64,000 nucleotides of DNA from Bryobacterales bacterium (GCA_965238045.1 CBDEGU010000011.1:640402-704401); one strand, 5' to 3'. Shown: positions 1 to 64,000, numbered from the stretch's first letter. Translations and numbers: made by a program. The notes: generated by a model from the sequence alone, not told the origin.

Positions 1-320
1 GGGAAGAGCCCGGCGAGGGGCTCGTTCTGATTAACCTGGAAATCCTCGAGGCCGACGGGAAGCAAGTCAGCGAGGAAGGCTGCCTGAGTATTCCCGGTTT
101 CCGCGAAGACGTCGAGCGGGCTCAGCGAATTTCCGTTCGCGCCTATGACGTGGAAGGGGAGCCGTTCGAGCTCGAGGTGGAGGACCTGCTGGCGCGCGTG
201 ATTCTCCACGAGAAGGATCATTTGGATGGCGTGTTGTTCCTGGACCACCTCAGTTCCCTGAAACGTCAACTGATCAAGCGCAAGATCCGCAAGTTGCGGC
301 GTCAGGGCGAGTGGGACTAG
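1..320 (+). CDS. def: Peptide deformylase, C-terminal part (5' end outside window)
   Basis: Frame-3 translation contains EGCLSIPG (motif 2) and HEKDHLDG (HExxH, motif 3). Stop TAG at 318-320. fmt starts 4 nt later, the canonical def-fmt pair. Confidence 0.9.
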   Translation, partial: EEPGEGLVLINLEILEADGKQVSEEGCLSIPGFREDVERAQRISVRAYDVEGEPFELEVEDLLARVILHEKDHLDGVLFLDHLSSLKRQLIKRKIRKLRRQGEWD

Positions 321-323
321 GCG

Positions 324-1259
324 ATGCGCGCGGTTTTCATGGGGACGCCGGCGTTTGCGGTGTCCTCGTTGCGGGCGCTGGCCGAGAGCGGTCACGAAAT
401 CGCCGCCGTGATTACACAACCCGATCGTCCGGCGGGGCGCGGGGCGACTTTGCGCCCGCCTGCGGTGAAGCGCGAGGCGCTGCAAAGAGGCCTTCCCGTA
501 TTTCAACCCTCGCGCGTGAAGGCGCCGGAAGTGCTGGAATATCTCACAGAGATCCACTTCGAGGTGATTGTCGTCGTCGCTTACGGTCAGATCATCCCTA
601 GAAGCATTATCGAGCTGCCGCCCCTGGGCTGTGTCAATGTGCATGCTTCGTTGCTGCCGAAATATCGAGGCGCGGCGCCGATCAACTGGGCCATCGCCAA
701 CGGCGAAGCACGCACGGGCGTGACCACGATGCTGATCGAGGAGCGTCTCGACGCCGGGGACATGCTGCGCAAGCGCGAGACAGAAATCGCACCAGACGAA
801 ACGGCCGTGTCGCTGGGGGAACGGCTAGCAGGGATCGGAGCCGAGCTTCTGGTCGAGACTCTCGCGGCGCTGCAAGCGGGCGGAGTGGTTGCGGAAAAGC
901 AAAACGAAGATGAGGCCAGCTATGCCCCCATCCTCAAACGCGCAGACGGCAGAGTCGACTGGAATCTGAGCGCCCCGCGAATTTTCGCCCGCATGCGGGG
1001 ATTTCAACCCTGGCCCGGCGCATTCACCTCCTTTCGCGGCAAGAGACTTCATATTCATCGGGCGCGGCCGACGGTCTCGGACTGCGGCAAACCGGGATGG
1101 CTGTTGGTTGGCGAGCAGAGTCCGAGCGTCGGTTGTGGAGAGGGAACCGCCTTGCAACTCGAGGAAGTGCAGCTTGAAGGCAAGAAGAAAGTTTCCGCGA
1201 GCGATTTCGTACGCGGCTATCACTTACACGAAGGCGAGATGCTAGGAGAAGCAGGGTGA
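324..1259 (+). CDS. fmt: Methionyl-tRNA formyltransferase
   Basis: 311-aa ORF. N-terminus MRAVFMGTPAFAV...ITQPDRPAGRG and HASLLPKYRGAAPI are classic Fmt motifs. Sits directly after def. Confidence 0.95.
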   Translation: MRAVFMGTPAFAVSSLRALAESGHEIAAVITQPDRPAGRGATLRPPAVKREALQRGLPVFQPSRVKAPEVLEYLTEIHFEVIVVVAYGQIIPRSIIELPPLGCVNVHASLLPKYRGAAPINWAIANGEARTGVTTMLIEERLDAGDMLRKRETEIAPDETAVSLGERLAGIGAELLVETLAALQAGGVVAEKQNEDEASYAPILKRADGRVDWNLSAPRIFARMRGFQPWPGAFTSFRGKRLHIHRARPTVSDCGKPGWLLVGEQSPSVGCGEGTALQLEEVQLEGKKKVSASDFVRGYHLHEGEMLGEAG

Positions 1260-2437
1260 CGAATCTGCCGCTGGGATACCGGTTTTCAGCCGTCTATGCC
1301 GGCATCCGAAAGAAACCGGAACTGGATCTGGCCCTGATGGTCTCCGAGCCGGAAGCCCAAGCGGCCGCCATGTTCACGCAAAATCAGGTGCGCGCCGCGC
1401 CGGTAGCGCTTTCCGAACAGCATCTGCGGCGGTCCGGCGGCAAGTGCCGGGCCGTGATCGTCAACGCCGGCAATGCTAATTGCGCGACGCCGACCATGCG
1501 TAAGGTGGCGCGGGCCACGGCGCGGGCGACGGCGAAATTACTGCGGACACCGGTGAACCGGATCCTGGTAGCCTCGACGGGCGTGATCGGCGAACCGCTG
1601 GATGAGAACCGTATTGTCGGGGCTCTGCCGAATTTGGGGAAACATCTTGCCCGCGCGGGTTTTGAGGATGCGGCGCGCGCCATCATGACAACGGATACGC
1701 GGCCGAAAATGGCACATGCCGAAGTCGCGACCAGCAAGGGCATCGTCCGGTTGGCGGGCATGACAAAGGGTGCCGGGATGATTCAGCCAAGGATGGCCAC
1801 CATGCTGGCGTTCTTGTTTACCGACGCGGTGATCGAAGCCAAGACACTGCGCGCCATGCTGCGGAAAGCTGTTGCGGGAAGCTTCAATCGAATCTCGGTG
1901 GATTCAGATACATCCACCAACGACACGGTCTTCTTGCTGGCGAACGGGACTTCGGGCATCAGCGTTTTCGGTCCGGACCGGTGTGCCTTTGAAGAGGCCC
2001 TGGGTCGCGTGACGCGGGAGCTTGCCGTCGCGATTGTGCGTGACGGCGAAGGAGCTCGAAAGCTCTTGACCATCGATGTCGAAGGCGGCCCGACAGACCA
2101 GGCCGCCCTTAGGCTGGCGCGTGCCATAGCGAACTCGCCGCTGGTGAAGACGGCTCTGGCGGGTGGGGATCCCAACTGGGGGCGCATTCTCTCGTCGGCC
2201 GGCGCCAGCGGCGTCCCGTTCGATCCCTCGAAAGTCGACGTCTACTTGAACGGCTACATGGTGTGCCGTGCCGGCATCCGGGCCGATTTCGAGGAAGCAG
2301 AAGTCGGAGCGACGATGGAGAAAGAAGAATCGGTGCTGCGCTTCCACATTCGGGGCCGGGGGCTGGGCAAGGCTCGCTTCTGGACCTGCGACATGACCGA
2401 GGACTACATCCGCATCAACGCGGAGTATCGTACCTAG
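1256..2437 (+). CDS. argJ: Bifunctional glutamate N-acetyltransferase / amino-acid acetyltransferase (ornithine acetyltransferase)
   Basis: 393-aa ORF with TTDT and the autoproteolytic-site context PRMATMLAFLFTDA, plus C-terminal CDMTEDYIRINAEYRT. Overlaps the fmt stop by 4 nt. Confidence 0.9.
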   Translation: MTNLPLGYRFSAVYAGIRKKPELDLALMVSEPEAQAAAMFTQNQVRAAPVALSEQHLRRSGGKCRAVIVNAGNANCATPTMRKVARATARATAKLLRTPVNRILVASTGVIGEPLDENRIVGALPNLGKHLARAGFEDAARAIMTTDTRPKMAHAEVATSKGIVRLAGMTKGAGMIQPRMATMLAFLFTDAVIEAKTLRAMLRKAVAGSFNRISVDSDTSTNDTVFLLANGTSGISVFGPDRCAFEEALGRVTRELAVAIVRDGEGARKLLTIDVEGGPTDQAALRLARAIANSPLVKTALAGGDPNWGRILSSAGASGVPFDPSKVDVYLNGYMVCRAGIRADFEEAEVGATMEKEESVLRFHIRGRGLGKARFWTCDMTEDYIRINAEYRT

Positions 2438-2558
2438 CCGATGCCGCTGGCTGGGCGAACCTGTTCGCTCGTAACCCGTTCTTGCATTGGGTAACCAGTC
2501 TCTTAGTGCAGCGAAATCCGCACTGACCAGGTAGACTGAACGACAAGGAGGAATCGCG

Positions 2559-2660
2559 ATGAAGAAACTTGTGCTTGCCTTCGCCACTTGCAGCATGCTG
2601 ATGGCCTCGCCGCCGGATGTACTGAAGACTTCAATTGGTGATAGATGGGTATTCACTTGA
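2559..2660 (+). pseudogene. 5' stub of a signal-peptide protein gene, truncated by the IS1595-family insertion
   Basis: Strong RBS AAGGAGG lies 7 nt upstream of the ATG at 2559. Encodes MKKLVLAFATCSMLMASPPDVLKTSIGD, then runs into the IS inverted repeat at 2644 and stops at 2658-2660 inside the IS. Confidence 0.6.
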
Positions 2661-3680
2661 CTCAGGTATTTTGAAATGGCCCCTACATGTTGTGGTTGTC
2701 CGTAGCGCGTGTTGCGGTGCCTCCGACCAGCGACTTGTAGGGCGCCGGTTGGACGGCGACGGCCTGCTGAACCAGGCGGTAGAAGAGCTTGCCTCGGCTT
2801 CTGGACTTGCGGCGGTTGAAGCGGAAGGTGAATTCGTCGAGGTAGTAGTCGAGATGCTCGTGGCTGACGGCTCCTTGATGCGTACCCAGTATCCAACGCT
2901 TCAGTAACGACACCACGCGATGCACGCGGGGGAGCAGTTGAGAGGCTCGTGCCGGTTGCCCGTCCAGGTAGCTCACCTCGTGGCGATAGCCGTCGCTTTC
3001 GAGTGGCTCGTATCCCAGCCAGCCGTCCGTGTGGACCACGCTGCCGGGTTCGACCGACTCGCCGACGAAGGCCATCAAGCTGTCCCCAGAGGCGTTCGGA
3101 ATCGTGCGCATCCGAACTCGTCCGATGCCGGCGCCATCTTCCTCGGCCGCTACTACAATCAGCGCTTTCGCGTCGGTTTGGCGGCCCCGCACGCCCTCCT
3201 CCAGGGCTCCTAAGTAAGTCTCGTCAACCTCAACGCGCCCGCTGAGGCGATCACGTCCGGGCCGCACCATAGCGCGCCGAAGCTTGTGCAACCAAGTCCA
3301 GGCCGTCTTGTAGCTGCCCAGGCCCAACACCCGCTGCAATCCCAATGCACTCGCCCCGTTCTTCTGGCTGGTGAGCCACCACATTGCTCGAAACCAACTC
3401 TGGAGCGGCTTGCGGGTGTCTTGAAAGATTGTGCCTGCTGTCGCCGAAGCTTGATGCCCGCAGCTTGCACACTGCAGCAGCACCGTGCGCACCGCCCAGG
3501 TTTTGTCATGCCCGCATCGCGGACAACGAAAACCCTCCGGCCAGCGGAGTTGACACAGATACTCCCGACAGGCCTGCTCGCTAGCGAAACGCGCCTCGAA
3601 CTCGGCCAAATTCCGGGGATAATCTTCCATCGCCCAAGATCCTACATCTTGGGGTCACCTGAGTCAAGTAAATACCCATC
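2644..3680 (-). mobile_element. IS1595-family insertion sequence, copy 1 (1037 bp, intact transposase, no target-site duplication)
   Basis: Terminal inverted repeats GATGGGTATTCACTTGACTCAGGT (2644-2667) and ACCTGAGTCAAGTAAATACCCATC (3657-3680). Nearly identical to the copy at 56446. The flanking 8-mers differ (tggtgata vs tacgtgga). Confidence 0.9.
2683..3630 (-). CDS. IS1595-family (ISXO2-like) DDE transposase with N-terminal zinc ribbon
   Basis: 315-aa ORF. Has CPRCGH...CASCGH zinc-ribbon pairs, then a DDE-type body (VEVDETYLG, HTDGW, FRFNRR). Differs by one residue from ORF 56496..57443. Confidence 0.9.
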   Translation of the reverse strand: MEDYPRNLAEFEARFASEQACREYLCQLRWPEGFRCPRCGHDKTWAVRTVLLQCASCGHQASATAGTIFQDTRKPLQSWFRAMWWLTSQKNGASALGLQRVLGLGSYKTAWTWLHKLRRAMVRPGRDRLSGRVEVDETYLGALEEGVRGRQTDAKALIVVAAEEDGAGIGRVRMRTIPNASGDSLMAFVGESVEPGSVVHTDGWLGYEPLESDGYRHEVSYLDGQPARASQLLPRVHRVVSLLKRWILGTHQGAVSHEHLDYYLDEFTFRFNRRKSRSRGKLFYRLVQQAVAVQPAPYKSLVGGTATRATDNHNM

Positions 3681-5894
3681 TACGTGGATTGCCACTCCGT
3701 ATTGGTTCTGAAACTCGGTCTTCGTGTAGTCGTCGTAGAAAGTCATTCCGAACGCATTGGGAAAATACCACCATTGCACTTCACCGAACTGCAGATAGGG
3801 AGTGACCAGAGCCTCATCCTGTAACTGAGCCATCTCCAGATATACTTGCTTCCAGAAGTATAGACTGGCTGTTGAGAAGTTCGTTTGTGTCGAAGGAGTG
3901 TTCAGCAGAACCGGTGTGCCATCGGGATAACGTTGCGCAAGGCCCGCCGTGGCCGATGTATCACCATGAGAGAGTTCCATACTGAATGAGGCGGTTACCT
4001 CGATAGAACGGTTCTTGAGTTCCTTGAAATAGCTGCGGTGCCAGTCCCGGGCGGCCCGGTTAAGTCTGGGCAGGGCCGCCGTATCGGTCAGCCACGAACC
4101 ATCAACGCCACCCGAAAAGGTCGCCTCGGACACCACGGCCTGAAAAGCACCCGACGTGGGGGACGCCGAAGGAGTAATGCTGTTTCCCGCCGTGCCCAAT
4201 AGACGAGCGTAAATCGTCAATACGTTGCCAGAGACAGACGCCCAGACGCCCGTCGAACCATCATTAATGAGGTATCGAAATGCTGTCGCGATACTGTCGT
4301 TTGAGTCTGTGCTAAGCGTGAGGCGGTCAAAGGTTGTGCCGTCGACAATGACTTGAACGTTTTGACTGAATACGGGAGCCCCTTGGAAAGTGACCGTACC
4401 TTGCGCGTATTGATTATCAGAGTTTGCCAGCTCGTAAAAAACAATAGCGCCGACAAAATGATTGGTGCGGCCTCGGAAACCGAGCATGTCCAAATTCCAA
4501 GCAACCCGTTCTGGTGCAAGCGCCAACGAGTGATCCGTGTCCCAGTCCGTGGCCAGTGTTTCCCTCGGTCGGGTCGGCTGGCTATCCACAGTCGGTGACT
4601 CAATGGCCTCTTCGAGGAAATCCAGATAGAATGCACTGCCGGATGAAGATGCGTTGGCGCCGGCGAGTGTCGCCACGACGGTATGGGCTCCGGGCCCAAA
4701 CACACCCAAGTCAAGGCGGCTCAGTACATCTTCCGAGGGGAGGTAGAGATCGAAAACTTGCGCCGTTTGACTATCTACGGAAACGGAAACGATTCCTGCG
4801 TTGAAAGTCCGCCGTGTGCCAAGAAGAAGCCGGTGATTGACTTGTGAAGTATAGGTAAGGGACGCCTGGTCGTTAAGGGTGCTCGTCAGGTCGATGGAGC
4901 CGTCGAAAAAGTTTCCGGAGTTGTTGCTCCACGTCCCGACGAGAGTGATCTCGTCGGAGCCCTGAAACCGCCTACTGCGCGGGGAGACCGCTGAATAGGG
5001 ACGGTTTGTACCGGTGACGGTCCAGTCCGTGATTTCGACGTCGAACTCGCTGCGATCGTAGGCTCCAGTCTGGAGAGCGGCTGCGTAGGTCCACCGCATC
5101 TTCCGAATGTTCTGGGTGGGTATCGACGCTCCTCCGATATCTTGTATGGTCGTGAAGTCAACGTCGACTTGCCACTGCGTGGGAGATGCGCCTCCACTCA
5201 TCGTTTGGTCGGGAGGCCACCAACTTTCTGTTTGGAATCCGCTAACAGTCCCTACCATGCCGAGCCGGTTCCCTTCTTCTCCCGGCTGAAGATTCGTCAG
5301 CGTAATAGTGCTCGCCACGGCGGAGTGGGTCGCCGACACCGTGGCCGAGAACGCATTGATGTTTAGTGCGAGGTCGGCCAACACGTCTCCCGCCGTGTCG
5401 CCCGTAGTCACCGTATGAAAATAGTGCTCATCGAGCCAGGACAGTTCCACGACGTCGCCGGCCGTGAGGGTGCCTTGGAGCGCGAAGGTCGCTTGAGCCG
5501 CCACGAATGTCCCGTCGCTCGCTGTAGCATGATCGGAGAGCCGAACAAGATGGAGTGTTTCGGTCCCCGTTGTATCTGCGGCCCAGATACGAAGATAAGG
5601 CCAGTCCACGGTTGGGAACAGTGTGGAATCCATCAAGATGCAGTTTGTTCGTCGTTCCTTGTAACTAAGCGTCAGCCCGCTCAGATCGCCGTCCGGAAGG
5701 TTGCGCAAGAGAGGATGCTCGTATATGTTGTCTCGGTTCCACTCGATAACAACCCAATCAAACTGCTGCCTCCACACACCCGAGACACTGAAGCCGGAAG
5801 GCGAAGCGCCACTCAATGCCGCGGCCGCCGAGGGCCGGAAGAAGAAACATTGCAAGTCTCGATCCGGTCTCAGTTTTTGAAGCGCTTCAGACAC
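3642..5894 (-). CDS. Phage tail fibre / receptor-binding-like protein, native 3' end lost (last 12 codons are IS read-through)
   Basis: 750-aa ORF whose start overlaps the stop of the upstream tail-tip gene by 8 nt. Native sequence ends at 3681. The tail DGYLLDSGDPKM is encoded by the IS inverted repeat, and the same tail is seen on ORF 56137..56484. GC is visibly lower than in neighbouring genes. No recognisable catalytic motif. Confidence 0.5.
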   Translation of the reverse strand: MSEALQKLRPDRDLQCFFFRPSAAAALSGASPSGFSVSGVWRQQFDWVVIEWNRDNIYEHPLLRNLPDGDLSGLTLSYKERRTNCILMDSTLFPTVDWPYLRIWAADTTGTETLHLVRLSDHATASDGTFVAAQATFALQGTLTAGDVVELSWLDEHYFHTVTTGDTAGDVLADLALNINAFSATVSATHSAVASTITLTNLQPGEEGNRLGMVGTVSGFQTESWWPPDQTMSGGASPTQWQVDVDFTTIQDIGGASIPTQNIRKMRWTYAAALQTGAYDRSEFDVEITDWTVTGTNRPYSAVSPRSRRFQGSDEITLVGTWSNNSGNFFDGSIDLTSTLNDQASLTYTSQVNHRLLLGTRRTFNAGIVSVSVDSQTAQVFDLYLPSEDVLSRLDLGVFGPGAHTVVATLAGANASSSGSAFYLDFLEEAIESPTVDSQPTRPRETLATDWDTDHSLALAPERVAWNLDMLGFRGRTNHFVGAIVFYELANSDNQYAQGTVTFQGAPVFSQNVQVIVDGTTFDRLTLSTDSNDSIATAFRYLINDGSTGVWASVSGNVLTIYARLLGTAGNSITPSASPTSGAFQAVVSEATFSGGVDGSWLTDTAALPRLNRAARDWHRSYFKELKNRSIEVTASFSMELSHGDTSATAGLAQRYPDGTPVLLNTPSTQTNFSTASLYFWKQVYLEMAQLQDEALVTPYLQFGEVQWWYFPNAFGMTFYDDYTKTEFQNQYGVAIHVDGYLLDSGDPKM

Positions 5895-8800
5895 GGATCG
5901 TTACCGTTAAGTCGCGGCCCGGAAAACTAGTGCCGACAGCAACGATTTCTAAAGTTAGGTCAGACAGCGCTTGTAGAACCGGCAGTTCTGCCCCATTCAC
6001 GGCGGTGCTGAAAGTTTGTCCATCAAGGATCGAGAGTGTGGTTATTTCCATTCCGCTCTGGTAGACCCGCAACTGAAGGTCCGCTCCCAGCGGCGCGGAC
6101 TTCACTGTCGCGTAGACATCCCGCAGCGAAACAGTTTCTTGCACTGAAACCGAAGGTACGGCGTCTACGATGACGGCCAGCAGCCCCTCGACCTGGAAGT
6201 TAAACTGTCCGCCGTTCAGTGTACGTAGGCCGCCGTCTGGAAGCAGAGAATAGTTGTTCGTTGCAACCGGGCTCTGGCCGAACACATTGGTTACCCACAA
6301 CTCGGCGCACGCAAGACGAATTCCCGAAATGTTCTCGCGATGGAACCAGTCTCCGCTCGCTGGCGTTCCGAAGAACGAAGGTTCGAACGGAACGACTAGA
6401 GTCCGTTCTTGAAGATGGTGGACCGGCGTGTTGACGAGGTGCGTTTGTGCCGTACTCTCGCAGAGCGCCCGGTCGATTACGTACTGCGTGCTGGACGAGA
6501 GCACCTGAGTCACCCGCATGATTTCACCGGCCAGCTGAATCAGATCGCCGGGCTGAGCCGACCCGGCGGTATCAAGAGTCAGGCTCGTATCCGTGTCGGA
6601 GATTCCAGCGGCGAGCAACGTCGCGCTTGGCCCAGACAGTTCATCGCGATAGTAGAGGCGAAACGTACCCGAGCTGATACTCTGTGTATTTTCGAGGGTG
6701 GAGAACCCGACGCCGCTAAGCTCAATGAATCCGTCACCGTAGACGCCTATCGCGAACGCAGGCTCGGGAGGCGCCGTTTGATCGGCAACGCCCAAGCCTC
6801 CTCCCCCGATCTGCCATCGTGTAACCAGCGCCAATCCTTCCAGTGATTCGACATTGTGAGCATTGGCCGATCGTCCCGAGAGCTGTACCACCTCGCCGGC
6901 CCGATTGGGAATCTGAAATCGTGCCGGGCTGCTCCGTGCCCTTCCACCGAAATGCCATGTCGTTTCCGAAACGACAAACACCGTGCTTTCATCCGGCTCG
7001 ACTTGCCAGTCCGATGAAACAAACACGGAAGTCGCCGAGTTGCTCATGATAGTTCGCTCCTGCCCGGCTCCCTTACCTCTCAAGAGTCTGACAGTGTGTC
7101 CCACAAAGGCATCCACGGTCATGCTGAGCAAACTCGAACCAACCGAGTTCGGTCCAAATTCGCTGGCAAAGAACTCATCGGTATCCTCAAGACGCCAGTA
7201 GAAATTGGCATGATCATACCGAGGATCAGGTGCCCCGTTCAAAGCCGCCGCGAGCCCACTATCGGTGAACGCTGCTGCGATTGCTTGCCCCGACGCAATC
7301 TGGAACAAATGGGACGGAGTGGTTCCGCGATAGACACTGAAGCTGGTCGTGCCACTGCTGAAGCTGAGGCCGGTGAGCTGGACACTGTTCGTTGAAGAGC
7401 CCGCGGGAATCGTCGCGCGTACGACGAATGAAGGATTGCCTTCCAATCCGTCGCTGTCCGTTCCCGTAACGACGTAGTAGAATGTTTGTCCCCCGTCCAG
7501 GGTGCCGCCGGTCGCGGAAATCGTCGGCTGCAGACTTACATGGGGAACCCCTGCGACAAGCGATCGTCCCAATTGAGGTGGCCGGAAATTGACTTCCACT
7601 TCCGTAAGAATCGTTCCGTCCGTGCCGGCGGTTTCATACTCGACAACACGGAACTGCTCATCACCGAATTCGTCCAGTTCGTCGCCATAGAGTGGGTCCG
7701 GGAGTCGCGGCGCCGATTCCGGCTGACGCCGAGTTTCTGGAATCAACGAAAGCTGCCCGTTTGTATCGTTGTACCAAGCGTCATCGTGAATCTGTGCCGT
7801 GATGCGGACACTTCGATAGTTAGTGGAAGGTGCGATCTTTAGAATCCGAAATGGCTGGTCGACAAGCCCGTCCTTCAGGTAGGTGACGGTGATGATGTCA
7901 CCAACCCGCTGCCCAGCGGCCTTTACACTCGTTTCAAACTCGATGTATCGATTTCCATGGACCGATTTGTCCAGATGGAACTTGAGTATGCGCGCCGCTT
8001 GGTCGAACGTCGGCAGGCCGTCGACAATCAGGCGCCCGGTGATTTCTTGACCAGCCTTCGCGATATCATCAACGTCCAGAATCGCCAGACTGTCCTGCTG
8101 GTATTCATTAAATTCGTCCGCGAACTCGATGAAGAAGTGATTGGGCGTGTCTACTGTAGGACGGTGCCATAGCCGCACCGATGAGGAACCGTCCTCGCGC
8201 CGCAGGATACCGGACGAGAGGGTGGACACCGATCCATCGGTATAGTTGTAAGCTGGCCAGCCGCCGTTGACCAGTGCTGGGGCATTGGATTCCGGAGGCT
8301 TGACCGGCTGTTGCAGAGCCAGGCTATTCTCCACGTTTACGGCAATCTTGCCGTCAGAGAGGTAGGTCAACTGGAGCCGGGCGCAGTTGCGAACACCTCG
8401 AATCACTTCCGCGGCGGTTTTTCTTGACCGGATGACGAAATTGCCGCGAAAGGGTTTCACGGAGATCGCGTTACCCTGATTGTCCATCGATGCAATTGTT
8501 TCGTCGCAAATAGCGGCCGCGCCGGCGAAGCTCGGGAGAGCGATATCATCCAACTTCCACCCACTGCGGCGGAGGACGTCGAGCAGAATCCAAGCCGGAT
8601 TATTGGACAACTGGACACCCTGCGACGTCCCTCCTGCGTCGAAGGTCTCAATCTGGAGTCCGTCAATAAGAACCTTAACGCGAGGCAGAACCTTTCCGTC
8701 ATTGATCTGATTCGGAACAACGATAGATACTGCGGCCATGCTGCCGTATGGATCGCCTTGAGGCGTTCCACCCTGGCTCACAAAGTTCAGGTTGAAACCT

Positions 8801-9837
8801 CCCGTGCGATCCCCATCAGCAAATAGGTTCCACCAGCCTGTTCGCGTCATGTCCTGCCCGTTGATCCCCAAGGGAATCTCGAGGTTGTTGACGAGAACTT
8901 TTACGACTTGGCTGATTTTCCCCAGACAGACCAAGACTTCCATCCTTGTAAGATTGCCGTCGTTCCGTGCAAAAACAACCGGCGGTTCGGTCCATGCGGT
9001 TCCGTACACCATTGGAACGAAGTCGTTGTAGCGGGCTTCGTTGGAAATTCCTTGGGAGCTATGACGGCCCTTTTCCCCATGGCTGCGAACTTGAATCGCG
9101 GGAGGAACAAACTCAATGCCGCCAAACCTTCTCGTGACGTTGGCTAGGTCGTCCTGGTCGAACATGCCGCGTGCGACGCATGCGGCCCGGGTAAAATCAC
9201 AACTTGTGAACGGTACACCGCTGTTAAGGTTTCCCCTGCCACCGGTCTGATCGGCTGAATACCCGCAGCGGTAAAAGCGGGAGTGGATGCCTTCCGTGGC
9301 GCCCGCAACAGCCTCCAGACGTTCTTGGACGTTTCTAGGAAAGCTCCAAGGGCATCTCCGCTGAATTCGAACCGGAGGAAACAGCACGCGCTGCATACTC
9401 ATGCGGTTGATGGCAGAGAGTCTTATCGTAGCCTCTGAAATCTCATCTGGAGGATTCAGAAGTCCCTGCAATACGACCATCTTCTCACTGGCAGCCAGAT
9501 CCTGGACGAGGTCGTAAAACAAGAACGTCGCCGTGATCCGAGCACCCTTAAATCCAACGGACGACTCGATTTGTGAAAGTAAGGAGTCCGCGTTCGCAGC
9601 GGTGAAGGCAATTTTCGGTATGGCGTCGATCCCGTGATCGCTAGCCATTTGCATCTCAAACAGATTGTGGTGTAGCACGCGGGCGCTGTACGCTTGCCCA
9701 TCTAGGTCGCCGTGTCTTCCGCCAGTCACCCTGTGCGTGCACCAGCGATGGACCTCTCCGTCGGAGAGCAGCACCTCTAAGAGGATGAGAGGTGTTTCCG
9801 TCACCGCCTGTTCTTTTAGATTTGCGATGGTGTCCAT
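5887..9837 (-). CDS. Phage tail-tip / host-specificity protein (lambda gpL/DUF2163-like N-terminus fused to a gpJ-like body with an FN3-like segment)
   Basis: 1316-aa ORF. The N-terminal 250 aa resemble minor tail protein L / BR0599-type proteins (PLILLEVLLSDGEVHRWCTH; Cys cluster RCPWSF...FYRCGYS...FTSCDFTRAACVARGMF...RRFGGIEFVP). The long C-terminal body has an FN3-like repeat (QTFYYVVTGTDSDGLEGNPS...). Size matches GTA g15 / lambda J proteins. Confidence 0.6.
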   Translation of the reverse strand: MDTIANLKEQAVTETPLILLEVLLSDGEVHRWCTHRVTGGRHGDLDGQAYSARVLHHNLFEMQMASDHGIDAIPKIAFTAANADSLLSQIESSVGFKGARITATFLFYDLVQDLAASEKMVVLQGLLNPPDEISEATIRLSAINRMSMQRVLFPPVRIQRRCPWSFPRNVQERLEAVAGATEGIHSRFYRCGYSADQTGGRGNLNSGVPFTSCDFTRAACVARGMFDQDDLANVTRRFGGIEFVPPAIQVRSHGEKGRHSSQGISNEARYNDFVPMVYGTAWTEPPVVFARNDGNLTRMEVLVCLGKISQVVKVLVNNLEIPLGINGQDMTRTGWWNLFADGDRTGGFNLNFVSQGGTPQGDPYGSMAAVSIVVPNQINDGKVLPRVKVLIDGLQIETFDAGGTSQGVQLSNNPAWILLDVLRRSGWKLDDIALPSFAGAAAICDETIASMDNQGNAISVKPFRGNFVIRSRKTAAEVIRGVRNCARLQLTYLSDGKIAVNVENSLALQQPVKPPESNAPALVNGGWPAYNYTDGSVSTLSSGILRREDGSSSVRLWHRPTVDTPNHFFIEFADEFNEYQQDSLAILDVDDIAKAGQEITGRLIVDGLPTFDQAARILKFHLDKSVHGNRYIEFETSVKAAGQRVGDIITVTYLKDGLVDQPFRILKIAPSTNYRSVRITAQIHDDAWYNDTNGQLSLIPETRRQPESAPRLPDPLYGDELDEFGDEQFRVVEYETAGTDGTILTEVEVNFRPPQLGRSLVAGVPHVSLQPTISATGGTLDGGQTFYYVVTGTDSDGLEGNPSFVVRATIPAGSSTNSVQLTGLSFSSGTTSFSVYRGTTPSHLFQIASGQAIAAAFTDSGLAAALNGAPDPRYDHANFYWRLEDTDEFFASEFGPNSVGSSLLSMTVDAFVGHTVRLLRGKGAGQERTIMSNSATSVFVSSDWQVEPDESTVFVVSETTWHFGGRARSSPARFQIPNRAGEVVQLSGRSANAHNVESLEGLALVTRWQIGGGGLGVADQTAPPEPAFAIGVYGDGFIELSGVGFSTLENTQSISSGTFRLYYRDELSGPSATLLAAGISDTDTSLTLDTAGSAQPGDLIQLAGEIMRVTQVLSSSTQYVIDRALCESTAQTHLVNTPVHHLQERTLVVPFEPSFFGTPASGDWFHRENISGIRLACAELWVTNVFGQSPVATNNYSLLPDGGLRTLNGGQFNFQVEGLLAVIVDAVPSVSVQETVSLRDVYATVKSAPLGADLQLRVYQSGMEITTLSILDGQTFSTAVNGAELPVLQALSDLTLEIVAVGTSFPGRDLTVTIRV

Positions 9838-9945
9838 GATATGTGCGCGACCCCGGAGTGACGATCAATGGCCGTGGCTTCGTCTGTTAAGACGTCCCGG
9901 GCAAACCGGGCGTTGGGATACACACCGGCTTGCTGAAGCGAGCGT

Positions 9946-10373
9946 TTATAAGTTAGCTTTGCCGGCCGGACGTTGCGGGCTCCAGTCGAGTGCCCGCAGG
10001 ATCTTCCAGACGTGGCCTTCGTGGTAGCGCACGCCGAACTGGTCGGCGATCAGACGAGCGATGCGCGGGCAGGTCCACAGCGGCGTCGGGAAGCCGTGCG
10101 CTTCAGGGCCTTGAAGCAACAGCGCATCGAGGCGTTCGAGTTGAACGGCGTCTAAGAGCGGCTTGCGTCCAGCACGCCCTGCCTTGCGCAGTCCGGCTGC
10201 GCCCCGTTGGCGATGCTCGCCCAGCCAACGGCTCACGCATTGCTGTGTGCCGCCTTCACCCGCCGTGCCGCCTCGGACTGACTCAAACCCTCTTCAACGA
10301 CCAGCCGAACGGCTTCAAATCGTCGCTTTTCCAGAGCATCAAAATCTCGTCTTACGCCTCTTGGATTCCCCAT
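9946..10373 (-). pseudogene. IS630-family transposase N-terminal fragment (frameshifted, DDE domain missing)
   Basis: MGNPRGVRRDFDALEKRRFEAVRLVVEEGLSQSEAARRVKAAHSNA* then, in a shifted frame, VSRWLGEHRQRGAAGLRKAGRAGRKPLL...FPTPLWTCPRIARLIADQFGVRYHEGHVWKILRALDWSPQRP. These are the HTH and winged-helix parts typical of IS630/Tc1-like transposases. Homology ends abruptly near 9950. Confidence 0.7.
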
Positions 10374-10415
10374 GTATATAGAGGCGAGGGAATCTCGAAA
10401 AGATTGCTGTATATT

Positions 10416-10925
10416 ATGCGAGATTCAGTAAGTCTGATCGAGGGCGACATCACGAAGATGCCGACGGATGCGATCGTCAACGCCGCCAATTCCACTCTGG
10501 CCGGCGGGGGAGGCGTGGATGGTGCCATCCACCACGCCGGCGGCCCTTTGATCATGCATGAACTGGATGAGATCCGCGCGAGAACCGGTGGCTGCCCGAC
10601 GGGTGAAGCCGTCATCACCGGTGCGGGAGACTTGCCGGCTCGCTGGGTAATTCATACTGTCGGTCCCCTCTTCAGGGATGGCCGTCATGGCGAGCCGAAG
10701 CTTCTCCACTCGTGCTATCGCAACTCTCTTCAACTGGCGTGAGGCAAAGGTGCCCGCTCGGTCACGTTCCCCTCAATCAGTACTGGGGCCTACGGATATC
10801 CAATGGCCGAGGCGGCCGAAGTCGCAATCGGAGCCGTTGCCAAGATGCTCGCGGACCCCGCTTGCCAGCTCACCCAGGTCACCTTCGTTCTGTTCGGCAC
10901 GGGGTGGCCCATGAAACTCACCTGA
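10416..10925 (+). pseudogene. Macro-domain protein (O-acetyl-ADP-ribose deacetylase/YmdB-like) with in-frame TGA at 10740-10742
   Basis: IEGDITKMPTDAIVNAANSTLAGGGGVDGAIHHAGG...VIHTVGP...CYRNSLQLA-TGA-GKGARSVTFPSISTGAYGYP. The macro-domain motifs continue in the same frame on both sides of the stop. Confidence 0.75.
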
Positions 10926-10980
10926 ACGTTGTCCAGCGGCTTCTTGTGCCCTAGAAAGGACCCAGCAACCTTGCTGTGGT

Positions 10981-11457
10981 ATGCTCGAAAAAATGGTGCT
11001 TTCGGAAGTTTTTCGTGCTCTTGAGAGGGCTTCGTTCGACGACGCCGTTGGAAGTGTCTCCATCGGAGGGCTGCGAACCTATCAGATCTATGAGTCGTTC
11101 AAGATCCACGCGCGCTTGAACAAGCTCAATCGCGAGCGCTTGCGCAAGTCGATACCGAGACTGTGGAGCCGCGTCGAAGCAGGTGACGAGGACCTGGCGC
11201 GCGAGGTCGCCCAGGCTGTTTTGGTCTCGAACTTGTCAATGGTGATCGAGATCTTGGACTTCCTGGGAGTCCCGCACGACGGAAGTGGCTTTTTTCAGAA
11301 GAACGACGAGGCGGCGGGCTGCCTCGGCGAGGGCTGGCGTGAGCGCGTCTACGCCGAGTTCCGCGAGAAGTACCCCGAAGCCCGCGTGCTGCTCTACATC
11401 AATCACCTGGACTGGGAATTGGGCAAACCGGTCGCTCCATTTCTAGGCTCGAAGTAG
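10981..11457 (+). CDS. Hypothetical protein
   Basis: 158-aa ORF in an otherwise empty interval. No recognised motifs. Confidence 0.45.
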   Translation: MLEKMVLSEVFRALERASFDDAVGSVSIGGLRTYQIYESFKIHARLNKLNRERLRKSIPRLWSRVEAGDEDLAREVAQAVLVSNLSMVIEILDFLGVPHDGSGFFQKNDEAAGCLGEGWRERVYAEFREKYPEARVLLYINHLDWELGKPVAPFLGSK

Positions 11458-11503
11458 TTTCGGGCTCGACGTAGTTTCTGAGCGAGAAACAAGCAGGCAC
11501 GGT

Positions 11504-12679
11504 ATGGCAAAAAAGAAAATTGGAGTACTAACCGGCGGCGGCGACGTGCCAGGACTCAACGCCGTCATCAAATCGGTGGTGTATGGCGCCACCAGCACGG
11601 GAGATTTCGAGGTAGTCGGCATCCGCCGCGGCTGGATGGGGCTGACACACGCCAATCTTGAAAGCGGCCTCGACCCGGAATATTTCCTTCCCCTCGATCG
11701 CGAAAACACGCGGACCGTCGACCGCAGCGGTGGCACCTTCCTGCATACCTCGCGCACCAAACCCTCGAAGATGCGCGTCGACAAACTCCCCGAGCACGTC
11801 AGGACCAAGCTGGGCTCGCTGAAGGAAGTCGAAGCCGGCGTGGTCGATCTAACGCCGGTTGTACTGGAGAACCTGCAGAAGGTCGGCATCGACTATTTGC
11901 TGGCCATCGGCGGAGATGACACACTGAGTTACGCCTCGGTTCTCGAGGGACAAGGTTTTCCAGTTGTCGCCGTGCCGAAGACCATGGATAACGATGTGCG
12001 GGGAACCGAGTACTGTATCGGTTTCTCGACAGCGCTGACTCGCGCCGTCGATGCGCTGCGCCGCCAGCGAACAACTGCCGGATCGCATGAGCGGATCGGC
12101 ATCTTCCGCATCTTCGGCCGCGACGCTGGTTTTACTGCGCTCTACACCGCTTATGTGACCTCGATCCGTTGCTGCATTCCCGAGTCGCCGTTTGATCTCG
12201 AGAAGCTGATCGACGTTTTGGTCCAGGAGAAGCGGGAAACGCCGAGCCGTTACTCCCTGGTCGTGATGTCGGAAGGCGCGACGTGGGAGGGACGCCAGGT
12301 CCAGGAGTATGGCGCGGCCGACGCCTATGGTCATCGCAAGAAGGTCAACGTCGGCGAGGCCTTCGCCGATGAGGTCAACCGCATCACGGGAGAGAGCACG
12401 CTGGTTAGTGATCTGACCTACGATCTTCGCAGCGGAAGCCCCGACTTTCTTGACAAGATGATCGCCTACACGTTCGCGACGATGGCGGTCGAGTGCATCT
12501 CCGACGGCGCCAGCGGCCGTATGATGGCGATACGGAACGGCTGCTACACCGACACCGAGATTCCCGATCCCAGCCTGGGCGCGAAAACCGTGGATGTTGA
12601 AACGATGTACAACGCCGACCGGTTCCGCCCCAATTACGCCAATAAGACCGGCCTGCCGATTTTCCTGACCCGCGTGTAG
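11504..12679 (+). CDS. pfk: 6-phosphofructokinase (GGDDT-type, possibly PPi-dependent)
   Basis: IGVLTGGGDVPGLNAVI, AIGGDDTLSYA and VPKTMDNDVRGTEYCIGFSTA are PFK family signatures. GGDD rather than GGDG hints at the PPi-dependent or group III type. Confidence 0.85.
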   Translation: MAKKKIGVLTGGGDVPGLNAVIKSVVYGATSTGDFEVVGIRRGWMGLTHANLESGLDPEYFLPLDRENTRTVDRSGGTFLHTSRTKPSKMRVDKLPEHVRTKLGSLKEVEAGVVDLTPVVLENLQKVGIDYLLAIGGDDTLSYASVLEGQGFPVVAVPKTMDNDVRGTEYCIGFSTALTRAVDALRRQRTTAGSHERIGIFRIFGRDAGFTALYTAYVTSIRCCIPESPFDLEKLIDVLVQEKRETPSRYSLVVMSEGATWEGRQVQEYGAADAYGHRKKVNVGEAFADEVNRITGESTLVSDLTYDLRSGSPDFLDKMIAYTFATMAVECISDGASGRMMAIRNGCYTDTEIPDPSLGAKTVDVETMYNADRFRPNYANKTGLPIFLTRV

Positions 12680-12703
12680 CCCATGGAAGGTCCGCGGCTT
12701 TAG

Positions 12704-14450
12704 CCCGCATTTCTCACCGATTCCCGGAAACGGGGTTGGCGGGGCGCGCGCGATGAGATTTCATGGGTTTTGGGCGGCATCGTCTCTGGCCGGGGTCACC
12801 GTGAGACGGAAACGGCCCTGCTTGCCGTCCGCGACCCTGGCCGGATCGTTTTTGATCTGTTTTTGGGCAAACCTCAATGGCCGGCCCTCTCGTACCCTGT
12901 GTGCTTCAAGTGATGCTTGAACTCGCTACGCCGTTTTCAGATGCTTTGCGGCTCCCCCCGCTCGAGATTCTCATACACTTGTTCAAATATCTCCGCCCAG
13001 GTGTATCCGCTCGCCAGTGAAATCCATATCTTGCGTGCCGTGATCCGGATGCGCGCTCCGATCTTGAACAACCGCAGCCGGATCGTCGTGCATTGCGCCC
13101 GCGCCATCTTTGTCCCCGCCAGCCCCAGCCGACGCAGCCCTTCCATAACACAGTATCCGATCGATGAAAGATATAAGCGGATCTGATTCGAGCGGAAGGA
13201 GGCCGTCGAGGTGCGGTCGGCGAACACCCCCAGCTGCTGCTCCTTGATGCGGTTCTCCATCTCCCCGCGGGCACAGTAGATCGTCTCGTATACTTCTTGC
13301 GCCGCCGCTTGCTTCGGCGTCAACGACGTCACCACGAAGCGCGGGTTTTCGCCCTTCGCCAGATACTCGGCCTTGGCCACCACGCGCCGCCGCCGCGCCC
13401 AACTCTTGCGCGTGCGGTAGCGGAAATCCCCGAACGCCCGCGCCGCCTTACCCGTCTTGGCGAAACGCCGCCGCGCCAGCTGTATCCGTCTCTTGATCCG
13501 GCGCTGTAAACGGCCGTTCTTCGCCAGCCCGAACACGTAATCCACACCGTTGTTCTCGCACCAGCTCATGATCTGGTCGCGGCAAAAACCGCTGTCGGCC
13601 CGCAGCATGATCGCAACTTCGGGCCACACCCGCCGCAGTTGTTCGACGATGCGCCGGACTTCTTCCAGCGCCCCGGCCGCGGCGTCGAGATCGGCCGACC
13701 GCAAGCGCGCGCACAGCAACTGGTCCCCCGCGAAAATGTAGAGCGGCAGGTAGCAATAGTGCCGGTAGTAGCCGTGGAAAAAGCGTCCTTCCTGGTTGCC
13801 GTGCAGCGGGTCGTCGGTGGCGTCGAGATCGAGCACGATGCGCTTGGGCTGGCGGGGCTGGGATTGGATGTAAAGCTCGGTCAGCAGACGGTCGGCCGCG
13901 GCGGTGTCGAGAGCGATCTTTTTGTAACGGCTGGACGCGCCGCCTTCGGCCGCGGTCAACTCCAGACGGTTGAGAGTGCTCTTGCCGGCGCCGGGGTTGC
14001 CGCGGTCTTGGGGGCGCCGCCGCTGGGCGCCTGCGAGGTCTTGTTTGCCGCTGAGCAGGGCCAGCAGCGGGTCGGCGCGCAGCTGATCGTGATCGTTGAG
14101 ATCCTCATAACCGAGCGCCAGCCCGTAGACGCGCTGGGCGACCAGTTCGCGCACGCTGTGTTCGACCTGCGCCGGTTGCCGATGATCGCGGAAGCAGGCG
14201 GCGAACTACCGCACGATGCCGCTGCGCTGCTCGATCTGGCGCAACAGCACGGAGCCGCCGTCGGAGGTGATCGTGCCGCCATCGAAACGGGCCACCACCT
14301 GGCGGCGAGCATGGTTGGCGAAGGTGAAGCTGGTTTGGGTACACTCTGTCATGGCAGGGGTCGCTTTCTTGTTGGCTCAAACATCTTGTAGTGATTATGT
14401 TTATGCCACAAAAGGCGGCCTTCTGCCAACCCCGCGATGAGAAATGCGGG
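12704..14450 (-). mobile_element. IS1380-family insertion sequence (about 1747 bp)
   Basis: Termini CCCGCATTTCTCACCG...GGGGTTGGC (left) and GCCAACCCCGCGATGAGAAATGCGGG (right) form imperfect inverted repeats starting with CC. Flanked by TTAG (12700-12703) and CTAG (14451-14454). Contains a PF13701-type DDE transposase gene. Confidence 0.8.
12937..14352 (-). pseudogene. IS1380-family (DDE group 1) transposase with in-frame TAG at 14206-14208
   Basis: The reading frame from ATG 14352 gives MTECTQTSFTFANHARRQVVARFDGGTITSDGGSVLLRQIEQRSGIVR-TAG-FAACFRDHRQPAQVEHSVRELVAQRVYGLALGYEDLNDHD... and continues into the 405-aa track ORF. DLDATDDPLHGNQEG, RADSGF and YCARGEMENRIKE are family motifs. Confidence 0.8.
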
Positions 14451-14541
14451 CTAGGGACGGTTAGCCGATTTTCGCATCGGAAGACCGCTGCGTGTCGTCG
14501 ATTTCTCGAACGCGCGAAACAAGTGGCTGTCCGCGAGCGGG

Positions 14542-15024
14542 CTACATGAACGCTTTGATGATCTGCGCCTGGATGTCTTGCAGGTTCTGCTGCACCGACT
14601 GCACTTCCTTGATCCTGTCCTCAAGCTGCCCCATGAGAAAGCGCCGTTCGAGCCCGTTCTGGATGATCAGTTTGAGATGCTCGTTGTCCCAGGGCTTTTC
14701 TACGTACTGGTAAAGGCCAACATCATTGATCGCCTTGATGGCGTTCTCCTTGTCGGCGTACCCGGTGAGCAGTATGCGAGTGGCATACGGATGGATCTTC
14801 TTGTACGCAAGAAGAAACTCGATGCCGTTCATTCCCGGCATCAGGTAGTCCGAAATGACGAGATCGGCCGGATTCCTCGGCGCCTCTTCGATCGCCTGCT
14901 CGGGCGAAACGTAGGTCTGAAGGTCAAAATCGGTCTCCAGCGTGAGAAAAGATCTCAGGCTGGTCAGGACCATCTCCTCGTCGTCGACGATGGCGATGAC
15001 CGGCGTTTTACCGGCGGGAGTCAT
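14542..15024 (-). CDS. Response regulator (CheY-like receiver with C-terminal coiled-coil, no DNA-binding domain)
   Basis: IAIVDDEE...LVISDYLMPGMNG...ILLTGYAD receiver motifs. Start overlaps the kinase stop (ATGA). Confidence 0.85.
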   Translation of the reverse strand: MTPAGKTPVIAIVDDEEMVLTSLRSFLTLETDFDLQTYVSPEQAIEEAPRNPADLVISDYLMPGMNGIEFLLAYKKIHPYATRILLTGYADKENAIKAINDVGLYQYVEKPWDNEHLKLIIQNGLERRFLMGQLEDRIKEVQSVQQNLQDIQAQIIKAFM

Positions 15025-16904
15025 ATTTCGCTCTCGGAGGGTTCTCCGCTCCGAACGGGCAGGCGCAATGTAAAGGTAGATCCGCGGCCAACCTCGCTCT
15101 CGACGCTGATATCGCCACCGTGGTCCTGCGCGATCTTGAAACAGATCGAGAGCCCCAAACCGGTACCAACGCCGACGCCTTTCGTGGTGAAACCCGGATC
15201 AAAGATGCGGGGAAGGTTTTCTTGCGGAATGCCTTTTCCAGAATCGGAAATCTGAACATTTACTATATCACCGCTCTGGAATGTCCGAATCGTGATCCTT
15301 CCCTTGCCCTCCACCGCCTGCGCCGCGTTCACCAGCAAATTCATGAAGACTTGGTTGACCTGGTTGGGGTGACAGCGTATGGCCGGGATGTCGCCGTACT
15401 CCTTGACGACCTCGATGCGATTCTTGAGCTGGTGGCGCACAAGCGTGAGAGTGCTATCGAGACCCTCGTGCAGATCGGCGATCTTGAATTCGGCCTCATC
15501 AAGGCGCGCGAAGTTTCTCAGACTTCTGACAATACAGACAATGCGTTCGCTGGCGAGCTGATTGATGCGAGCGATGTCCTCCAGCACCGAGCGCACTCGC
15601 TGCAAGGTGCGGTTTCCGCGGACCGATTCGGGAATCTCGCCCGATTGCATGATGTCGGAAAACTTTTGCAGCGAGCGACTCAAAGTATCGGCATTGCTCG
15701 CAATCGTTCCGATCGGCGTGTTCATCTCATGGGCGATTCCGGCGACAAGCCTGCCCAGCGCCGCCATCTTCTCTTGCTGGATGAGCTGAGTCTGGGAGTT
15801 GCGCAGATCCCGGGTGCGAACCTCGACTTCCTGCTCCAGTTCCTCGGCATGATGACGAAGATGCTCGGCAAGCTTCTCGCGCTCGGTGACATCGTGGCAA
15901 ATGACCTGAATGATCATCTGCTCGCCGTAGGTCACCAGGCTCGCGCTGACGTCAATATAGCGAGCGTCCAGACCTCCGTCCCGCAGCTTGACGTTGTTGT
16001 AATAGAGCTGACCGTGCTGTGGCATGGCGTCGAAGGCGGTCGCGTCTTTCCATTCCTCGACCGGAATCACATCGGCAAGAGTGCGGCCGCGCAGCACGCC
16101 CTTGGGGACGCCGGTCAGCGGTTCGGCCTTATCGTTTACCTCGAAGATGCGACGCGACGCGAAATCGGCCAGCAGAATCGCCTCGCCGGCCTCCTTGGTT
16201 AGCGCGCGATACTTGGCCTCGGATTCCCGTAGCGCCTCGCTGCGAGTCTGCAATTCTTCGTAGAGGCGCACATTTTCGACGATTTGGGCCGACTGAACCG
16301 CGATGATCGACAGCAGCCGCTGATCGTCGGGGGTAAAGCCGCCATCCCTGCGTTTGTTGAAGAGATTCAACAGGCCCACCATTTTGCCCTTGGCCCGCAA
16401 GGGCACGCTCAGTAGCGAACGTATCGGAAAGTCTTTCGAGGCCAGGCCCTGAAATCGGGGATCCGCTGGCAGATCATTGGTGAGCAGAGGCTTCTGATTC
16501 TTAAGCATCCAGCCGGTGAGCTGCTGGCCGAAGCGATAAGGCACCAAATCCGACCCGGAATAGGCCTTGCGGGCGATGGTGCGGAACGGGTCATCGTCTT
16601 TTTCGTCGCGGAGCAGCAGGACCGCGCCCTGCTCTACGTTGAAGTACTTCACGCTTTCCTGGACGATCATGTCCACAATCTCGTTCAGCGAGACCGTGGA
16701 ACTGATTGCGCCGCTGATGCTGTTCAGAACCGAGAGTTCCTCGACAACCCTGTGGAGACGCTTGTTTTCCTCGCGCAAGGAAGCGATGTCGGCCGGGGAG
16801 GTTTCTGTCGGCATGACGGCTGGTGTCGGGGAACTGGCCGCCCTGACGGACAGACAAGCCCGGAACATCTCCAGTATAGAGAAGCAGGGCGATGGAAGAG
16901 ACAA
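15021..16904 (-). CDS. Sensor histidine kinase (GAF-PAS-HisKA-HATPase)
   Basis: H-box AGIAHEMNTPIG, N-box NLLVNAAQA, G-boxes DSGKGI and GVGTGLGLS. GAF-like and PAS-like regions lie upstream. The exact start is uncertain. Confidence 0.85.
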   Translation of the reverse strand: MSLPSPCFSILEMFRACLSVRAASSPTPAVMPTETSPADIASLREENKRLHRVVEELSVLNSISGAISSTVSLNEIVDMIVQESVKYFNVEQGAVLLLRDEKDDDPFRTIARKAYSGSDLVPYRFGQQLTGWMLKNQKPLLTNDLPADPRFQGLASKDFPIRSLLSVPLRAKGKMVGLLNLFNKRRDGGFTPDDQRLLSIIAVQSAQIVENVRLYEELQTRSEALRESEAKYRALTKEAGEAILLADFASRRIFEVNDKAEPLTGVPKGVLRGRTLADVIPVEEWKDATAFDAMPQHGQLYYNNVKLRDGGLDARYIDVSASLVTYGEQMIIQVICHDVTEREKLAEHLRHHAEELEQEVEVRTRDLRNSQTQLIQQEKMAALGRLVAGIAHEMNTPIGTIASNADTLSRSLQKFSDIMQSGEIPESVRGNRTLQRVRSVLEDIARINQLASERIVCIVRSLRNFARLDEAEFKIADLHEGLDSTLTLVRHQLKNRIEVVKEYGDIPAIRCHPNQVNQVFMNLLVNAAQAVEGKGRITIRTFQSGDIVNVQISDSGKGIPQENLPRIFDPGFTTKGVGVGTGLGLSICFKIAQDHGGDISVESEVGRGSTFTLRLPVRSGEPSESEI

Positions 16905-17036
16905 ACCACCAAACGGGTCCAGCCACAGTCATGCCCACCCAGGTGGCGTAATCCGGCAGCGTCGCGAGCGCGGGTTTGTGGCGCTCTCCACGCTGCCGGG
17001 CGCTGGGGGCGTTTGGGCGATCGGGAATAGGCTGGC

Positions 17037-18371
17037 TTAGACGATCTCGCTCAGCCGCTTGCTGGCGGTCGGGAAGCTGTCGATGTCGGTCTTGAAGACC
17101 TCCGACGCCACCGTGAGGTAGAGGTCACCCATCGTGCCGGTCATCTCGCTGTGCATTCCTGTCTTCATGCCGCCAAGATGTCCGGCGAGGATGACGCCCA
17201 GACCGCTGTTCTTGTGAGCGTTGGCCTCGGCGTGCTCGTGCACGTAGGCGATCGAGGTGTGATCGAGCAGAGTGCCGTCGCCTTCCGGGATAGAGCGAAG
17301 CTTCGCCAGCAGGTAGGCGAATTCCTCGGCGTGCCAGCGGTTGATGTCGCGTAGAATCTGCTGTCCGCGCCTTGTCTCAACCGCGCCGTGGGTGTATTCG
17401 TGGTGGCGCCAGGCGGTGTAGCCCAGCCACGGGAAGCGCGACAGTCCTTGGCACTTCGTCAGCATGTAGGAAGCCACGCGCGTCTGTCCCGACGCGAGCG
17501 CATGAACCATTAGGTCAGTCTGGAGCTTCGCGATGCGCGGCCAGTCCTTAAGATCGCCGCCCTCGGCGGGACGCTCGACCACCTGGTGGTATTCGGGCGG
17601 AAGGCTGGCGATCGAGCGCTCGACATCGCGCAGGGAAGTCATATATTCGTCGAGACGCTGCCGATCGGACGCGCCTAACCGGGCCTCAAGCTTGCCAGCG
17701 TCCTCGCGAACGGCGTCGAGAACGCTTTTCTTGCGGTCGATCCAGTGCTCTTCCCGCGTGCCGAAGAGACGGTCGAACAGCCGCTGCGGAATCATCTCGG
17801 GAGGAAGTGGACGGTCGCGATCGGCCCAGCTCATGTTGCGCTGAATGCTCTCCCCAAACGATTCCTGACACACGCCGACCTGGATCGAGCGGAAACGCGT
17901 GTCGCGTCCGATCTTGTTGGCAATCACTTGATCCACCGACGGTCCGCCGGCGCCGCGCCCTGTAAACGAGGTGCCCGACATCAGGGCGCTCATCGACCGG
18001 TGGTGATCGTTGCCCGGTCCGGGCAGCCGCGCCGCGGGACTGTCGAGTCCGGTGATGACGTGGATGTCGCCGCGAAACGGTGCAAGCGGTCGCAGGCATG
18101 GCGTCATGACATAGTCCGCGCCGGCTTCCGCGGGGATCCAAAATCGTTCAATAATGCCGTTGCCGTTGAACCAGACGATGAACCGGGATTCGATTTCCGC
18201 TGAGGTTGTTCTGCCCGCCGCCGCGTAGGCGGCGCCGCTGGGATTGAACATCGCCTCGAGAGCGGGGAGTCCGACGCGGACCGCGGCTCCGGCGGCGCCC
18301 AGTCCTCGCAACAGCATGCGGCGAGAAAGCGAATTTACGAGTGACGGCATAAGCTTATCCAGCATCTCCAA
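17037..18371 (-). CDS. DUF1552 domain protein with twin-arginine signal
   Basis: N-terminus [15 protein letters not shown]...LPALEAM is typical of DUF1552 proteins. Paired with an upstream DUF1592-type gene, as in Planctomycetota and Acidobacteriota. Confidence 0.75.
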
Positions 18372-20364
18372 GGAAAGACTCGGAGCGAACGAGCAAGAGG
18401 ATTAGTTCTCGAAATCGGAAGTCCGATTGCTCGAAGTTTTCGAAGACACGGTCAATGACCGCCCGGTCGGCCTTGGTCTCGTGCCTTCCCATGGCGTACC
18501 GGAATAGCTGTCGCACGACACACTTGCGGCAACTCCTGTTCCCGGCCAGGATGGCTCCGAGTTCCTTGGGAGTCGAGAAACTTGAGTTCGGAATGCCGGC
18601 GACCTCTGCCGAAGTATCTAACGCCATCTCGTACTTCGTCTCCTTGGTCTTGATCTTCTTCATGCGCTCGTCGCGAGTCGGGTAGATCGTCAGGTAGTGT
18701 TTGTCGCGAAACTGCCCGATGGCGTCGTATTGCTCGAGGCCAAAACCAATCGGATCAATGAGCCGGTGACAGCTCGCGCACGTCGTACTCGTCAGGTGGA
18801 CGCTCAGCCGCTCACGATTGGTCATCGGCCTGTCGTCGGTAACCGGCGGCAAGCTGGCATTCAACCCGGGCGGGGGAGGTGGCACGACTTGGCAGAGAAA
18901 ATGCTTGCGCACAAACAGACCACGCTCGGTCGGCGAGGTATCTGACGGCTTGCTCGTCACCGTGTGGAACATCGCCTGCCCAAGAACTCCGGCACGACCC
19001 GAATCCGGCGCAAACCGCACCATGGCAAACTCCTCGTCCGGGGCCGGGATGCCGTAGAGACTGGCGAGATCGCTGCTGAGAAATGCGTAATCGGCGGTAA
19101 AGAACTCCATGAAGTTCCTGTCGCCCCACACTAGATGACGGAACAGGCGCTTTGTCTCTTCGGTCATGGAGGCGGCCAGCTCTGGACTGAAATTCCGGTA
19201 GAGCCGCCGGTCCCGAATTGTATGGAGCACGCGGTCAAACCGCAGCCACTGCGCCAGAAACTCGTCAAAAGATCTCACCGCCCGAGGATCGTCGAGCATC
19301 CGCCGGGCCGCCTTCTCGACCTGCTCGGGCTTGTTCAGCTCACCCGCGCCGGCTTGGTCGAACAACCAGTCATTCGGCATCGTATCCCACAAGAAATACG
19401 AGAGCCGCGTCGCGATCTCATAGGGGTACCACGGGCCATCCAAACCTCTCTCTATGCGGAAGAGGAAGTTCGGCGATTGCAGCATCGCCTCGACGACGAT
19501 TCTTGCGCCGGAGAGAAACTCGCCCGTCTTGCGGGCTTCTTGCCTGAAAAGCTCGTTGTAATGCGAGACCTCGGCTTCGGTCAACGGACGGCGAAACACC
19601 CGGCGGCCAAAATCGCCCACAAACCGTTCGCTGCACGCCCGGTCGGCCGCCGAGGCAGCCTCGCAGGGAATAAGACGATTGCGGTCGCCGCCGCGAAAGA
19701 CATTGCGGGCCAGCTTTTCCGCCACCGAACCGTAGGCTTCCGCCAGCAATGGGGGAATGCTCTGCCCTTCGGTCTGATTCTTATAGCCTCGAATGAAATC
19801 TTCGGGCGGAAACTGGCTGGCGGGCCGCGTTTGGTCGCCCAGCAGGTCGCGAACCGTGTTGTTGTACTGGCTGTGAGTCAGCCGCCGCATGGCGGATGGA
19901 TGCTTCTCGGCCGTCGGCCCGCCGCCGGGCCGCGCGGAACTCTCCGGCTTCGGCAGCCTTGCCAGATGGTCCACCCAGCGCAGCAGGAGTTTTTCGTTCT
20001 CACTGTTTTTTGGGATACGCTCCCCGCCAATGTGCTCAACGCGACTGGTCGGCTTGCGGTACAGCAGCGACCGGTCGGGCGTCTCCGCGTCGACGAAAGC
20101 CGCCAGCCACAGCCCAAACGACCTGATCTCGTCGGCGCCCGCGTCCGCGGACGGAAACCGCAGGTTCGTGTCCGACGCGATGCCGGCGTCGTTGTGGCAA
20201 ACGGCACACTGCGCCTGATCGAACACGGGGTAAAGCTTTTCAACGAAAAAATCTTCGCCGACCGCTGTGGTCGCTTCCGCGTTTGCGGGGCGGGGTGGGG
20301 TGGTCCATAGGGTAGCCAAGCTCGCCGAGGCGAGCACGACGACTCGAAACGTATTCAGGTGCAT
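18355..20364 (-). CDS. DUF1592/DUF1588/DUF1595-type protein with CxxCH haem-binding motifs
   Basis: CAVCHN near the N-terminus and [13 protein letters not shown] near the C-terminus. The signal-peptide-like start [20 protein letters not shown] is at 20364, while the track ORF extends to 20445. Overlaps the DUF1552 gene start. Confidence 0.7.
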
Positions 20365-20493
20365 GAAATTTCCAGAGATCCGCACTCCGATTCTACCATT
20401 CATGGCACAAACCAGCGTTTCCGAAGAATCGAATCTACCCCTCATGCGGACAATCGCGGGCCAGGGGCGGGAGTCAAGAACAGCAGCGAAACA

Positions 20494-23400
20494 TCAGGGC
20501 AGATCCGCCATGTCGTTGGTGATGTCTTGCGGAGTGAGAACGGCCCCGTAGAGTCTGGCGGCGTCGAGCGTCATCGGCAGGTAGGCCCCGTTGTACCAGG
20601 AGGCTCGTCCGAAGGTGGGCTCGGCGACCGTTTGGGGAGTGAAGACGGGAAAAGCGGCTTGGCGCTCCAAGACGCCGTCAAGGTAGATCGCGCCGTTCCC
20701 GGTGGCCTGGAGGAAGGTAAAGGCGACGTGATACCAGTGATCAAGATCGAGGGCGCTCGTTGAAACTAGCCAGGGAGAGGAGGAGGGCAATCCCGCGATC
20801 GAGAGAATCAACTGGCCCGAAGAGTTGACGCCGCCGAACCAGCCTTGGAAGTCGCCGCCGTAGTTGGAGTAGATCACGCCCCAAGATCCAGGGTACGCGG
20901 TGAGTTTGACCCATGCCGTAAAGGTAAAGTTGGAGGAACTCAGCCCGGAATCAGGGCTGAGCCGCGCATAGTCCGAGACACCGTCGAAGCTTCGGGCCCC
21001 ACCGCTGACGCCGATGGCGGGGCTGGTTCCGCCGCCTTCGCTGATCACGTGGTGGCCGTTGCCCGAATCGTCGGCGAAGACCTGGCCGGCCTCGGTACCG
21101 GTTTCGTCAAAGCTCCAGGACGCCTCGCGGGGCGGAAGCGGTACGGCCGTGAAAGCGGCGAAGTCGCTCGCGACCTCGGCCGGACTTAGAGCGCGGGGTG
21201 TGATCTTCACCTCGTCGAGATCGCCCGCCAAATAGTAGCCGTTGTACCAAGACGCCCTGCCCATGGCCGCCTGTCCGCTGACGTGGGGAGTCAGACCGAC
21301 GCCGTATCGTTGACCCTCCAAAACACCATCAACGTAGATTCTCATTGTTCGTAGTACTCCGTCATAGGTTGCGGTGAGATGGTGCCAGTGGTTGAGTGAA
21401 AGCGTAGTCTCCGACAGTATGCCGCGCGTTGTCGAAGGAAGCCGGTTGCCTGACGCGACGACACGTCCGTCGGAGCGAACGGCCAGATACCAGCCCTGAT
21501 AATTTCCCCCGTAGTTCGATACCACCACGCCTAAACTTCCCGGATAGGCACCAAGCTTGACCCATGCCCTGGCAGTGAAGCGGGTTGGCGTCAGCCGGTG
21601 AGACGCTGCGATGGTCGCATGGTCGGCCGCGCCATCGAAACGGCGGGCGTTGCCCTCCACGCCGGCCACGGCGGACGTTCCGGTGAGGCTCGCCGTATGC
21701 GCGTTGCCCGAGGCGTCTTGCCCGTCGGTGTCGAGAGACCAGTCGGCTGTCGCGGCGGGATCGACTGCCGGCGCGGGCGCCGTGAATGCCGCGAAGTCGG
21801 CCGCTACCTCCGCGGCCGATCGAGGTGCGGGATAGATCTGCGTCTCGTCGATCAGTGCGTGAAGGTAATAGCCCTGGTACCAGGAGGCCCCTCCGATGGT
21901 TAGAGGCAAGGAAATTTCCGGTTCCAGGCCGGGGATGTACATCTGCGAGACGAGCGCGCCGTCGAGGTAGAGCGAAACGAGTCCCGCAGGCTGGTTGTAG
22001 GTGACCGAAACGCCGTACCAGCGTTCGAGCGCCAACGGTTCGGGCGCCGCCAGCCACCGGGCTTGCGATGGTGTCTGGGAAGCCAAAAACCACAGCTTTC
22101 CATCTGAATTGACTTTCAGAAACCAGCCACGATAGTTGCCCCCATAGGCGGCGGCGACGATTCCGAAATTGTCGGGATAGGAAAGCAGGCGAATCCAGGT
22201 GCGAAAGGTAAAACTCGGCGGGGTCAGAGCGGCCGAGGCCGGTACGTCCACCGAGTCGCTGGCGCCGTTGAAGAGCCGGGCGCTGCCCGATACCCCTGCA
22301 ACAGCCACCGTTCCATAGCTCTGCGTTGTTCCGTGATGGCCGCCGCCGGAGGAATCAGAAATCGTCACGCCGCTGCCGGCGCCTGCTTCCTCGAACGACC
22401 AATCGGCCACGGCACCGGCAGGCGCGCCGACGGTCAGCGTCACCTCCACCGCGACGGGAGAGCCGGTCGCGCCCTCTGCCTCGATCTCGATAGATCCCGT
22501 GTAGGTGCCCGGCGCCCATCCCACGGAGTCCCCCGACACAGAGAGAGCCGAGGGAGCCTCACCGGAGGCGGGAGACACGTTAAGCCATGGGGCCCCGGCC
22601 GCTACCGTCGCAGTCCAGTTAAGCGTGCCGCCGCCGCTGTTGGCAATGCTCAACGATTGCGAGGCCGGATTCGGCCCGCCGGCGACCCCCGAAAAACTCA
22701 AACTAGCCGGTGAGACATCCAGGACGGGTGTTCCACCGGTCAGGCTCGAAACCTGAACATTGTCGATGAACCATCCTTCATTTGCATTCGCGATGGAGTC
22801 AAAGGTGTCGAAATCAAAACGAAGCTGAATCATCTGCCCCGCGTACCGCGACAGATTTACGATGTGATGGTCGAACCCGGGACCATCAGAGTTATGAGCC
22901 AGATGAGAGATCGTTCTCCAGCTCGCGCCCGCGTCGGTGCTAATCATGAGACGGCCGGAATCTGCGTTGAGATAGGCGCCCCCACCCAGCGGGATCTCCA
23001 CCCCGAAACCTTCTCCGGCGAGGAATTGATCCCACTCGACAACGGCGTCGGTGACCGCGCTAAGGTCGATCGCGGGCGAGGTCAGCGTTCCCAAGACGGG
23101 GCTGCCGGTTTCGTAGTCGCCGGTTACTTCTTGACCGAACCACCAAGATTGGGCGCCTGTGGCCGCGCGCCGCGTCGTCAGATGCCAGAGGCCGTCCGCG
23201 GTCCAGCCGTCGTCGGAGCTGTCAAAACCCGAGAACAACATGGTCGGGCCGATGACGGGTGCGCTTCCGCCGCAGTCGGCGGGCAGGTCAAAGGATTCAT
23301 AGACGCTCAGCGCCGTATCGTTTGGCTGTCCGCTTTGGATCGGATTGAGAGCAGCCGAGAAGCCGAAGCCTCGTGCCGCGTATGCCGTCCAGACAGCGCA

Positions 23401-25242
23401 CGCGTTCGGCCCGCCGGCATCGGCAAGCTCAGCGGCCTGCACAACCGCGTCCCGGGCATCGAGCATCGACGGACGCGACGGGGTAAGTTTTAGAGCTGTT
23501 GTGAGGACCGCTTCAAAGGCCGCCTGTCCTAGGGCCGCGCGCACATCCCACAATGCCGTGGCCCAGACCTCACCGTCACGATGGACTTGCGGTACCCGCA
23601 GCAGCCGGGATCCGGGAGCGACCCGAAGCCGCAGCACGCCGAACTGCCCGAACGTGTGGGTACTGTCGTTGTAAGCGACCGAGCGAATTCCGGTCGTTGA
23701 GTTTTCGGTAACGTACTCGCCGATGACTGGATGATTTGTAAACGAGACCGCATAAGCGTCGCTCCATCCCTCACCCATGGCCCCGCTATGCCAGCGGAAC
23801 AGGCTCGTCAGATCACTGGGTCCGCCGACGAGCCGGTTGCTGAGCCCGTGGACGTACTCATGAATGATCACATCGGCGTCGAAAGCCGTATCGCGAACAG
23901 TGGAGGTAAACAGGCCAAGCGTCATTCGAGCAGCAATGCCGTCGGGCGCGGTCGAAAAGTAGGCATTGTTGGTGGCGCCGCCGTCTTCGACATCCACGCG
24001 GACCGGGTCGCCGCCGGCGCCGCCGCGTCCAAAATTATCGCTCTGGAAATTGCCCGATGCTTCATCGAAGCCCAGTTCGTAGAGCCAGTCATGAATCACG
24101 TTTACCCAATAGAAAGCGTTGGCGAGAGCAGCCGGGCGGTCTGGGACGGTGTTGGACGAGCTGGAGTAGCTATCGGTGAAGGAGAAGTCGAAGTGCCCCT
24201 GGGAATCCGACGCCCGGGCGTCGCAAACATTGTTGTCGTCGGTGTCGCGGCAGGCCTCCGCGTTGTTGCCCACCGTCTCGGTGCCATCGACCCAGCAGAG
24301 CCCGTCGAGCAACCCGCTTCGATACGCGGCCGGGTAGATGGGGTCTGGACAAGTCTCCGAGGCACTCGGCCAGCCAGTGAAGGGCTCGGTGGTCTGTGCG
24401 CCGGCGTTGGGATGTGGCCGGTCCGGCGCACGGAAAACCAGACCTCGCGGCTCCGACGACTGGGCCAGGTTTCGGCTGAATAGAATCTCTCCGCTGTCAC
24501 CGTCCACCACGACCCAGTAGGCTTTCGTTACCGAGAGATGGAGATACATCCGCCAGGCCGGGCGAGATTCGTCGTCGAATGGAAACCAGACGAGGCCTAC
24601 TTCGACCGGGCTGCGCAGCCCGGAGTCGGAGAAGACCGTTCGCCGGTTGGCTCCTGTTTCCGCGCGATCCACGTGAAGGTTCAGCGTCGTGCTGGGAGAT
24701 AGCTGTCTCGCCGCTTCCGCGACCGCCTGGGCTGGCGACAGTATCGCGGCAAGCACGCCTGGCACGGGGGGCGCGGCGATGGCGTCCGCGCGCCAGACGC
24801 GGTTTTGAGAGTCAAGATGCACCTGGATATCCGAGTCGAAAAACGGCACTCCGGCGACTCGCGGCTCGAAGACCAGATGGGTGAGATTCGCATTCCTTGA
24901 CTTGGAGCGTGAGATCAGAGCAAGCTGGAACGGCGAGGTTGGCGCAATGTTGGGAGCCAGCGGCAGCTGCTCCAGAAACAGACGGGCGGCGGTTTCAGCC
25001 TCTCCCCCGCGGGCCTGAGTAAGAGGCTTTCCACGCTGGAAGAGTGAGTGCCGGGCTTGGCGCGCGGTGCCAAGCTGTAGAGAGCCTGGCGGTGTTCCCC
25101 CCGGGATCGAGCGTCCTCGAGAGTCAAAGAAGTCGTAGTCGGCGGGACGAAGAGTTTGACCTTGTGCGTCGCTCAAGGCACAGCAGACCACGCAGGCAAT
25201 CCACAACAGGAAGCCTGACATTCCAAAACGGCGACGACCCAT
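20494..25242 (-). CDS. Secreted M36 (fungalysin) family metallopeptidase with MAM-like, Ig/BACON-like and three tandem LamG (Laminin_G_3-like) domains
   Basis: HEYVHGLSNRLVGGP and GEGWSD are M36 signatures. The signal peptide MGRRRFGMSGFLLWIACVVCCALSDAQG is preceded by the RBS GGAGAG (start 25242; track ORF starts at 25344). The C-terminal ~630 aa form three ~205-aa repeats (FTFRTWIRL.../FTARAWVKL.../FTFTAWVKL...). Confidence 0.8.
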   Translation of the reverse strand: MGRRRFGMSGFLLWIACVVCCALSDAQGQTLRPADYDFFDSRGRSIPGGTPPGSLQLGTARQARHSLFQRGKPLTQARGGEAETAARLFLEQLPLAPNIAPTSPFQLALISRSKSRNANLTHLVFEPRVAGVPFFDSDIQVHLDSQNRVWRADAIAAPPVPGVLAAILSPAQAVAEAARQLSPSTTLNLHVDRAETGANRRTVFSDSGLRSPVEVGLVWFPFDDESRPAWRMYLHLSVTKAYWVVVDGDSGEILFSRNLAQSSEPRGLVFRAPDRPHPNAGAQTTEPFTGWPSASETCPDPIYPAAYRSGLLDGLCWVDGTETVGNNAEACRDTDDNNVCDARASDSQGHFDFSFTDSYSSSSNTVPDRPAALANAFYWVNVIHDWLYELGFDEASGNFQSDNFGRGGAGGDPVRVDVEDGGATNNAYFSTAPDGIAARMTLGLFTSTVRDTAFDADVIIHEYVHGLSNRLVGGPSDLTSLFRWHSGAMGEGWSDAYAVSFTNHPVIGEYVTENSTTGIRSVAYNDSTHTFGQFGVLRLRVAPGSRLLRVPQVHRDGEVWATALWDVRAALGQAAFEAVLTTALKLTPSRPSMLDARDAVVQAAELADAGGPNACAVWTAYAARGFGFSAALNPIQSGQPNDTALSVYESFDLPADCGGSAPVIGPTMLFSGFDSSDDGWTADGLWHLTTRRAATGAQSWWFGQEVTGDYETGSPVLGTLTSPAIDLSAVTDAVVEWDQFLAGEGFGVEIPLGGGAYLNADSGRLMISTDAGASWRTISHLAHNSDGPGFDHHIVNLSRYAGQMIQLRFDFDTFDSIANANEGWFIDNVQVSSLTGGTPVLDVSPASLSFSGVAGGPNPASQSLSIANSGGGTLNWTATVAAGAPWLNVSPASGEAPSALSVSGDSVGWAPGTYTGSIEIEAEGATGSPVAVEVTLTVGAPAGAVADWSFEEAGAGSGVTISDSSGGGHHGTTQSYGTVAVAGVSGSARLFNGASDSVDVPASAALTPPSFTFRTWIRLLSYPDNFGIVAAAYGGNYRGWFLKVNSDGKLWFLASQTPSQARWLAAPEPLALERWYGVSVTYNQPAGLVSLYLDGALVSQMYIPGLEPEISLPLTIGGASWYQGYYLHALIDETQIYPAPRSAAEVAADFAAFTAPAPAVDPAATADWSLDTDGQDASGNAHTASLTGTSAVAGVEGNARRFDGAADHATIAASHRLTPTRFTARAWVKLGAYPGSLGVVVSNYGGNYQGWYLAVRSDGRVVASGNRLPSTTRGILSETTLSLNHWHHLTATYDGVLRTMRIYVDGVLEGQRYGVGLTPHVSGQAAMGRASWYNGYYLAGDLDEVKITPRALSPAEVASDFAAFTAVPLPPREASWSFDETGTEAGQVFADDSGNGHHVISEGGGTSPAIGVSGGARSFDGVSDYARLSPDSGLSSSNFTFTAWVKLTAYPGSWGVIYSNYGGDFQGWFGGVNSSGQLILSIAGLPSSSPWLVSTSALDLDHWYHVAFTFLQATGNGAIYLDGVLERQAAFPVFTPQTVAEPTFGRASWYNGAYLPMTLDAARLYGAVLTPQDITNDMADLP

Positions 25243-25401
25243 CTCTCCTTTTCTTTTCGGTCGAAGTGTGTGAGGTTTTAGCCCGGCTAGCAGCCGGCGT
25301 CTGCATCGGCCGGACGGCCGGAGCAAGGTGCTCGGCCTCCGCAATGCCGGTCAACGTCATCGGGTAGACTGTAATCACTGCCCGGCAACACCGCGGCTTT
25401 C

Positions 25402-26661
25402 ATGGCGAACTCAATCGATTCGCGGGCTCTCGCTCGCAGGAACTTTCTCAGAACCGCGGCTGGCGCCGCTCTTATGAGCGGTCTGGCCGCGCCCGCTTCC
25501 CTCCATGGCCAAGAATCCGCGGTGAATTCTGGCAAGCTCAAGATCGTTTCAGTAGAAGCCTTCCCTGTCCGGCTATGGAAAGGCGCCCGTCGGAGCGGGA
25601 AGCCTGCATTCAAGTCGGATTTTGATATCGCCCGCTGGCGCTATCGCGGCCCGTTCGCGCAACTGGGCAGTGCGATCGTTGTTGTGATTCGAACCCGCGA
25701 GGGTATTAGCGGTTACGGGCTCGGCGGCGGCGGAACCGTTTCGGCCGAAATCATTGGTGGTCATCTGCGGCATCTGCTGATCGGCGCCAATCCGCTCAAC
25801 ATCGAGTTGCTCTGGGATCAGATGTACACCTCAGCGAACGCCTACGGCCGGCGCGGTGTGTTCGTGATGGCTCTCAGCGGCGTTGACAATGCCCTTTGGG
25901 ACATCTTGGGAAAGTACTCCAGGCAGCCGGTCTATCGCCTGCTCGGTGGTACGACAAAGGATAAGATCCCGGCTTACTTCACCAGCATGCGTCCGGAAGA
26001 AGGGCTTGCTCTCGGTTTTCAGCATTTCAAGATGCCGATACGGGATGGGGTTGCCGAAGGGCGCCAGGGGATGGAGAGAATCAGAGACCTGCTGAAACGG
26101 GCTCGCACGACGATCGGCCCGGTGAAATCCTTGATGATCGACTGCGGCTCGCGCTGGGACGATGTGGACTACACCATCGAGATGGCCAGACGCCTCGAGC
26201 AGGTCGGCCTCTACTGGATCGAGGAGCCGCTCTCGCCGGACAATCTAACCGGCTACGCTGAGCTGGTCCGGGAGGTGAAGAGCAGCAAGATCGCAAGCGG
26301 CGAGCACGAGTATACGCGCTTTGGCTTCGCTGAATTGATTCGCCACAACGCGGTAGAGGTTCTGCAGCCGGACGTGAGCTGGTGCGGCGGCGTGACGTCG
26401 CTGCGCAAGATCGCCGCCATGGCCGCCGAGCACGATCTCGAATTCACACCCCACCGGGGCGGCAGCTTGTATGGACTCCCTCTTTCGTTGTCGTCTCCGC
26501 AATGCCGCTGGGCCGAGAGCTTTGGTACCGGCGACAACCGGGGAACGGAACTCATGCAGGCGATGACCGCCCCGTTCAAGAACGGTTTCTACTATCCGCC
26601 GGAGAAACCCGGCTTCGGGACTGAGATCACCGAGAGCCTAATCGAGAGCCATCGGCTGTGA
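25402..26661 (+). CDS. Enolase-superfamily enzyme (mandelate racemase/muconate lactonizing family) with Tat-type signal
   Basis: N-terminus SRALARRNFLRTAAGAALMSGLAAPASLHG. Body has FKMPI, MIDCGSRWD, IEEPL, ASGEHE and TPH, consistent with MR/MLE metal-ligand and acid/base positions. Confidence 0.75.
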   Translation: MANSIDSRALARRNFLRTAAGAALMSGLAAPASLHGQESAVNSGKLKIVSVEAFPVRLWKGARRSGKPAFKSDFDIARWRYRGPFAQLGSAIVVVIRTREGISGYGLGGGGTVSAEIIGGHLRHLLIGANPLNIELLWDQMYTSANAYGRRGVFVMALSGVDNALWDILGKYSRQPVYRLLGGTTKDKIPAYFTSMRPEEGLALGFQHFKMPIRDGVAEGRQGMERIRDLLKRARTTIGPVKSLMIDCGSRWDDVDYTIEMARRLEQVGLYWIEEPLSPDNLTGYAELVREVKSSKIASGEHEYTRFGFAELIRHNAVEVLQPDVSWCGGVTSLRKIAAMAAEHDLEFTPHRGGSLYGLPLSLSSPQCRWAESFGTGDNRGTELMQAMTAPFKNGFYYPPEKPGFGTEITESLIESHRL

Positions 26662-26687
26662 CGACCTTGGCCGGTGGCGGCAGCTAA

Positions 26688-26862
26688 CCCGCATTTCTCG
26701 CCACCTGACGGCCGAAGCACGCGACAGGCCCGCCAGTACTTCGTTGCGCTTGCTCGCCGTGCTCAACGTACCGGCAAGTACGCCTGCGCTCGTCAAGCGG
26801 CGCGCGCCTCGTACTGGCGGGCCTCTCACGCACTTCGCTTCGCCACGTGGTGAGAAAACGGG
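26688..26862 (-). mobile_element. MITE copy A (175 bp, inverted relative to copies B/C), IS1380-type termini
   Basis: CCCGCATTTCTCGCCACCTGACGG...CCACGTGGTGAGAAAACGGG, flanked by CTAA at 26684-26687 and 26863-26866. Near-identical to the elements at 42048 and 48310. Confidence 0.8.
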
Positions 26863-26876
26863 CTAACGAATCAAGA

Positions 26877-28019
26877 TCAGTAAATCTCCTGGTAGATTTT
26901 CAAGCAGTCCGCGGTGCTCACTGGCCGCGGATTGAATCGAGCGGTCCACTGCGATGAGGCCTCCTCGGCCCGCTTCGGCAACTCATCTTCAGCGATCCCG
27001 TAGTCAGACAGACGCCGGGGAATGGCCGACTTCTCGAGCATGCCGTCAACGACCCGGACCAGTTCCTCGCCTGGCTCGGCCCCTCCGCCCGAAGGACACA
27101 GCTCTTCGTAGAGTTCTCCCGCACAAGCGATATTGAAGCGGATCACCGCCGGCAGCAGCATCCCCACAGCGGCGCCGTGAACGACCTGGTGATGCGCCGT
27201 GAGCGGATTCGCGCAGGAGTGAGCAATGCCGAGCATCGAATTTTCGATCGCCGTGCCGGCGAAGTTCGCGCCCAAGAGCATACCGGCGCGGGCATGCTCA
27301 TTCGAGGGTTCCTCCAGGACGCGTGGAAAACTCTCGCTGAGTAGCTGCCAGGCCCGCTGGGAGTACAGTCTCGAAAGGGGGTTGCGCTTGCTGGTCACCC
27401 AGGTTTCCAGAGCATGGCCGATGGCGTCGATGCCGGTGACGGCGGTGACATCCGCGGGCTGCGAAATAGTGATCGCCGGGTCGAGAATCGCAACCGCCGC
27501 CGCGGCCTTCGGGTCGCCGCAAGCCATCTTCTGGTGTGTTTCCGGGTCGGAGATCAGTGCAAACGACTGTGCTTCACTGCCGGTTCCCGCTGTCGTCGGG
27601 ATGGCGATGAGCGGCAGCATCGCTTTCGCCGCCTTGCCACCGCCCCAGTAGTCCTGCATGCGGCCCCCATTGGTCAGCAGGAAGTTGATTCCCTTGGCGC
27701 AATCCATGGAACTGCCGCCGCCGAGTCCTATGATCAGATCGATTCCGTGCTGTTTGGCGAACGCGACCCCCTCTTCCACGTGGACCGAGGTCGGATTTTC
27801 TTCCACTCCGCGGAAGATGGCCGCGGAAAGACCTGCCTCTTCGAGAACTCGAACTGCCAGGGCCGGATAGCCCGCCGCGACAATGCCTGGGTCCGATACG
27901 ACCAGAGCACGCCGGCCACCGAGCGACTTCGCAATTTCGCCGGCCCGCGAGAGGGTCCCACCGCCGAAGACGACGCGCGTGCGGGGCTGGAAGTCGAATG
28001 ATGTGGAAGAGTACATCAA
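26877..28019 (-). CDS. Iron-containing alcohol dehydrogenase
   Basis: 380-aa ORF with GGGSSMDCAKG and conserved His clusters (HALE, HSCANPLTAHH) of the Fe-ADH family. Confidence 0.85.
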   Translation of the reverse strand: MMYSSTSFDFQPRTRVVFGGGTLSRAGEIAKSLGGRRALVVSDPGIVAAGYPALAVRVLEEAGLSAAIFRGVEENPTSVHVEEGVAFAKQHGIDLIIGLGGGSSMDCAKGINFLLTNGGRMQDYWGGGKAAKAMLPLIAIPTTAGTGSEAQSFALISDPETHQKMACGDPKAAAAVAILDPAITISQPADVTAVTGIDAIGHALETWVTSKRNPLSRLYSQRAWQLLSESFPRVLEEPSNEHARAGMLLGANFAGTAIENSMLGIAHSCANPLTAHHQVVHGAAVGMLLPAVIRFNIACAGELYEELCPSGGGAEPGEELVRVVDGMLEKSAIPRRLSDYGIAEDELPKRAEEASSQWTARFNPRPVSTADCLKIYQEIY

Positions 28020-28194
28020 GGTAATTGCGGCGTTATCTGCGGCTCGCCGGTTCGCGGCACTGGTTTGCGAGAGTTGCTAAGTCCCAGGAGCGCCCAGCAT
28101 AGGCGCGGAAATTTAGAAATTTACGGGCGGCACTCCTGGGAACGCGGAATCGATTGTGGGTAAGTGAAGCTCTGCGCTGCCAGTCGCGCACTCG

Positions 28195-29289
28195 CTAGTA
28201 AACTCCGATCGCCGCTTTTGTATTCGTTTTGGAGAAAGGCCGCACGTTGCGCAATCCCGGCCACGGGTACAGCTCGATCGATGGCTCTCTTTCACATTCG
28301 TCTCTTTCGGGAAAACGCGGCATGAAGAATTCCTTGGTTAGCGTGGTCAGCAAGACGCGTCCCGTTGCGCCGTAATCCACGACCCGGTCCATGTCGTCGG
28401 GATCGACCACTTCACTCACGGCCCGCGGCTGCGGCGGATAGTAGATGATCGCGTAGTCATCCGCCGGATCAAACGGTTTGTGGCAGGCCAAGCCCATCAG
28501 AGTATTGCCATAGGTCGCCGCGAAGTAGGCGCCTTCGAGCAGTTCCTCGCGGGCGAAGCGGTGGAACTGCGGCGTCATCTCGGTGCCGCCGCAAAACACG
28601 CCCGTGATCCCCATGTCTTTCAGCGACACGCGTTCGGCTAGGGCATCGAGCAGCTTCGGCGTCGTGAACAGGCATTTCACGTTCGGATGGTTTTCGAGCA
28701 CCACCAGAGCCTGGTCGATGCAGTGTTTCTTGTAGGCTTCCGCCTCCTTGATGTCGCCTCGCTTCAGAAGCTTCACCACCCAGCGGGGATCGAGATCGAC
28801 TTGGAAGCATATGCCGCCTCGAATTTGTGCCAAGTGTTCAATCGCCAGCCGCAGCCGCCGCGGACCGCTGGGGCCGAGTTCGAGCCAGTCCGAACCGGGC
28901 GGGAAGAACTCGTCCGGCAACGTTTTGCTGAACTCCGAGTAATCGATTCGGAAGTCCTCGATGTTGATGCGCATCTTGGGCACGCCGGTCGTGCCGCCGG
29001 TCTCGAAGACATAGATCGGCTTGTCCTTGTACGCCTTGGGAACCCAGCGGCGCACCGGGCCGCCACGCAGCCACTCGTCCTGGAAGAAACCAAACTTGCG
29101 AAGGTCGCCGAAACCGTGAATTTCCTTGCGCGGATCCCAATCAAGCTGCGAGGCATAGTCGAGCCAGAACGGACAACCGGTTTCAGGATCAAAATGCCAG
29201 GCGACGATCTCGCGCACGTGGGCGTCAAGCTTCTCGCTGGCGTCGTCCATTTTCTGTTGAAGAGAAGGGGAGAATTCAGTGGTTGCCAT
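28195..29289 (-). CDS. Adenylate-forming enzyme superfamily protein (PaaK/CapK/F390-synthetase-like), function unknown
   Basis: VFETGGTTGVPK resembles the P-loop-like (S/T)GTTG.PK motif of PaaK-type ligases. The rest of the protein was not recognised. Confidence 0.4.
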   Translation of the reverse strand: MATTEFSPSLQQKMDDASEKLDAHVREIVAWHFDPETGCPFWLDYASQLDWDPRKEIHGFGDLRKFGFFQDEWLRGGPVRRWVPKAYKDKPIYVFETGGTTGVPKMRINIEDFRIDYSEFSKTLPDEFFPPGSDWLELGPSGPRRLRLAIEHLAQIRGGICFQVDLDPRWVVKLLKRGDIKEAEAYKKHCIDQALVVLENHPNVKCLFTTPKLLDALAERVSLKDMGITGVFCGGTEMTPQFHRFAREELLEGAYFAATYGNTLMGLACHKPFDPADDYAIIYYPPQPRAVSEVVDPDDMDRVVDYGATGRVLLTTLTKEFFMPRFPERDECEREPSIELYPWPGLRNVRPFSKTNTKAAIGVY

Positions 29290-29420
29290 CTGTTAGTACC
29301 GACACTAGGAACGGACAAATATGGACGGGCTAGCCAGCTCGAAGAGCACCGGCGCCCTGGGGAGTCGGGTTTCGCGTCGCGGCCCCGCCCGAGCCCTCGC
29401 GCAAAGCAATCCCGTTGACT

Positions 29421-30851
29421 CTATTTCTCCGCGATCGCGTATACATGAGAGCGGGTCATGATAAACAGTGTTCCGTTGGCGACGACCGGAGTGCTGTAAA
29501 TCGTGTTGCCGAAGTTGATCTCCGACAAAACCTCTTTGACTCTTCCGGTCTTAATCACGGTCAAGTCGCCGTCCTCGTCGCCGATCAGTACTTTGCCGTC
29601 CACAACATAGGGCGAACCCCAGACGGCGGCGAGCATGTCGTGCTCCCACAGCAGCTTGCCCGTCTCCAGGTCCAGGGCATGCAGGAAGCCGCTGAAGTTC
29701 GCCGCGTAGACGATCTCGTCTTCAATGGCGACGGTCGAAATCGTGCGCCGAAAATCATGATGCCAGATCACGCCTGATTTCGTCACGTCCCCTTTCTTGG
29801 TTCCGTCGATGACCCACAGATGACCGACGCCCTCTCCATGTTCGGGGTCCTGTCCCACGGCCACGAAAACCTTGTCGTCGTAGATTACCGGCGTCGCGAT
29901 GATGTTATTACGGTCGCCGCGGCCCTGCTTCCATTCCGAAGCCTTCGGGTTGGCGTCGAATTGCCAAATAGGCTGTCCGGTCTTGGGTTGGAAGCTCCGC
30001 AGCCAGCCGTCGCCGCCCGGGAAGATCACTTGCGCAACGCCGAGGATCTCTCCATACGCGGGCGAGGCCCACTGCCCGTGCAGAATCTGGTCGCCCGGAT
30101 CGCCGTTTTCCCATAGCACTTCGCCCGTGTGCCGGTTGATCGCCAAGAAACTCGGCGCCTCGGGGAAGGGGATGTTGACATGGCTTTCGTCGACGCCGTT
30201 CGAGGTGTTGACGTAGAGAATATCTCCGACAATGAGCGGCGAAGTCGCGGCCATGTTGTGGGGGAATACCGCCAGATCGTCATACATGTTCAGCGTCCAG
30301 ATGACATCGCCGTCGATCTCGGAGGTATTCTCCTCGTCCTTAAAAGGGCCGTCATTTTCGCCATCGCGGAAACCTTCCACATCCAGCGCCATGACTTCGG
30401 CGCGGTTCGAGACGTAGTAGACGATGTTGTCCGCCACGGCCGGGGAAGAGCACACACCCTGCTCGGGCCAGTCGTTCACGCGGCCGGCCACGAGTTTTTT
30501 GTGCGTCATCTGCCATAGGAACCCGCCGTCGGATTCCCGAAAAGCCATCACCACGCCGCGGTCTCCGCCCAGCTTGGGGTTGCGCATCAGTTCGTTGTTG
30601 GTTCCCACGAACACCTTTCCGCCGGCGATCACCGGGTTCCCGTAGGACTGCGACCCCAGCTCGGCCACCCACTTGATATTTGTCTTGTCCTCGACACTCC
30701 AGGTGCGGGGGATGCCTTTCTCCTCGGAGGTCATGTTCCGCTCCGGAGTACCGCCCCACATCGGCCAGTCCGCCGCGAAAGCGGGCAGCAACCAAAAGAC
30801 GGGCAGTGACAAAACGGCGACCAACAGGATAGATCCGCGCATGGTTTTCAT
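29421..30851 (-). CDS. Secreted PQQ-like beta-propeller repeat protein
   Basis: Signal peptide MKTMRGSILLVAVLSLPVFWLLPAFA. Repeated W-containing blades (WPMWGG, LWQ, VLWE, PIWQF, LLWEHD) are typical of BamB/PQQ-repeat propellers. Confidence 0.7.
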   Translation of the reverse strand: MKTMRGSILLVAVLSLPVFWLLPAFAADWPMWGGTPERNMTSEEKGIPRTWSVEDKTNIKWVAELGSQSYGNPVIAGGKVFVGTNNELMRNPKLGGDRGVVMAFRESDGGFLWQMTHKKLVAGRVNDWPEQGVCSSPAVADNIVYYVSNRAEVMALDVEGFRDGENDGPFKDEENTSEIDGDVIWTLNMYDDLAVFPHNMAATSPLIVGDILYVNTSNGVDESHVNIPFPEAPSFLAINRHTGEVLWENGDPGDQILHGQWASPAYGEILGVAQVIFPGGDGWLRSFQPKTGQPIWQFDANPKASEWKQGRGDRNNIIATPVIYDDKVFVAVGQDPEHGEGVGHLWVIDGTKKGDVTKSGVIWHHDFRRTISTVAIEDEIVYAANFSGFLHALDLETGKLLWEHDMLAAVWGSPYVVDGKVLIGDEDGDLTVIKTGRVKEVLSEINFGNTIYSTPVVANGTLFIMTRSHVYAIAEK

Positions 30852-30893
30852 GAGTGTAATTTTCCGCTGTAACGTCCTGCCCCAGGAAACTCT

Positions 30894-33113
30894 CTAGTTT
30901 CCGGCCGCGGTGACGGTGAAATTGTCATAGAAAATATCGGTCGTCGAATAGCCATAGATGCCGGGGCTGCCCTTGGCGTGCGGCAGCGGATCGGTGGCTT
31001 CGAGCGTCCACCCAACCGGCTCGGCTTCGCTCTTCTTCCAGACCTTGACGCGCACGGTCGAGCCACCCTCGCCCGGGTCCACGCGGACTTTCATGTGATA
31101 CCAAACCTTGACCTGCCAGTCGAACGGAATCACTTTCGAAAACCGCTGCATCTCAGAGAACCAAGTCCGAATCATCAGCTTACGCCGCCCGCCCATCATG
31201 GCCACCGTATAGCGGTGGGAGACCAGACCCATGTCGGGCTTGAATCGTCCCCGCTGGTCGGCCATCAGGTCGGCTTCCACGGTATAACCGCTGGCATCGG
31301 GGTCGCCAACATAAACCGTCGTCCGCCAACTGCGCCGGTTGCCCGAAGGCTTCTTGAGGACTTTGTTGCCTTCCAAGTTCGCGATTTGGAAGCGTCCGCG
31401 CGTGGCATTCCAGCCCGGCGGCACGGTTTTCTCCGCATAACTCTCGAAGTCTTCGGTGAACGGCGCCGCCGGACGCGCGCTCACCCGCGCCGCGGCCTTC
31501 AGCCCGCCCGCGGACGCGGTCAAAAGCCCGCCTTGGAAGGATACATCGGACGAGAGTTTCAATTCGCCCTTGGCCGAAACCGTGCCCTGCAGACCGTCGA
31601 GCGACCAGCTAGACTCGGTTTCGCCAATCAAACGGCCTTTGGCGTCGTAGGCGCGGGCGACGAATTTCTTGCTCGCCCCGGCGCTGAGAATCACCTCGGC
31701 CGGAAAGATCAGCAGTTGAGCCAGCGCGGCTCCAGCGGGCGCTTTGTTCGTGACAGCCGGAGCGGCGGAGGATTCGTTCGCCGATCGTTTCTCGCCGATG
31801 GCGTAGAGGTTATTGTTCGTCAGCAAGAAGACGCGGCCGTTGGCGACCGCCGGGGAGCCGTTGATCTGCGTGGCGCTGCCGTCGGCGTTCTTGAACTCTT
31901 CCACGTCGAGCACTTCGGGTTCTTTTCGTCCGTTGAGCTTAAGGATGTGAAACTTGCCATCCACGTCGGCGACGTAGGCCTTGCCATCAGCAATGACCGG
32001 AGAGGCTTTCTGCGCGATGCCGAGATTGTGCAGCCAGAGCCGTTCCCCGGTCTTGACGTCAAACGCGGTGAGGTTGGCCGAGTTGTCGACGTGGTAGAGA
32101 ATGCCTTCGTGGATCGCCGGCGAGGCGTACCCTCCGGTGAAGCCGTCCACATTCCAGGTCAGCTTCGGCTTGCCTCCGGCGGCCGCTCGCGAGTCCAGAT
32201 TGATGAGCCGTCCCATGGCGACGCTTTCATCGACATTTTCTTCACTGTGGGAAGCAAACACATGCGCGCCGTCGGCGACGACCGAGGAATTGATGCCGCG
32301 TTTGCTCAGCGGAAACGCCCAGACCTTTTTCCCCGTGGCCACTTGCAGGGCGTAGATGCCGCCGTCGCCGTTGCCGGTGATAAGAAGCCGCTCGCCGTTG
32401 ACTTCACGAACGAGCGGCACCGAGTAGGTCGTGTCTTTGGGCGCGCCGCCCGGCGTGGCGACCCAGGCGATTTCACCGGTTGTCTTATCGAGCGCGAAGA
32501 AACGATGCCGGGGAATGAAGTTGCCGCCCCAGCCGGCGGTAAGAAAACTGACGATAAGCAAATTGCCGTCGATGAGCGGATCGACCGTGCGTCCGCCAAA
32601 ACCCGAAATACGCCCGACCAGTTCACCGAACGAACGCGACCAGAGGACCTGGCCGTCGCGGTCGAAGCAGTGGACCATGCCCTCGACGCCATGCGAATAG
32701 ACGTAACCGGTCTCGGGATCGCCGGCCAAGCTGGCCCAGCCGATCCGGTGGTGCGGAATGTCGGTTTGAAAGACGTTGTAGCGATAGTCCCAGCGAACCT
32801 TGCCCGTCTCTTCATCGACACAGACAACGCGTTCCCGCCATTTTTCAGGCGTGGCTGGATCCGAGAGGGTGATGACGCACACCCGCCCGTCGAGCACAAT
32901 CGGGGTCGAACGACCGCCAATGGGTGCCTTCCAGGCCAAGTTTTCGCCGCTCGCCGACCACGAATCGGGTAGACCCGTCTCGGCCGAGACGCCGTCGGAG
33001 TTCACCCCGCGCCAGGCCGGCCAGTCGGCGCTGGTCAGCAACATCGGACTGGTCAGCACCCATAAAACCACCGAAACGATAGACTTCATCTGGTACCGCC
33101 GTCGCGACGCCAT
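30894..33113 (-). CDS. Secreted PQQ-like beta-propeller protein with C-terminal beta-sandwich (DUF1080/LamG-like) domain
   Basis: Signal peptide MKSIVSVVLWVLTSPMLLTSADWPAWRG (likely start at 33089). Propeller blades as in the neighbouring gene. The C-terminus WYHMKVRVD...IYGYS...FYDNFTV resembles DUF1080-type domains. Confidence 0.65.
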   Translation of the reverse strand: MASRRRYQMKSIVSVVLWVLTSPMLLTSADWPAWRGVNSDGVSAETGLPDSWSASGENLAWKAPIGGRSTPIVLDGRVCVITLSDPATPEKWRERVVCVDEETGKVRWDYRYNVFQTDIPHHRIGWASLAGDPETGYVYSHGVEGMVHCFDRDGQVLWSRSFGELVGRISGFGGRTVDPLIDGNLLIVSFLTAGWGGNFIPRHRFFALDKTTGEIAWVATPGGAPKDTTYSVPLVREVNGERLLITGNGDGGIYALQVATGKKVWAFPLSKRGINSSVVADGAHVFASHSEENVDESVAMGRLINLDSRAAAGGKPKLTWNVDGFTGGYASPAIHEGILYHVDNSANLTAFDVKTGERLWLHNLGIAQKASPVIADGKAYVADVDGKFHILKLNGRKEPEVLDVEEFKNADGSATQINGSPAVANGRVFLLTNNNLYAIGEKRSANESSAAPAVTNKAPAGAALAQLLIFPAEVILSAGASKKFVARAYDAKGRLIGETESSWSLDGLQGTVSAKGELKLSSDVSFQGGLLTASAGGLKAAARVSARPAAPFTEDFESYAEKTVPPGWNATRGRFQIANLEGNKVLKKPSGNRRSWRTTVYVGDPDASGYTVEADLMADQRGRFKPDMGLVSHRYTVAMMGGRRKLMIRTWFSEMQRFSKVIPFDWQVKVWYHMKVRVDPGEGGSTVRVKVWKKSEAEPVGWTLEATDPLPHAKGSPGIYGYSTTDIFYDNFTVTAAGN

Positions 33114-33445
33114 AAACTTCTCCCAGAGTGCCAGTTTAACAAAACGACACTTCCCAATCCGTCAGGATGAGCTAAGACAACGCTACGGAAACAGATGGGT
33201 GATGGCCCCGTGTTTCTTGTCTCGAATCTTCAGGAACCGGCCATCCTGGCAGCGGACGGCGCAATGCGGATATCGCGGAGGGATCTTCCCCCGGGCGGCG
33301 GAACGGGTGGCGGAAGGATGTAATCCGGGCTGGCCCCTCGCGTCGGCTCGGCTGGGGCCAGGGCGCAGCTTCGGGACGCACCGCTCCACCGCTGTGCAGC
33401 AGGCTGCGCCCATCCTGCAAAACACGCAAAGCGGGGCGAGGGAAG

Positions 33446-33805
33446 CTACTTGGACTCGGTGCCGCCGCTAGCGGACTTCGCCGGTTCTACCAATCGGCGA
33501 CAGCCGCCGCTTCGTCTGCCGCTGGTTCCGGCGCGCCCGCTGGGACGGGACGTGGAAATCCCTACTGGCACGCCGAGGCGCGGACCCCGAGAACCCTGAC
33601 CGGGCACCGTAATTCCTGGTCTGGAGAGGGGTCTCGAGGTGGATGTCGGCAGTCCGACCCGAGCCAGCCCCCTGGAGCCGGATTGCCCTCCGACCCGGGT
33701 TCCATTGAATGTTGGTTGGGAACCAAGCGAACCCGCGCCACCGAATTGGCCCAACGCAAGCGCTGGCAGGGCGGTAAGCATACAAGTAATCGTGAAAAGC
33801 CTCAT
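33446..33805 (-). CDS. Small secreted Gly/Arg/Ser/Pro-rich protein (hypothetical)
   Basis: RBS GGAG lies 7 nt upstream. Has the signal peptide MRLFTITCMLTALPALALG, followed by low-complexity sequence with TSTSRP/STSRP repeats. Confidence 0.35.
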   Translation of the reverse strand: MRLFTITCMLTALPALALGQFGGAGSLGSQPTFNGTRVGGQSGSRGLARVGLPTSTSRPLSRPGITVPGQGSRGPRLGVPVGISTSRPSGRAGTSGRRSGGCRRLVEPAKSASGGTESK

Positions 33806-34136
33806 AGGGTCTCCTTGACTTTTACTGGTTGCCAGCGTTCCGTCGCACGAAGGCGGCCAGTCGCCAGAATCCGCAAGGCATTGATTCTAAAAAGCTCCAT
33901 ACGCGGCGTTGCTGGCCGAAATCCACCACCTGCGGGATAAAGACCACCAGGACAGCATTTCCGCGGCAGCCGGTTTCCAGACCGAAACGCTAGCCCGCCG
34001 TCTGCCCGGTAGGAGACTGCCCAGTACAATAAGACCTTCTGGAGCAAGTCCCGAGATTCTCCGGCGAGCACTTCAGCCTCGGAACGTCGCCGGGCCGCCG
34101 GAACCCTTTGCCGTACCCGCCGCGTCACACAAAGCA

Positions 34137-35312
34137 ATGACCTCGGTTCCCGAACCTGCCGCGACAGCCGTGCCGCGCACGTGCGCCGAAGTCAATCTCG
34201 GAGCTATCGTCCGGAACTACCAATCGCTGCGGCGAATTCTGGGTGATAGTGTCGAAGTCGTCGCCGTGGTAAAGGCCAACGCCTATGGGCATGGGTTCGC
34301 GCCAGTCGGCAAGGCGCTTTCGGCGGCCGGGTGCGGATGGTTCGCCGTCGCATGTTGGGAAGAAGGGGTCAGCCTGCGCGAGGCCGGCATCGCGGGGGAA
34401 ATTCTGGTCCTGAGCGGTTTTCTCCCGGGAGAGGAAACTGCCGGGCTCCGCCTCCGGTTGACGCCTCACATTCACAACCGCGGCCAGTTGCTTCGCTGGA
34501 ATGCCGAAGCCGCTTCGGCCAGCACGAGGCCCGCCTATCACATCGAACTCGACACCGGCATGCACCGCATGGGTTGGGACAGCCTCGACGCTCAGCCGCT
34601 AGCCGAAGACCTGGCTGGAGCGATCGAGCAGGCCACCCGCGCTGACTTCCACGGGCTGGCGACGCACTTGGCCTCGGCCGAAAACTTTCGCTCGGATCAA
34701 ACCCATCGGCAGAACGAGCGTTTTCAATCTGCCTTGCGTCATCTCGAATCGCTGGGCATCCACCCGCGGCACACGCATATCGCCAATGGCGCGGCAGCGG
34801 TCCTGAGGCCCTCACTCGGCGGGAACCCCTCATTGGGCGGCAACATGATCCGCGCCGGATTGGCGCTCTATGGTTACCTGGCGCCCGTGGTTGGATCCCC
34901 GCCCGTTGCCCCGCTCCAACTCGAACCTGCTCTTGCCTGGAAGGCACGGCTTGCCGGGGTTCGAAATGTCTCCGGAGGATCAAGCCTCGGGTATTCCGCT
35001 TCCTATGCGGCAGCGAAGCCCATGCGCGTCGGAGTGGTCTCGGTCGGCTACGGAGACGGCTTTGACCGCAGATTGTCGAATGGCGGAGCGGTGCTGGTGC
35101 GAGGCCGGCAGTGCCCAGTCGTGGGACTCGTGAGCATGGATGTGACTCTGATCGATCTCTCCGCGCTCCCCGCGGCTGAAATCGGCGACGAGGTTACCTT
35201 GATCGGCCCCTCGCTCGACGCGCAAGCGATGGCCGGTCACTGCGGAACGATCACCTATGAGGTGCTGAGCCGAATTTCCAGCCGCGTGCCCCGCGTCTAT
35301 CGCGCGCCTTAG
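34137..35312 (+). CDS. alr: Alanine racemase
   Basis: VVKANAYGHG PLP-binding motif and C-terminal TITYEVLSRISSRVPRVY. The ATG at 34137 gives a typical 391-aa protein; the track ORF extension from 33909 is unlikely. Confidence 0.93.
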   Translation: MTSVPEPAATAVPRTCAEVNLGAIVRNYQSLRRILGDSVEVVAVVKANAYGHGFAPVGKALSAAGCGWFAVACWEEGVSLREAGIAGEILVLSGFLPGEETAGLRLRLTPHIHNRGQLLRWNAEAASASTRPAYHIELDTGMHRMGWDSLDAQPLAEDLAGAIEQATRADFHGLATHLASAENFRSDQTHRQNERFQSALRHLESLGIHPRHTHIANGAAAVLRPSLGGNPSLGGNMIRAGLALYGYLAPVVGSPPVAPLQLEPALAWKARLAGVRNVSGGSSLGYSASYAAAKPMRVGVVSVGYGDGFDRRLSNGGAVLVRGRQCPVVGLVSMDVTLIDLSALPAAEIGDEVTLIGPSLDAQAMAGHCGTITYEVLSRISSRVPRVYRAP

Positions 35313-36226
35313 AGCGACTCGCCGGTCTCGGGTTGCGAGGCAGTTCCCTGCTCGTTCGCCCGCCTGTGGATTTCGGCCGCGGTCAGTTCGGCTTGCTGGG
35401 CGATTTCCGCCGGCATATCCTCTCGTGGCCGCCGAAAACGCCGAACGTCTTCCAGATCCTCAAGCGTCCCGATCAGGTAGAGTGCGCGCAGCGCCTCGTA
35501 AACATGATCGGAACTGGGCGAGAGAACCATGACTTCATCGCCGGCCTGAACTCGGGCTCCGTCGCTGAGCAGACGCCGGGCCACAGTTCCGGGAAGCGGT
35601 GATCGCAACTCGCTGGGCTCTTCCTTGCCCGGCTCGGCGACCCGCGCCAGCAGCGTGCTCTGATCCGCCAAATCGCCGGGTTCAAGGCGATTGGTCAGCG
35701 TCCCGTCATAGGGGCTTTTCACCGCGAATGGACGCAACATAGCGAGCAGAACCGGGCGTCCCGCCGCGTCCTCGAAACCCGCCAGCGAGAGCGCGGCGTT
35801 GCGCCGCACCAGCGGGTCCGGGTCTTCGATCATCTCGCGCAACCGGTCGTGAAAGCGCTGCTCCTGGCGGTCCTGCCCCATGACCCAGGCGGCGGTAACG
35901 CGCAACTCCGGCAGCGGATGGCGGGCGAGTTCGAGCACACTGGGGTACCAGCGTTTCGCCCCGGCTTCGGTGGCCGCCATCTGCTCGGAAATCTGTGCTA
36001 GCGCATGCTGCGCCTTGCGCGGTTCGTCCGCCGCCTCCAAATACTCGCGGATCTCCTTTTCGCTGAGGGTGAGTCCGAACCAGGTACCGCGCCAGAACAG
36101 AAAGGGCAGCAGCACGCACGAGATGGCAACCACCGTCAGGATGAGCGTGGCGCGTCTTGAGACGGCCGACACCGGTCGAGCTTCCGGTTGTGATTCGGGC
36201 GGAGCTTCGGGTTGGGTCATGTACAA
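35309..36226 (-). CDS. Membrane-anchored HEAT-repeat protein with C-terminal biotinyl/lipoyl-like barrel-sandwich segment
   Basis: N-terminal TM helix (LILTVVAISCVLLPFLFW). HEAT-like repeats (ELRVTAAWVMG, DPLVRRNAALSL). C-terminus GTVARRLLSDGARVQAGDEVMVL. Confidence 0.55.
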   Translation of the reverse strand: MYMTQPEAPPESQPEARPVSAVSRRATLILTVVAISCVLLPFLFWRGTWFGLTLSEKEIREYLEAADEPRKAQHALAQISEQMAATEAGAKRWYPSVLELARHPLPELRVTAAWVMGQDRQEQRFHDRLREMIEDPDPLVRRNAALSLAGFEDAAGRPVLLAMLRPFAVKSPYDGTLTNRLEPGDLADQSTLLARVAEPGKEEPSELRSPLPGTVARRLLSDGARVQAGDEVMVLSPSSDHVYEALRALYLIGTLEDLEDVRRFRRPREDMPAEIAQQAELTAAEIHRRANEQGTASQPETGESL

Positions 36227-36292
36227 GTCATGGAGCGGCCAGCGCTACGGCCGTTGTGCTCGCGTCACTCTCGGAAATTCCTGCAGCGACCG

Positions 36293-37057
36293 CTAGAGTC
36301 CCGCCCCCACTCGCTGCGGACCCGTGCCCATAAGCGCCTGGAACTCCGGGTGATCGAGCAAGGGCTCGAAAAGCGGGTCGGAAAGTACTTTCTTGCGCTT
36401 CCGAAACCCGTCCTCGAACGCTCGGCGCAAATTCAGCAAGGCGCGATCATAGAGCGCGACCCCGGCGTACGCCCGCGCCATGAAATAGAAGTAATTAGCG
36501 CGGTCCTGCACCGAGCGGTCCAGCAGCAGCGAGCCGCCGCGGCCACGCCGTTCAAACACTTTGGCATCAAGTTCCAGTGCCCGGACAAACTCCTCGGACG
36601 CCTTCTTGAACTTGCGTCTCCGAAAATACGCCGTGCCGAGATTACTGTGAATCGACGCCGAGTTGGGATCAATTTTCAGCGCCTTGCGATAGGTCTTCGC
36701 CGCCTTCTTGAACCTTTCCTCGGCGTAGTGCACCGCGCCGAGATTGTTCACCGGCTGCGCGAACTCTCCATCGAGCTTGATCGATCTTTTATAACTCCGT
36801 TTTGCCTCTCGAAAAAGTCTCAAGTGATGATAGACGATTCCGAGTTTGTTGTGAAGACGGTGGGAATCAGGTTCGGCGGCAAGAGCTCTCTTGTACGCGT
36901 CCACCGCCTCGCGGTACATCTTTCGGGCCACCTGGATGTCGGCCATTTCTTCCGCCGACAACGCCATTTTATCCAGCGGCGTCCCGGTTTCCCTCGTGCG
37001 GTCGACGAGCTGCGGCGGCATGAGCAGGAGCATGAGTGCGATGACACTGTTCATCAC
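36293..37057 (-). CDS. Tetratricopeptide (TPR) repeat protein, secreted
   Basis: Signal-like N-terminus MMNSVIALMLLLMPP. Multiple 34-residue repeats (AVDAYKRALAAEPD, AKRSYKRSIKLD, AAKTYRKALKIDPN, ASEEFVRALELD). Confidence 0.75.
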   Translation of the reverse strand: MMNSVIALMLLLMPPQLVDRTRETGTPLDKMALSAEEMADIQVARKMYREAVDAYKRALAAEPDSHRLHNKLGIVYHHLRLFREAKRSYKRSIKLDGEFAQPVNNLGAVHYAEERFKKAAKTYRKALKIDPNSASIHSNLGTAYFRRRKFKKASEEFVRALELDAKVFERRGRGGSLLLDRSVQDRANYFYFMARAYAGVALYDRALLNLRRAFEDGFRKRKKVLSDPLFEPLLDHPEFQALMGTGPQRVGAGL

Positions 37058-37333
37058 TTCCTCCAGCGTTGCCCGATCTCTCCGCCTGGCCGGGACATTC
37101 TCGGGACATCCAGCATGCCGGCGGGGACCAGCCGCTCTCTCATTAGATCATACGAAGGTTCTGGCCGAGCCAAATTTGGAGCTTGGCCTCCCGGACACAT
37201 TGGGGCGGCCGGGGCAACATTGGGACGGCCAAAGGCTTCCAGAAGGCGCAAGAGCAAGGCGTCGGTTGGCGAACCGGCGGCACGAACGCTACGCTACCAT
37301 GGAGAACTTAACGATTCACCGAAAGGCGGACTC

Positions 37334-38179
37334 ATGCGACTGGTAACATTTTCCAACGGCGGCGCGGCGTGCGCCGGGCTTCTCTCAGGCGATCAAATCC
37401 TAGATCTGGAGCCTGCCGGATTTAGCGGCGTGCGGTCATTCCTCGACGGCGGCGCCGAAGCAATCGCCAAGGCAGGCGAGTTACTGGCGAATCCCGGCGC
37501 GGCCATTCCCGCCGCGGAGGCGAAACTTCATACGCCGATCCCCGACGCCGAGAAGTTCATCTGCATCGGGTTGAACTACCGCGACCATGCGATTGAATCC
37601 GGCATGGAGATCCCCGACACGCCCATCGTATTTACCAAGTACCGCAACGCCATCATTGGACCCGGCGAGCCCATCGAGATTCCGCCCGTGTCAAGCGAAG
37701 TCGACTACGAGGCCGAATTCGCGTTCGTCATCGGCAAGACGGCCAAGAACGTCGCGGCCGCCGACTGGGAAGAGTACGTCTTCGGCTACACCATCGTCAA
37801 CGATGTTAGCGCCCGCGACTATCAACTGGCGACCAGTCAGTGGACCATCGGCAAGACCTTCGACACCTTCGGACCAACCGGACCCTCGATTGTCAGCAAG
37901 GACGAAGTGGCCGACCCGCATAACCTGCGCATCAGCCTGAAACTCAATGGACAAGTGCTGCAAGACTCCAGCACCGATCAGCTCATCTTTCGCATCCCGG
38001 ATCTGCTGGAGTACCTCACCAAGGTCATGACCCTAGTGCCGGGCGACATCATCTCGACCGGCACGCCTCCCGGCGTCGGCTTCGCGCGCAAGCCGCCGGT
38101 GTTCATGAAGCCCGGCGACGAGGTGATCGTCAAGGTCGAAGGCCTGGGCGAACTGCGAAACCCCTGCGTGGCCGGCTAG
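37334..38179 (+). CDS. Fumarylacetoacetate hydrolase (FAH) family protein
   Basis: MRLVTF... start. Has FICIGLNYRDHA, EVDYEAEFAFVIGK and GDIISTGTPPGVG, which are FAH-family signatures. The long upstream part of track ORF 36212..38179 is antisense to the TPR gene and is rejected. Confidence 0.88.
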   Translation: MRLVTFSNGGAACAGLLSGDQILDLEPAGFSGVRSFLDGGAEAIAKAGELLANPGAAIPAAEAKLHTPIPDAEKFICIGLNYRDHAIESGMEIPDTPIVFTKYRNAIIGPGEPIEIPPVSSEVDYEAEFAFVIGKTAKNVAAADWEEYVFGYTIVNDVSARDYQLATSQWTIGKTFDTFGPTGPSIVSKDEVADPHNLRISLKLNGQVLQDSSTDQLIFRIPDLLEYLTKVMTLVPGDIISTGTPPGVGFARKPPVFMKPGDEVIVKVEGLGELRNPCVAG

Positions 38180-38194
38180 CCCGTCGGCGAGATG

Positions 38195-39421
38195 CTAGGG
38201 AATCACGCCGTAATCACCCGCCTGGCTCCATTCGGGGAAAGCCAGACCCTCTTGGTCGAAGACCAGTTCGCCGTTCCTGACCGTCATGACCGCTTCGAGC
38301 TTGCGGGAGCCCAGCCGTTTCTTCGACCAGGCGTCTTGGTAGGCGAACACCCCATGCGTCAAACGCAACACGGCGATGTCGGCGGCACGGCCCTCGCCGA
38401 GCGTCCCGATCGCCGGAAACTGGTGGATGGCTCGCGCCGGAGCCTCGGTGGAGCGGCGGATCGCATCCTGCAATCCCATGCCCAGCAGCAGCATCTTCGA
38501 GATGCAGTTGGGCATGTCCGATCGCGGCCCCATGATGCTTCCCTGGTGCAGATCCGTGCTGATGGTGTCGGGCGGGAAGCCGTCGGCCATCGCCTTGGAG
38601 GCCACCGGCCAGAGGAAGCTGCCGCCGCCGTGGCCCAGGTCAAAGAGAACGCCGCGCTCCCGCGCCAGCCGCGCGTAGCCATGCACCTTGCCTGAGAAAC
38701 GATCGATGATCTCGACCTGCCGGTCGTTGTAGCAATGAGTATGCAAGTCCCCCGGACGCATGTAATCGAGCAGCTTCTCGCGTGAGTGGCGGCCGGTGTT
38801 AGTAAAGATCTTATCGTCAACCATGACCGGCACATCGGCTAAACGCCCCGCTGCGATGGCCCGCTCGATCGCCACCCAGCCTGGATGCGGGAAGTGAGCG
38901 TGCTTGATGCCGACGATGATCGAAGGGTACTGCTTGACCATCGCCGCGGTTTTCTCCGGCTCCATGTCGGCGGTGCTGCCTTCGGCCTCGGGAACCATCC
39001 CTCCGCCGGCGATATTAAGCAGCGCCAGGATGCGGGTTTTCGACCGGTCGATAATATCCCGCTTGAATTTCTCGAATGTGCGCCAGCCCGAGCCCCCGGC
39101 ATCGACAATCGTCGTGGTTCCAGTTACCAGAGCGGTGTCGTCTTGAAAGATCGCGCCGCCATAACCGGTGGCGTGCGCGTGGAGGTCAATCAATCCCGGA
39201 GTCACATAGAGTCCCTGGAGATGGATCGTTTTCTTTGCGTGCGATGGAGGAATGTTTTCCGCGACCTTCGCAATCCGGTTACCCGTCACGGCGACATCCA
39301 TCACCTGGTCGATGCCGCTGGCCGGATCGATGACATGCCCTCCTTGCAGGAGCAGGTCATAGGTCTGTGCCGCCAGAGAGAGAGACAGCAAACAACCGAG
39401 TGCGATGGATTTCGTGGCCAT
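38195..39421 (-). CDS. Amidohydrolase-superfamily metallohydrolase (dihydroorotase/deacetylase-like), secreted
   Basis: Signal peptide MATKSIALGCLLSLSLAAQ (start 39421). DLLLQGGHVIDP and IDLHAH metal-binding motif, plus downstream HTH and DLGHGG motifs. Confidence 0.8.
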   Translation of the reverse strand: MATKSIALGCLLSLSLAAQTYDLLLQGGHVIDPASGIDQVMDVAVTGNRIAKVAENIPPSHAKKTIHLQGLYVTPGLIDLHAHATGYGGAIFQDDTALVTGTTTIVDAGGSGWRTFEKFKRDIIDRSKTRILALLNIAGGGMVPEAEGSTADMEPEKTAAMVKQYPSIIVGIKHAHFPHPGWVAIERAIAAGRLADVPVMVDDKIFTNTGRHSREKLLDYMRPGDLHTHCYNDRQVEIIDRFSGKVHGYARLARERGVLFDLGHGGGSFLWPVASKAMADGFPPDTISTDLHQGSIMGPRSDMPNCISKMLLLGMGLQDAIRRSTEAPARAIHQFPAIGTLGEGRAADIAVLRLTHGVFAYQDAWSKKRLGSRKLEAVMTVRNGELVFDQEGLAFPEWSQAGDYGVIP

Positions 39422-39678
39422 TCGCAGCGTAGCGATCGCCCGTGCTCCTCGCGCGTTTCGGAATCGGCGACCGGTAAGCCGGCTGCTTTCTTGGCGCATA
39501 TTCAAAGTCCATTCAGCTCCGGGATAATCCAACGCGTGAAGTGGCGCTCCCTCCCGGCGGTAATACCTATACTACAGCGGTAAACCAGGCGACCGGACCG
39601 GAATCCATCCATAAGGAAGCGGTAGGATCGCGGGGATCCCGGGCCCCCACCTCCCGCCCGAACTCCTGCCCCGGCCTC

Positions 39679-41268
39679 CTAGGGCTGATCGAGGGGAAGC
39701 GGAACGGACTGGCTATCTCTCCCGCGGGCCGGTTCGAGAGCCTGGAGCGGTGTTTCCGAGCGGCGCTGCTCGAGCCAGAAAACTCCGTCTAAGGTGCCGC
39801 TGTTGCCCCGGGTGCCGACAAAATCAACGTCGCCGTCATCGTCCATGTCACGGGCGATGAAGGCGTCGAACATGCCGCGTTTGCGTCTCAAAATATCGTG
39901 GCGCGTCCACTGGCCCGAGGGCGAGCCCGAAGCAGAGGCGGGATTCTCGAACCAAGCGATGCGTCCCAAGCGATCGCCGATGCCCGTCTCCTCGCCGTCT
40001 TCGAGGCGCGGACCCCGGCTGTAGGCGCCGGTCATCAGGTCCTCATGTCCGTCGCCGTTGATGTCGGCCAGCGTGACGGCGACGAGTTCATCAGGCTCGA
40101 TGTCGCCGATGAGATGAAACTTCCAGACCTCGGATGGTTCGGCGGGTTGCTCGATCCAGCCGGCCGCGTGCGGCATCGCCGGCAGAACGACATCGAGCTT
40201 GCCGTCGCCGCTCAAATCGTGGAACGCCATATTAAACCCGCTGAAGGTTAAGGGGCCCAGCCCGCCGGCGTCAGCGCCGGTTTCGATGTTGACCGGGTGG
40301 GTCAGGAACTGGAGTTCCCCGTTGTCGTCGCGGCCTTGGTTTTCAAACCACAAGAGACGGCTCTCGCCACGCGAGCCGCCGAGAATGTCGATGTCGCCAT
40401 CCTGGTCGAGGTCCACCGGCTGGGCGTTGATGGGAACCTTGACCTGGGCCAGCACATGCTCTTGCCAGCCGGTCGCGCTGAGCGGATCTTCGGGCGGCTC
40501 GAACCACGACATCTCGGTCGCGGGCTTGTCGGCCGAGGCGGTTTCGCTTCGTCCGGAACCCTTGTTCGCGGCCACCACTTCCAGGCGGCCATCACCGTCA
40601 AGGTCGGCGAAGAAGACCCGGATGAACGAGCCCCTGCCGCGAGTCACCTCCGGGATGACCCGGTCCCATCGCCAGCCGCGAACCTTGTTGCCGGGTGTCC
40701 GCGCGGCGGGATTCTGTAGATAGAGCAGGTGCCCTTTTTCGCAGGCGATGATGATGTCGAGGTAACCATCGCCGTTCAAGTCGCCGATGGCCGCGTCCTC
40801 GGCGCTTCGAGCTTCGGCCCCTTCGGCGAGCGAGAGCCGGAACCAGTCGGTCAGATCCTCTGAGCCAAAGGCCACGCGTACATGGCTGCTGTCTTCGTGA
40901 ACCGAGACGATGTCGGCGATGCCGTCCTTGTCGAGGTCGGCCATTTGCAGGCCGTCGGCTCCGCGCAGCCTGACCCCGCCGGCAAGATCTTCATCGTCAA
41001 TACGGTGTTCTTCCCATGAAATATAAAGACCTTCCGGGGTTTGCGCTTGGGTCAAACTCGCCTCGACCGCAACCGGCCCGGATGGGGAACAGCCGCTCAA
41101 GAGCACCGAGAGCCCCACCAGGATAGAGGACAACCACCGCGACCGGTGGGCGGAAATCGGCCCAGAGACGATGCGCGGGACCGCGGGGCCGGATGGGAAC
41201 CGCCGCGGACCTCCCGTGTGAGGATGCAGAGGAAGATGCGGAACTGGTCGGATCAGGAAGGCGGGCAT
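39679..41268 (-). CDS. FG-GAP/VCBS repeat (integrin-alpha-like beta-propeller) lipoprotein
   Basis: Repeated DLDGDG/DLNGDGY/DINGDGHEDL/DMDDDGDVDF calcium-binding FG-GAP motifs. Lipobox-like LLSGCS. The start is uncertain (track ORF starts at 41439). Confidence 0.7.
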   Translation of the reverse strand: MPAFLIRPVPHLPLHPHTGGPRRFPSGPAVPRIVSGPISAHRSRWLSSILVGLSVLLSGCSPSGPVAVEASLTQAQTPEGLYISWEEHRIDDEDLAGGVRLRGADGLQMADLDKDGIADIVSVHEDSSHVRVAFGSEDLTDWFRLSLAEGAEARSAEDAAIGDLNGDGYLDIIIACEKGHLLYLQNPAARTPGNKVRGWRWDRVIPEVTRGRGSFIRVFFADLDGDGRLEVVAANKGSGRSETASADKPATEMSWFEPPEDPLSATGWQEHVLAQVKVPINAQPVDLDQDGDIDILGGSRGESRLLWFENQGRDDNGELQFLTHPVNIETGADAGGLGPLTFSGFNMAFHDLSGDGKLDVVLPAMPHAAGWIEQPAEPSEVWKFHLIGDIEPDELVAVTLADINGDGHEDLMTGAYSRGPRLEDGEETGIGDRLGRIAWFENPASASGSPSGQWTRHDILRRKRGMFDAFIARDMDDDGDVDFVGTRGNSGTLDGVFWLEQRRSETPLQALEPARGRDSQSVPLPLDQP

Positions 41269-41368
41269 GAAGTCATTCACTTTACCGCCGTAACCGCCGC
41301 ACCGCAATCCTGGGGGCAATCTTGAGAGGACTTCCGGTCTCGCCTCCGGCAGAGAGCCGGGTTCGGCT

Positions 41369-42013
41369 CTACCGGTCTCCCGCCGCGAGAGAACCGGCGG
41401 ACAAAGCGCGGGAGAAATCGAATAGTTCGCCCCCTTCAAGCTCGGCGCGGAGCGTGCCGGGGCCTAGTGGCTTGCCGCGGTTGCGGAAAAATACGGCGCC
41501 GTCTGTGGAGTCTCCCGGCGCTAGTTCTGTCCGCACAAACGAGATCGCCGATGCCGCCGCGGCGGCCTTGATGCCGCTGGACCCGCTGGCCAGGGCGTTC
41601 CGTCGGCGCTGTTCGTAACCGTTGTTCGAGCGTATGACCTCATTGCCAAAAAGAGCCTTCTCGTACGCCCTCTGAAGTTTCATCACTTCCCGGCGGCCGG
41701 CCTTTTCGTAGAGCTGCTCGATCACCGTCGGAGCCGGAGTCCCCCGCAGGCGGCGGCCATCGACCGTGTAGTAGTAAAAATCGGCTGGTTTCACAATGTG
41801 GACACGGTGACTCCCGTTGCTGAACGAGATTTGCAAGACCGCAAACTCCCGGACGGTGAGCGACAGGGGAGCGAACATGAGCGTCAGCCCGTCCCGGCTC
41901 AGCGTCTGGTACCGCAGGCCGTTCGAGGTGAACTCAATCACTTGCGACGGGAGGACGAAAAACGGAAAGAACAGGAGCCCAACACACACCCACAGCCACC
42001 AGCCCCTGTTCAC
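41369..42013 (-). CDS. Hypothetical membrane-anchored protein
   Basis: 214-aa ORF with an N-terminal hydrophobic segment WWLWVCVGLLFFPFFVL. No recognised domain. Confidence 0.5.
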   Translation of the reverse strand: MNRGWWLWVCVGLLFFPFFVLPSQVIEFTSNGLRYQTLSRDGLTLMFAPLSLTVREFAVLQISFSNGSHRVHIVKPADFYYYTVDGRRLRGTPAPTVIEQLYEKAGRREVMKLQRAYEKALFGNEVIRSNNGYEQRRRNALASGSSGIKAAAAASAISFVRTELAPGDSTDGAVFFRNRGKPLGPGTLRAELEGGELFDFSRALSAGSLAAGDR

Positions 42014-42047
42014 GCCTTTATGATACAGTAACGGCGAAAGGTCTTAG

Positions 42048-42223
42048 CCCGCTTTTGTCACCACGTGGCGAAGCGAAGTGCGTGAGAGGTCCGTCAGCAC
42101 GAGGCCCGCGCCGCTTGACGAGCGCAGGCGTACTTGAGAGTACGTTGAGCACGGCGAGCAAGCGCAACGAAGTACTGGCGGGCCTATCGCGTGCTTCGGC
42201 CGTCAGGTGGTGAGAAATGCGGG
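42048..42223 (+). mobile_element. MITE copy B (176 bp), IS1380-type termini
   Basis: CCCGCTTTTGTCACCACGTGGCG...GTCAGGTGGTGAGAAATGCGGG, flanked by TTAG at 42044-42047 and 42224-42227. Confidence 0.8.
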
Positions 42224-42240
42224 TTAGCCCGTAATAAGTA

Positions 42241-45078
42241 ATGAAATCGCTAATTGGTCTTCCACCTTCAGCCTACCTGAAGGTCTCCCAGGAAGCGAAC
42301 GTAGCTCTCTCTGATCTTCCCCAGCTGGTGCAAGAGCTTGAGAACGGGTCTGCGCCCGCTTTTCTGGCCCACCATCGCCCCGATCTTGGTCTCGGATTGA
42401 GTGAGATCGAGATTCGCGCCATCGAGAACCGGCTGCGGCAGTTCCTCGACCTGGAGGACCGGCGGATAACGGTTCTCACCGCCATCGGGCGGCGGGAGCA
42501 GCTCACACCGGAAGTTCGCGAGCGGGTGGAGTCGGCGGTGGATCGCTGGGAACTCGACGATCTCTATCTGCCCTACAAGCCGCGCCGTGGCACGGCGGCT
42601 GATCAGGCGATCGAGGCGGGCCTGGAGCCGCTGACCCGGATCATCGGCGAGCAGGCAAACGAAGGCAAGAACATCGAACAGATCGCCGAAGAGTACGTCA
42701 ACGCGGAACGCGGGATCGCCGATGCGCGGCAAGCTCTGCGGGGCGCGCGAGCGATTCTCGCCCGGCAACTGGCCGAAGACGCCGAGATACGCAAGAGCGT
42801 GAGACAACTGGTGCGGCAGGAAGCACAGCTCGTCGTGCATGGCGACGCCGAAACAGCCGATCGCGGCAAACGCAAGTACCGCTCGCTGATCGGATACCGC
42901 GCGAAAGTGCGCAAGGTCGCCTGGCGTCAGATGATGGCGATTCGGCGTGCGGCGCAGGAAGCAGGACTGAGCTACGAAGTCTTGCTGCCGGAAAACAAGG
43001 TGGTTGCACTCCTGCTGGCCGGCCGGTTGGAAGAACGTCGCGATACGACCTGCCTGCAAATCGGCGCGGCCGCCTGCGAGGCGTTCCACCAATATCTTGC
43101 GCCGGCCTTTGCCAGAGAGATCGTGCAGCGACTCAACGAGCGCTGTGATTCCGAAGCAATCCGGTCCTACCAGAAAACGTTTCGTCGAATTCTGATGACT
43201 CCGGCGGCCGGCCCCCTCCGCACCGTCGGCATTGAAACCGGGCGGCCCGGCGGATGGCGAGCCGCGGTTGTGGACACGGATGGCCGTTTTCTTGAAGGCG
43301 CGATCATTTTTCCAGACGGCAAAAACCCAAAAAGAAAAAGCGCTGGCGCCCTCGCCGAGACCGCGACCCCCGAGACCAGCGACCCCGAGCACTCCGAAAC
43401 GAGTACGGCTCCGCGGGCCAGCGAAGCGAACGAGCCGGACCGCGGCGCCGAGTCCGCGGTGGAAGAGTCGGCGCCCGAATTGGCACAAAGCTCGCCCCCA
43501 TTGTCGGGAGCCCCGGAAGGCGAAGCGCAAGCCGCCGCCGCGGCTACCGAAGTCGAAGTCCCGGCCCAGGACGAGGCGGCTCCCGCTGCGGACCAGTCCG
43601 CCGGCGACCCCTCCGGTGATGAGCAGTCCGGCACGGCCCAGTCCCAACAAGATCACAGCGAAGACGCCGCCGCCCTCCAGACCCCCGCGCCGGGTGAATC
43701 CCCGACACCCGGCCAGCCGCTCGCCGCCCCGGCGGAAAAAAGAGGGGACAAAAGGCCGGGCCGTGGCGAAGAGGAAAATGTCGTTTCGCTCGCCGAACTG
43801 CTTGCCAAGCATCAGGTTCAGGCCGTTGCCATGGCCAATGGCGCGGGTATCCGCCAAGTGGAAAGATTGGTGCGAAGCGCGGTGCGCGAGGCTGGCGCCA
43901 AGGATGTTTTCTGGACGACCGTTCACGATGCTGGAAGCTGGATCTACGCTTCCTCAAAACACGCCAGACGTGGCATGACCAGCGCGCCCGTCGCGCAGCG
44001 TAGCGCGGCCTGTCTGGCACGGCGCTTGCAAGATCCGCTGCGGGAGTTCGTGCTCATCGACCCCCGCGCCTCGGGTATTGGCCAGTTTCATCAGGATGTC
44101 GACCAGCGGCGTCTGCGCAACGGACTGCTTGCCACGCTCGAGGCGGTCCTCCACGAGGTCGGGGTCGACCTGAATACGGCGCCGGCCGAGATGCTGGCGA
44201 TGGTTCCTGGCTTGACTGAGCGAGCTGCCCGGCGCGTGGTCGAGCATCGCGAAAAAATCGGGGGTTTTCGTAAACGCGAACAGCTCAAAGACGTCTCCGG
44301 GCTCAGCGACCGGGTCTACGAGCAGGCTGCCGGCTTCACCCGCGTCCGCGGGGGTGAAAATCCGCTCGACGATACTGGCCTTCACCCGCTGGCCGGCCCA
44401 GCGATGGAAAAGATTCTGGCCTCGGCGGGCGTGTCGGCCGCCGAGGCCCTCAAAAACCCCGAGGCCCTGGAAGCGGCGCCGGTCGAGGAGTTGCAGGACA
44501 GAAAGTTTCCCGCCGCCGTGCTCCGCCACCTGGTGGGCCAGATGCACCACTCGGCCCGCTACCCGAGAGCGCCCTTCGTGCCGCCGAAGACTCCCGTCGA
44601 GCTGCGGCGAGCGAGCGAACTCCCGATCGGAGGGAAGGTCGAAGGCGTCGTTTCCAATGTGGCTGATTTTGGCGTCTTCGTCGATATCGGCGCCGAGCAG
44701 GACGGACTGCTTCATCTCTCCCGGCTGAGCGGCGACGTGGCCAAAGACCCCAAGACCGCGATGAAACCCGGCGACCGGATCGAGGTTTATGTCGAGGCCG
44801 TTGAGAGCGCCGGCAAGCGAATTTCACTGTCGATGCGCGCTCCGGCGGCCCGGCAAAGCGAGCGCAACAAACAGCTCCGCGAGCGGCGGCCGGGGGATCG
44901 GCGCTCAGGGGATGCACCGCGCGGGCGCCGCAAGCAACCCCGCCGAGAAACGACGATCGCGAAACGTTCGTTTGGCCCGGATGAGAAAGCGAAAGCCCGC
45001 GAAGAAAAGGAACTCAGAAACCTTTCGATGAACGAAAAACTCGCGCTTCTTCAGTCGAAATACCAAACGAAAGTGTAA
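42241..45078 (+). CDS. Tex-like transcription accessory protein (YqgF/HHH/S1 domains) with large low-complexity insertion and basic C-terminal tail
   Basis: The overall order is a Tex N-terminal helical region, then a YqgF-like region (VGIETGRPGGWRAAVVD), then HhH (LNTAPAEMLAMVPGL), then an S1 domain (GKVEGVVSNVADFGVFVDIGAEQDGLLHLS). An acidic/Pro/Ala-rich insertion lies at about 43330-43800. Confidence 0.75.
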   Translation: MKSLIGLPPSAYLKVSQEANVALSDLPQLVQELENGSAPAFLAHHRPDLGLGLSEIEIRAIENRLRQFLDLEDRRITVLTAIGRREQLTPEVRERVESAVDRWELDDLYLPYKPRRGTAADQAIEAGLEPLTRIIGEQANEGKNIEQIAEEYVNAERGIADARQALRGARAILARQLAEDAEIRKSVRQLVRQEAQLVVHGDAETADRGKRKYRSLIGYRAKVRKVAWRQMMAIRRAAQEAGLSYEVLLPENKVVALLLAGRLEERRDTTCLQIGAAACEAFHQYLAPAFAREIVQRLNERCDSEAIRSYQKTFRRILMTPAAGPLRTVGIETGRPGGWRAAVVDTDGRFLEGAIIFPDGKNPKRKSAGALAETATPETSDPEHSETSTAPRASEANEPDRGAESAVEESAPELAQSSPPLSGAPEGEAQAAAAATEVEVPAQDEAAPAADQSAGDPSGDEQSGTAQSQQDHSEDAAALQTPAPGESPTPGQPLAAPAEKRGDKRPGRGEEENVVSLAELLAKHQVQAVAMANGAGIRQVERLVRSAVREAGAKDVFWTTVHDAGSWIYASSKHARRGMTSAPVAQRSAACLARRLQDPLREFVLIDPRASGIGQFHQDVDQRRLRNGLLATLEAVLHEVGVDLNTAPAEMLAMVPGLTERAARRVVEHREKIGGFRKREQLKDVSGLSDRVYEQAAGFTRVRGGENPLDDTGLHPLAGPAMEKILASAGVSAAEALKNPEALEAAPVEELQDRKFPAAVLRHLVGQMHHSARYPRAPFVPPKTPVELRRASELPIGGKVEGVVSNVADFGVFVDIGAEQDGLLHLSRLSGDVAKDPKTAMKPGDRIEVYVEAVESAGKRISLSMRAPAARQSERNKQLRERRPGDRRSGDAPRGRRKQPRRETTIAKRSFGPDEKAKAREEKELRNLSMNEKLALLQSKYQTKV

Positions 45079-45170
45079 CGGCACGTCCCGTGCAACTACT
45101 CCGTGCAAGCGGCGGGGTACATGTCTTTCGGAATCTTCAGGAAACCGCCCGATATCGGAGTGCCCGCGTC

Positions 45171-46772
45171 ATGAGCGCCCTCTCAAACGACTCCAGCCCA
45201 TCTTCTCTTGGCAAGCACGGCCTTCAGAACCTCAACGAGATTCACTGGAACCTTGGCCCCGCCCGTCTGGTCGAACACGCTCTCCATCGAAACGAAGGAC
45301 AGCTGGCGGCCAACGGCTCCCTGCTGGTCCGGACGGGCCAATATACCGGTCGTTCGCCCCAAGACCGTTTCATCGTGGAAGACGACCTCACCCGCGGCTC
45401 AGTCGATTGGGGCGCGGTCAACAGGAAAATCTCTCCCGAACACTTTACGCGATTGCACCAGAAGATGCGGGCCTATTTGCAGGAGCGCGATGTCTTCGTG
45501 CAAGATTGCTTCGCCGGCGCCGACCCCCGATACCAGGTGCCGATCCGCGTCGTCACCGAGATGGCCTGGCACAGTCTTTTCGCCAGGCAGCTCTTCGTGT
45601 GGGCCGGCGGCCCTCGGACGGCGAATCACGAGCCGGAATTTACCGTCATCGGCGCCCCCGGTCTGCGGGCCGATCCCGCGACCGACGGGACCAACAGCGA
45701 AGCCTTCGTCGTGCTGAACTTTACCGAGAAACTTGTCTTGATCGGCGGGACGCGTTACGCGGGCGAAATGAAGAAGTCGGTTTTCAGCATTCTCAACTAC
45801 TTGTTGCCCGAGCGAGATGTGTTCCCTATGCACTGCTCGGCTAATATCGGCGCCAGCGGCGACGTAGCACTGTTTTTCGGGCTCTCCGGGACCGGTAAGA
45901 CCACGCTTTCCGCCGACCCGCAACGCCAGCTCATCGGCGACGACGAACACGGCTGGAGCAGCCAGGGCGTGTTCAATTTCGAGGGCGGCTGTTACGCCAA
46001 GTGCATCCGGCTCAGCGAGGAGAATGAGGCGCAGATTTGGGGAGCGCTAAGGTTTGGATCCGTGCTCGAGAATGTCGTCTATGACCCCGACACCCGCCAG
46101 CTCGATTTCGACGATGGCAGCATCACCGAAAACACCCGCGCCGGCTATCCCGTCGACTTCATCGACGGTGCCGTGATTCCGGGCCTCGGAGGCCATCCAT
46201 CTAACGTCATCTTCCTCACCGCCGATGCCTTTGGCGTCTTGCCGCCCATCTCGAAACTTTCCCCCGAACAGGCCATGTATCACTTTCTCAGTGGCTACAC
46301 GGCGAAGGTCGCCGGAACCGAGCGGGGACTGGGCCAAGAACCCTTGGCGACTTTCAGCGCCTGCTTCGGTGCGCCTTTCTTGCCAAGAAGCCCGTCCTCA
46401 TATGCCGGCATGCTCGGCGAACGGCTGGGCCGGCATTCGGCCCAATGCTGGCTGGTCAACACCGGCTGGACCGGCGGCAAATACGGAACCGGCAAGCGCA
46501 TGGATCTGCCGCACACACGGGCGATGCTAGCCGCGGCCCTGTCCGGCTCGCTCACCGATGTGCCCTTCACCGCCCATCCGGTCTTTGGCGTCGCCGTGCC
46601 GGAAACCTGTCCCGGCGTGCCCGGCAAGGTTCTCGATCCGCGCCGCATATGGCCCGACGGCGTCGCCTATGATCAGGCCGCCCAGGAACTGGCCGCCCGC
46701 TTCCAGGAGAACTTCAAGCAGTTCGCTTCCGCCCCGGCGAAAGTCCGTGCCGCCGGTCCTACAGTCGCCTAG
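45171..46772 (+). CDS. pckA: Phosphoenolpyruvate carboxykinase (ATP)
   Basis: GLSGTGKTTLS kinase-1a motif, IGDDEHGW and NTGWTGG. Typical length from the ATG at 45171. Confidence 0.95.
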   Translation: MSALSNDSSPSSLGKHGLQNLNEIHWNLGPARLVEHALHRNEGQLAANGSLLVRTGQYTGRSPQDRFIVEDDLTRGSVDWGAVNRKISPEHFTRLHQKMRAYLQERDVFVQDCFAGADPRYQVPIRVVTEMAWHSLFARQLFVWAGGPRTANHEPEFTVIGAPGLRADPATDGTNSEAFVVLNFTEKLVLIGGTRYAGEMKKSVFSILNYLLPERDVFPMHCSANIGASGDVALFFGLSGTGKTTLSADPQRQLIGDDEHGWSSQGVFNFEGGCYAKCIRLSEENEAQIWGALRFGSVLENVVYDPDTRQLDFDDGSITENTRAGYPVDFIDGAVIPGLGGHPSNVIFLTADAFGVLPPISKLSPEQAMYHFLSGYTAKVAGTERGLGQEPLATFSACFGAPFLPRSPSSYAGMLGERLGRHSAQCWLVNTGWTGGKYGTGKRMDLPHTRAMLAAALSGSLTDVPFTAHPVFGVAVPETCPGVPGKVLDPRRIWPDGVAYDQAAQELAARFQENFKQFASAPAKVRAAGPTVA

Positions 46773-47122
46773 TCCGGCTGGGCAGCCTGCGGCCGCCAGC
46801 GAAAAATAAATCATCTGGCCGTTTTAAACCTCGGAATTATGGTATTTATATATATTAGAGATACCTCCTAAATAGCCGCTGGCTCTGAGAGCAAGAAGCT
46901 CTATTGCCGGCTCGCTGCCAGAATGCATCTGCAACTGCGAGTCCGCTGGGACGACGACGCGGACGCGGAACACGAAAGCGGACACCTCTGAGCGTGGTCC
47001 ATCCATCTGTCCGGTTCGTCAAGACGGGGTCGGCCTCCGATGCGCCCAAAGCGCCCGGATCACCGAAGTGCCTCGGACATGAGCCCGAGAGAAGCGTCCG
47101 CGCCGGATCGAGGTAAGAACAC

Positions 47123-48157
47123 ATGCCAGGAACTGACTTGAAGCTGGTTTTTGTGGTCGCGCTAGCCGTAGTGCTGGCGCGAGGGGCGTCGGCGCAAACG
47201 CCCACCGCCGCGGCCGGAACCTCCCCGGCCCGGTTCTCACCTGAACTCGACGCCCCAGAGCAGGACGGCGACGGTTCAAGGCCTGCCCCCGGATACGTTC
47301 TGGGAGCCGATGATGAGATCGCCGTCCGCGTGCTGGACTCGCAAGAGGCCTCTGTCCAGCAGGTGCGAATCGGCGCCGACGGATACATTCATCTCCCGCT
47401 GGCGGGACGTGTTCGCGCGAAGGGCCTGACCGTCTCCGGCCTACAATCCGCCCTCCGGGAGCGTTTGAGACCCTACATTCGCGATCCCCAGGTCGTGGTC
47501 GTCATCCAGGCCTATCGCAGCCGGCCGGTTTCGGTCCTCGGCGCCGTTCATCGTCCCGGGGTCCATCATTTGCGGGGCCCCAAAACGCTGGTGGAAATCC
47601 TCTCCCTCGCTGGAGGCCTGCGTGCCGACGCGGGGCACGCGATCAAGGTTACGAGAAGACTTGACCAGCAGCGCATCCCGCTCGCCACGGCCGCGGACGA
47701 TTCGACTGGGCAGTTTAGCGTTGCCGAAGTCGACCTCAAGAAGATCATGGAAGCGGAGAATCCCGCCGAGAACATCCCGATTAAGCCCTATGACATCATC
47801 ACCGTACCCCGCGCGGAGATGATCTACGTGGTGGGAGAGGTCGTCCGCTCCGGCGGATTCGTGCTCAGCGAGCGGAAGAGCATGTCCGTTCTCCAAGCGC
47901 TGGCCCTCGCCGGAGGGCTGGGCTCGAATCCGAAGCCTAACCAGGCCCGCATTCTTCGGCCCGTCGCCGGCCGGGAAGAGCGAACCGAGGTCGCCATCGA
48001 GTTGAAACGCATCATCGAAGGCAAGTCGCCGGATATTTCGCTTCATCGGGACGATATTCTCTTTGTCCCCAAGAGCGGAGGCAAGATCGCGGCCAAGGCG
48101 GCGGCGCGCGCCGCCATTCAGATCGGCAGCGGCATCGCGATCTTCAGCACCCGCTAG
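47123..48157 (+). CDS. Polysaccharide export protein (Wza-like: Poly_export plus SLBB domains)
   Basis: Signal peptide. YVLGADDEIAVRV...IGADGYIHLPLAGRVRAKGLT and the later ITVPRAEMIYVVGEV are typical Poly_export/SLBB motifs. Confidence 0.8.
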   Translation: MPGTDLKLVFVVALAVVLARGASAQTPTAAAGTSPARFSPELDAPEQDGDGSRPAPGYVLGADDEIAVRVLDSQEASVQQVRIGADGYIHLPLAGRVRAKGLTVSGLQSALRERLRPYIRDPQVVVVIQAYRSRPVSVLGAVHRPGVHHLRGPKTLVEILSLAGGLRADAGHAIKVTRRLDQQRIPLATAADDSTGQFSVAEVDLKKIMEAENPAENIPIKPYDIITVPRAEMIYVVGEVVRSGGFVLSERKSMSVLQALALAGGLGSNPKPNQARILRPVAGREERTEVAIELKRIIEGKSPDISLHRDDILFVPKSGGKIAAKAAARAAIQIGSGIAIFSTR

Positions 48158-48309
48158 CAGCCGCTAGCGATCGGCCAGCAAGGGCGCCGGCTCGAACTTT
48201 AGAACGCCCCCGAATCGCAGTCGCGACCTGCGCGGTCTTGGCGGATTCGATGCCATCGGGCGGGATCGGAAGAGTGGAGTGGATCCCTGAGGCGAGGCCA
48301 AGAAATTAG

Positions 48310-48485
48310 CCCGCTTTTCTCACCACGTGGCGAAGCGAAGTGCGTGAGAGGTCTGTCAGTACGAGGCGCGCGCCGCTTGACGAGCGCAGGCGTACTTGAC
48401 AGTACGTTGAGCACGGCGAGCAAGCGCAACGAAGTAATGGCGGGCCTATCATGTGCTTCGGTCGTCAGGTGGTGAGAAATGCGGG
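48310..48485 (+). mobile_element. MITE copy C (176 bp), IS1380-type termini
   Basis: CCCGCTTTTCTCACCACGTGGCG...GTCAGGTGGTGAGAAATGCGGG, flanked by TTAG at 48306-48309 and 48486-48489. Confidence 0.8.
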
Positions 48486-48544
48486 TTAGGGACGTGTTGC
48501 GGTCGAGTGAAGAAGCATAGCGTATCCAACCGGTCTTCGGCTCG

Positions 48545-49336
48545 GTGTCCGTGTCGCGGATCGAAGAAGCCGATGTACAGTGGTTCTTGACGAAGGCCGG
48601 AACGACGCTCGCGGGGAAGTGGGTCCGGAATCTCCGGGCGCACCTGAGAGGCGTTCTTTCGTCGGCGGAACACTGGGGCTGGCTGAAAGCGGGCGCGAAT
48701 CCGGCGCGAGGCCGTCTGCGGCTGCCGGCTGTCGTTCCGGTCCGGCCGAGACGCGCGTTGCCGCCGGAGGATCTGCGTAAGCTCCTCGCGGTTCTCGCCG
48801 AGCCTTGCCGAACAGTCTTTCTTCTCACGGTGCTCTCGGATATCCGCAAGGGTGAACTTGCCGCCTTACGCTGGGATGACGTGAAGCCCGGCTATATCGT
48901 GATCGACGAAGCCGAGTACCGGGGAGAACTTAACAACCCCAAGAGTCACCGCTCGCGGCCGGAAATCTCGATCGGACCTGCGGTCCAAAAAGCGCTCGAA
49001 ACTTGGCGCGGCCGGACGCGATTCGGCACGGATCGGGATTTCGTATTCTCCATGGTGACGAATAGCCCGATCGAGCTTCATGACGCTCTAGCACGGCACG
49101 TCCGGCCCGCTTGCGAAAAAGCGGGAGTGCCTCGTATTTCGTGGCATGATTTGAGACACATGTGCACAACGTGGGCCCGGAAGTATGGGGTCCAAGCCGG
49201 GAGCATGCGAGAAGATCTCGGGCATGCGTCCGTTTTGATGACTCTCGGCGTGTACAATCACCCGGCGGATCGAATGGAAGCCGGAGCGCGGGTCGAGCGT
49301 TACGGTTACGCCGGTGTGACGGTCCTCGTGGCCTAA
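48545..49336 (+). pseudogene. Tyrosine recombinase (phage-type integrase), N-terminally truncated or decayed
   Basis: Catalytic-domain motifs SDIRKGEL (Arg), WHDLRH (HxxR) and LGVYNH (Tyr). Only 263 aa from a GTG. The same frame upstream reads ...SSEEA-TAG-RIQPVFGS, which still looks integrase-like. MITE C lies 55 bp upstream. Confidence 0.7.
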
Positions 49337-49357
49337 ACGGCTAGCACTTAGCCTGCC

Positions 49358-49381
49358 AATGGAACCTAGGAATGGAACCTA
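49358..49381 (+). repeat. Two direct copies of AATGGAACCTA (candidate recombinase arm-type or regulator sites)
   Basis: AATGGAACCTA occurs at 49358-49368 and 49371-49381, between the integrase stop and the tRNA-His 3' end. The core 9-mer TGGAACCTA recurs at 54823-54831 and 54884-54892. Confidence 0.5.
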
Positions 49382-49417
49382 AGGACGAATCGGCACCACG
49401 TAACTTACTGAAACAAA

Positions 49418-49467
49418 TGGTACTGGTGCCCAGAATCGAACTGGGGACCTCCTGATCCACAATCAGG
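49418..49467 (-). pseudogene. 3' half of tRNA-His(GTG) (positions 27-76 incl. CCA); candidate att core, no valid 5' half
   Basis: The minus strand reads CCTGA-TTGTGGA-TCAGG AGGTC CCCAG-TTCGATT-CTGGG CACCAGT A CCA (anticodon arm, GTG anticodon, T arm, 3' acceptor strand). The 26 nt upstream cannot form the acceptor stem (ACTGACG vs required ACTGGTG) or a D arm. Confidence 0.7.
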
Positions 49468-49706
49468 TTTAGCACCCCTTTTGCCGTCAGTGACTTAGCC
49501 CTCTTCAAATCATGTAACGGACTTATATACTTGCACTTACCTTGACATTCCCGGACATTCTGCGCATACTGAATGTCAGACAAAACGCGTTAGTTTGCTG
49601 ACATAGTGCTGACACGGAACGGGCCGGAGTGGGCTCGGGGCTTCCTGAATCACCGTCAGGCGTTCTGAAAAATCAGTCTAGCGAGCTGCTGACACGGGGT
49701 GGTGGA

Positions 49707-50894
49707 ATGCGACTGACTGAGCGAGTTATAGACCGGCTGACGCCGCCAAAAAGCGGCTACTTGATCGCGTGGGATGAGGACCTGAAAGGGTTTGGCGTAC
49801 GGGTTACGGCGGCGGGTGCTAAGAGCTTCATTGTTAACTACCGGACGAGGGACGGGCGGCAGCGCCGGGCGACAGTCGGACGGTTCCCCGCCACAAGCGC
49901 GACGGCGGCGCGGCTACGTGCTCAGGAGCTACTCGCGGGCATAATGCTCGGTTCTGACCCCGTCAAGCAGGAGCAGGAGCGACGCAGCGAGATAACGCTC
50001 GGCGAACTCGTGAACAAGTACGAGGAAGAGCACCTGTCCGAACTGAGCAGCGGAGACGAAGTGGTCCGCTATTTGCGATCGGACGTTTTGCCTTGCCTGG
50101 GCAGGAATAACAAAGTGTCTGCCGTGACGCGCCGGGCGATCAAAGACATGGTGAAAGCCAAGGCACGGCGGGCGCCGGTCGCGTCGAACCGGCTACTCAC
50201 GCACGTGAAGGGAATGTTCGCGTGGGGTGTAGATGAAGAGTACATTCAGGGCGATCCGGCGGCGGGGATAAAACGCTTGGGCGCTGAAGAAACACCCCGC
50301 ACTCGCTTTCTCTCAGAGGAGGAGATATGGAAGGTCTGGGATGCTCTGCCGACGGCTAAGAGGATGTCGAACAGCGTTCGGTCGGTACTGCGGCTCATCT
50401 TGGTTACCGGACAACGGCCCGGCGAAGTGGCAGGGATGCGGTGGGATGAGATCGACACGAAAAGCGGCTGGTGGCGTCTGCCAGCCGAGCGCACGAAGGC
50501 CGGGCGGGAGCACCATGTACCGTTATCGCGGCTGGCGCTGGCCGAACTCGAAACAAGAGGTAGGGGGGAGGGGTGGGTTTTTCCTGGAGTGGCTGGCCAC
50601 ATCTCGCGACTGGTGCTGAGTCACGCCGTCCGGCTCAACCGGGAACACTTCGGCGTCACAGCTTGGACACCGCATGACCTACGGAGAACGGCTACCACTC
50701 ACCTGGCGAAGCTGAAGGTAGACCGGCTGATTATCAAGCTCATCCTGAACCATAGCGATAAGTCTGTGACCGCAGCCTACGACCAGCATTCTTACGAGGA
50801 CGAGAAGCGCCAGGCACTCGCGAAGTGGGACCGCAAGCTCCGGGCGATCATCACCGGCGACGCTGCGCCGAAGGTAGTGGCGATCGATGGCTGA
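49707..50894 (+). CDS. int: Tyrosine recombinase, P4-type integrase with DUF4102 arm-binding N-terminus
   Basis: MRLTERVIDRLTPPKSGYLIAWDEDLKGFGVRVTAAGAKSFIVNYR is the DUF4102 signature. Catalytic motifs TGQRPGEV, HDLRRT and AAYDQHSY. The ATG at 49707 is preferred over the track start at 49629. Confidence 0.88.
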   Translation: MRLTERVIDRLTPPKSGYLIAWDEDLKGFGVRVTAAGAKSFIVNYRTRDGRQRRATVGRFPATSATAARLRAQELLAGIMLGSDPVKQEQERRSEITLGELVNKYEEEHLSELSSGDEVVRYLRSDVLPCLGRNNKVSAVTRRAIKDMVKAKARRAPVASNRLLTHVKGMFAWGVDEEYIQGDPAAGIKRLGAEETPRTRFLSEEEIWKVWDALPTAKRMSNSVRSVLRLILVTGQRPGEVAGMRWDEIDTKSGWWRLPAERTKAGREHHVPLSRLALAELETRGRGEGWVFPGVAGHISRLVLSHAVRLNREHFGVTAWTPHDLRRTATTHLAKLKVDRLIIKLILNHSDKSVTAAYDQHSYEDEKRQALAKWDRKLRAIITGDAAPKVVAIDG

Positions 50895-51213
50895 GAGAAA
50901 AGACGGCAATGTACTGGGCGCGCTCCTGCCCCGGAATCTCTCTAGGATTGAGTCCCGAATCAATGCCATCTCGGCGCGTATCAACGAGTCCGGGGCCAAC
51001 TTACAAAACGCCTTCCCCAGCGAGTGGCTACAGCTAGTTGAGGAACCCCTCAGACTTGCCCGCCGGAGGCCGTGGGCGTGTCGAGAGCTTGAGCACGGGG
51101 GTCCTGGACGAGATCCAGGATGCCATGGTGTGCCCTTCAATCTGTCAATGGTCCGAAGTGTGGAACCCGGCTGGAATCAGTCGGATGGAGAGCCTCGGAT
51201 TCTGGGGTTGTAG
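50887..51213 (+). CDS. Hypothetical protein (weak call)
   Basis: 108-aa ORF whose ATG overlaps the integrase stop by 8 nt. The N-terminal half looks coiled-coil and the C-terminal half is poorly protein-like. Confidence 0.3.
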   Translation: MAERKDGNVLGALLPRNLSRIESRINAISARINESGANLQNAFPSEWLQLVEEPLRLARRRPWACRELEHGGPGRDPGCHGVPFNLSMVRSVEPGWNQSDGEPRILGL

Positions 51214-51293
51214 CTGATAAGGGATGTGTCTAGCGGGGCGATCCCGAAGCCGTTAAGTGAGTTAATCATCACAGTGCCAGACTAGGCCGACGG

Positions 51294-51449
51294 ATGGGTA
51301 TCACGATCCGCGATATCGTTTGGGAGACTCTGGCCGAGCGCTTGGAGGATGCCCAGTTCAATCAGAAGATCCTACGGGAGATCCGAGAGAGGTTGAAATC
51401 CGGTCGGTCCGTCAGTGGCCGGGTGCCATCCCCCAAGGGGTCTGATTAG
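51294..51449 (+). CDS. Small hypothetical protein, 51 aa (weak call)
   Basis: ATG at 51294, TAG at 51447-51449. Encodes MGITIRDIVWETLAERLEDAQFNQKILREIRERLKSGRSVSGRVPSPKGSD. Below the ORF-track cutoff and has a weak RBS. Confidence 0.3.
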   Translation: MGITIRDIVWETLAERLEDAQFNQKILREIRERLKSGRSVSGRVPSPKGSD

Positions 51450-51479
51450 TGCCGGAGCATTCAAGAGGAGATCCGTGTC

Positions 51480-52151
51480 ATGACCTACGAAAAACACTTG
51501 AAGCAGTTGATACGGCAGCTCCCAACGGCATTGCGTAAGAACATCGAGCAGGAAATAAGCAAGGCCGACGAGCGTGCAAGTGAGCTGGCCCTCTCTGCAT
51601 TTGACCAGGCAGAGTCTGTACGGGACCTCCGCAAGAACTGGTGTTTTGCGACGAACGAAGTCACCGACAATCCGGGCCTAACTCTGGCAGCAGAAGGTCT
51701 CGGAAGCGCGATTCTTCACATCGTCAACGTTTTGGCGGAGGCTTTTTGGATCAGTGGAGAGCCAATTGAGAATCTTGCTCGGCATCTAGGCAGTCGAGAT
51801 TGCAGCATCGCGTCAGTCTTGTTGGAAAAGCCCGATCTGAAACCACCAGAGGCATATCGATCCGTCTTGTTGCCCAGTGAAATGATCCGCCAAGAAATCG
51901 AAGCCTGGTTGGTTCGGGCTGTGCGCCACAAGAAAGAACGAGATGCAATCACTGGACGTGAAGCTCGACTATTGGAATGTCTACGACGTCGGGGCTGCAC
52001 AATGACGGCCATCTACACCGCAGCCAAGGTGGATAAGGGCGACTTTTCGAGATGGCGAAGAAAACAACCCGGAGATGACAGATACATACCTGACAGTTCC
52101 ACGAAAGCGGAGAACATCGAGGCAGTTCTCGACGGCAGGAGACTCCTCTAG
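51480..52151 (+). CDS. Hypothetical island protein
   Basis: 223-aa ORF with the good RBS AAGAGGAG. Lower GC than the core genes. The C-terminal segment REARLLECLRRRGCTMTAIYTAAKVDKGDFSRWRRK may be an HTH. No family recognised. Confidence 0.55.
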   Translation: MTYEKHLKQLIRQLPTALRKNIEQEISKADERASELALSAFDQAESVRDLRKNWCFATNEVTDNPGLTLAAEGLGSAILHIVNVLAEAFWISGEPIENLARHLGSRDCSIASVLLEKPDLKPPEAYRSVLLPSEMIRQEIEAWLVRAVRHKKERDAITGREARLLECLRRRGCTMTAIYTAAKVDKGDFSRWRRKQPGDDRYIPDSSTKAENIEAVLDGRRLL

Positions 52152-52488
52152 CCTGAGCACTAGACTTCCTTCCCCTATTTTTCCGAGACCAAACACTTTG
52201 CGGATGACACCCGCCTCAGAGTGGGACGATCGCCGCTCCGTGGCCTACTTGCGCTCCGCTGCCGACAGGTCTTGACGGGCTTGCTGCGGTTCTCGACACT
52301 TTCTCTTGCTTCCTACTAGCTATTTGATTGGATCAAGACCCACTACATAGAGGCGCTGACCGACTCGGCGCATGTAAGCGGTCAGCGTGGAATCCCAACT
52401 TCTCCCCAAGAAAGCCAACGTGCCAACATTGCAGGCCAACATAGTCGGTTTGCTGAAATGGGTTCGAGTGGCGACGGAGGAGAATTCA

Positions 52489-52713
52489 ATGGCGGCATCT
52501 AGCATCCGGCTTCCAGTAGCCGACCTCGTTTCAGAAACCGATTTTGCAGCCCTCGTCGGCAAATCCCTCCGCACAGTTCGCCGCTGGCATGTTGAACGCA
52601 GCGGCCCACGGCGGACGGTCCTCGGTCGGTCGGTTTTCTACAGTCGAGCAGCCATCGAAGACTGGCTTAAGGAGCGCGAAGAACCTTGCAGGAGACCAAA
52701 TCATGAGCGATAA
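52489..52713 (+). CDS. AlpA/excisionase-family helix-turn-helix protein
   Basis: RBS GGAGGA precedes the ATG at 52489. The 74-aa product contains ETDFAALVGKSLRTVRRWHVERSGPRRTVLGRSVFYSRAAIEDWLKE, the typical HTH_17/AlpA pattern. Confidence 0.7.
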   Translation: MAASSIRLPVADLVSETDFAALVGKSLRTVRRWHVERSGPRRTVLGRSVFYSRAAIEDWLKEREEPCRRPNHER

Positions 52714-53755
52714 GCGGCATAGCGATAAGCGGCATTTCAGCTTGAATACGTACCCACGTCCCAAATCCGATTTCTTCGATGCCGACGACGAACCCGCCAT
52801 CGAGGTCATCCCCGGCATACTTCGGCAAGGTCAAATCGCGATACTAGCCGGTGCCTTCGGCGTGGGCAAGAGCCCCCTCATACTCGATCTTGCGGTACGT
52901 GTGACGTTGGGCCTGGAGTGGGGAGATGAGGACGTGAAACAAAGACCAGTCATCCTGTTTGATTTCGAGAGCACTCGTGCTCAGATCATTCGCGGTGTGC
53001 GAAACGTTTGCAAGCGGCTGCACGAACCCCTCCCGGCGGTTCCCGACGAATTCGAGCCTATCCTCTCTCATGACCTGCCCCCGCAACCTGGTGGAGTCAA
53101 GTATTCGCGACCAACTGCGCCGACCGAGTGGCTCGCAAGTGCTCTCAAGCGCAAGCCAGACGCCCTCGTGGTAATCGATCCCATCGAGTTGATGTTCCAA
53201 TTTGACAAGTTAAAAGGCAAGGACATTCTCGATCTGTACGCCGGTTTGAGGGATCTGCTTCGCAAATTTCCCGAGGCATCTATACTCTCGACCTTCAACT
53301 TGCGAAAACGCGACCGGAAGACACGTAAGGCGAACCTGCTTCTGGAATCCCGTGATTGGCTCGATGAGATCTCCGGCTCCGCCGATATCGTAAACAGGTG
53401 CGACGTTCGGTTAGGGTTTGATTTCGGCGATGGCGATGGGGAGGAGAACGATTTGCGCATCCTCAACGGTGTCCGGCGCGGGGAACTGATGAATCCGATT
53501 TTGCTTAGGCCAATCGGCGATAGTCCGGAGGAGATGGCAGGATTCGAGCGCGTGCCGCCAGAAGAAATCGAGCTTCGCCGAGCGCTCACAACTCGGCAAC
53601 TTGAGTACTGGAGAATCCTACCCAGACGATTTCGCTTCGGCAAGGTGGCCAGTCGCGTCGTTCCAAAGTCGAGCCTTCATCGCCTCATTCAGAAAGCCAT
53701 ATCACTGGGCCTCCTCAAGAGGGATAAAACAACCTACTGCAAGGTGTGCTCCTGA
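52703..53755 (+). CDS. RecA-fold AAA ATPase (AAA_25/RepA-like; candidate replication initiator-helicase loader of the island)
   Basis: Walker A context GQIAILAGAFGVGKSPLILDLA and Walker B-like ALVVIDPIELM. RBS GGAG precedes the ATG at 52703, which overlaps the AlpA-like gene end. Confidence 0.65.
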   Translation: MSDKRHSDKRHFSLNTYPRPKSDFFDADDEPAIEVIPGILRQGQIAILAGAFGVGKSPLILDLAVRVTLGLEWGDEDVKQRPVILFDFESTRAQIIRGVRNVCKRLHEPLPAVPDEFEPILSHDLPPQPGGVKYSRPTAPTEWLASALKRKPDALVVIDPIELMFQFDKLKGKDILDLYAGLRDLLRKFPEASILSTFNLRKRDRKTRKANLLLESRDWLDEISGSADIVNRCDVRLGFDFGDGDGEENDLRILNGVRRGELMNPILLRPIGDSPEEMAGFERVPPEEIELRRALTTRQLEYWRILPRRFRFGKVASRVVPKSSLHRLIQKAISLGLLKRDKTTYCKVCS

Positions 53756-53803
53756 CACCCGGACTTTTGGAACTATTGATGTTAAGTATTGTTATTACAA
53801 TTG
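53756..53803. repeat. AT-rich segment with TGGAAC motif; left part of the iteron region split by IS1595 copy 2
   Basis: ttttggaactattgatgttaagtattgttattacaattg lies immediately after the ATPase stop. Confidence 0.45.
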
Positions 53804-54793
53804 GATGGGTATTCACTTGACTCAGGTGACCACAAGATGTAGGATCTTGGAAAATGGAAGATTATCCGCGGAATCTGGCCGAGGTCGAGGCGCGTTTCGC
53901 CAACGAGCAGGCCTGTCGGGAGTATCTGTGTCAACTCCGCTGGCCGGAGGGTTTTCGTTGTCCGCGATGCGGGCATGACAAAACCTGGGCGGTACGCACG
54001 GTGCTGCTTATTTCAAGACACCCGCAAACCGCTCCAGAGCTGGTTTCGAGCCATGTGGTGGCTCACCAGCCAGAAGAACGGGGCCAGCGCACTGGGATTG
54101 CAACGAGCGTTGGGCCTGGGCAGCTACAAGACGGCCTGGACTTGGTTGCACAAGCTCCGGCGCGCTATGGTACGGCCCGGACGCGACCGGCTCAGCGGGC
54201 GCGTTGAGGTTGACGAGACCTACTTAGGAGCCCTGGAGGAGGGCGTGCGGGGCCGCCAAACCGACGCGAAAGCGCTGATTGCAGTAGCGGCCGAGGAAGA
54301 TGGCGCAGGCATCGGACGAATTCGGATGCGCACGATTCCGAACGCCTCCGGGGACAGCTTGATGGCCTTCGTTGGCGAGTCGGTCGAACCCGGCAGCGTG
54401 GTCCACACCGACGGTTGGCTGGGTTACGGGCCACTCGAAAGCGACGGCTATCGCCACGAGGTGAGCTACCTGGACGGGCAACCGGCGCGGGCCTCGGAAC
54501 TGCTCCCCCGCGTTCATCGCGTGGTGTCGTTGCTGAAGCGCTGGATACTGGGTACGCATCAAGGAGCCGTCAGCCACGAGCATCTCGACTCCTACCTCGA
54601 CGAATTCACCTTCCGCTTCAACCGCCGCAAGTCCAGAAGTCGAGGCAAGCTCTTCTACCGCCTGGTGCAGCAGGCCGTCGCCGTCCAACCGGTGCCCTAC
54701 AAGTCGCTGGTCGGAGGCACCGCAACACATGCTACGGACAACCACAACATGTAGGGGCTATTTCAAAATACCTGAGTCAAGTGAATACCCATC
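53804..54793 (+). mobile_element. IS1595-family insertion sequence, copy 2 (990 bp, defective, 8-bp TSD TACAATTG)
   Basis: Same inverted repeats as copies 1 and 3. TACAATTG occurs at 53796-53803 and 54794-54801. It is 47 bp shorter than the other copies and has scattered substitutions. Confidence 0.9.
53854..54754 (+). pseudogene. IS1595-family transposase, frameshifted by a 47-bp internal deletion
   Basis: Track ORFs 53854..54207 and 53975..54754 together cover the transposase. Sequence between GTGCTGCT and TTTCAAGACAC (49 nt in copy 3) is replaced by TA, removing the second CxxC pair (CASCGH) and shifting the frame. Confidence 0.85.
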
Positions 54794-54801
54794 TACAATT
54801 G

Positions 54802-54935
54802 TTTAAGTGGTTCCAACCGGCCTGGAACCTATGTGGAATCTGAAACCGGATAGCCGGTAGGTTCCAGTTTAGTTCCACCCACATGGAACCTATTATATCA
54901 TTGATTATTAAGGGGATAGCCAAATAGTTCCACAG
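54802..54935. repeat. Cluster of GGAAC/GTTCC-core short repeats (candidate iterons/origin or multi-operator)
   Basis: GGTTCC 54809, TGGAACCTA 54823, GGAATC 54835, GGTTCC 54860, GTTCCA 54872, TGGAACCTA 54884 and GTTCCA 54928, interspersed with AT-rich stretches (tattatatcattgattattaa). Confidence 0.5.
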
Positions 54936-54993
54936 TACCGGGTGACTAGGGCGATGTTCTGGCGTGGTTGGCAGACAGCGCAGGTGATAACAG

Positions 54994-55380
54994 ATGAAAG
55001 GCCACGGCGACAAACTCAGCAGAAAGCGCGAACAGGCAATCAGCGCCCTCTTGACCGCTCCCACAGTCGGCGACGCGGCGGAAGTCGTCGGCATCGGCTC
55101 AAGCACGCTTCATCGCTGGCTACATGAAGTTGAGTTTCGAGCAGCTTACCTCATGGCCCGGCGAGAGATTGTCGGACACACAACGAGTATGCTCCAGCAA
55201 GCATCCGCGCGCGCGGTAGGCACGCTGATCGACGTGATGGAGGATGAACAGAGCCCTCCGAGTAGTCGCGTCGCTGCTGCACGAGCCGTGTTGGATCTTG
55301 CGTACCGGGGTCTGGAAATGGAAGATCTTTCGGCGCGGCTCGATCGTCTGGAAGGGATGCGAGGAGTTATTGCCCGATGA
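54994..55380 (+). CDS. Hypothetical HTH protein (phage/terminase-small-subunit-like N-terminus)
   Basis: 128-aa ORF. REQAISALLTAPTVGDAAEVVGIGSSTLHRWL is an HTH-like segment. Followed by a gene whose start overlaps its stop (ATGA). Confidence 0.5.
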   Translation: MKGHGDKLSRKREQAISALLTAPTVGDAAEVVGIGSSTLHRWLHEVEFRAAYLMARREIVGHTTSMLQQASARAVGTLIDVMEDEQSPPSSRVAAARAVLDLAYRGLEMEDLSARLDRLEGMRGVIAR

Positions 55381-55592
55381 ATGCTAAACGTCGTATCGAG
55401 CGGCTAGAGCGGACCAGCAAGGTAGGCAATGGGGATGGGCCGCTGCCGTTGCATGTTGTGGCGACGATCATGGAAGCGGGAGACGCCGGGCGGGACTTCA
55501 CTCCGGCTGAGCGACGCGAACTGGACCTGTACGATGGGGCGATCAAGCGCATTGTGGCCAGGGGGGCTCAGGTCGATAGCGAGCACGAGTGA
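55377..55592 (+). CDS. Hypothetical small protein
   Basis: 71-aa ORF translationally coupled to the upstream gene. Begins MNAKRRIERLERTSK. Confidence 0.4.
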   Translation: MNAKRRIERLERTSKVGNGDGPLPLHVVATIMEAGDAGRDFTPAERRELDLYDGAIKRIVARGAQVDSEHE

Positions 55593-56136
55593 AAAACCGC
55601 GTGGGCCGAGACTGGGCTGCGACTCGCGATTAGACGGTCTTGCGATGGTCCAGCGGCGCAACGCCGTTAATTCGTTTAACGCTGCGTGGGGTCAAACCTG
55701 CTCGCCCGGCTGGAGAATCCCTTCCAAGCGGTCCGACGCCTTGTTCTTCCAGTTGATTCGCTGAGCGACGGCCTTGCGCAGGAAGCATCTCCCGACTTGG
55801 CCTTAGGTCCACCCTTGACAGCTGGCCGATGGCTCATGGACCGGCGGCTGTTCGGTCACATGCTGCGTCGGATCGGAGCGCCGTTCAGCCTGGTCAATCA
55901 ACGTCTGTGAACGGGCGGACGAGTCTTGGGGCCTATCGGCGGAGGTGATCTGCAGGGCTCAGCGCGGAAAGACGTGGTATTCATGGCAGCGCGGGTGTAT
56001 ACTGTCGCCGTACCAGGGTCAAAATGGAAATCCTGGTCAAGGCGACAAGAGCCGATGCGGATAAGGGTCGAGCGAGAACTCAGGGGAACCGCATTGGGCT
56101 GACAAGGCAGGCAGGGCACACCGGAGGAGTTTTTGC

Positions 56137-56445
56137 ATGCACATGAGCCAAGATCCAGAAGGCTGGTCCGATAGTGGAAAGTGGTGGATGGATCTTCTGA
56201 AGTCCGCGATTATATTTTGCGTGGCGACGATAGTCGCGATCTGTATCGTCGCCGACATAGAAGACAAAAGAGAGGTCCGGAGAGTTAAGGAATCTACTCT
56301 TCTTACTCTCAGACAGCAGACCGTACCCGACTTCGTCAAAGCGGCGGTGCATTATGAGACCGCTTCGTACATAGCCTACACGGAACTGTATCAATGGGTG
56401 GGTGTTGAACCAACGCAGGCAATGCGTGCCTATGAATCCGTTCAT
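56137..56445 (+). pseudogene. Membrane-anchored hypothetical protein, 5' part (interrupted by the nested IS1595/IS21 insertion)
   Basis: Has a TM helix LLKSAIIFCVATIVAICIVADI. The native frame ends at 56445 (..AYESVH). Track ORF 56137..56484 then reads into the IS (DGYLLDSGDPKM). Confidence 0.65.
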
Positions 56446-56495
56446 GATGGGTATTTACTTGACTCAGGTGACCCCAAGATGTAGGATCTTGGGCG

Positions 56496-57443
56496 ATGGA
56501 AGATTATCCCCGGAATTTGGCCGAGTTCGAGGCGCGTTTCGCTAGCGAGCAGGCCTGTCGGGAGTATCTGTGTCAACTCCGCTGGCCGGAGGGTTTTCGT
56601 TGTCCGCGATGCGGGCATGACAAAACCTGGGCGGTGCGCACGGTGCTGCTGCAGTGTGCAAGCTGCGGGCATCAAGCTTCGGCGACAGCAGGCACAATCT
56701 TTCAAGACACCCGCAAGCCGCTCCAGAGTTGGTTTCGAGCAATGTGGTGGCTCACCAGCCAGAAGAACGGGGCGAGTGCATTGGGATTGCAGCGGGTGTT
56801 GGGCCTGGGCAGCTACAAGACGGCCTGGACTTGGTTGCACAAGCTTCGGCGCGCTATGGTGCGGCCCGGACGTGATCGCCTCAGCGGGCGCGTTGAGGTT
56901 GACGAGACTTACTTAGGAGCCCTGGAGGAGGGCGTGCGGGGCCGCCAAACCGACGCGAAAGCGCTGATTGTAGTAGCGGCCGAGGAAGATGGCGCCGGCA
57001 TCGGACGAGTTCGGATGCGCACGATTCCGAACGCCTCTGGGGACAGCTTGATGGCCTTCGTCGGCGAGTCGGTCGAACCCGGCAGCGTGGTCCACACGGA
57101 CGGCTGGCTGGGATACGAGCCACTCGAAAGCGACGGCTATCGCCACGAGGTGAGCTACCTGGACGGGCAACCGGCACGAGCCTCTCAACTGCTCCCCCGC
57201 GTGCATCGCGTGGTGTCGTTACTGAAGCGTTGGATACTGGGTACGCATCAAGGAGCCGTCAGCCACGAGCATCTCGACTACTACCTCGACGAATTCACCT
57301 TCCGCTTCAACCGCCGCAAGTCCAGAAGCCGAGGCAAGCTCTTCTACCGCCTGGTTCAGCAGGCCGTCGCCGTCCAACCGGCGCCCTACAAGTCGCTGGT
57401 CGGAGGCGCCGCAACACGCGCTACGGACAACCACAACATGTAG
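56496..57443 (+). CDS. IS1595-family (ISXO2-like) DDE transposase
   Basis: 315-aa ORF differing from ORF 2683..3630 at one residue (GGAATRA vs GGTATRA). Confidence 0.9.
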   Translation: MEDYPRNLAEFEARFASEQACREYLCQLRWPEGFRCPRCGHDKTWAVRTVLLQCASCGHQASATAGTIFQDTRKPLQSWFRAMWWLTSQKNGASALGLQRVLGLGSYKTAWTWLHKLRRAMVRPGRDRLSGRVEVDETYLGALEEGVRGRQTDAKALIVVAAEEDGAGIGRVRMRTIPNASGDSLMAFVGESVEPGSVVHTDGWLGYEPLESDGYRHEVSYLDGQPARASQLLPRVHRVVSLLKRWILGTHQGAVSHEHLDYYLDEFTFRFNRRKSRSRGKLFYRLVQQAVAVQPAPYKSLVGGAATRATDNHNM

Positions 57444-57601
57444 GGGCCATTTCAAAATACCTGAGTCAAGTGAATACTGAGAACGGCGGAGCGAAACTAG
57501 ACCATAGAGCGGCGATTCGAAGCCGCTTTTGGGCGGAGTAAAAGTAGACCGCCCGAGTGGTCCAGCGAACATTCCTGTGGTGTTTGTGGGACACGAGAGG
57601 G

Positions 57602-59101
57602 ATGTATCGCGTGGAGCTATACGCTCAAGTACGGCGCAGTGTCTTTGTCGAAGGTCTGAGTGAACGCGAGGCCGCCAAACGGTTTGACTTGGCGCGAGGG
57701 ACGGTGCGCAAGATGTTGCGCTACGCCACTCCACCAGGCTATCGGCGGCGCCAACCAGCGAGGAGACCGAAGCTGGATCCCTTCGCCGGAATCGTCGATC
57801 AGCTCCTCATCGACGATCAGGAACGCCTGAAGAAGCAACGCCACACTGCGAAACGCATCTTCGACCGCTTGCGCGACGAGTACGATTTCACCGGCGGCTA
57901 TACGATCGTCAAGGATTACGTTCGCGACAAGAAGCTGGGCGGGCAAGAGATGTTCGTGCCGCTGGTGCATCCGCCGGGCGATGCCCAGGCCGACTTCGGC
58001 GAAGCACTGGTGGTCATTGACGGCGTACAGCGCAAGGCGCACTACTTGGTTGTCGATCTGCCGCACAGCGATGACGCTTTCGTAAAAGCTTTCCCCGCCG
58101 AGACGACGGAAGCCTTTTGCGAAGGGCACAACGCAGCGTTCCGGTACTTCGGCGGCGTGCCACGCAGCATCCTCTACGACAACACGACCTTGGCGGTGGC
58201 GAGGATCCTGGGCGACGGCAGGCGCAAGCGGACCAGGGTGTTCAGCGAGTTGCAGTCGCACTATTTATTCGCCGATCGTTTCGGGCGGCCGGGCAAGGGC
58301 AACGACAAAGGAAAGGTGGAAGGGCTGGTCGGTTATGCACGGCGGAATTTCATGGTGCCGATCCCGAGGTTTCCAAGCTGGGAAGCGTTCAACCAGAAGC
58401 TCGAAGCCCAGTGCCTCAACAATCGTGAGCGGCGCTTGCGGCGGCATACCGAAACGATTGATGAACGTTGCGAGCGTGACCGCCAAGCATTGCTGCCCTT
58501 GCCGCCCACGCCCTATGACGCCTGCGACAAACGCACCACGCGGGTTACATCGCTGTCATTGGTGCGCTATCGCACCAACGACTACTCGGTACCCACACGC
58601 TACGGACATCGCCAGGTGTTGCTGAAAGGCTACGTCGATGAAATCGTGATCTGTTGTGGCAGTGAAGAGATCGCGCGCCACCGGCGCAGTTACGAACGCG
58701 AAGAGTTGATCTTCGATCCGCTGCATTACCTGGCGCTGCTGGAACGCAAGACCAACGCGCTCGATCAAGCGGCCCCACTGGCGGGCTGGGAACTGCCCGA
58801 ACAGTTCGCGTGCTTGAGACGTTTACTCGAAGCGCGGTTGGGCAAGGAGGGCAAGCGCGAGTACGTGCAGGTATTGCGATTGCTGGAGGACTTCCGATTC
58901 GAGCACGTTGCCGCGGCGGTGCGCCAAGCCTGCGAGTTGGGAGCGATCGGCTTGGATGCTGTCAGGCACTTGGTGCTGTGCCGCATCGAGCAACGGCCGC
59001 CGCGCTTGGACCTGACGAAGTATCCGCATCTGCCGGCAGCCCAAGTGGAGCAAACCTCCGCCGCGGACTATCTGGCGCTGCTGGCGCAAGGAGGGGGATG
59101 A
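57602..59101 (+). CDS. istA: IS21-family transposase IstA
   Basis: N-terminal HTH (GLSEREAAKRFDLARGTVRKMLRY), DDE region (ADFGEALV...VDLPHSD...DNTTLAV) and typical ~500-aa length. The ATG at 57602 is preferred to the GTG at 57557. Confidence 0.88.
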   Translation: MYRVELYAQVRRSVFVEGLSEREAAKRFDLARGTVRKMLRYATPPGYRRRQPARRPKLDPFAGIVDQLLIDDQERLKKQRHTAKRIFDRLRDEYDFTGGYTIVKDYVRDKKLGGQEMFVPLVHPPGDAQADFGEALVVIDGVQRKAHYLVVDLPHSDDAFVKAFPAETTEAFCEGHNAAFRYFGGVPRSILYDNTTLAVARILGDGRRKRTRVFSELQSHYLFADRFGRPGKGNDKGKVEGLVGYARRNFMVPIPRFPSWEAFNQKLEAQCLNNRERRLRRHTETIDERCERDRQALLPLPPTPYDACDKRTTRVTSLSLVRYRTNDYSVPTRYGHRQVLLKGYVDEIVICCGSEEIARHRRSYEREELIFDPLHYLALLERKTNALDQAAPLAGWELPEQFACLRRLLEARLGKEGKREYVQVLRLLEDFRFEHVAAAVRQACELGAIGLDAVRHLVLCRIEQRPPRLDLTKYPHLPAAQVEQTSAADYLALLAQGGG

Positions 59102-59862
59102 TGGCGAGATCGAAACTTCTGCTCGAAGCGCATTTGAAAGCGTTGCGGCTGCCCACCTTCCTGCGAGAGTACGACAAGCTGGCGCGGCAATGCGCCGCCG
59201 AGAGCCTGGACTCGAGGAGCTTCCTGCAACAACTCTGCGAACTGGAACTGCTCGACCGTGAACAGCGGGCCGCCGAGCGTCGCATCAAGGCCGCGAAGTT
59301 TCCCGTGACCAAGAGTCTGGACACTTTCGACTTCCTGTCCCTGCCGGCGTTGAACAAGAAGCTGGTGTTGGAACTGGCGCGCTGCGAGTTCATCGACCGC
59401 CGCGAAAACGTGCTGGCACTGGGTAATTCCGGCACGGGCAAGACGCACATCGGCTTGGCGTTGGGACTGGCGGCTTGTCAGCGCGGCTATCGAACACGCT
59501 TCACAACAGCGGCGGCACTGGTCAATGAGCTGCTCGAAGCCCGAGATGAACGGCGCTTGCTGCGGTGTCAAAAGCAGTTGGCCAAGCAGGATCTGCTGAT
59601 CGTCGATGAACTGGGCTACGTGCCGTTGTCGAAGACCGGAGCGGAGTTATTGTTCGAAGTGTTTTCCCAGCGCTATGAACAGGGTTCGACGCTGGTCACC
59701 TCAAACCTGCCGTTCAACGAATGGACAGAGGTCTTTGGCTCCGAGCGGCTGACGGGCGCCTTGCTGGATCGGCTCACGCACCACGTTCATATTCTGGAGA
59801 TGAACGGCGAAAGCTTCCGCCTCACCCAGAGCAAGAAGAAGCGGGCTCACTCTTCGGACTGA
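59098..59862 (+). CDS. istB: IS21-family helper ATPase IstB
   Basis: LKALRLPTFLREYDKLA...FPVTKSLDTFDF and Walker A GNSGTGKTHIGLALG, Walker B LLIVDELGY. The start overlaps the istA stop. Confidence 0.9.
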   Translation: MMARSKLLLEAHLKALRLPTFLREYDKLARQCAAESLDSRSFLQQLCELELLDREQRAAERRIKAAKFPVTKSLDTFDFLSLPALNKKLVLELARCEFIDRRENVLALGNSGTGKTHIGLALGLAACQRGYRTRFTTAAALVNELLEARDERRLLRCQKQLAKQDLLIVDELGYVPLSKTGAELLFEVFSQRYEQGSTLVTSNLPFNEWTEVFGSERLTGALLDRLTHHVHILEMNGESFRLTQSKKKRAHSSD

Positions 59863-60050
59863 CCCACCGGCCGCTCGCACGGTTTTCGTGAGACGGCTTC
59901 CACTACGCCTGGGCCGCCCTAAAGGGCGACCTCAGGCTCCGTTCCAGCCGTCCCACGAAAACCGCTAGCCCTTCACCAACTGGTCTACTTTTGCTCCGCC
60001 GAAGTGGTCCAATTTTACTCCGCCCTTGACAGAATACCCATCCCGTTCAT

Positions 60051-60329
60051 TTCCCGGCTTACCTATCTAGTGTGGAGCTAATCAAAGCGAGTTTTCAGCC
60101 CTACCCCACGATCATGAGTGCTGCGAATGAGTACACGAAGGCGATTGACAACTTATTTGGGATCTACGATCGGGTCCGCGATGTCCGCCTCGACGGAGGG
60201 CCTGAAACGTCAATCCACCCTGGGAGGGCTCGAACGGAGTTTGATGACGCAGGTGAGGAAGCCAAAAAGAAACGTGAAGCTCTTGTGGAGGTCATATCGG
60301 AAGTCGTTTATCGAGAGACCGACGGCTGA
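60051..60329 (+). pseudogene. Membrane-anchored hypothetical protein, 3' part (continuation of 56137..56445)
   Basis: Codons from 60051 (FPAYLSS-VELIKASFQ...) are in frame with the 5' part once the insertion and one TSD copy are removed. Includes track ORF 60072..60329. The reconstructed product is 195 aa. Confidence 0.6.
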
Positions 60330-60633
60330 CGACGTATCCAGCCGCCTACGGGCGTGTCCCCGCCAGATTTCCGAGAGGGGGAGGGCCTGGCTCTCCAGAA
60401 ACTGGAGGGCGACCCAGGTCACTAGAAACCCATCCCGCCGTTCTTCTGGATTCCTCAATCTGCTGGCGTGCCTGTTCCGCCGTCAGCAGAGAGACGGCGC
60501 GCCCATCCACCACACCCTCGACCGCTTCAGAGAGATAGTCTCTGTGTGCATTCAGACGCCGGGACGGCGCTTTTTCCCAACTGTTGGTGAACTCCGTGAG
60601 TGCGAGGATGACTCTGAGCAGCCCCGGGACACG

Positions 60634-61215
60634 ATGGACCCGGCGACCGCGAAGATTCTGGCGGATCCGGAGCAGACGGCTCGACTAGAGCAAGAGACCC
60701 AGGACTGGTTTAGGAATGAGATCCTGCCGATGTGCGAGGACAAGACGGTGATGCTCGGCGGCGAGAAGTCAGGTGCGCTGAGCGAATCAGCAGAAGGGAT
60801 CGAGACGACTATCCCGGCGATCGACCGGAGACTGGTACATGAAGATCGCGAGCGGTTGGCCGGCTCACATAACCGATATCTCTCCTTAACACCCCTGAAT
60901 AACCCTGTGCTGGGTTCTGTCGATGCTGCATCGAGTGATATTCAGCCGATGTTTGACGCCGCTTCTGAGGGCCCAGAGCTGTTCCAGAAGGGGCGTGCAA
61001 TGGCGCTTGCTAGCAAGACACTGGGCGAAACGGTTTGGTTCGTGGCCGACGAAGAGGACGCCCAGCTCTTGCGTGAACCGAGAGGCACTGTTTACACCGC
61101 ATCTGAGGCTGTATCCGTGGCCACCGTAGCCCGTCCGGAGACGATCGCCGAGATTCACCGATGGAAGCGTGCGCTCAACGCCACGATCACGGAGGCTCAC
61201 AAGCTTTCGGAGTGA
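60634..61215 (+). CDS. Hypothetical island protein (start uncertain)
   Basis: This is the C-terminal part of track ORF 60118..61215. The 5' part of that ORF overlaps the previous gene and is Arg-rich and poorly protein-like. The first ATG after that is at 60634 (MDPATAKILADPEQ...). Confidence 0.4.
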   Translation: MDPATAKILADPEQTARLEQETQDWFRNEILPMCEDKTVMLGGEKSGALSESAEGIETTIPAIDRRLVHEDRERLAGSHNRYLSLTPLNNPVLGSVDAASSDIQPMFDAASEGPELFQKGRAMALASKTLGETVWFVADEEDAQLLREPRGTVYTASEAVSVATVARPETIAEIHRWKRALNATITEAHKLSE

Positions 61216-61227
61216 ACCACGATTTCT

Positions 61228-61536
61228 ATGCACAGTCGTCACACCAGCCTCGAGCAGCGCCAACGCTGGATGCGCGAGCAGCAACCTACCCCTGTGCCCA
61301 ACGGTCTCGATTCGAACTCTAGCGGCAATCTGGTCGCATTCGAGCGGCACTATCGGGCAAGAGAACTCGCGGAGATTTGGAGTCTCGACGAGAGCACTGT
61401 CCACCGGCTTTTCCAGGACGAGCCCGGCGTGCTGAAGATCGGCCGCTCCGGGCACCGTGATGGTAAACGGGACTACACTTCGCTGCGCATACCAGAGTCG
61501 GTGGCCGTGCGAGTTCATCAAGAGAGGTCTCGGTGA
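61228..61536 (+). CDS. Excisionase-like helix-turn-helix DNA-binding protein
   Basis: YRARELAEIWSLDESTVHRLFQDEPGVLKI...YTSLRIPESVAVRVHQE matches the excisionase/HTH_17 pattern. Its stop overlaps the integrase start (4 nt). Confidence 0.6.
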   Translation: MHSRHTSLEQRQRWMREQQPTPVPNGLDSNSSGNLVAFERHYRARELAEIWSLDESTVHRLFQDEPGVLKIGRSGHRDGKRDYTSLRIPESVAVRVHQERSR

Positions 61537-62702
61537 CAAGTCGCACTGAGGTCGATCGATCCCGTAAGATATTCGGCATGTTGAATCTCTCGCGGCGTCA
61601 CACACCGAAATGCCCGCATCGCAAGAAGGGCCGAGCCCACATCAAGTGTAAATGTCCGATCTGGGTTGACGGGGAGCTGCATGGCAAGCGCTTTCGCCGC
61701 TCAACGGGGGTACGGGACTGGCAGCGTGCGCTGCGGAAGGTCGCTGCCTGGGAAAACCATGACGGTCCGAGGCCAAAGCGGGTGTGCGAAGCTCTGGAAG
61801 CTTTCTTGCGTAGTTGCCGGGATCTCGCGTCAGCTTCGGAACGAAAGTATCGAAACGTGTGCAACCAATTTCAGCGGTTTTGCGAAAGCCAGACTATCAC
61901 TACGCTCGCTGAACTGACAGTAGAGGATCTCGATCTCTACTGTGCCAGTCGCGAACTGAGTCCGTTGAGTTCCCAGAAAGAACTTCAGACCCTCCGCCAG
62001 ATCTACAGCTTCTGGATGGATCGTCGGTGGATCGCGGACAACCACGCACAGAAGATTAGACCACCAAGGGGTGCCAGACCCAGGCCGGTAGATCCATATA
62101 CACCTGCCGAAGTCAGTCAACTTATCACCGCGTGTGACAAGATCGGTCGGCAGAACTACGAGCGTTTGCGTGCTCGGGCGATGGTACTAATGATGCGATA
62201 CACGGGCCTGCGGATCTCTGACGTGATCACACTTTCCCGCGATCGTGTCAGAGACGGTTATCTCCAGCTCCACACGCAAAAAACGGGTGGACACGTGCTG
62301 TTGCCGATGCCATCCGACTTGCGGGAAGCTCTGGAGACACTGCCAATCCCCAAGGGAGCCGACCGCGGGTGTCCGTTTTTCTTTTGGAACGGAAAGACGT
62401 CACGTCGCCAAGTTGTGACGATGGCACACAAGAGTCTTGACTCCGTCTTCCGCAGAGCAGGTGTCGAGAATGCTCGATCCCATCGGTTCCGACATACGCT
62501 TGCCACCGAGATTCTCACCAAGGGAGGAACCGAGCAGGACGTCGCGGACATTCTCGGAATTAGCCCAGCGATCGTACGAAAACACTATGCGAAGTGGAGC
62601 CTTGGCAGACAGAAGCGGGTGATCAACATCATGCGTGCTGTGCACGGTACTCGCGGCTACGAGGAGTTTCAGGAACTGCCCACGTCTGCTCAAATCCAAT
62701 AA
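61533..62702 (+). CDS. int: Tyrosine recombinase/integrase adjacent to tRNA-Ser
   Basis: RYTGLRISDVITL (Arg), HRFRHTLATE (HxxR) and VRKHYAKW (Tyr). The stop lies 69 bp from the 3' end of tRNA-Ser. Confidence 0.85.
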   Translation: MTSRTEVDRSRKIFGMLNLSRRHTPKCPHRKKGRAHIKCKCPIWVDGELHGKRFRRSTGVRDWQRALRKVAAWENHDGPRPKRVCEALEAFLRSCRDLASASERKYRNVCNQFQRFCESQTITTLAELTVEDLDLYCASRELSPLSSQKELQTLRQIYSFWMDRRWIADNHAQKIRPPRGARPRPVDPYTPAEVSQLITACDKIGRQNYERLRARAMVLMMRYTGLRISDVITLSRDRVRDGYLQLHTQKTGGHVLLPMPSDLREALETLPIPKGADRGCPFFFWNGKTSRRQVVTMAHKSLDSVFRRAGVENARSHRFRHTLATEILTKGGTEQDVADILGISPAIVRKHYAKWSLGRQKRVINIMRAVHGTRGYEEFQELPTSAQIQ

Positions 62703-62770
62703 TACGTGGCACGAATTTGGCACACAGACTGACGGGCGTTCGTAACTTACTGATTCTAAAGGTAAACCAG

Positions 62771-62860
62771 TGGCGGAGAGAGAGGGATTCGAACCCTCGG
62801 TAGAGTTACCCCTACACACGCTTTCCAAGCGTGCGCCTTCAGCCGCTCGGCCATCTCTCC
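62771..62860 (-). tRNA. tRNA-Ser (anticodon GGA)
   Basis: The minus strand reads GGAGAGA-TG-GCCGAGCGGCTGAAGGCG-CACGC-TTGGAAA-GCGTG-long variable arm-GAGGG-TTCGAAT-CCCTC-TCTCTCC-G-CCA. This is a full cloverleaf with a class II variable arm. Confidence 0.9.
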
Positions 62861-62970
62861 GTCTAGGGTGGGCGCTGCTGGCGGACATGCGCCGGCACGC
62901 ATCTTAGCTCATTGTAGTTCCTGCCGCCGGCACGGAGCAAACCGGCGGCAAGCGGCTGACCACGCGGGGT

Positions 62971-64000
62971 CTATTTCGGCATCTTCGCGTTGCGCCAATC
63001 GTCGGTGCGAAAGGCGCTGGCCGGAAGGTCGCTTCGATTGTTGAGATTGCCCGCCGGATCGTTTTCCCAGTTGTAGCGGAGGGCGGCCGGCTCGGCGACG
63101 TTGGAACTCGATACCACGACCGTGTCGCCGTCCATTCGCGCTTGGGCGGCGACGAAGGTGCGGTCGGATCCGCTAATCGTAAACCCGCTCAGGGCTCCGC
63201 CGCCGCCCGATTTCAATCCGCCGCCGAGGTGCTCGAACCAGACGCGCAAGGCGCCACGCTCGGCGGTTACCTGGCGATAGATCGGTCCAGACGATACGAT
63301 GTCATGACCATAAGCGACGGCCCGGGCCGCCAGCGCCAAGCGCGCACCGACGTCCTGCTTGTTTCGCGGATGAATGTCATTGCTTTCACCGATATCGGTG
63401 GTCACGGCCATGCCGGTGCTCCGCAATCCTAGCGTCATCATCTGGGCTTCGCGCAACTGCGGCCACTGGGCGGTTTCAGACACCTTGGCGTAATTGGCGA
63501 GTTGGACGAACAGAAACGGAAACGCACCCTGTCCCCAGGCGCGCCGCCAGTCTTGGATCAAGGCCGGAAAGAGCCTGCGATAGAGGCGCCCGCCCGCCCG
63601 GCCCGCGTCGGTCTCGCCTTGGTACCAGATGACGCCCCGAATGGCGAACGGCGTCAGCGGGGCAATCATGGCATTGTAGAGCCCCGACGGGCTGTGCGGA
63701 TGCCCCGGGCCGAGCGGGGACCGCGGTCCTCGCCCGGTTGCGGCGCCCGAACCCTTGGCGGCCTCCCACTTGGCGAGCTGCTTCTCATATTCGAGCTGCT
63801 TGGCTGGGTAGTCCGCCAGTATCGTCGCCCAGGCATCGAAGACAGGACGCAGCGCCGGGTCGTTGGCGAGCGCGGAGTGGCTGGTCCAGGACTGTGCCGG
63901 GGTTCCTCCCCAGGCCGACTGAATGATGCCGAACGGCGCACCGAGTTCCTTGTGCAGCCGCCGCGCGAAAAAATAGGCGACGGCGGAAAAGGACGGCGCG
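62971..64000 (-). CDS. Sialate O-acetylesterase-like SGNH/DUF303 carbohydrate esterase (5' end outside window)
   Basis: The frame is continuous beyond the track ORF start: ...SAVAYFFARRLHKELGAPFGIIQSAWGGTPAQSW...IRGVIWYQGETD...FLFVQLANY. These are typical sialate 9-O-acetylesterase family motifs. Confidence 0.8.
   Translation of the reverse strand, partial: APSFSAVAYFFARRLHKELGAPFGIIQSAWGGTPAQSWTSHSALANDPALRPVFDAWATILADYPAKQLEYEKQLAKWEAAKGSGAATGRGPRSPLGPGHPHSPSGLYNAMIAPLTPFAIRGVIWYQGETDAGRAGGRLYRRLFPALIQDWRRAWGQGAFPFLFVQLANYAKVSETAQWPQLREAQMMTLGLRSTGMAVTTDIGESNDIHPRNKQDVGARLALAARAVAYGHDIVSSGPIYRQVTAERGALRVWFEHLGGGLKSGGGGALSGFTISGSDRTFVAAQARMDGDTVVVSSSNVAEPAALRYNWENDPAGNLNNRSDLPASAFRTDDWRNAKMPK

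Follow-up and report, generated by a model that had tools for sequence, protein, structure and literature searches.

Gram-negative PICIs are known for an int-first gene order, transcription in one direction and iterons around an AT-rich spacer (PMC6092414). PICIs have five core components, four of which are present in the module described here (PMC10085698). The module was found in a stretch of 64 kb that was analyzed as a whole (the window), and its order, int, alpA, rep, an origin 3' of rep and terS, matches the layout of Gram-negative PICIs. We consider it fairly probable that it represents the left end and the middle of a small PICI-like integrative satellite of the TerS type, inserted in a tRNA-His gene. 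The island is most likely the decayed remains of a phage satellite of the self-copying type, and by analogy it probably hijacked the DNA-packaging motor of a helper phage, on which we infer that it depended. This reading assigns it to a large, widespread and as yet nameless satellite family that extends beyond the bacteria in which satellites are known.

All features listed for the module in a first-pass annotation are present where it placed them or within a few bases. Its PICI-like interpretation also survived the tests that had been named as able to refute it: the ATPase falls outside the partition and conjugation types, a satellite hallmark was sought and found in a 128-aa protein homologous to proteins of Streptococcus satellite prophages, and the region is not core DNA. 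The label "soil lineage", in contrast, is unsupported. The locus occurs in seawater, marine-sediment and hydrothermal-vent metagenome runs and also in coded-organism runs among public sequencing runs, all comparisons with which are based on assembler contigs or unitigs, not reads.

The left attachment site (attL, 49399–49468, minus strand) is the 3' half of a tRNA-His(GTG), defined by ARAGORN, Rfam and run contigs. It extends from the anticodon stem-loop to the CCA and includes about 19 nt of 3' flank. Position 49468, originally given as the start of the module, is a real boundary, but it coincides with the inner edge of this partial tRNA. ARAGORN calls a tRNA-His at 49418–49491; in Rfam the fragment scores 27.1 bits against a gathering score of 29, with the D arm absent and two acceptor mismatches, and it is a non-functional tRNA. 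Contigs of four public runs match the window only over about 49400–49467 and diverge at the anticodon loop.

Upstream of the integrase gene, a promoter-like site (TTGACA-17-CATACT, 49542–49570, plus strand) agrees with the consensus at 10 of 12 positions, a consensus match only. Three TGCTGACA repeats, at 49596, 49607 and 49687 (49596–49694, plus strand), account for three of the four matches in the window and are probably arm-type sites for the N-terminal arm-binding domain of the integrase. IntB itself (49707–50894, plus strand) is a P4-type tyrosine integrase, recognized earlier by its DUF4102 domain, with Pfam matches to Phage_integrase (1.3e-24), Arm-DNA-bind_3, formerly DUF4102 (3.9e-15), and Phage_int_M (3.5e-8), and a match to the PHROG 1 integrase (2e-67). 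The translation shows TGQR, HDLRR and AAY as catalytic motifs, and the protein is apparently intact, with arm-binding, central and catalytic domains.

The same anatomy of attachment and arm sites is observed in a related 16.2-kb element, L033, where the same arm motif, 21 nt long (TGACATATTGCTGACACGA), immediately precedes the IntB homologue and recurs at the other end of the element, adjoining an intact tRNA-Thr. As at attL of the window, a partial tRNA, here tRNA-Thr, ends at the anticodon loop. In contigs of three public runs (X2, X3 and X4), the arm motif is located 26–28 nt from the tRNA-His flank, corresponding to an attR- or attP-type junction. The left-end anatomy and the comparison with L033 show an integration step in which IntB recombined attP, carrying the tRNA-His 3' half, with the chromosomal gene, with the crossover at the anticodon loop. 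This event left the partial tRNA and the arm sites at the left end.

Of three ORFs previously placed between the integrase and the HTH gene, two are retained on the plus strand, a 51-aa ORF (51294–51449, GC3 0.73) and a 223-aa ORFan (51480–52151), in which a possible C-terminal HTH is seen by eye. The third (50887–51213) has weak coding statistics (GC3 0.62) and is doubtful. The two retained ORFs have no match in Pfam, PHROGs, PADLOC or NCBIfam, and the defence or interference role proposed for them finds no support from PADLOC. The ORFan has no family match and no homologue except itself among 5.8 billion proteins, and it is not kept in related elements; it could be a regulator or an accessory gene. 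The next gene encodes a 74-aa HTH protein of the AlpA/Xis type (52489–52713, plus strand) and overlaps rep by 11 nt, in line with the first description. The protein matches HTH_17 with 25.6 bits (1.5e-5), just below the Pfam gathering score of 27, and, at 7e-8, PHROG 66, annotated as "excisionase and transcriptional regulator". Its gene is translationally coupled to rep, and the product is a probable activator and/or excisionase. An HTH_17 gene precedes rep in six related elements, and the gene at this position in L010, a very close relative of the window, matches Phage_AlpA.

Rep is a 350-aa ATPase (52703–53755, plus strand) with a Pfam AAA_25 match of 3.7e-19, and the Walker A motif GAFGVGKS, from which a RecA-fold ATPase had been proposed, is visible in the translation. 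A RepA/DnaB-like AAA_25 helicase core (residues about 30–285) is followed by a C-terminal winged helix (about 290–350), which in the AF2 model (pLDDT 85) has a helix-helix-helix-hairpin arrangement. The closest folds in Foldseek are those of the hexameric replicative helicase RepA from RSF1010 (1nlf, 1olo, 1g8y; E 4e-11, target TM 0.65–0.70), followed by DnaB and Rad51. The fold thus agrees with that helicase and not with ATPases of the ParA or VirB4 type. Rep has no primase domain. It is probably an iteron-binding replication initiator-helicase. Its 35 homologues, all metagenomic, are found in islands with int, HTH_17 and AAA_25 genes adjoining tRNA genes, or in phage-like contigs; in L028 and L049 the homologue is part of a fusion protein with DnaG zinc-finger/Toprim primase and wHTH domains, and in one further locus the homologue adjoins a Prim-Pol.

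The AT-rich repeat stretch noted earlier 3' of rep has the features of an origin. Without an inserted IS, it measures 191 bp; its GC content is 42%, that of the window being 60.6%, and it includes a 33-bp spacer at 18% GC. The motif TGGAACYW occurs 15 times in the 64 kb, compared with 4.7 expected, a count reached in none of 100 shuffles. Seven copies lie within 53768–54932; these seven iterons of the 191-bp origin, against about 0.015 expected by chance, flank the AT-rich spacer. The left part (53756–53803) comprises one arm of an outer inverted repeat, a single TGGAAC iteron and half the spacer; in the right part (54794–54944) are the spacer remainder, six TGGAAC(C)TA iterons, some in each orientation, and the other outer arm. 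In seven related elements, the repeats 3' of rep vary with the Rep allele: CGGAGTR in L010, GTTCAC in L016, TGAAAC in L002, GGTTCCA in L003, L006 and L007, and AAACCGGGTAA in L013. Rep would bind the iterons, melt the spacer and copy the excised circle; since no primase is encoded, the host or the helper would have to supply the priming.

The two parts of the origin are separated by an IS1595-family element (53804–54793, plus strand), identified by its perfect 24-bp inverted repeats, an 8-bp target duplication, TACAATTG, and comparison with an intact copy. The element is decayed, with a 47-bp internal deletion and a split transposase, and is 94–95% identical to the intact copy at 56446–57477, which contains DDE_Tnp_IS1595 and zinc-ribbon domains (Pfam). 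The insertion very probably inactivates the origin. The related origin of L010 is free of IS1595.

The module ends with two coupled small genes, as first described, the second (71-aa ORF, 55377–55592, plus strand; 88% DNA identity to L010) overlapping the first by 4 nt. The first encodes a TerS-like protein of 128 aa (54994–55380, plus strand), which matches PHROG terminase-small-subunit families at 2e-6 to 4e-3. In a tblastn search of a phage collection, 16 of 20 matches are Streptococcus satellite prophages (27–43% identity, E down to 3e-19), the others being three small scaffolds and one phage. The homologue in the streptococcal satellites is located downstream of a rep/primase gene and precedes a small ORF that overlaps it. 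TerL comes directly after the homologue in bajarodcaudo virus 2 and in MT836267, of which one is a circular phage of 30.7 kb and the other a terminally redundant scaffold of 11.5 kb. The AF2 model (pLDDT 91) shows an N-terminal three-helix HTH and a long helical hairpin, and Foldseek matches include 2ao9, Sf6 gp1 and viral models, among which "terminase small subunit" is the commonest name. The Foldseek PDB match (E 0.03) and the PHROG match (about 1e-6) are weak, and the assignment combines such profile and fold scores with synteny in two elements; synteny and the modelled fold support placing the protein in a TerS-like family. By analogy, we propose that it is a small-terminase analogue that would mark element DNA for packaging by a helper TerL.

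In 33 GTDB genomes from at least six phyla, the large ORF upstream of the TerS-like gene encodes a replication protein (AAA_25, DnaG-Toprim, DUF3987, DUF927, DUF5906 or helicases), and no terminase is found among the 18 large downstream ORFs that were tested. A small partner ORF is present at the position of the 71-aa ORF in 38 related loci, nearly all relatives; these ORFs form sequence clusters only among close relatives and otherwise share no detectable similarity. A terminator-like hairpin (55652–55678, plus strand; 7-bp stem with five GC pairs, T-rich tail) closes the one-directional gene block, and the blastn homology block with L010 (54981–55653) stops there.

The weak TerS scores, and the TetR-like regulators among the fold and sequence matches of the 128-aa protein, would also fit a phage-independent integrative replicative island, plasmid-like or mobilisable, which, if it spreads, would do so through conjugative mobilisation or transformation. 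The HTH/coiled-coil protein would then be a regulator or DNA-binding accessory, not a packaging protein. We regard this alternative as unlikely: no relaxase, coupling protein or partition gene is present in the module or in the intact 8-kb L049, the nearest database relatives of the 128-aa protein are records deposited as satellite prophages, and both the TerL-adjoining homologues in two independent elements and the prevailing name of the viral fold matches point to packaging. On its side are the absence of the TerS-like family from IMG/VR viral contigs in a pattern scan, the lack of any helper, capsid-remodelling or interference gene in Pfam, PHROG and PADLOC searches, and the defence-like or other cargo of related islands, typical of generic genomic islands. 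The satellites of S. thermophilus spread by competence, at least one streptococcal satellite group being mobilised in this way and not by packaging (PMC13376191).

The compactness of the module bears on a second alternative, an ordinary temperate prophage that lost its late genes (TerL, portal, capsid, tail, lysis) through IS activity just downstream of terS. From the start of int to the end of the TerS pair, the module spans 4.9 kb without the IS, with rep and the origin abutting terS, a far smaller extent than that of the early region of a prophage, and the hairpin follows the pair. TerL does not follow the TerS-like gene in L010, L012 or the 33 genome loci (0 of 18 large ORFs). IS1595 and IS21 copies do lie 0.85–2 kb downstream of the pair, the right end is missing, the Rep family occurs in two phage-like contigs and TerS-like homologues exist in real phages; even so, we consider a prophage remnant highly improbable.

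A satellite is the reading that we prefer, and its intact relatives measure 8–16 kb, with tRNA repeats at both sides. L049 spans 7,964 bp between 100-bp tRNA-Leu repeats and contains int, a primase-AAA_25-wHTH protein and the TerS-like gene, with no structural-gene matches. L010, whose flank is 99.7–99.95% identical to the window, carries a different alpA-rep-ori cassette at the place of the module and lacks IntB and IS1595. The locus is variable between strains, with cassettes swapped. Within the 64-kb window, we found no right arm site, intact tRNA-His or IntB attR, and downstream of the module follow IS1595, IS21 and an island with a second integrase (IntC) and tRNA-Ser. With its split origin, no right end and these downstream elements, the window copy is probably defective and immobile. 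No helper phage came to light, and neither a capsid-remodelling gene nor an Stl-type repressor was found in the module.

The linkage between the int-rep half and the TerS half may be secondary, and the assembly may be chimeric at the IS copies. We give somewhat less than even weight to a chimera of two satellite-type elements, joined by recombination, IS rearrangement or assembly error, in which attL-His, IntB, the ORFans, alpA, rep and the origin form the left unit, and the TerS-like gene, the small ORF, a 365-aa ORF, a 102-aa ORF, IntC and tRNA-Ser belong to the right one. This concerns the structure and history of the locus, not its nature, and is compatible with the satellite explanation. 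L010 has a TerS unit with 88% DNA identity and an IntC/tRNA-Ser unit with 99.7–99.95%, together with another alpA-rep-ori and no IntB; its homology begins exactly at the ori/TerS boundary (54981). Four loci (L020, L027, L040, L050) have the order rep, TerS, small ORFs, int(+), tRNA(-), which fits an IntC-anchored element, and the IntB attR is missing from the window. Run X2 contains attL-IntB-rep at locus depth and the attR/attP-type junction, which the window lacks, without the TerS region and most of the IntC unit; its coverage is only about 2.6x, so these absences are weak evidence. Against a chimera, the unitigs of run X1 match the window at every place where they align, and L028, L033, L041 and L049 have int, (unknown), alpA, rep, TerS and the small ORF intact in this order on one strand, which makes the gene order of the window a native one.

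For the satellite, expression would run in a single direction from the promoter near 49550 to the hairpin at 55652. Judging from Gram-negative PICIs, the AlpA-like HTH would be turned on by a helper phage and would then drive excision and expression. The TerS-like protein would oligomerise on element DNA and recruit the large terminase of the helper, and satellite DNA would then enter helper capsids, with the small coupled ORF as an accessory.

Among described systems, satellite P4 and P4-like islands share with the module the P4-type integrase (arm-binding domain, tRNA anticodon-loop target) and the AlpA/Vis-type HTH. The earlier designation "P4-like" is borne out for these two genes and for nothing else: psu, delta, sid, epsilon and the alpha-type primase-helicase are absent, replication protein and origin belong to a different type, and the TerS-like gene is missing from P4. 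Marine VEIMEs (Eppley et al. 2022, PMC9618062) are likewise small environmental integrative elements outside classical satellite hosts, and in gene content they resemble the module in tyrosine integrase, AlpA, primase/helicase and terminase-small-subunit homologues. Their recovery from virus particles is direct evidence of encapsidation, whereas for the module encapsidation is a prediction from its genes.

Gram-negative PICIs (EcCICFT073/PmCI172 type; Fillol-Salom et al. 2018, PMC6092414) resemble the module in having int at the left and genes directed rightward, an AlpA-type regulator before the replication gene, an origin directly 3' of rep with iteron sets around an AT-rich spacer, a terS homologue in some members, no structural or lysis genes, and allelic alpA and rep cassettes swapped between elements. 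Where these PICIs have a Pri-Rep primase-helicase, the module has a 350-aa winged-helix helicase of the RepA-like AAA_25 type. It shows no recognizable Rpp gene or capsid-morphogenesis gene of the ppi/cpm type, and its host is neither an enterobacterium nor a member of the Pasteurellaceae. In this copy, attR is missing and the origin carries an IS.

In Streptococcus "Javan" satellites, TerS-type PICIs and SaPIs, a homologue of the 128-aa protein likewise follows repA/primase and precedes a small overlapping ORF; the Javan homologue carries no annotation beyond "hypothetical protein", and a TerS role is therefore not established there either. These elements differ in their divergent int/repressor and rightward operons, 36% GC, and other integrases and replication proteins. 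The module has in common with SaPI-type logic its own small terminase without a large one and a rep-ori specificity. RSF1010 RepA (1nlf, 1olo, 1g8y) is the best structural match of the Rep core and belongs to the same Pfam clan (AAA_25, RecA/DnaB fold), at about 15% sequence identity. Rep has in addition a C-terminal winged helix and its own iterons alongside, and would join the helicase to an initiator role that in RSF1010 belongs to RepC.

The module occupies 49.4-55.7 kb, where the + strand carries every convincing gene, and measures 4.9 kb from the start of the integrase gene to the last stop, with the insertion sequence (IS) excluded. A promoter-like site (49542-49570) lies upstream of the first gene and a terminator-like hairpin (55652-55668) downstream of the last. 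IntB (49707-50894, + strand) contains the Pfam domains Arm-DNA-bind_3, Phage_int_M and Phage_integrase, the trio of P4-type integrases, and matches PHROG 1 at 2e-67. Between IntB and the AlpA-like gene, on the same strand, are two ORFs of 51 and 223 aa with no family match in Pfam, PHROGs, PADLOC or NCBIfam. The longer of the two proteins is an ORFan, with zero homologues in a collection of 5.8 billion proteins, and the codon statistics of a third ORF (50887-51213) are poor; the defence role that the first-pass annotation had considered for these ORFs thus finds no support. The AlpA-like gene (52489-52713, + strand) overlaps rep by 11 nt and encodes a 74-aa HTH protein of the HTH_17/PHROG 66 type. 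Its HTH_17 score falls slightly under the Pfam gathering threshold, and its counterpart in L010, the contig of a close relative, matches Phage_AlpA. PICI regulation modules contain an alpA, merR or stl homologue, and this protein, coupled to rep, is the putative regulator here. The last two genes, also on the + strand, encode the TerS-like protein of 128 aa (54994-55380) and a 71-aa protein (55377-55592), with a 4-nt overlap.

Rep (350 aa, 52703-53755, + strand) matches the Pfam family AAA_25 at 3.7e-19. A sequence search of the PDB returned nothing significant for Rep or for the TerS-like protein, and the fold search alone was informative. The AF2 model of Rep (pLDDT 85) has its best match in the RSF1010 RepA hexameric helicase (E 4e-11, target TM 0.65-0.70), followed by DnaB, Rad51/DMC1 and KaiC. 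No partition or conjugation ATPase heads the list, which disposes of the competing assignment named when the module was first proposed. Residues ~290-350 are modeled as a helix-helix-helix-hairpin, i.e. a winged-helix domain (wHTH), and Rep is a predicted replication helicase-initiator. Of the PICI primase-replicase component, the replicative-helicase-type Rep with its wHTH is observed, and neither a primase domain nor a primase gene is recognizable in the module; relatives have a DnaG-Toprim fusion or an adjacent Prim-Pol.

The search retrieved only 35 homologues of Rep, all of them metagenomic. They occur in islands beside tRNA genes that have an integrase and, directly 5' of rep, an HTH_17 gene (L002, L003, L006 and L007), and in two phage-like contigs (L004 and L005). 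A single island, L001, has a Prim-Pol/PriCT gene alongside, and the remoter elements L028 and L049 have the AAA_25 core in one protein with a DnaG zinc finger, Toprim and, at the C-terminus, a wHTH.

An IS1595-family element (53804-54793), which has perfect 24-bp ends and is flanked by an 8-bp target duplication, splits the repeat-rich spacer 3' of rep (53756-54944). The window contains 15 copies of TGGAACYW where 4.7 are expected, a count attained in 0 of 100 shuffles, and seven of these copies sit in the spacer. Without the IS, the spacer measures 191 bp with 42% GC, compared with 60.6% for the window, and is bracketed as a whole by a 22-nt inverted repeat; its 33-bp core has 18% GC and stands between one iteron on the left and six on the right. 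Iterons around AT-rich DNA 3' of rep are the arrangement of PICI origins (PMC6092414), and the seven TGGAACYW repeats flanking the 18% GC spacer make this region a candidate origin. In seven related elements, the DNA directly 3' of rep is likewise crowded with short repeats, which vary with the Rep allele: TGGAACCTA in the window is replaced by CGGAGTR in L010 (~12 copies, with AT-rich blocks), GTTCAC in L016, TGAAAC in L002, GGTTCCA in L003, L006 and L007, and AAACCGGGTAA in L013. The iteron region noted on first reading is thus upheld both by its copy number and by its co-variation with Rep. Compared with the intact copy at 56446-57477, the interrupting IS has lost 47 bp internally. Since it is placed in the AT-rich core, the origin of the window copy is very probably dead. 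Two exact copies of the Rep iteron motif ATGGAACCTA are also found outside the element (49359-49381), between the intA stop and the tRNA-His block; these could be Rep sites near att, or be left over from an older tandem element.

The key gene of the module is that of the 128-aa protein. In a phage collection of 50,697 records, 16 of its 20 matches carry the name 'Streptococcus satellite phage Javan...' (best match 42.7% identity, 91% coverage, E 3e-19), the other four being three 6-11 kb faecal scaffolds and one true phage. In the Javan satellites, the homologue lies 3' of the repA/primase gene and 5' of a small overlapping ORF, as in the window. The circular phage bajarodcaudo virus 2 has the homologue and an ORF of 80 aa directly 5' of its large terminase and portal genes, and in the scaffold MT836267 the homologue and a Terminase_3/Terminase_3C gene (2e-34) overlap by 4 nt. 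The AF2 model (pLDDT 91) comprises an N-terminal three-helix HTH followed by a long helical hairpin. Its top PDB match in Foldseek is 2ao9, a nine-chain protein of B. cereus prophage phBC6A51 (probability 0.94-0.98, E 0.03); the Sf6 gp1 small terminase is also among the matches, and 'terminase small subunit' is the commonest label among the named viral fold models. Homology, synteny and fold point to this gene as a putative small-terminase homologue of the kind found in pac-type PICIs. Both profile and fold matches score only modestly, and the putative assignment rests on their agreement with synteny.

The scaffold MT836267.1 itself (L099, 1-11458) is 11.46 kb long, has a terminal repeat of 124 bp and encodes an integrase, a cI-like HTH repressor, Bro-N, an AAA_25 Rep, the TerS-like protein and a Terminase_3 large terminase. 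A tailed phage would be larger, and the scaffold may represent a satellite with its own TerL.

A HMMER scan places 20,400 clusters (at 50% identity) in the TerS-like family, 9,867 of them at E <= 1e-10. In a scan of genomes the family was encountered at 33 loci, distributed over Bacillota, Thermodesulfobacteriota, Pseudomonadota, Myxococcota, Chloroflexota and Acidobacteriota, and many of these loci have an integrase no more than a few kb from the TerS-like gene. The nearest large ORF upstream is a replication protein, with AAA_25 (6 loci), DnaG zinc finger (5), Toprim_2 (5), DUF3987 (4), DUF927 (4), SF2 helicases (3) and DUF5906 (1) represented. A small ORF lies 3' of the TerS-like gene in 38 loci, with homology undetectable across the family outside close relatives. 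A scan of IMG/VR with the TerS-like profile gave zero confirmed matches. The integrase is not diagnostic of the family, since a metagenome scan with IntB retrieved only relatives of <=35% identity and no TerS-like gene linked to them. Many of the top TerS-like representatives are 260-350 aa long with two profile-matching stretches each, and appear to be tandem duplications.

Two relatives are intact. L049 (Anaerolineales) spans 7,964 bp between ~100-bp perfect repeats containing tRNA-Leu and encodes an integrase, four small ORFs, a primase-AAA_25-wHTH protein and the TerS-like protein, with no structural-gene match. L033 (Thermodesulfobacteriota), of 16.2 kb, encodes an IntB homologue (2e-36) and extends from a partial tRNA-Thr stopping at the anticodon loop to an intact tRNA-Thr, with the TGCTGACA...TGCTGACAC motif of the window inside each end. 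Elements of these two types offer concrete constructs for tests of replication and packaging redirection. Four islands with Rep and/or TerS-like homologues (L001, L002, L007 and L016) also encode defence-like cargo (GmrSD, DUF6602, Mrr_cat, SLFN_AlbA_2/HATPase_c_4, a 1,451-aa AAA_11/AAA_12 helicase and ddrB-ParB giants).

At the left end of the module, three TGCTGACA repeats separate a 'tRNA-His' (49418-49491) from IntB. The tRNA block is a mere 3' half, without the D arm and with two acceptor mismatches; the missing arm and an Rfam score of 27.1 bits, below the threshold of 29, rule it out as a functional gene. Since the anatomy matches the left end of L033, we assign the block as attL, with the crossover at the anticodon loop; IntB and this attL represent the tyrosine integrase at one end and the specific att site of PICIs. 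Contigs of four public sequencing runs share identity only over ~49400-49467. In two of them (X2 and X3) a tRNA-His junction is present at a depth equal to that of the locus, and a third (X4) has a variant of it. The junction, in the order unknown DNA, arm repeat, 28 nt, 18-nt tRNA flank and tRNA-His block, has the appearance that attR or attP should have in an element of this type.

As marks of a right att site, neither a second tRNA-His block nor another TGCTGACA arm turned up when the window was searched with exact 10-mers, blastn-short and motif scans. An intact tRNA-His is likewise missing from the window, as is the X2 right-end sequence, whether junction or flank, and a metagenome pattern scan for an attR-type junction gave zero matches. 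PICIs measure ~7-20 kb between att repeats and have no structural or lysis genes. The stretch from 49.4 to 62.8 kb is free of structural genes, in line with the first-pass annotation, and with attR absent the size of the element is undefined; the intact relatives measure 8 and 16 kb.

Downstream of the TerS pair follow a high-copy repeat, the intact IS1595-family copy (56446-57477, 315-aa transposase), directly after it an IS21 element (istA/istB, 57529-60025), and a second island (60118-62860) beside a good tRNA-Ser(GGA). This island contains a 365-aa unknown ORF, a 102-aa ORF and the gene for IntC (389 aa, SAM-like and catalytic domains), and two TGGCAC repeats precede the tRNA-Ser. The tRNA-Ser was considered as the target of IntB and rejected, there being no tRNA-Ser repeat elsewhere in the window. 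A third tyrosine recombinase, intA (48545-49336, 263 aa), ends ~60 nt from the tRNA-His att block; its catalytic domain alone is recognized, it is probably 5'-truncated, and its kinship to IntB and IntC is distant. The 13-mer CGTAACTTACTGA is found directly 3' of both the tRNA-His fragment (49399-49411) and the tRNA-Ser (62741-62753); on the tRNA strand it resembles an IHF-type WATCARNNNNTTR site.

Several of the neighboring sequences are highly repeated. A ~180-bp unit with 27-nt terminal inverted repeats (48307-48488) has a word depth of 10,000-40,000 in four public runs, compared with ~13 for the surrounding locus, and many internal skip joints; it has no Rfam match and is a MITE-like or hairpin repeat of very high copy number. 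Another short repeat with very many copies (55872-56145) reaches a depth of ~15,000 in one run (X1), and its core (55982-56037) recurs inverted beside IS21 in L010. The word depth of IS1595 in public runs is 1,500-20,000.

L010 is 99.95% identical to the window over 61985-64000 and 99.7% over 60508-61992; the tRNA-Ser island is shared at 99.7-99.95% identity, with IntC split in L010 by an IS256. The TerS pair is 88% identical, with homology over 54981-55653. L010 has an AlpA unrelated to that of the window, a Rep with 26% identity and different iterons; an IS256 takes the place of IntB, the origin has no IS, and the IS21 (99.8% identity) is inverted at another site. These differences show that the region is accessory and mosaic, the alpA-rep-ori segment having been swapped as a cassette precisely at the ori/TerS boundary, and the prospect raised earlier that it might be core DNA can be dismissed. 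Such a swap between near-identical strains shows a family in active evolution. The window copy may have had either of two histories. The stretch from IntB to TerS may be a single native element that lost its right end, or a recombinant of a tRNA-His element and the resident tRNA-Ser element, a picture that assembly at IS copies may aggravate. The family includes int-first and int-last architectures alike. The locus occurs in runs labeled as seawater, marine sediment and hydrothermal vent metagenomes, which lend no support to the soil lineage named in the first-pass annotation.

A temperate prophage is very unlikely: TerL, portal, capsid, tail and lysis genes are missing downstream in the window, L010 and the related locus L012, and none of 18 large ORFs downstream of the TerS-like gene in the 33 genome loci is a terminase. 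An integrative conjugative or mobilizable element is not supported either, with no relaxase, coupling or type IV secretion Pfam match in the module ORFs or in L049. The description that fits the module best is that of a degraded PICI-like satellite of the TerS type, for which helper dependence, packaging redirection and AlpA-driven induction would be expected by analogy. The window copy is probably a fossil, and its direct value is therefore limited. Tentatively, and with a confidence just short of even, we read it as one degraded copy from an unnamed and very large class of satellites that encode TerS, a class that would be defined by the unannotated TerS-like family. Its TerS gene would come after a rep-ori cassette open to exchange, within islands of 8-16 kb integrated at tRNA genes, and the class would span Acidobacteriota, Chloroflexota, Myxococcota, Thermodesulfobacteriota, Pseudomonadota and Bacillota, with the streptococcal 'satellite prophages' as an already-noticed corner. 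Should islands of this build prove to be genuine satellites, the reach of phage parasitism and of gene transfer by satellites would extend to many environmental phyla, and the TerS-like family would be a simple marker to find them. More than 99.9% of catalogued PICIs come from Proteobacteria and Firmicutes (PMC10085698), and the searched literature contains no paper pairing phage satellites with Acidobacteria.

Among known satellites, PICIs have five core components (PMC10085698). Four have a counterpart in the module, namely integrase, putative AlpA-type regulator, replication module (in part, as a helicase-type Rep with no recognizable primase) and putative small terminase, and the int-alpA-rep-origin order proposed in the first-pass annotation agrees with Gram-negative PICIs in both origin and orientation (PMC6092414). 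No module ORF matches a capsid-morphogenesis/interference gene in Pfam, PHROGs or PADLOC, a component that SaPI-type members also lack (PMC10085698). The likeness to P4, suggested at the same time, does not hold beyond the integrase type and AlpA: psu-delta-sid, epsilon and the alpha primase-helicase are unmatched among the module ORFs in PHROG and Pfam, and no P4-specific feature was found. P4 satellites use an alpha-type replication protein, whereas the Rep of the window is AAA_25/RepA-like. The cfPICIs encode their own capsid, portal, head-tail adaptor/connector and TerL, none of which was found in the module; its relative MT836267, in contrast, does have TerL beside the TerS-like gene.
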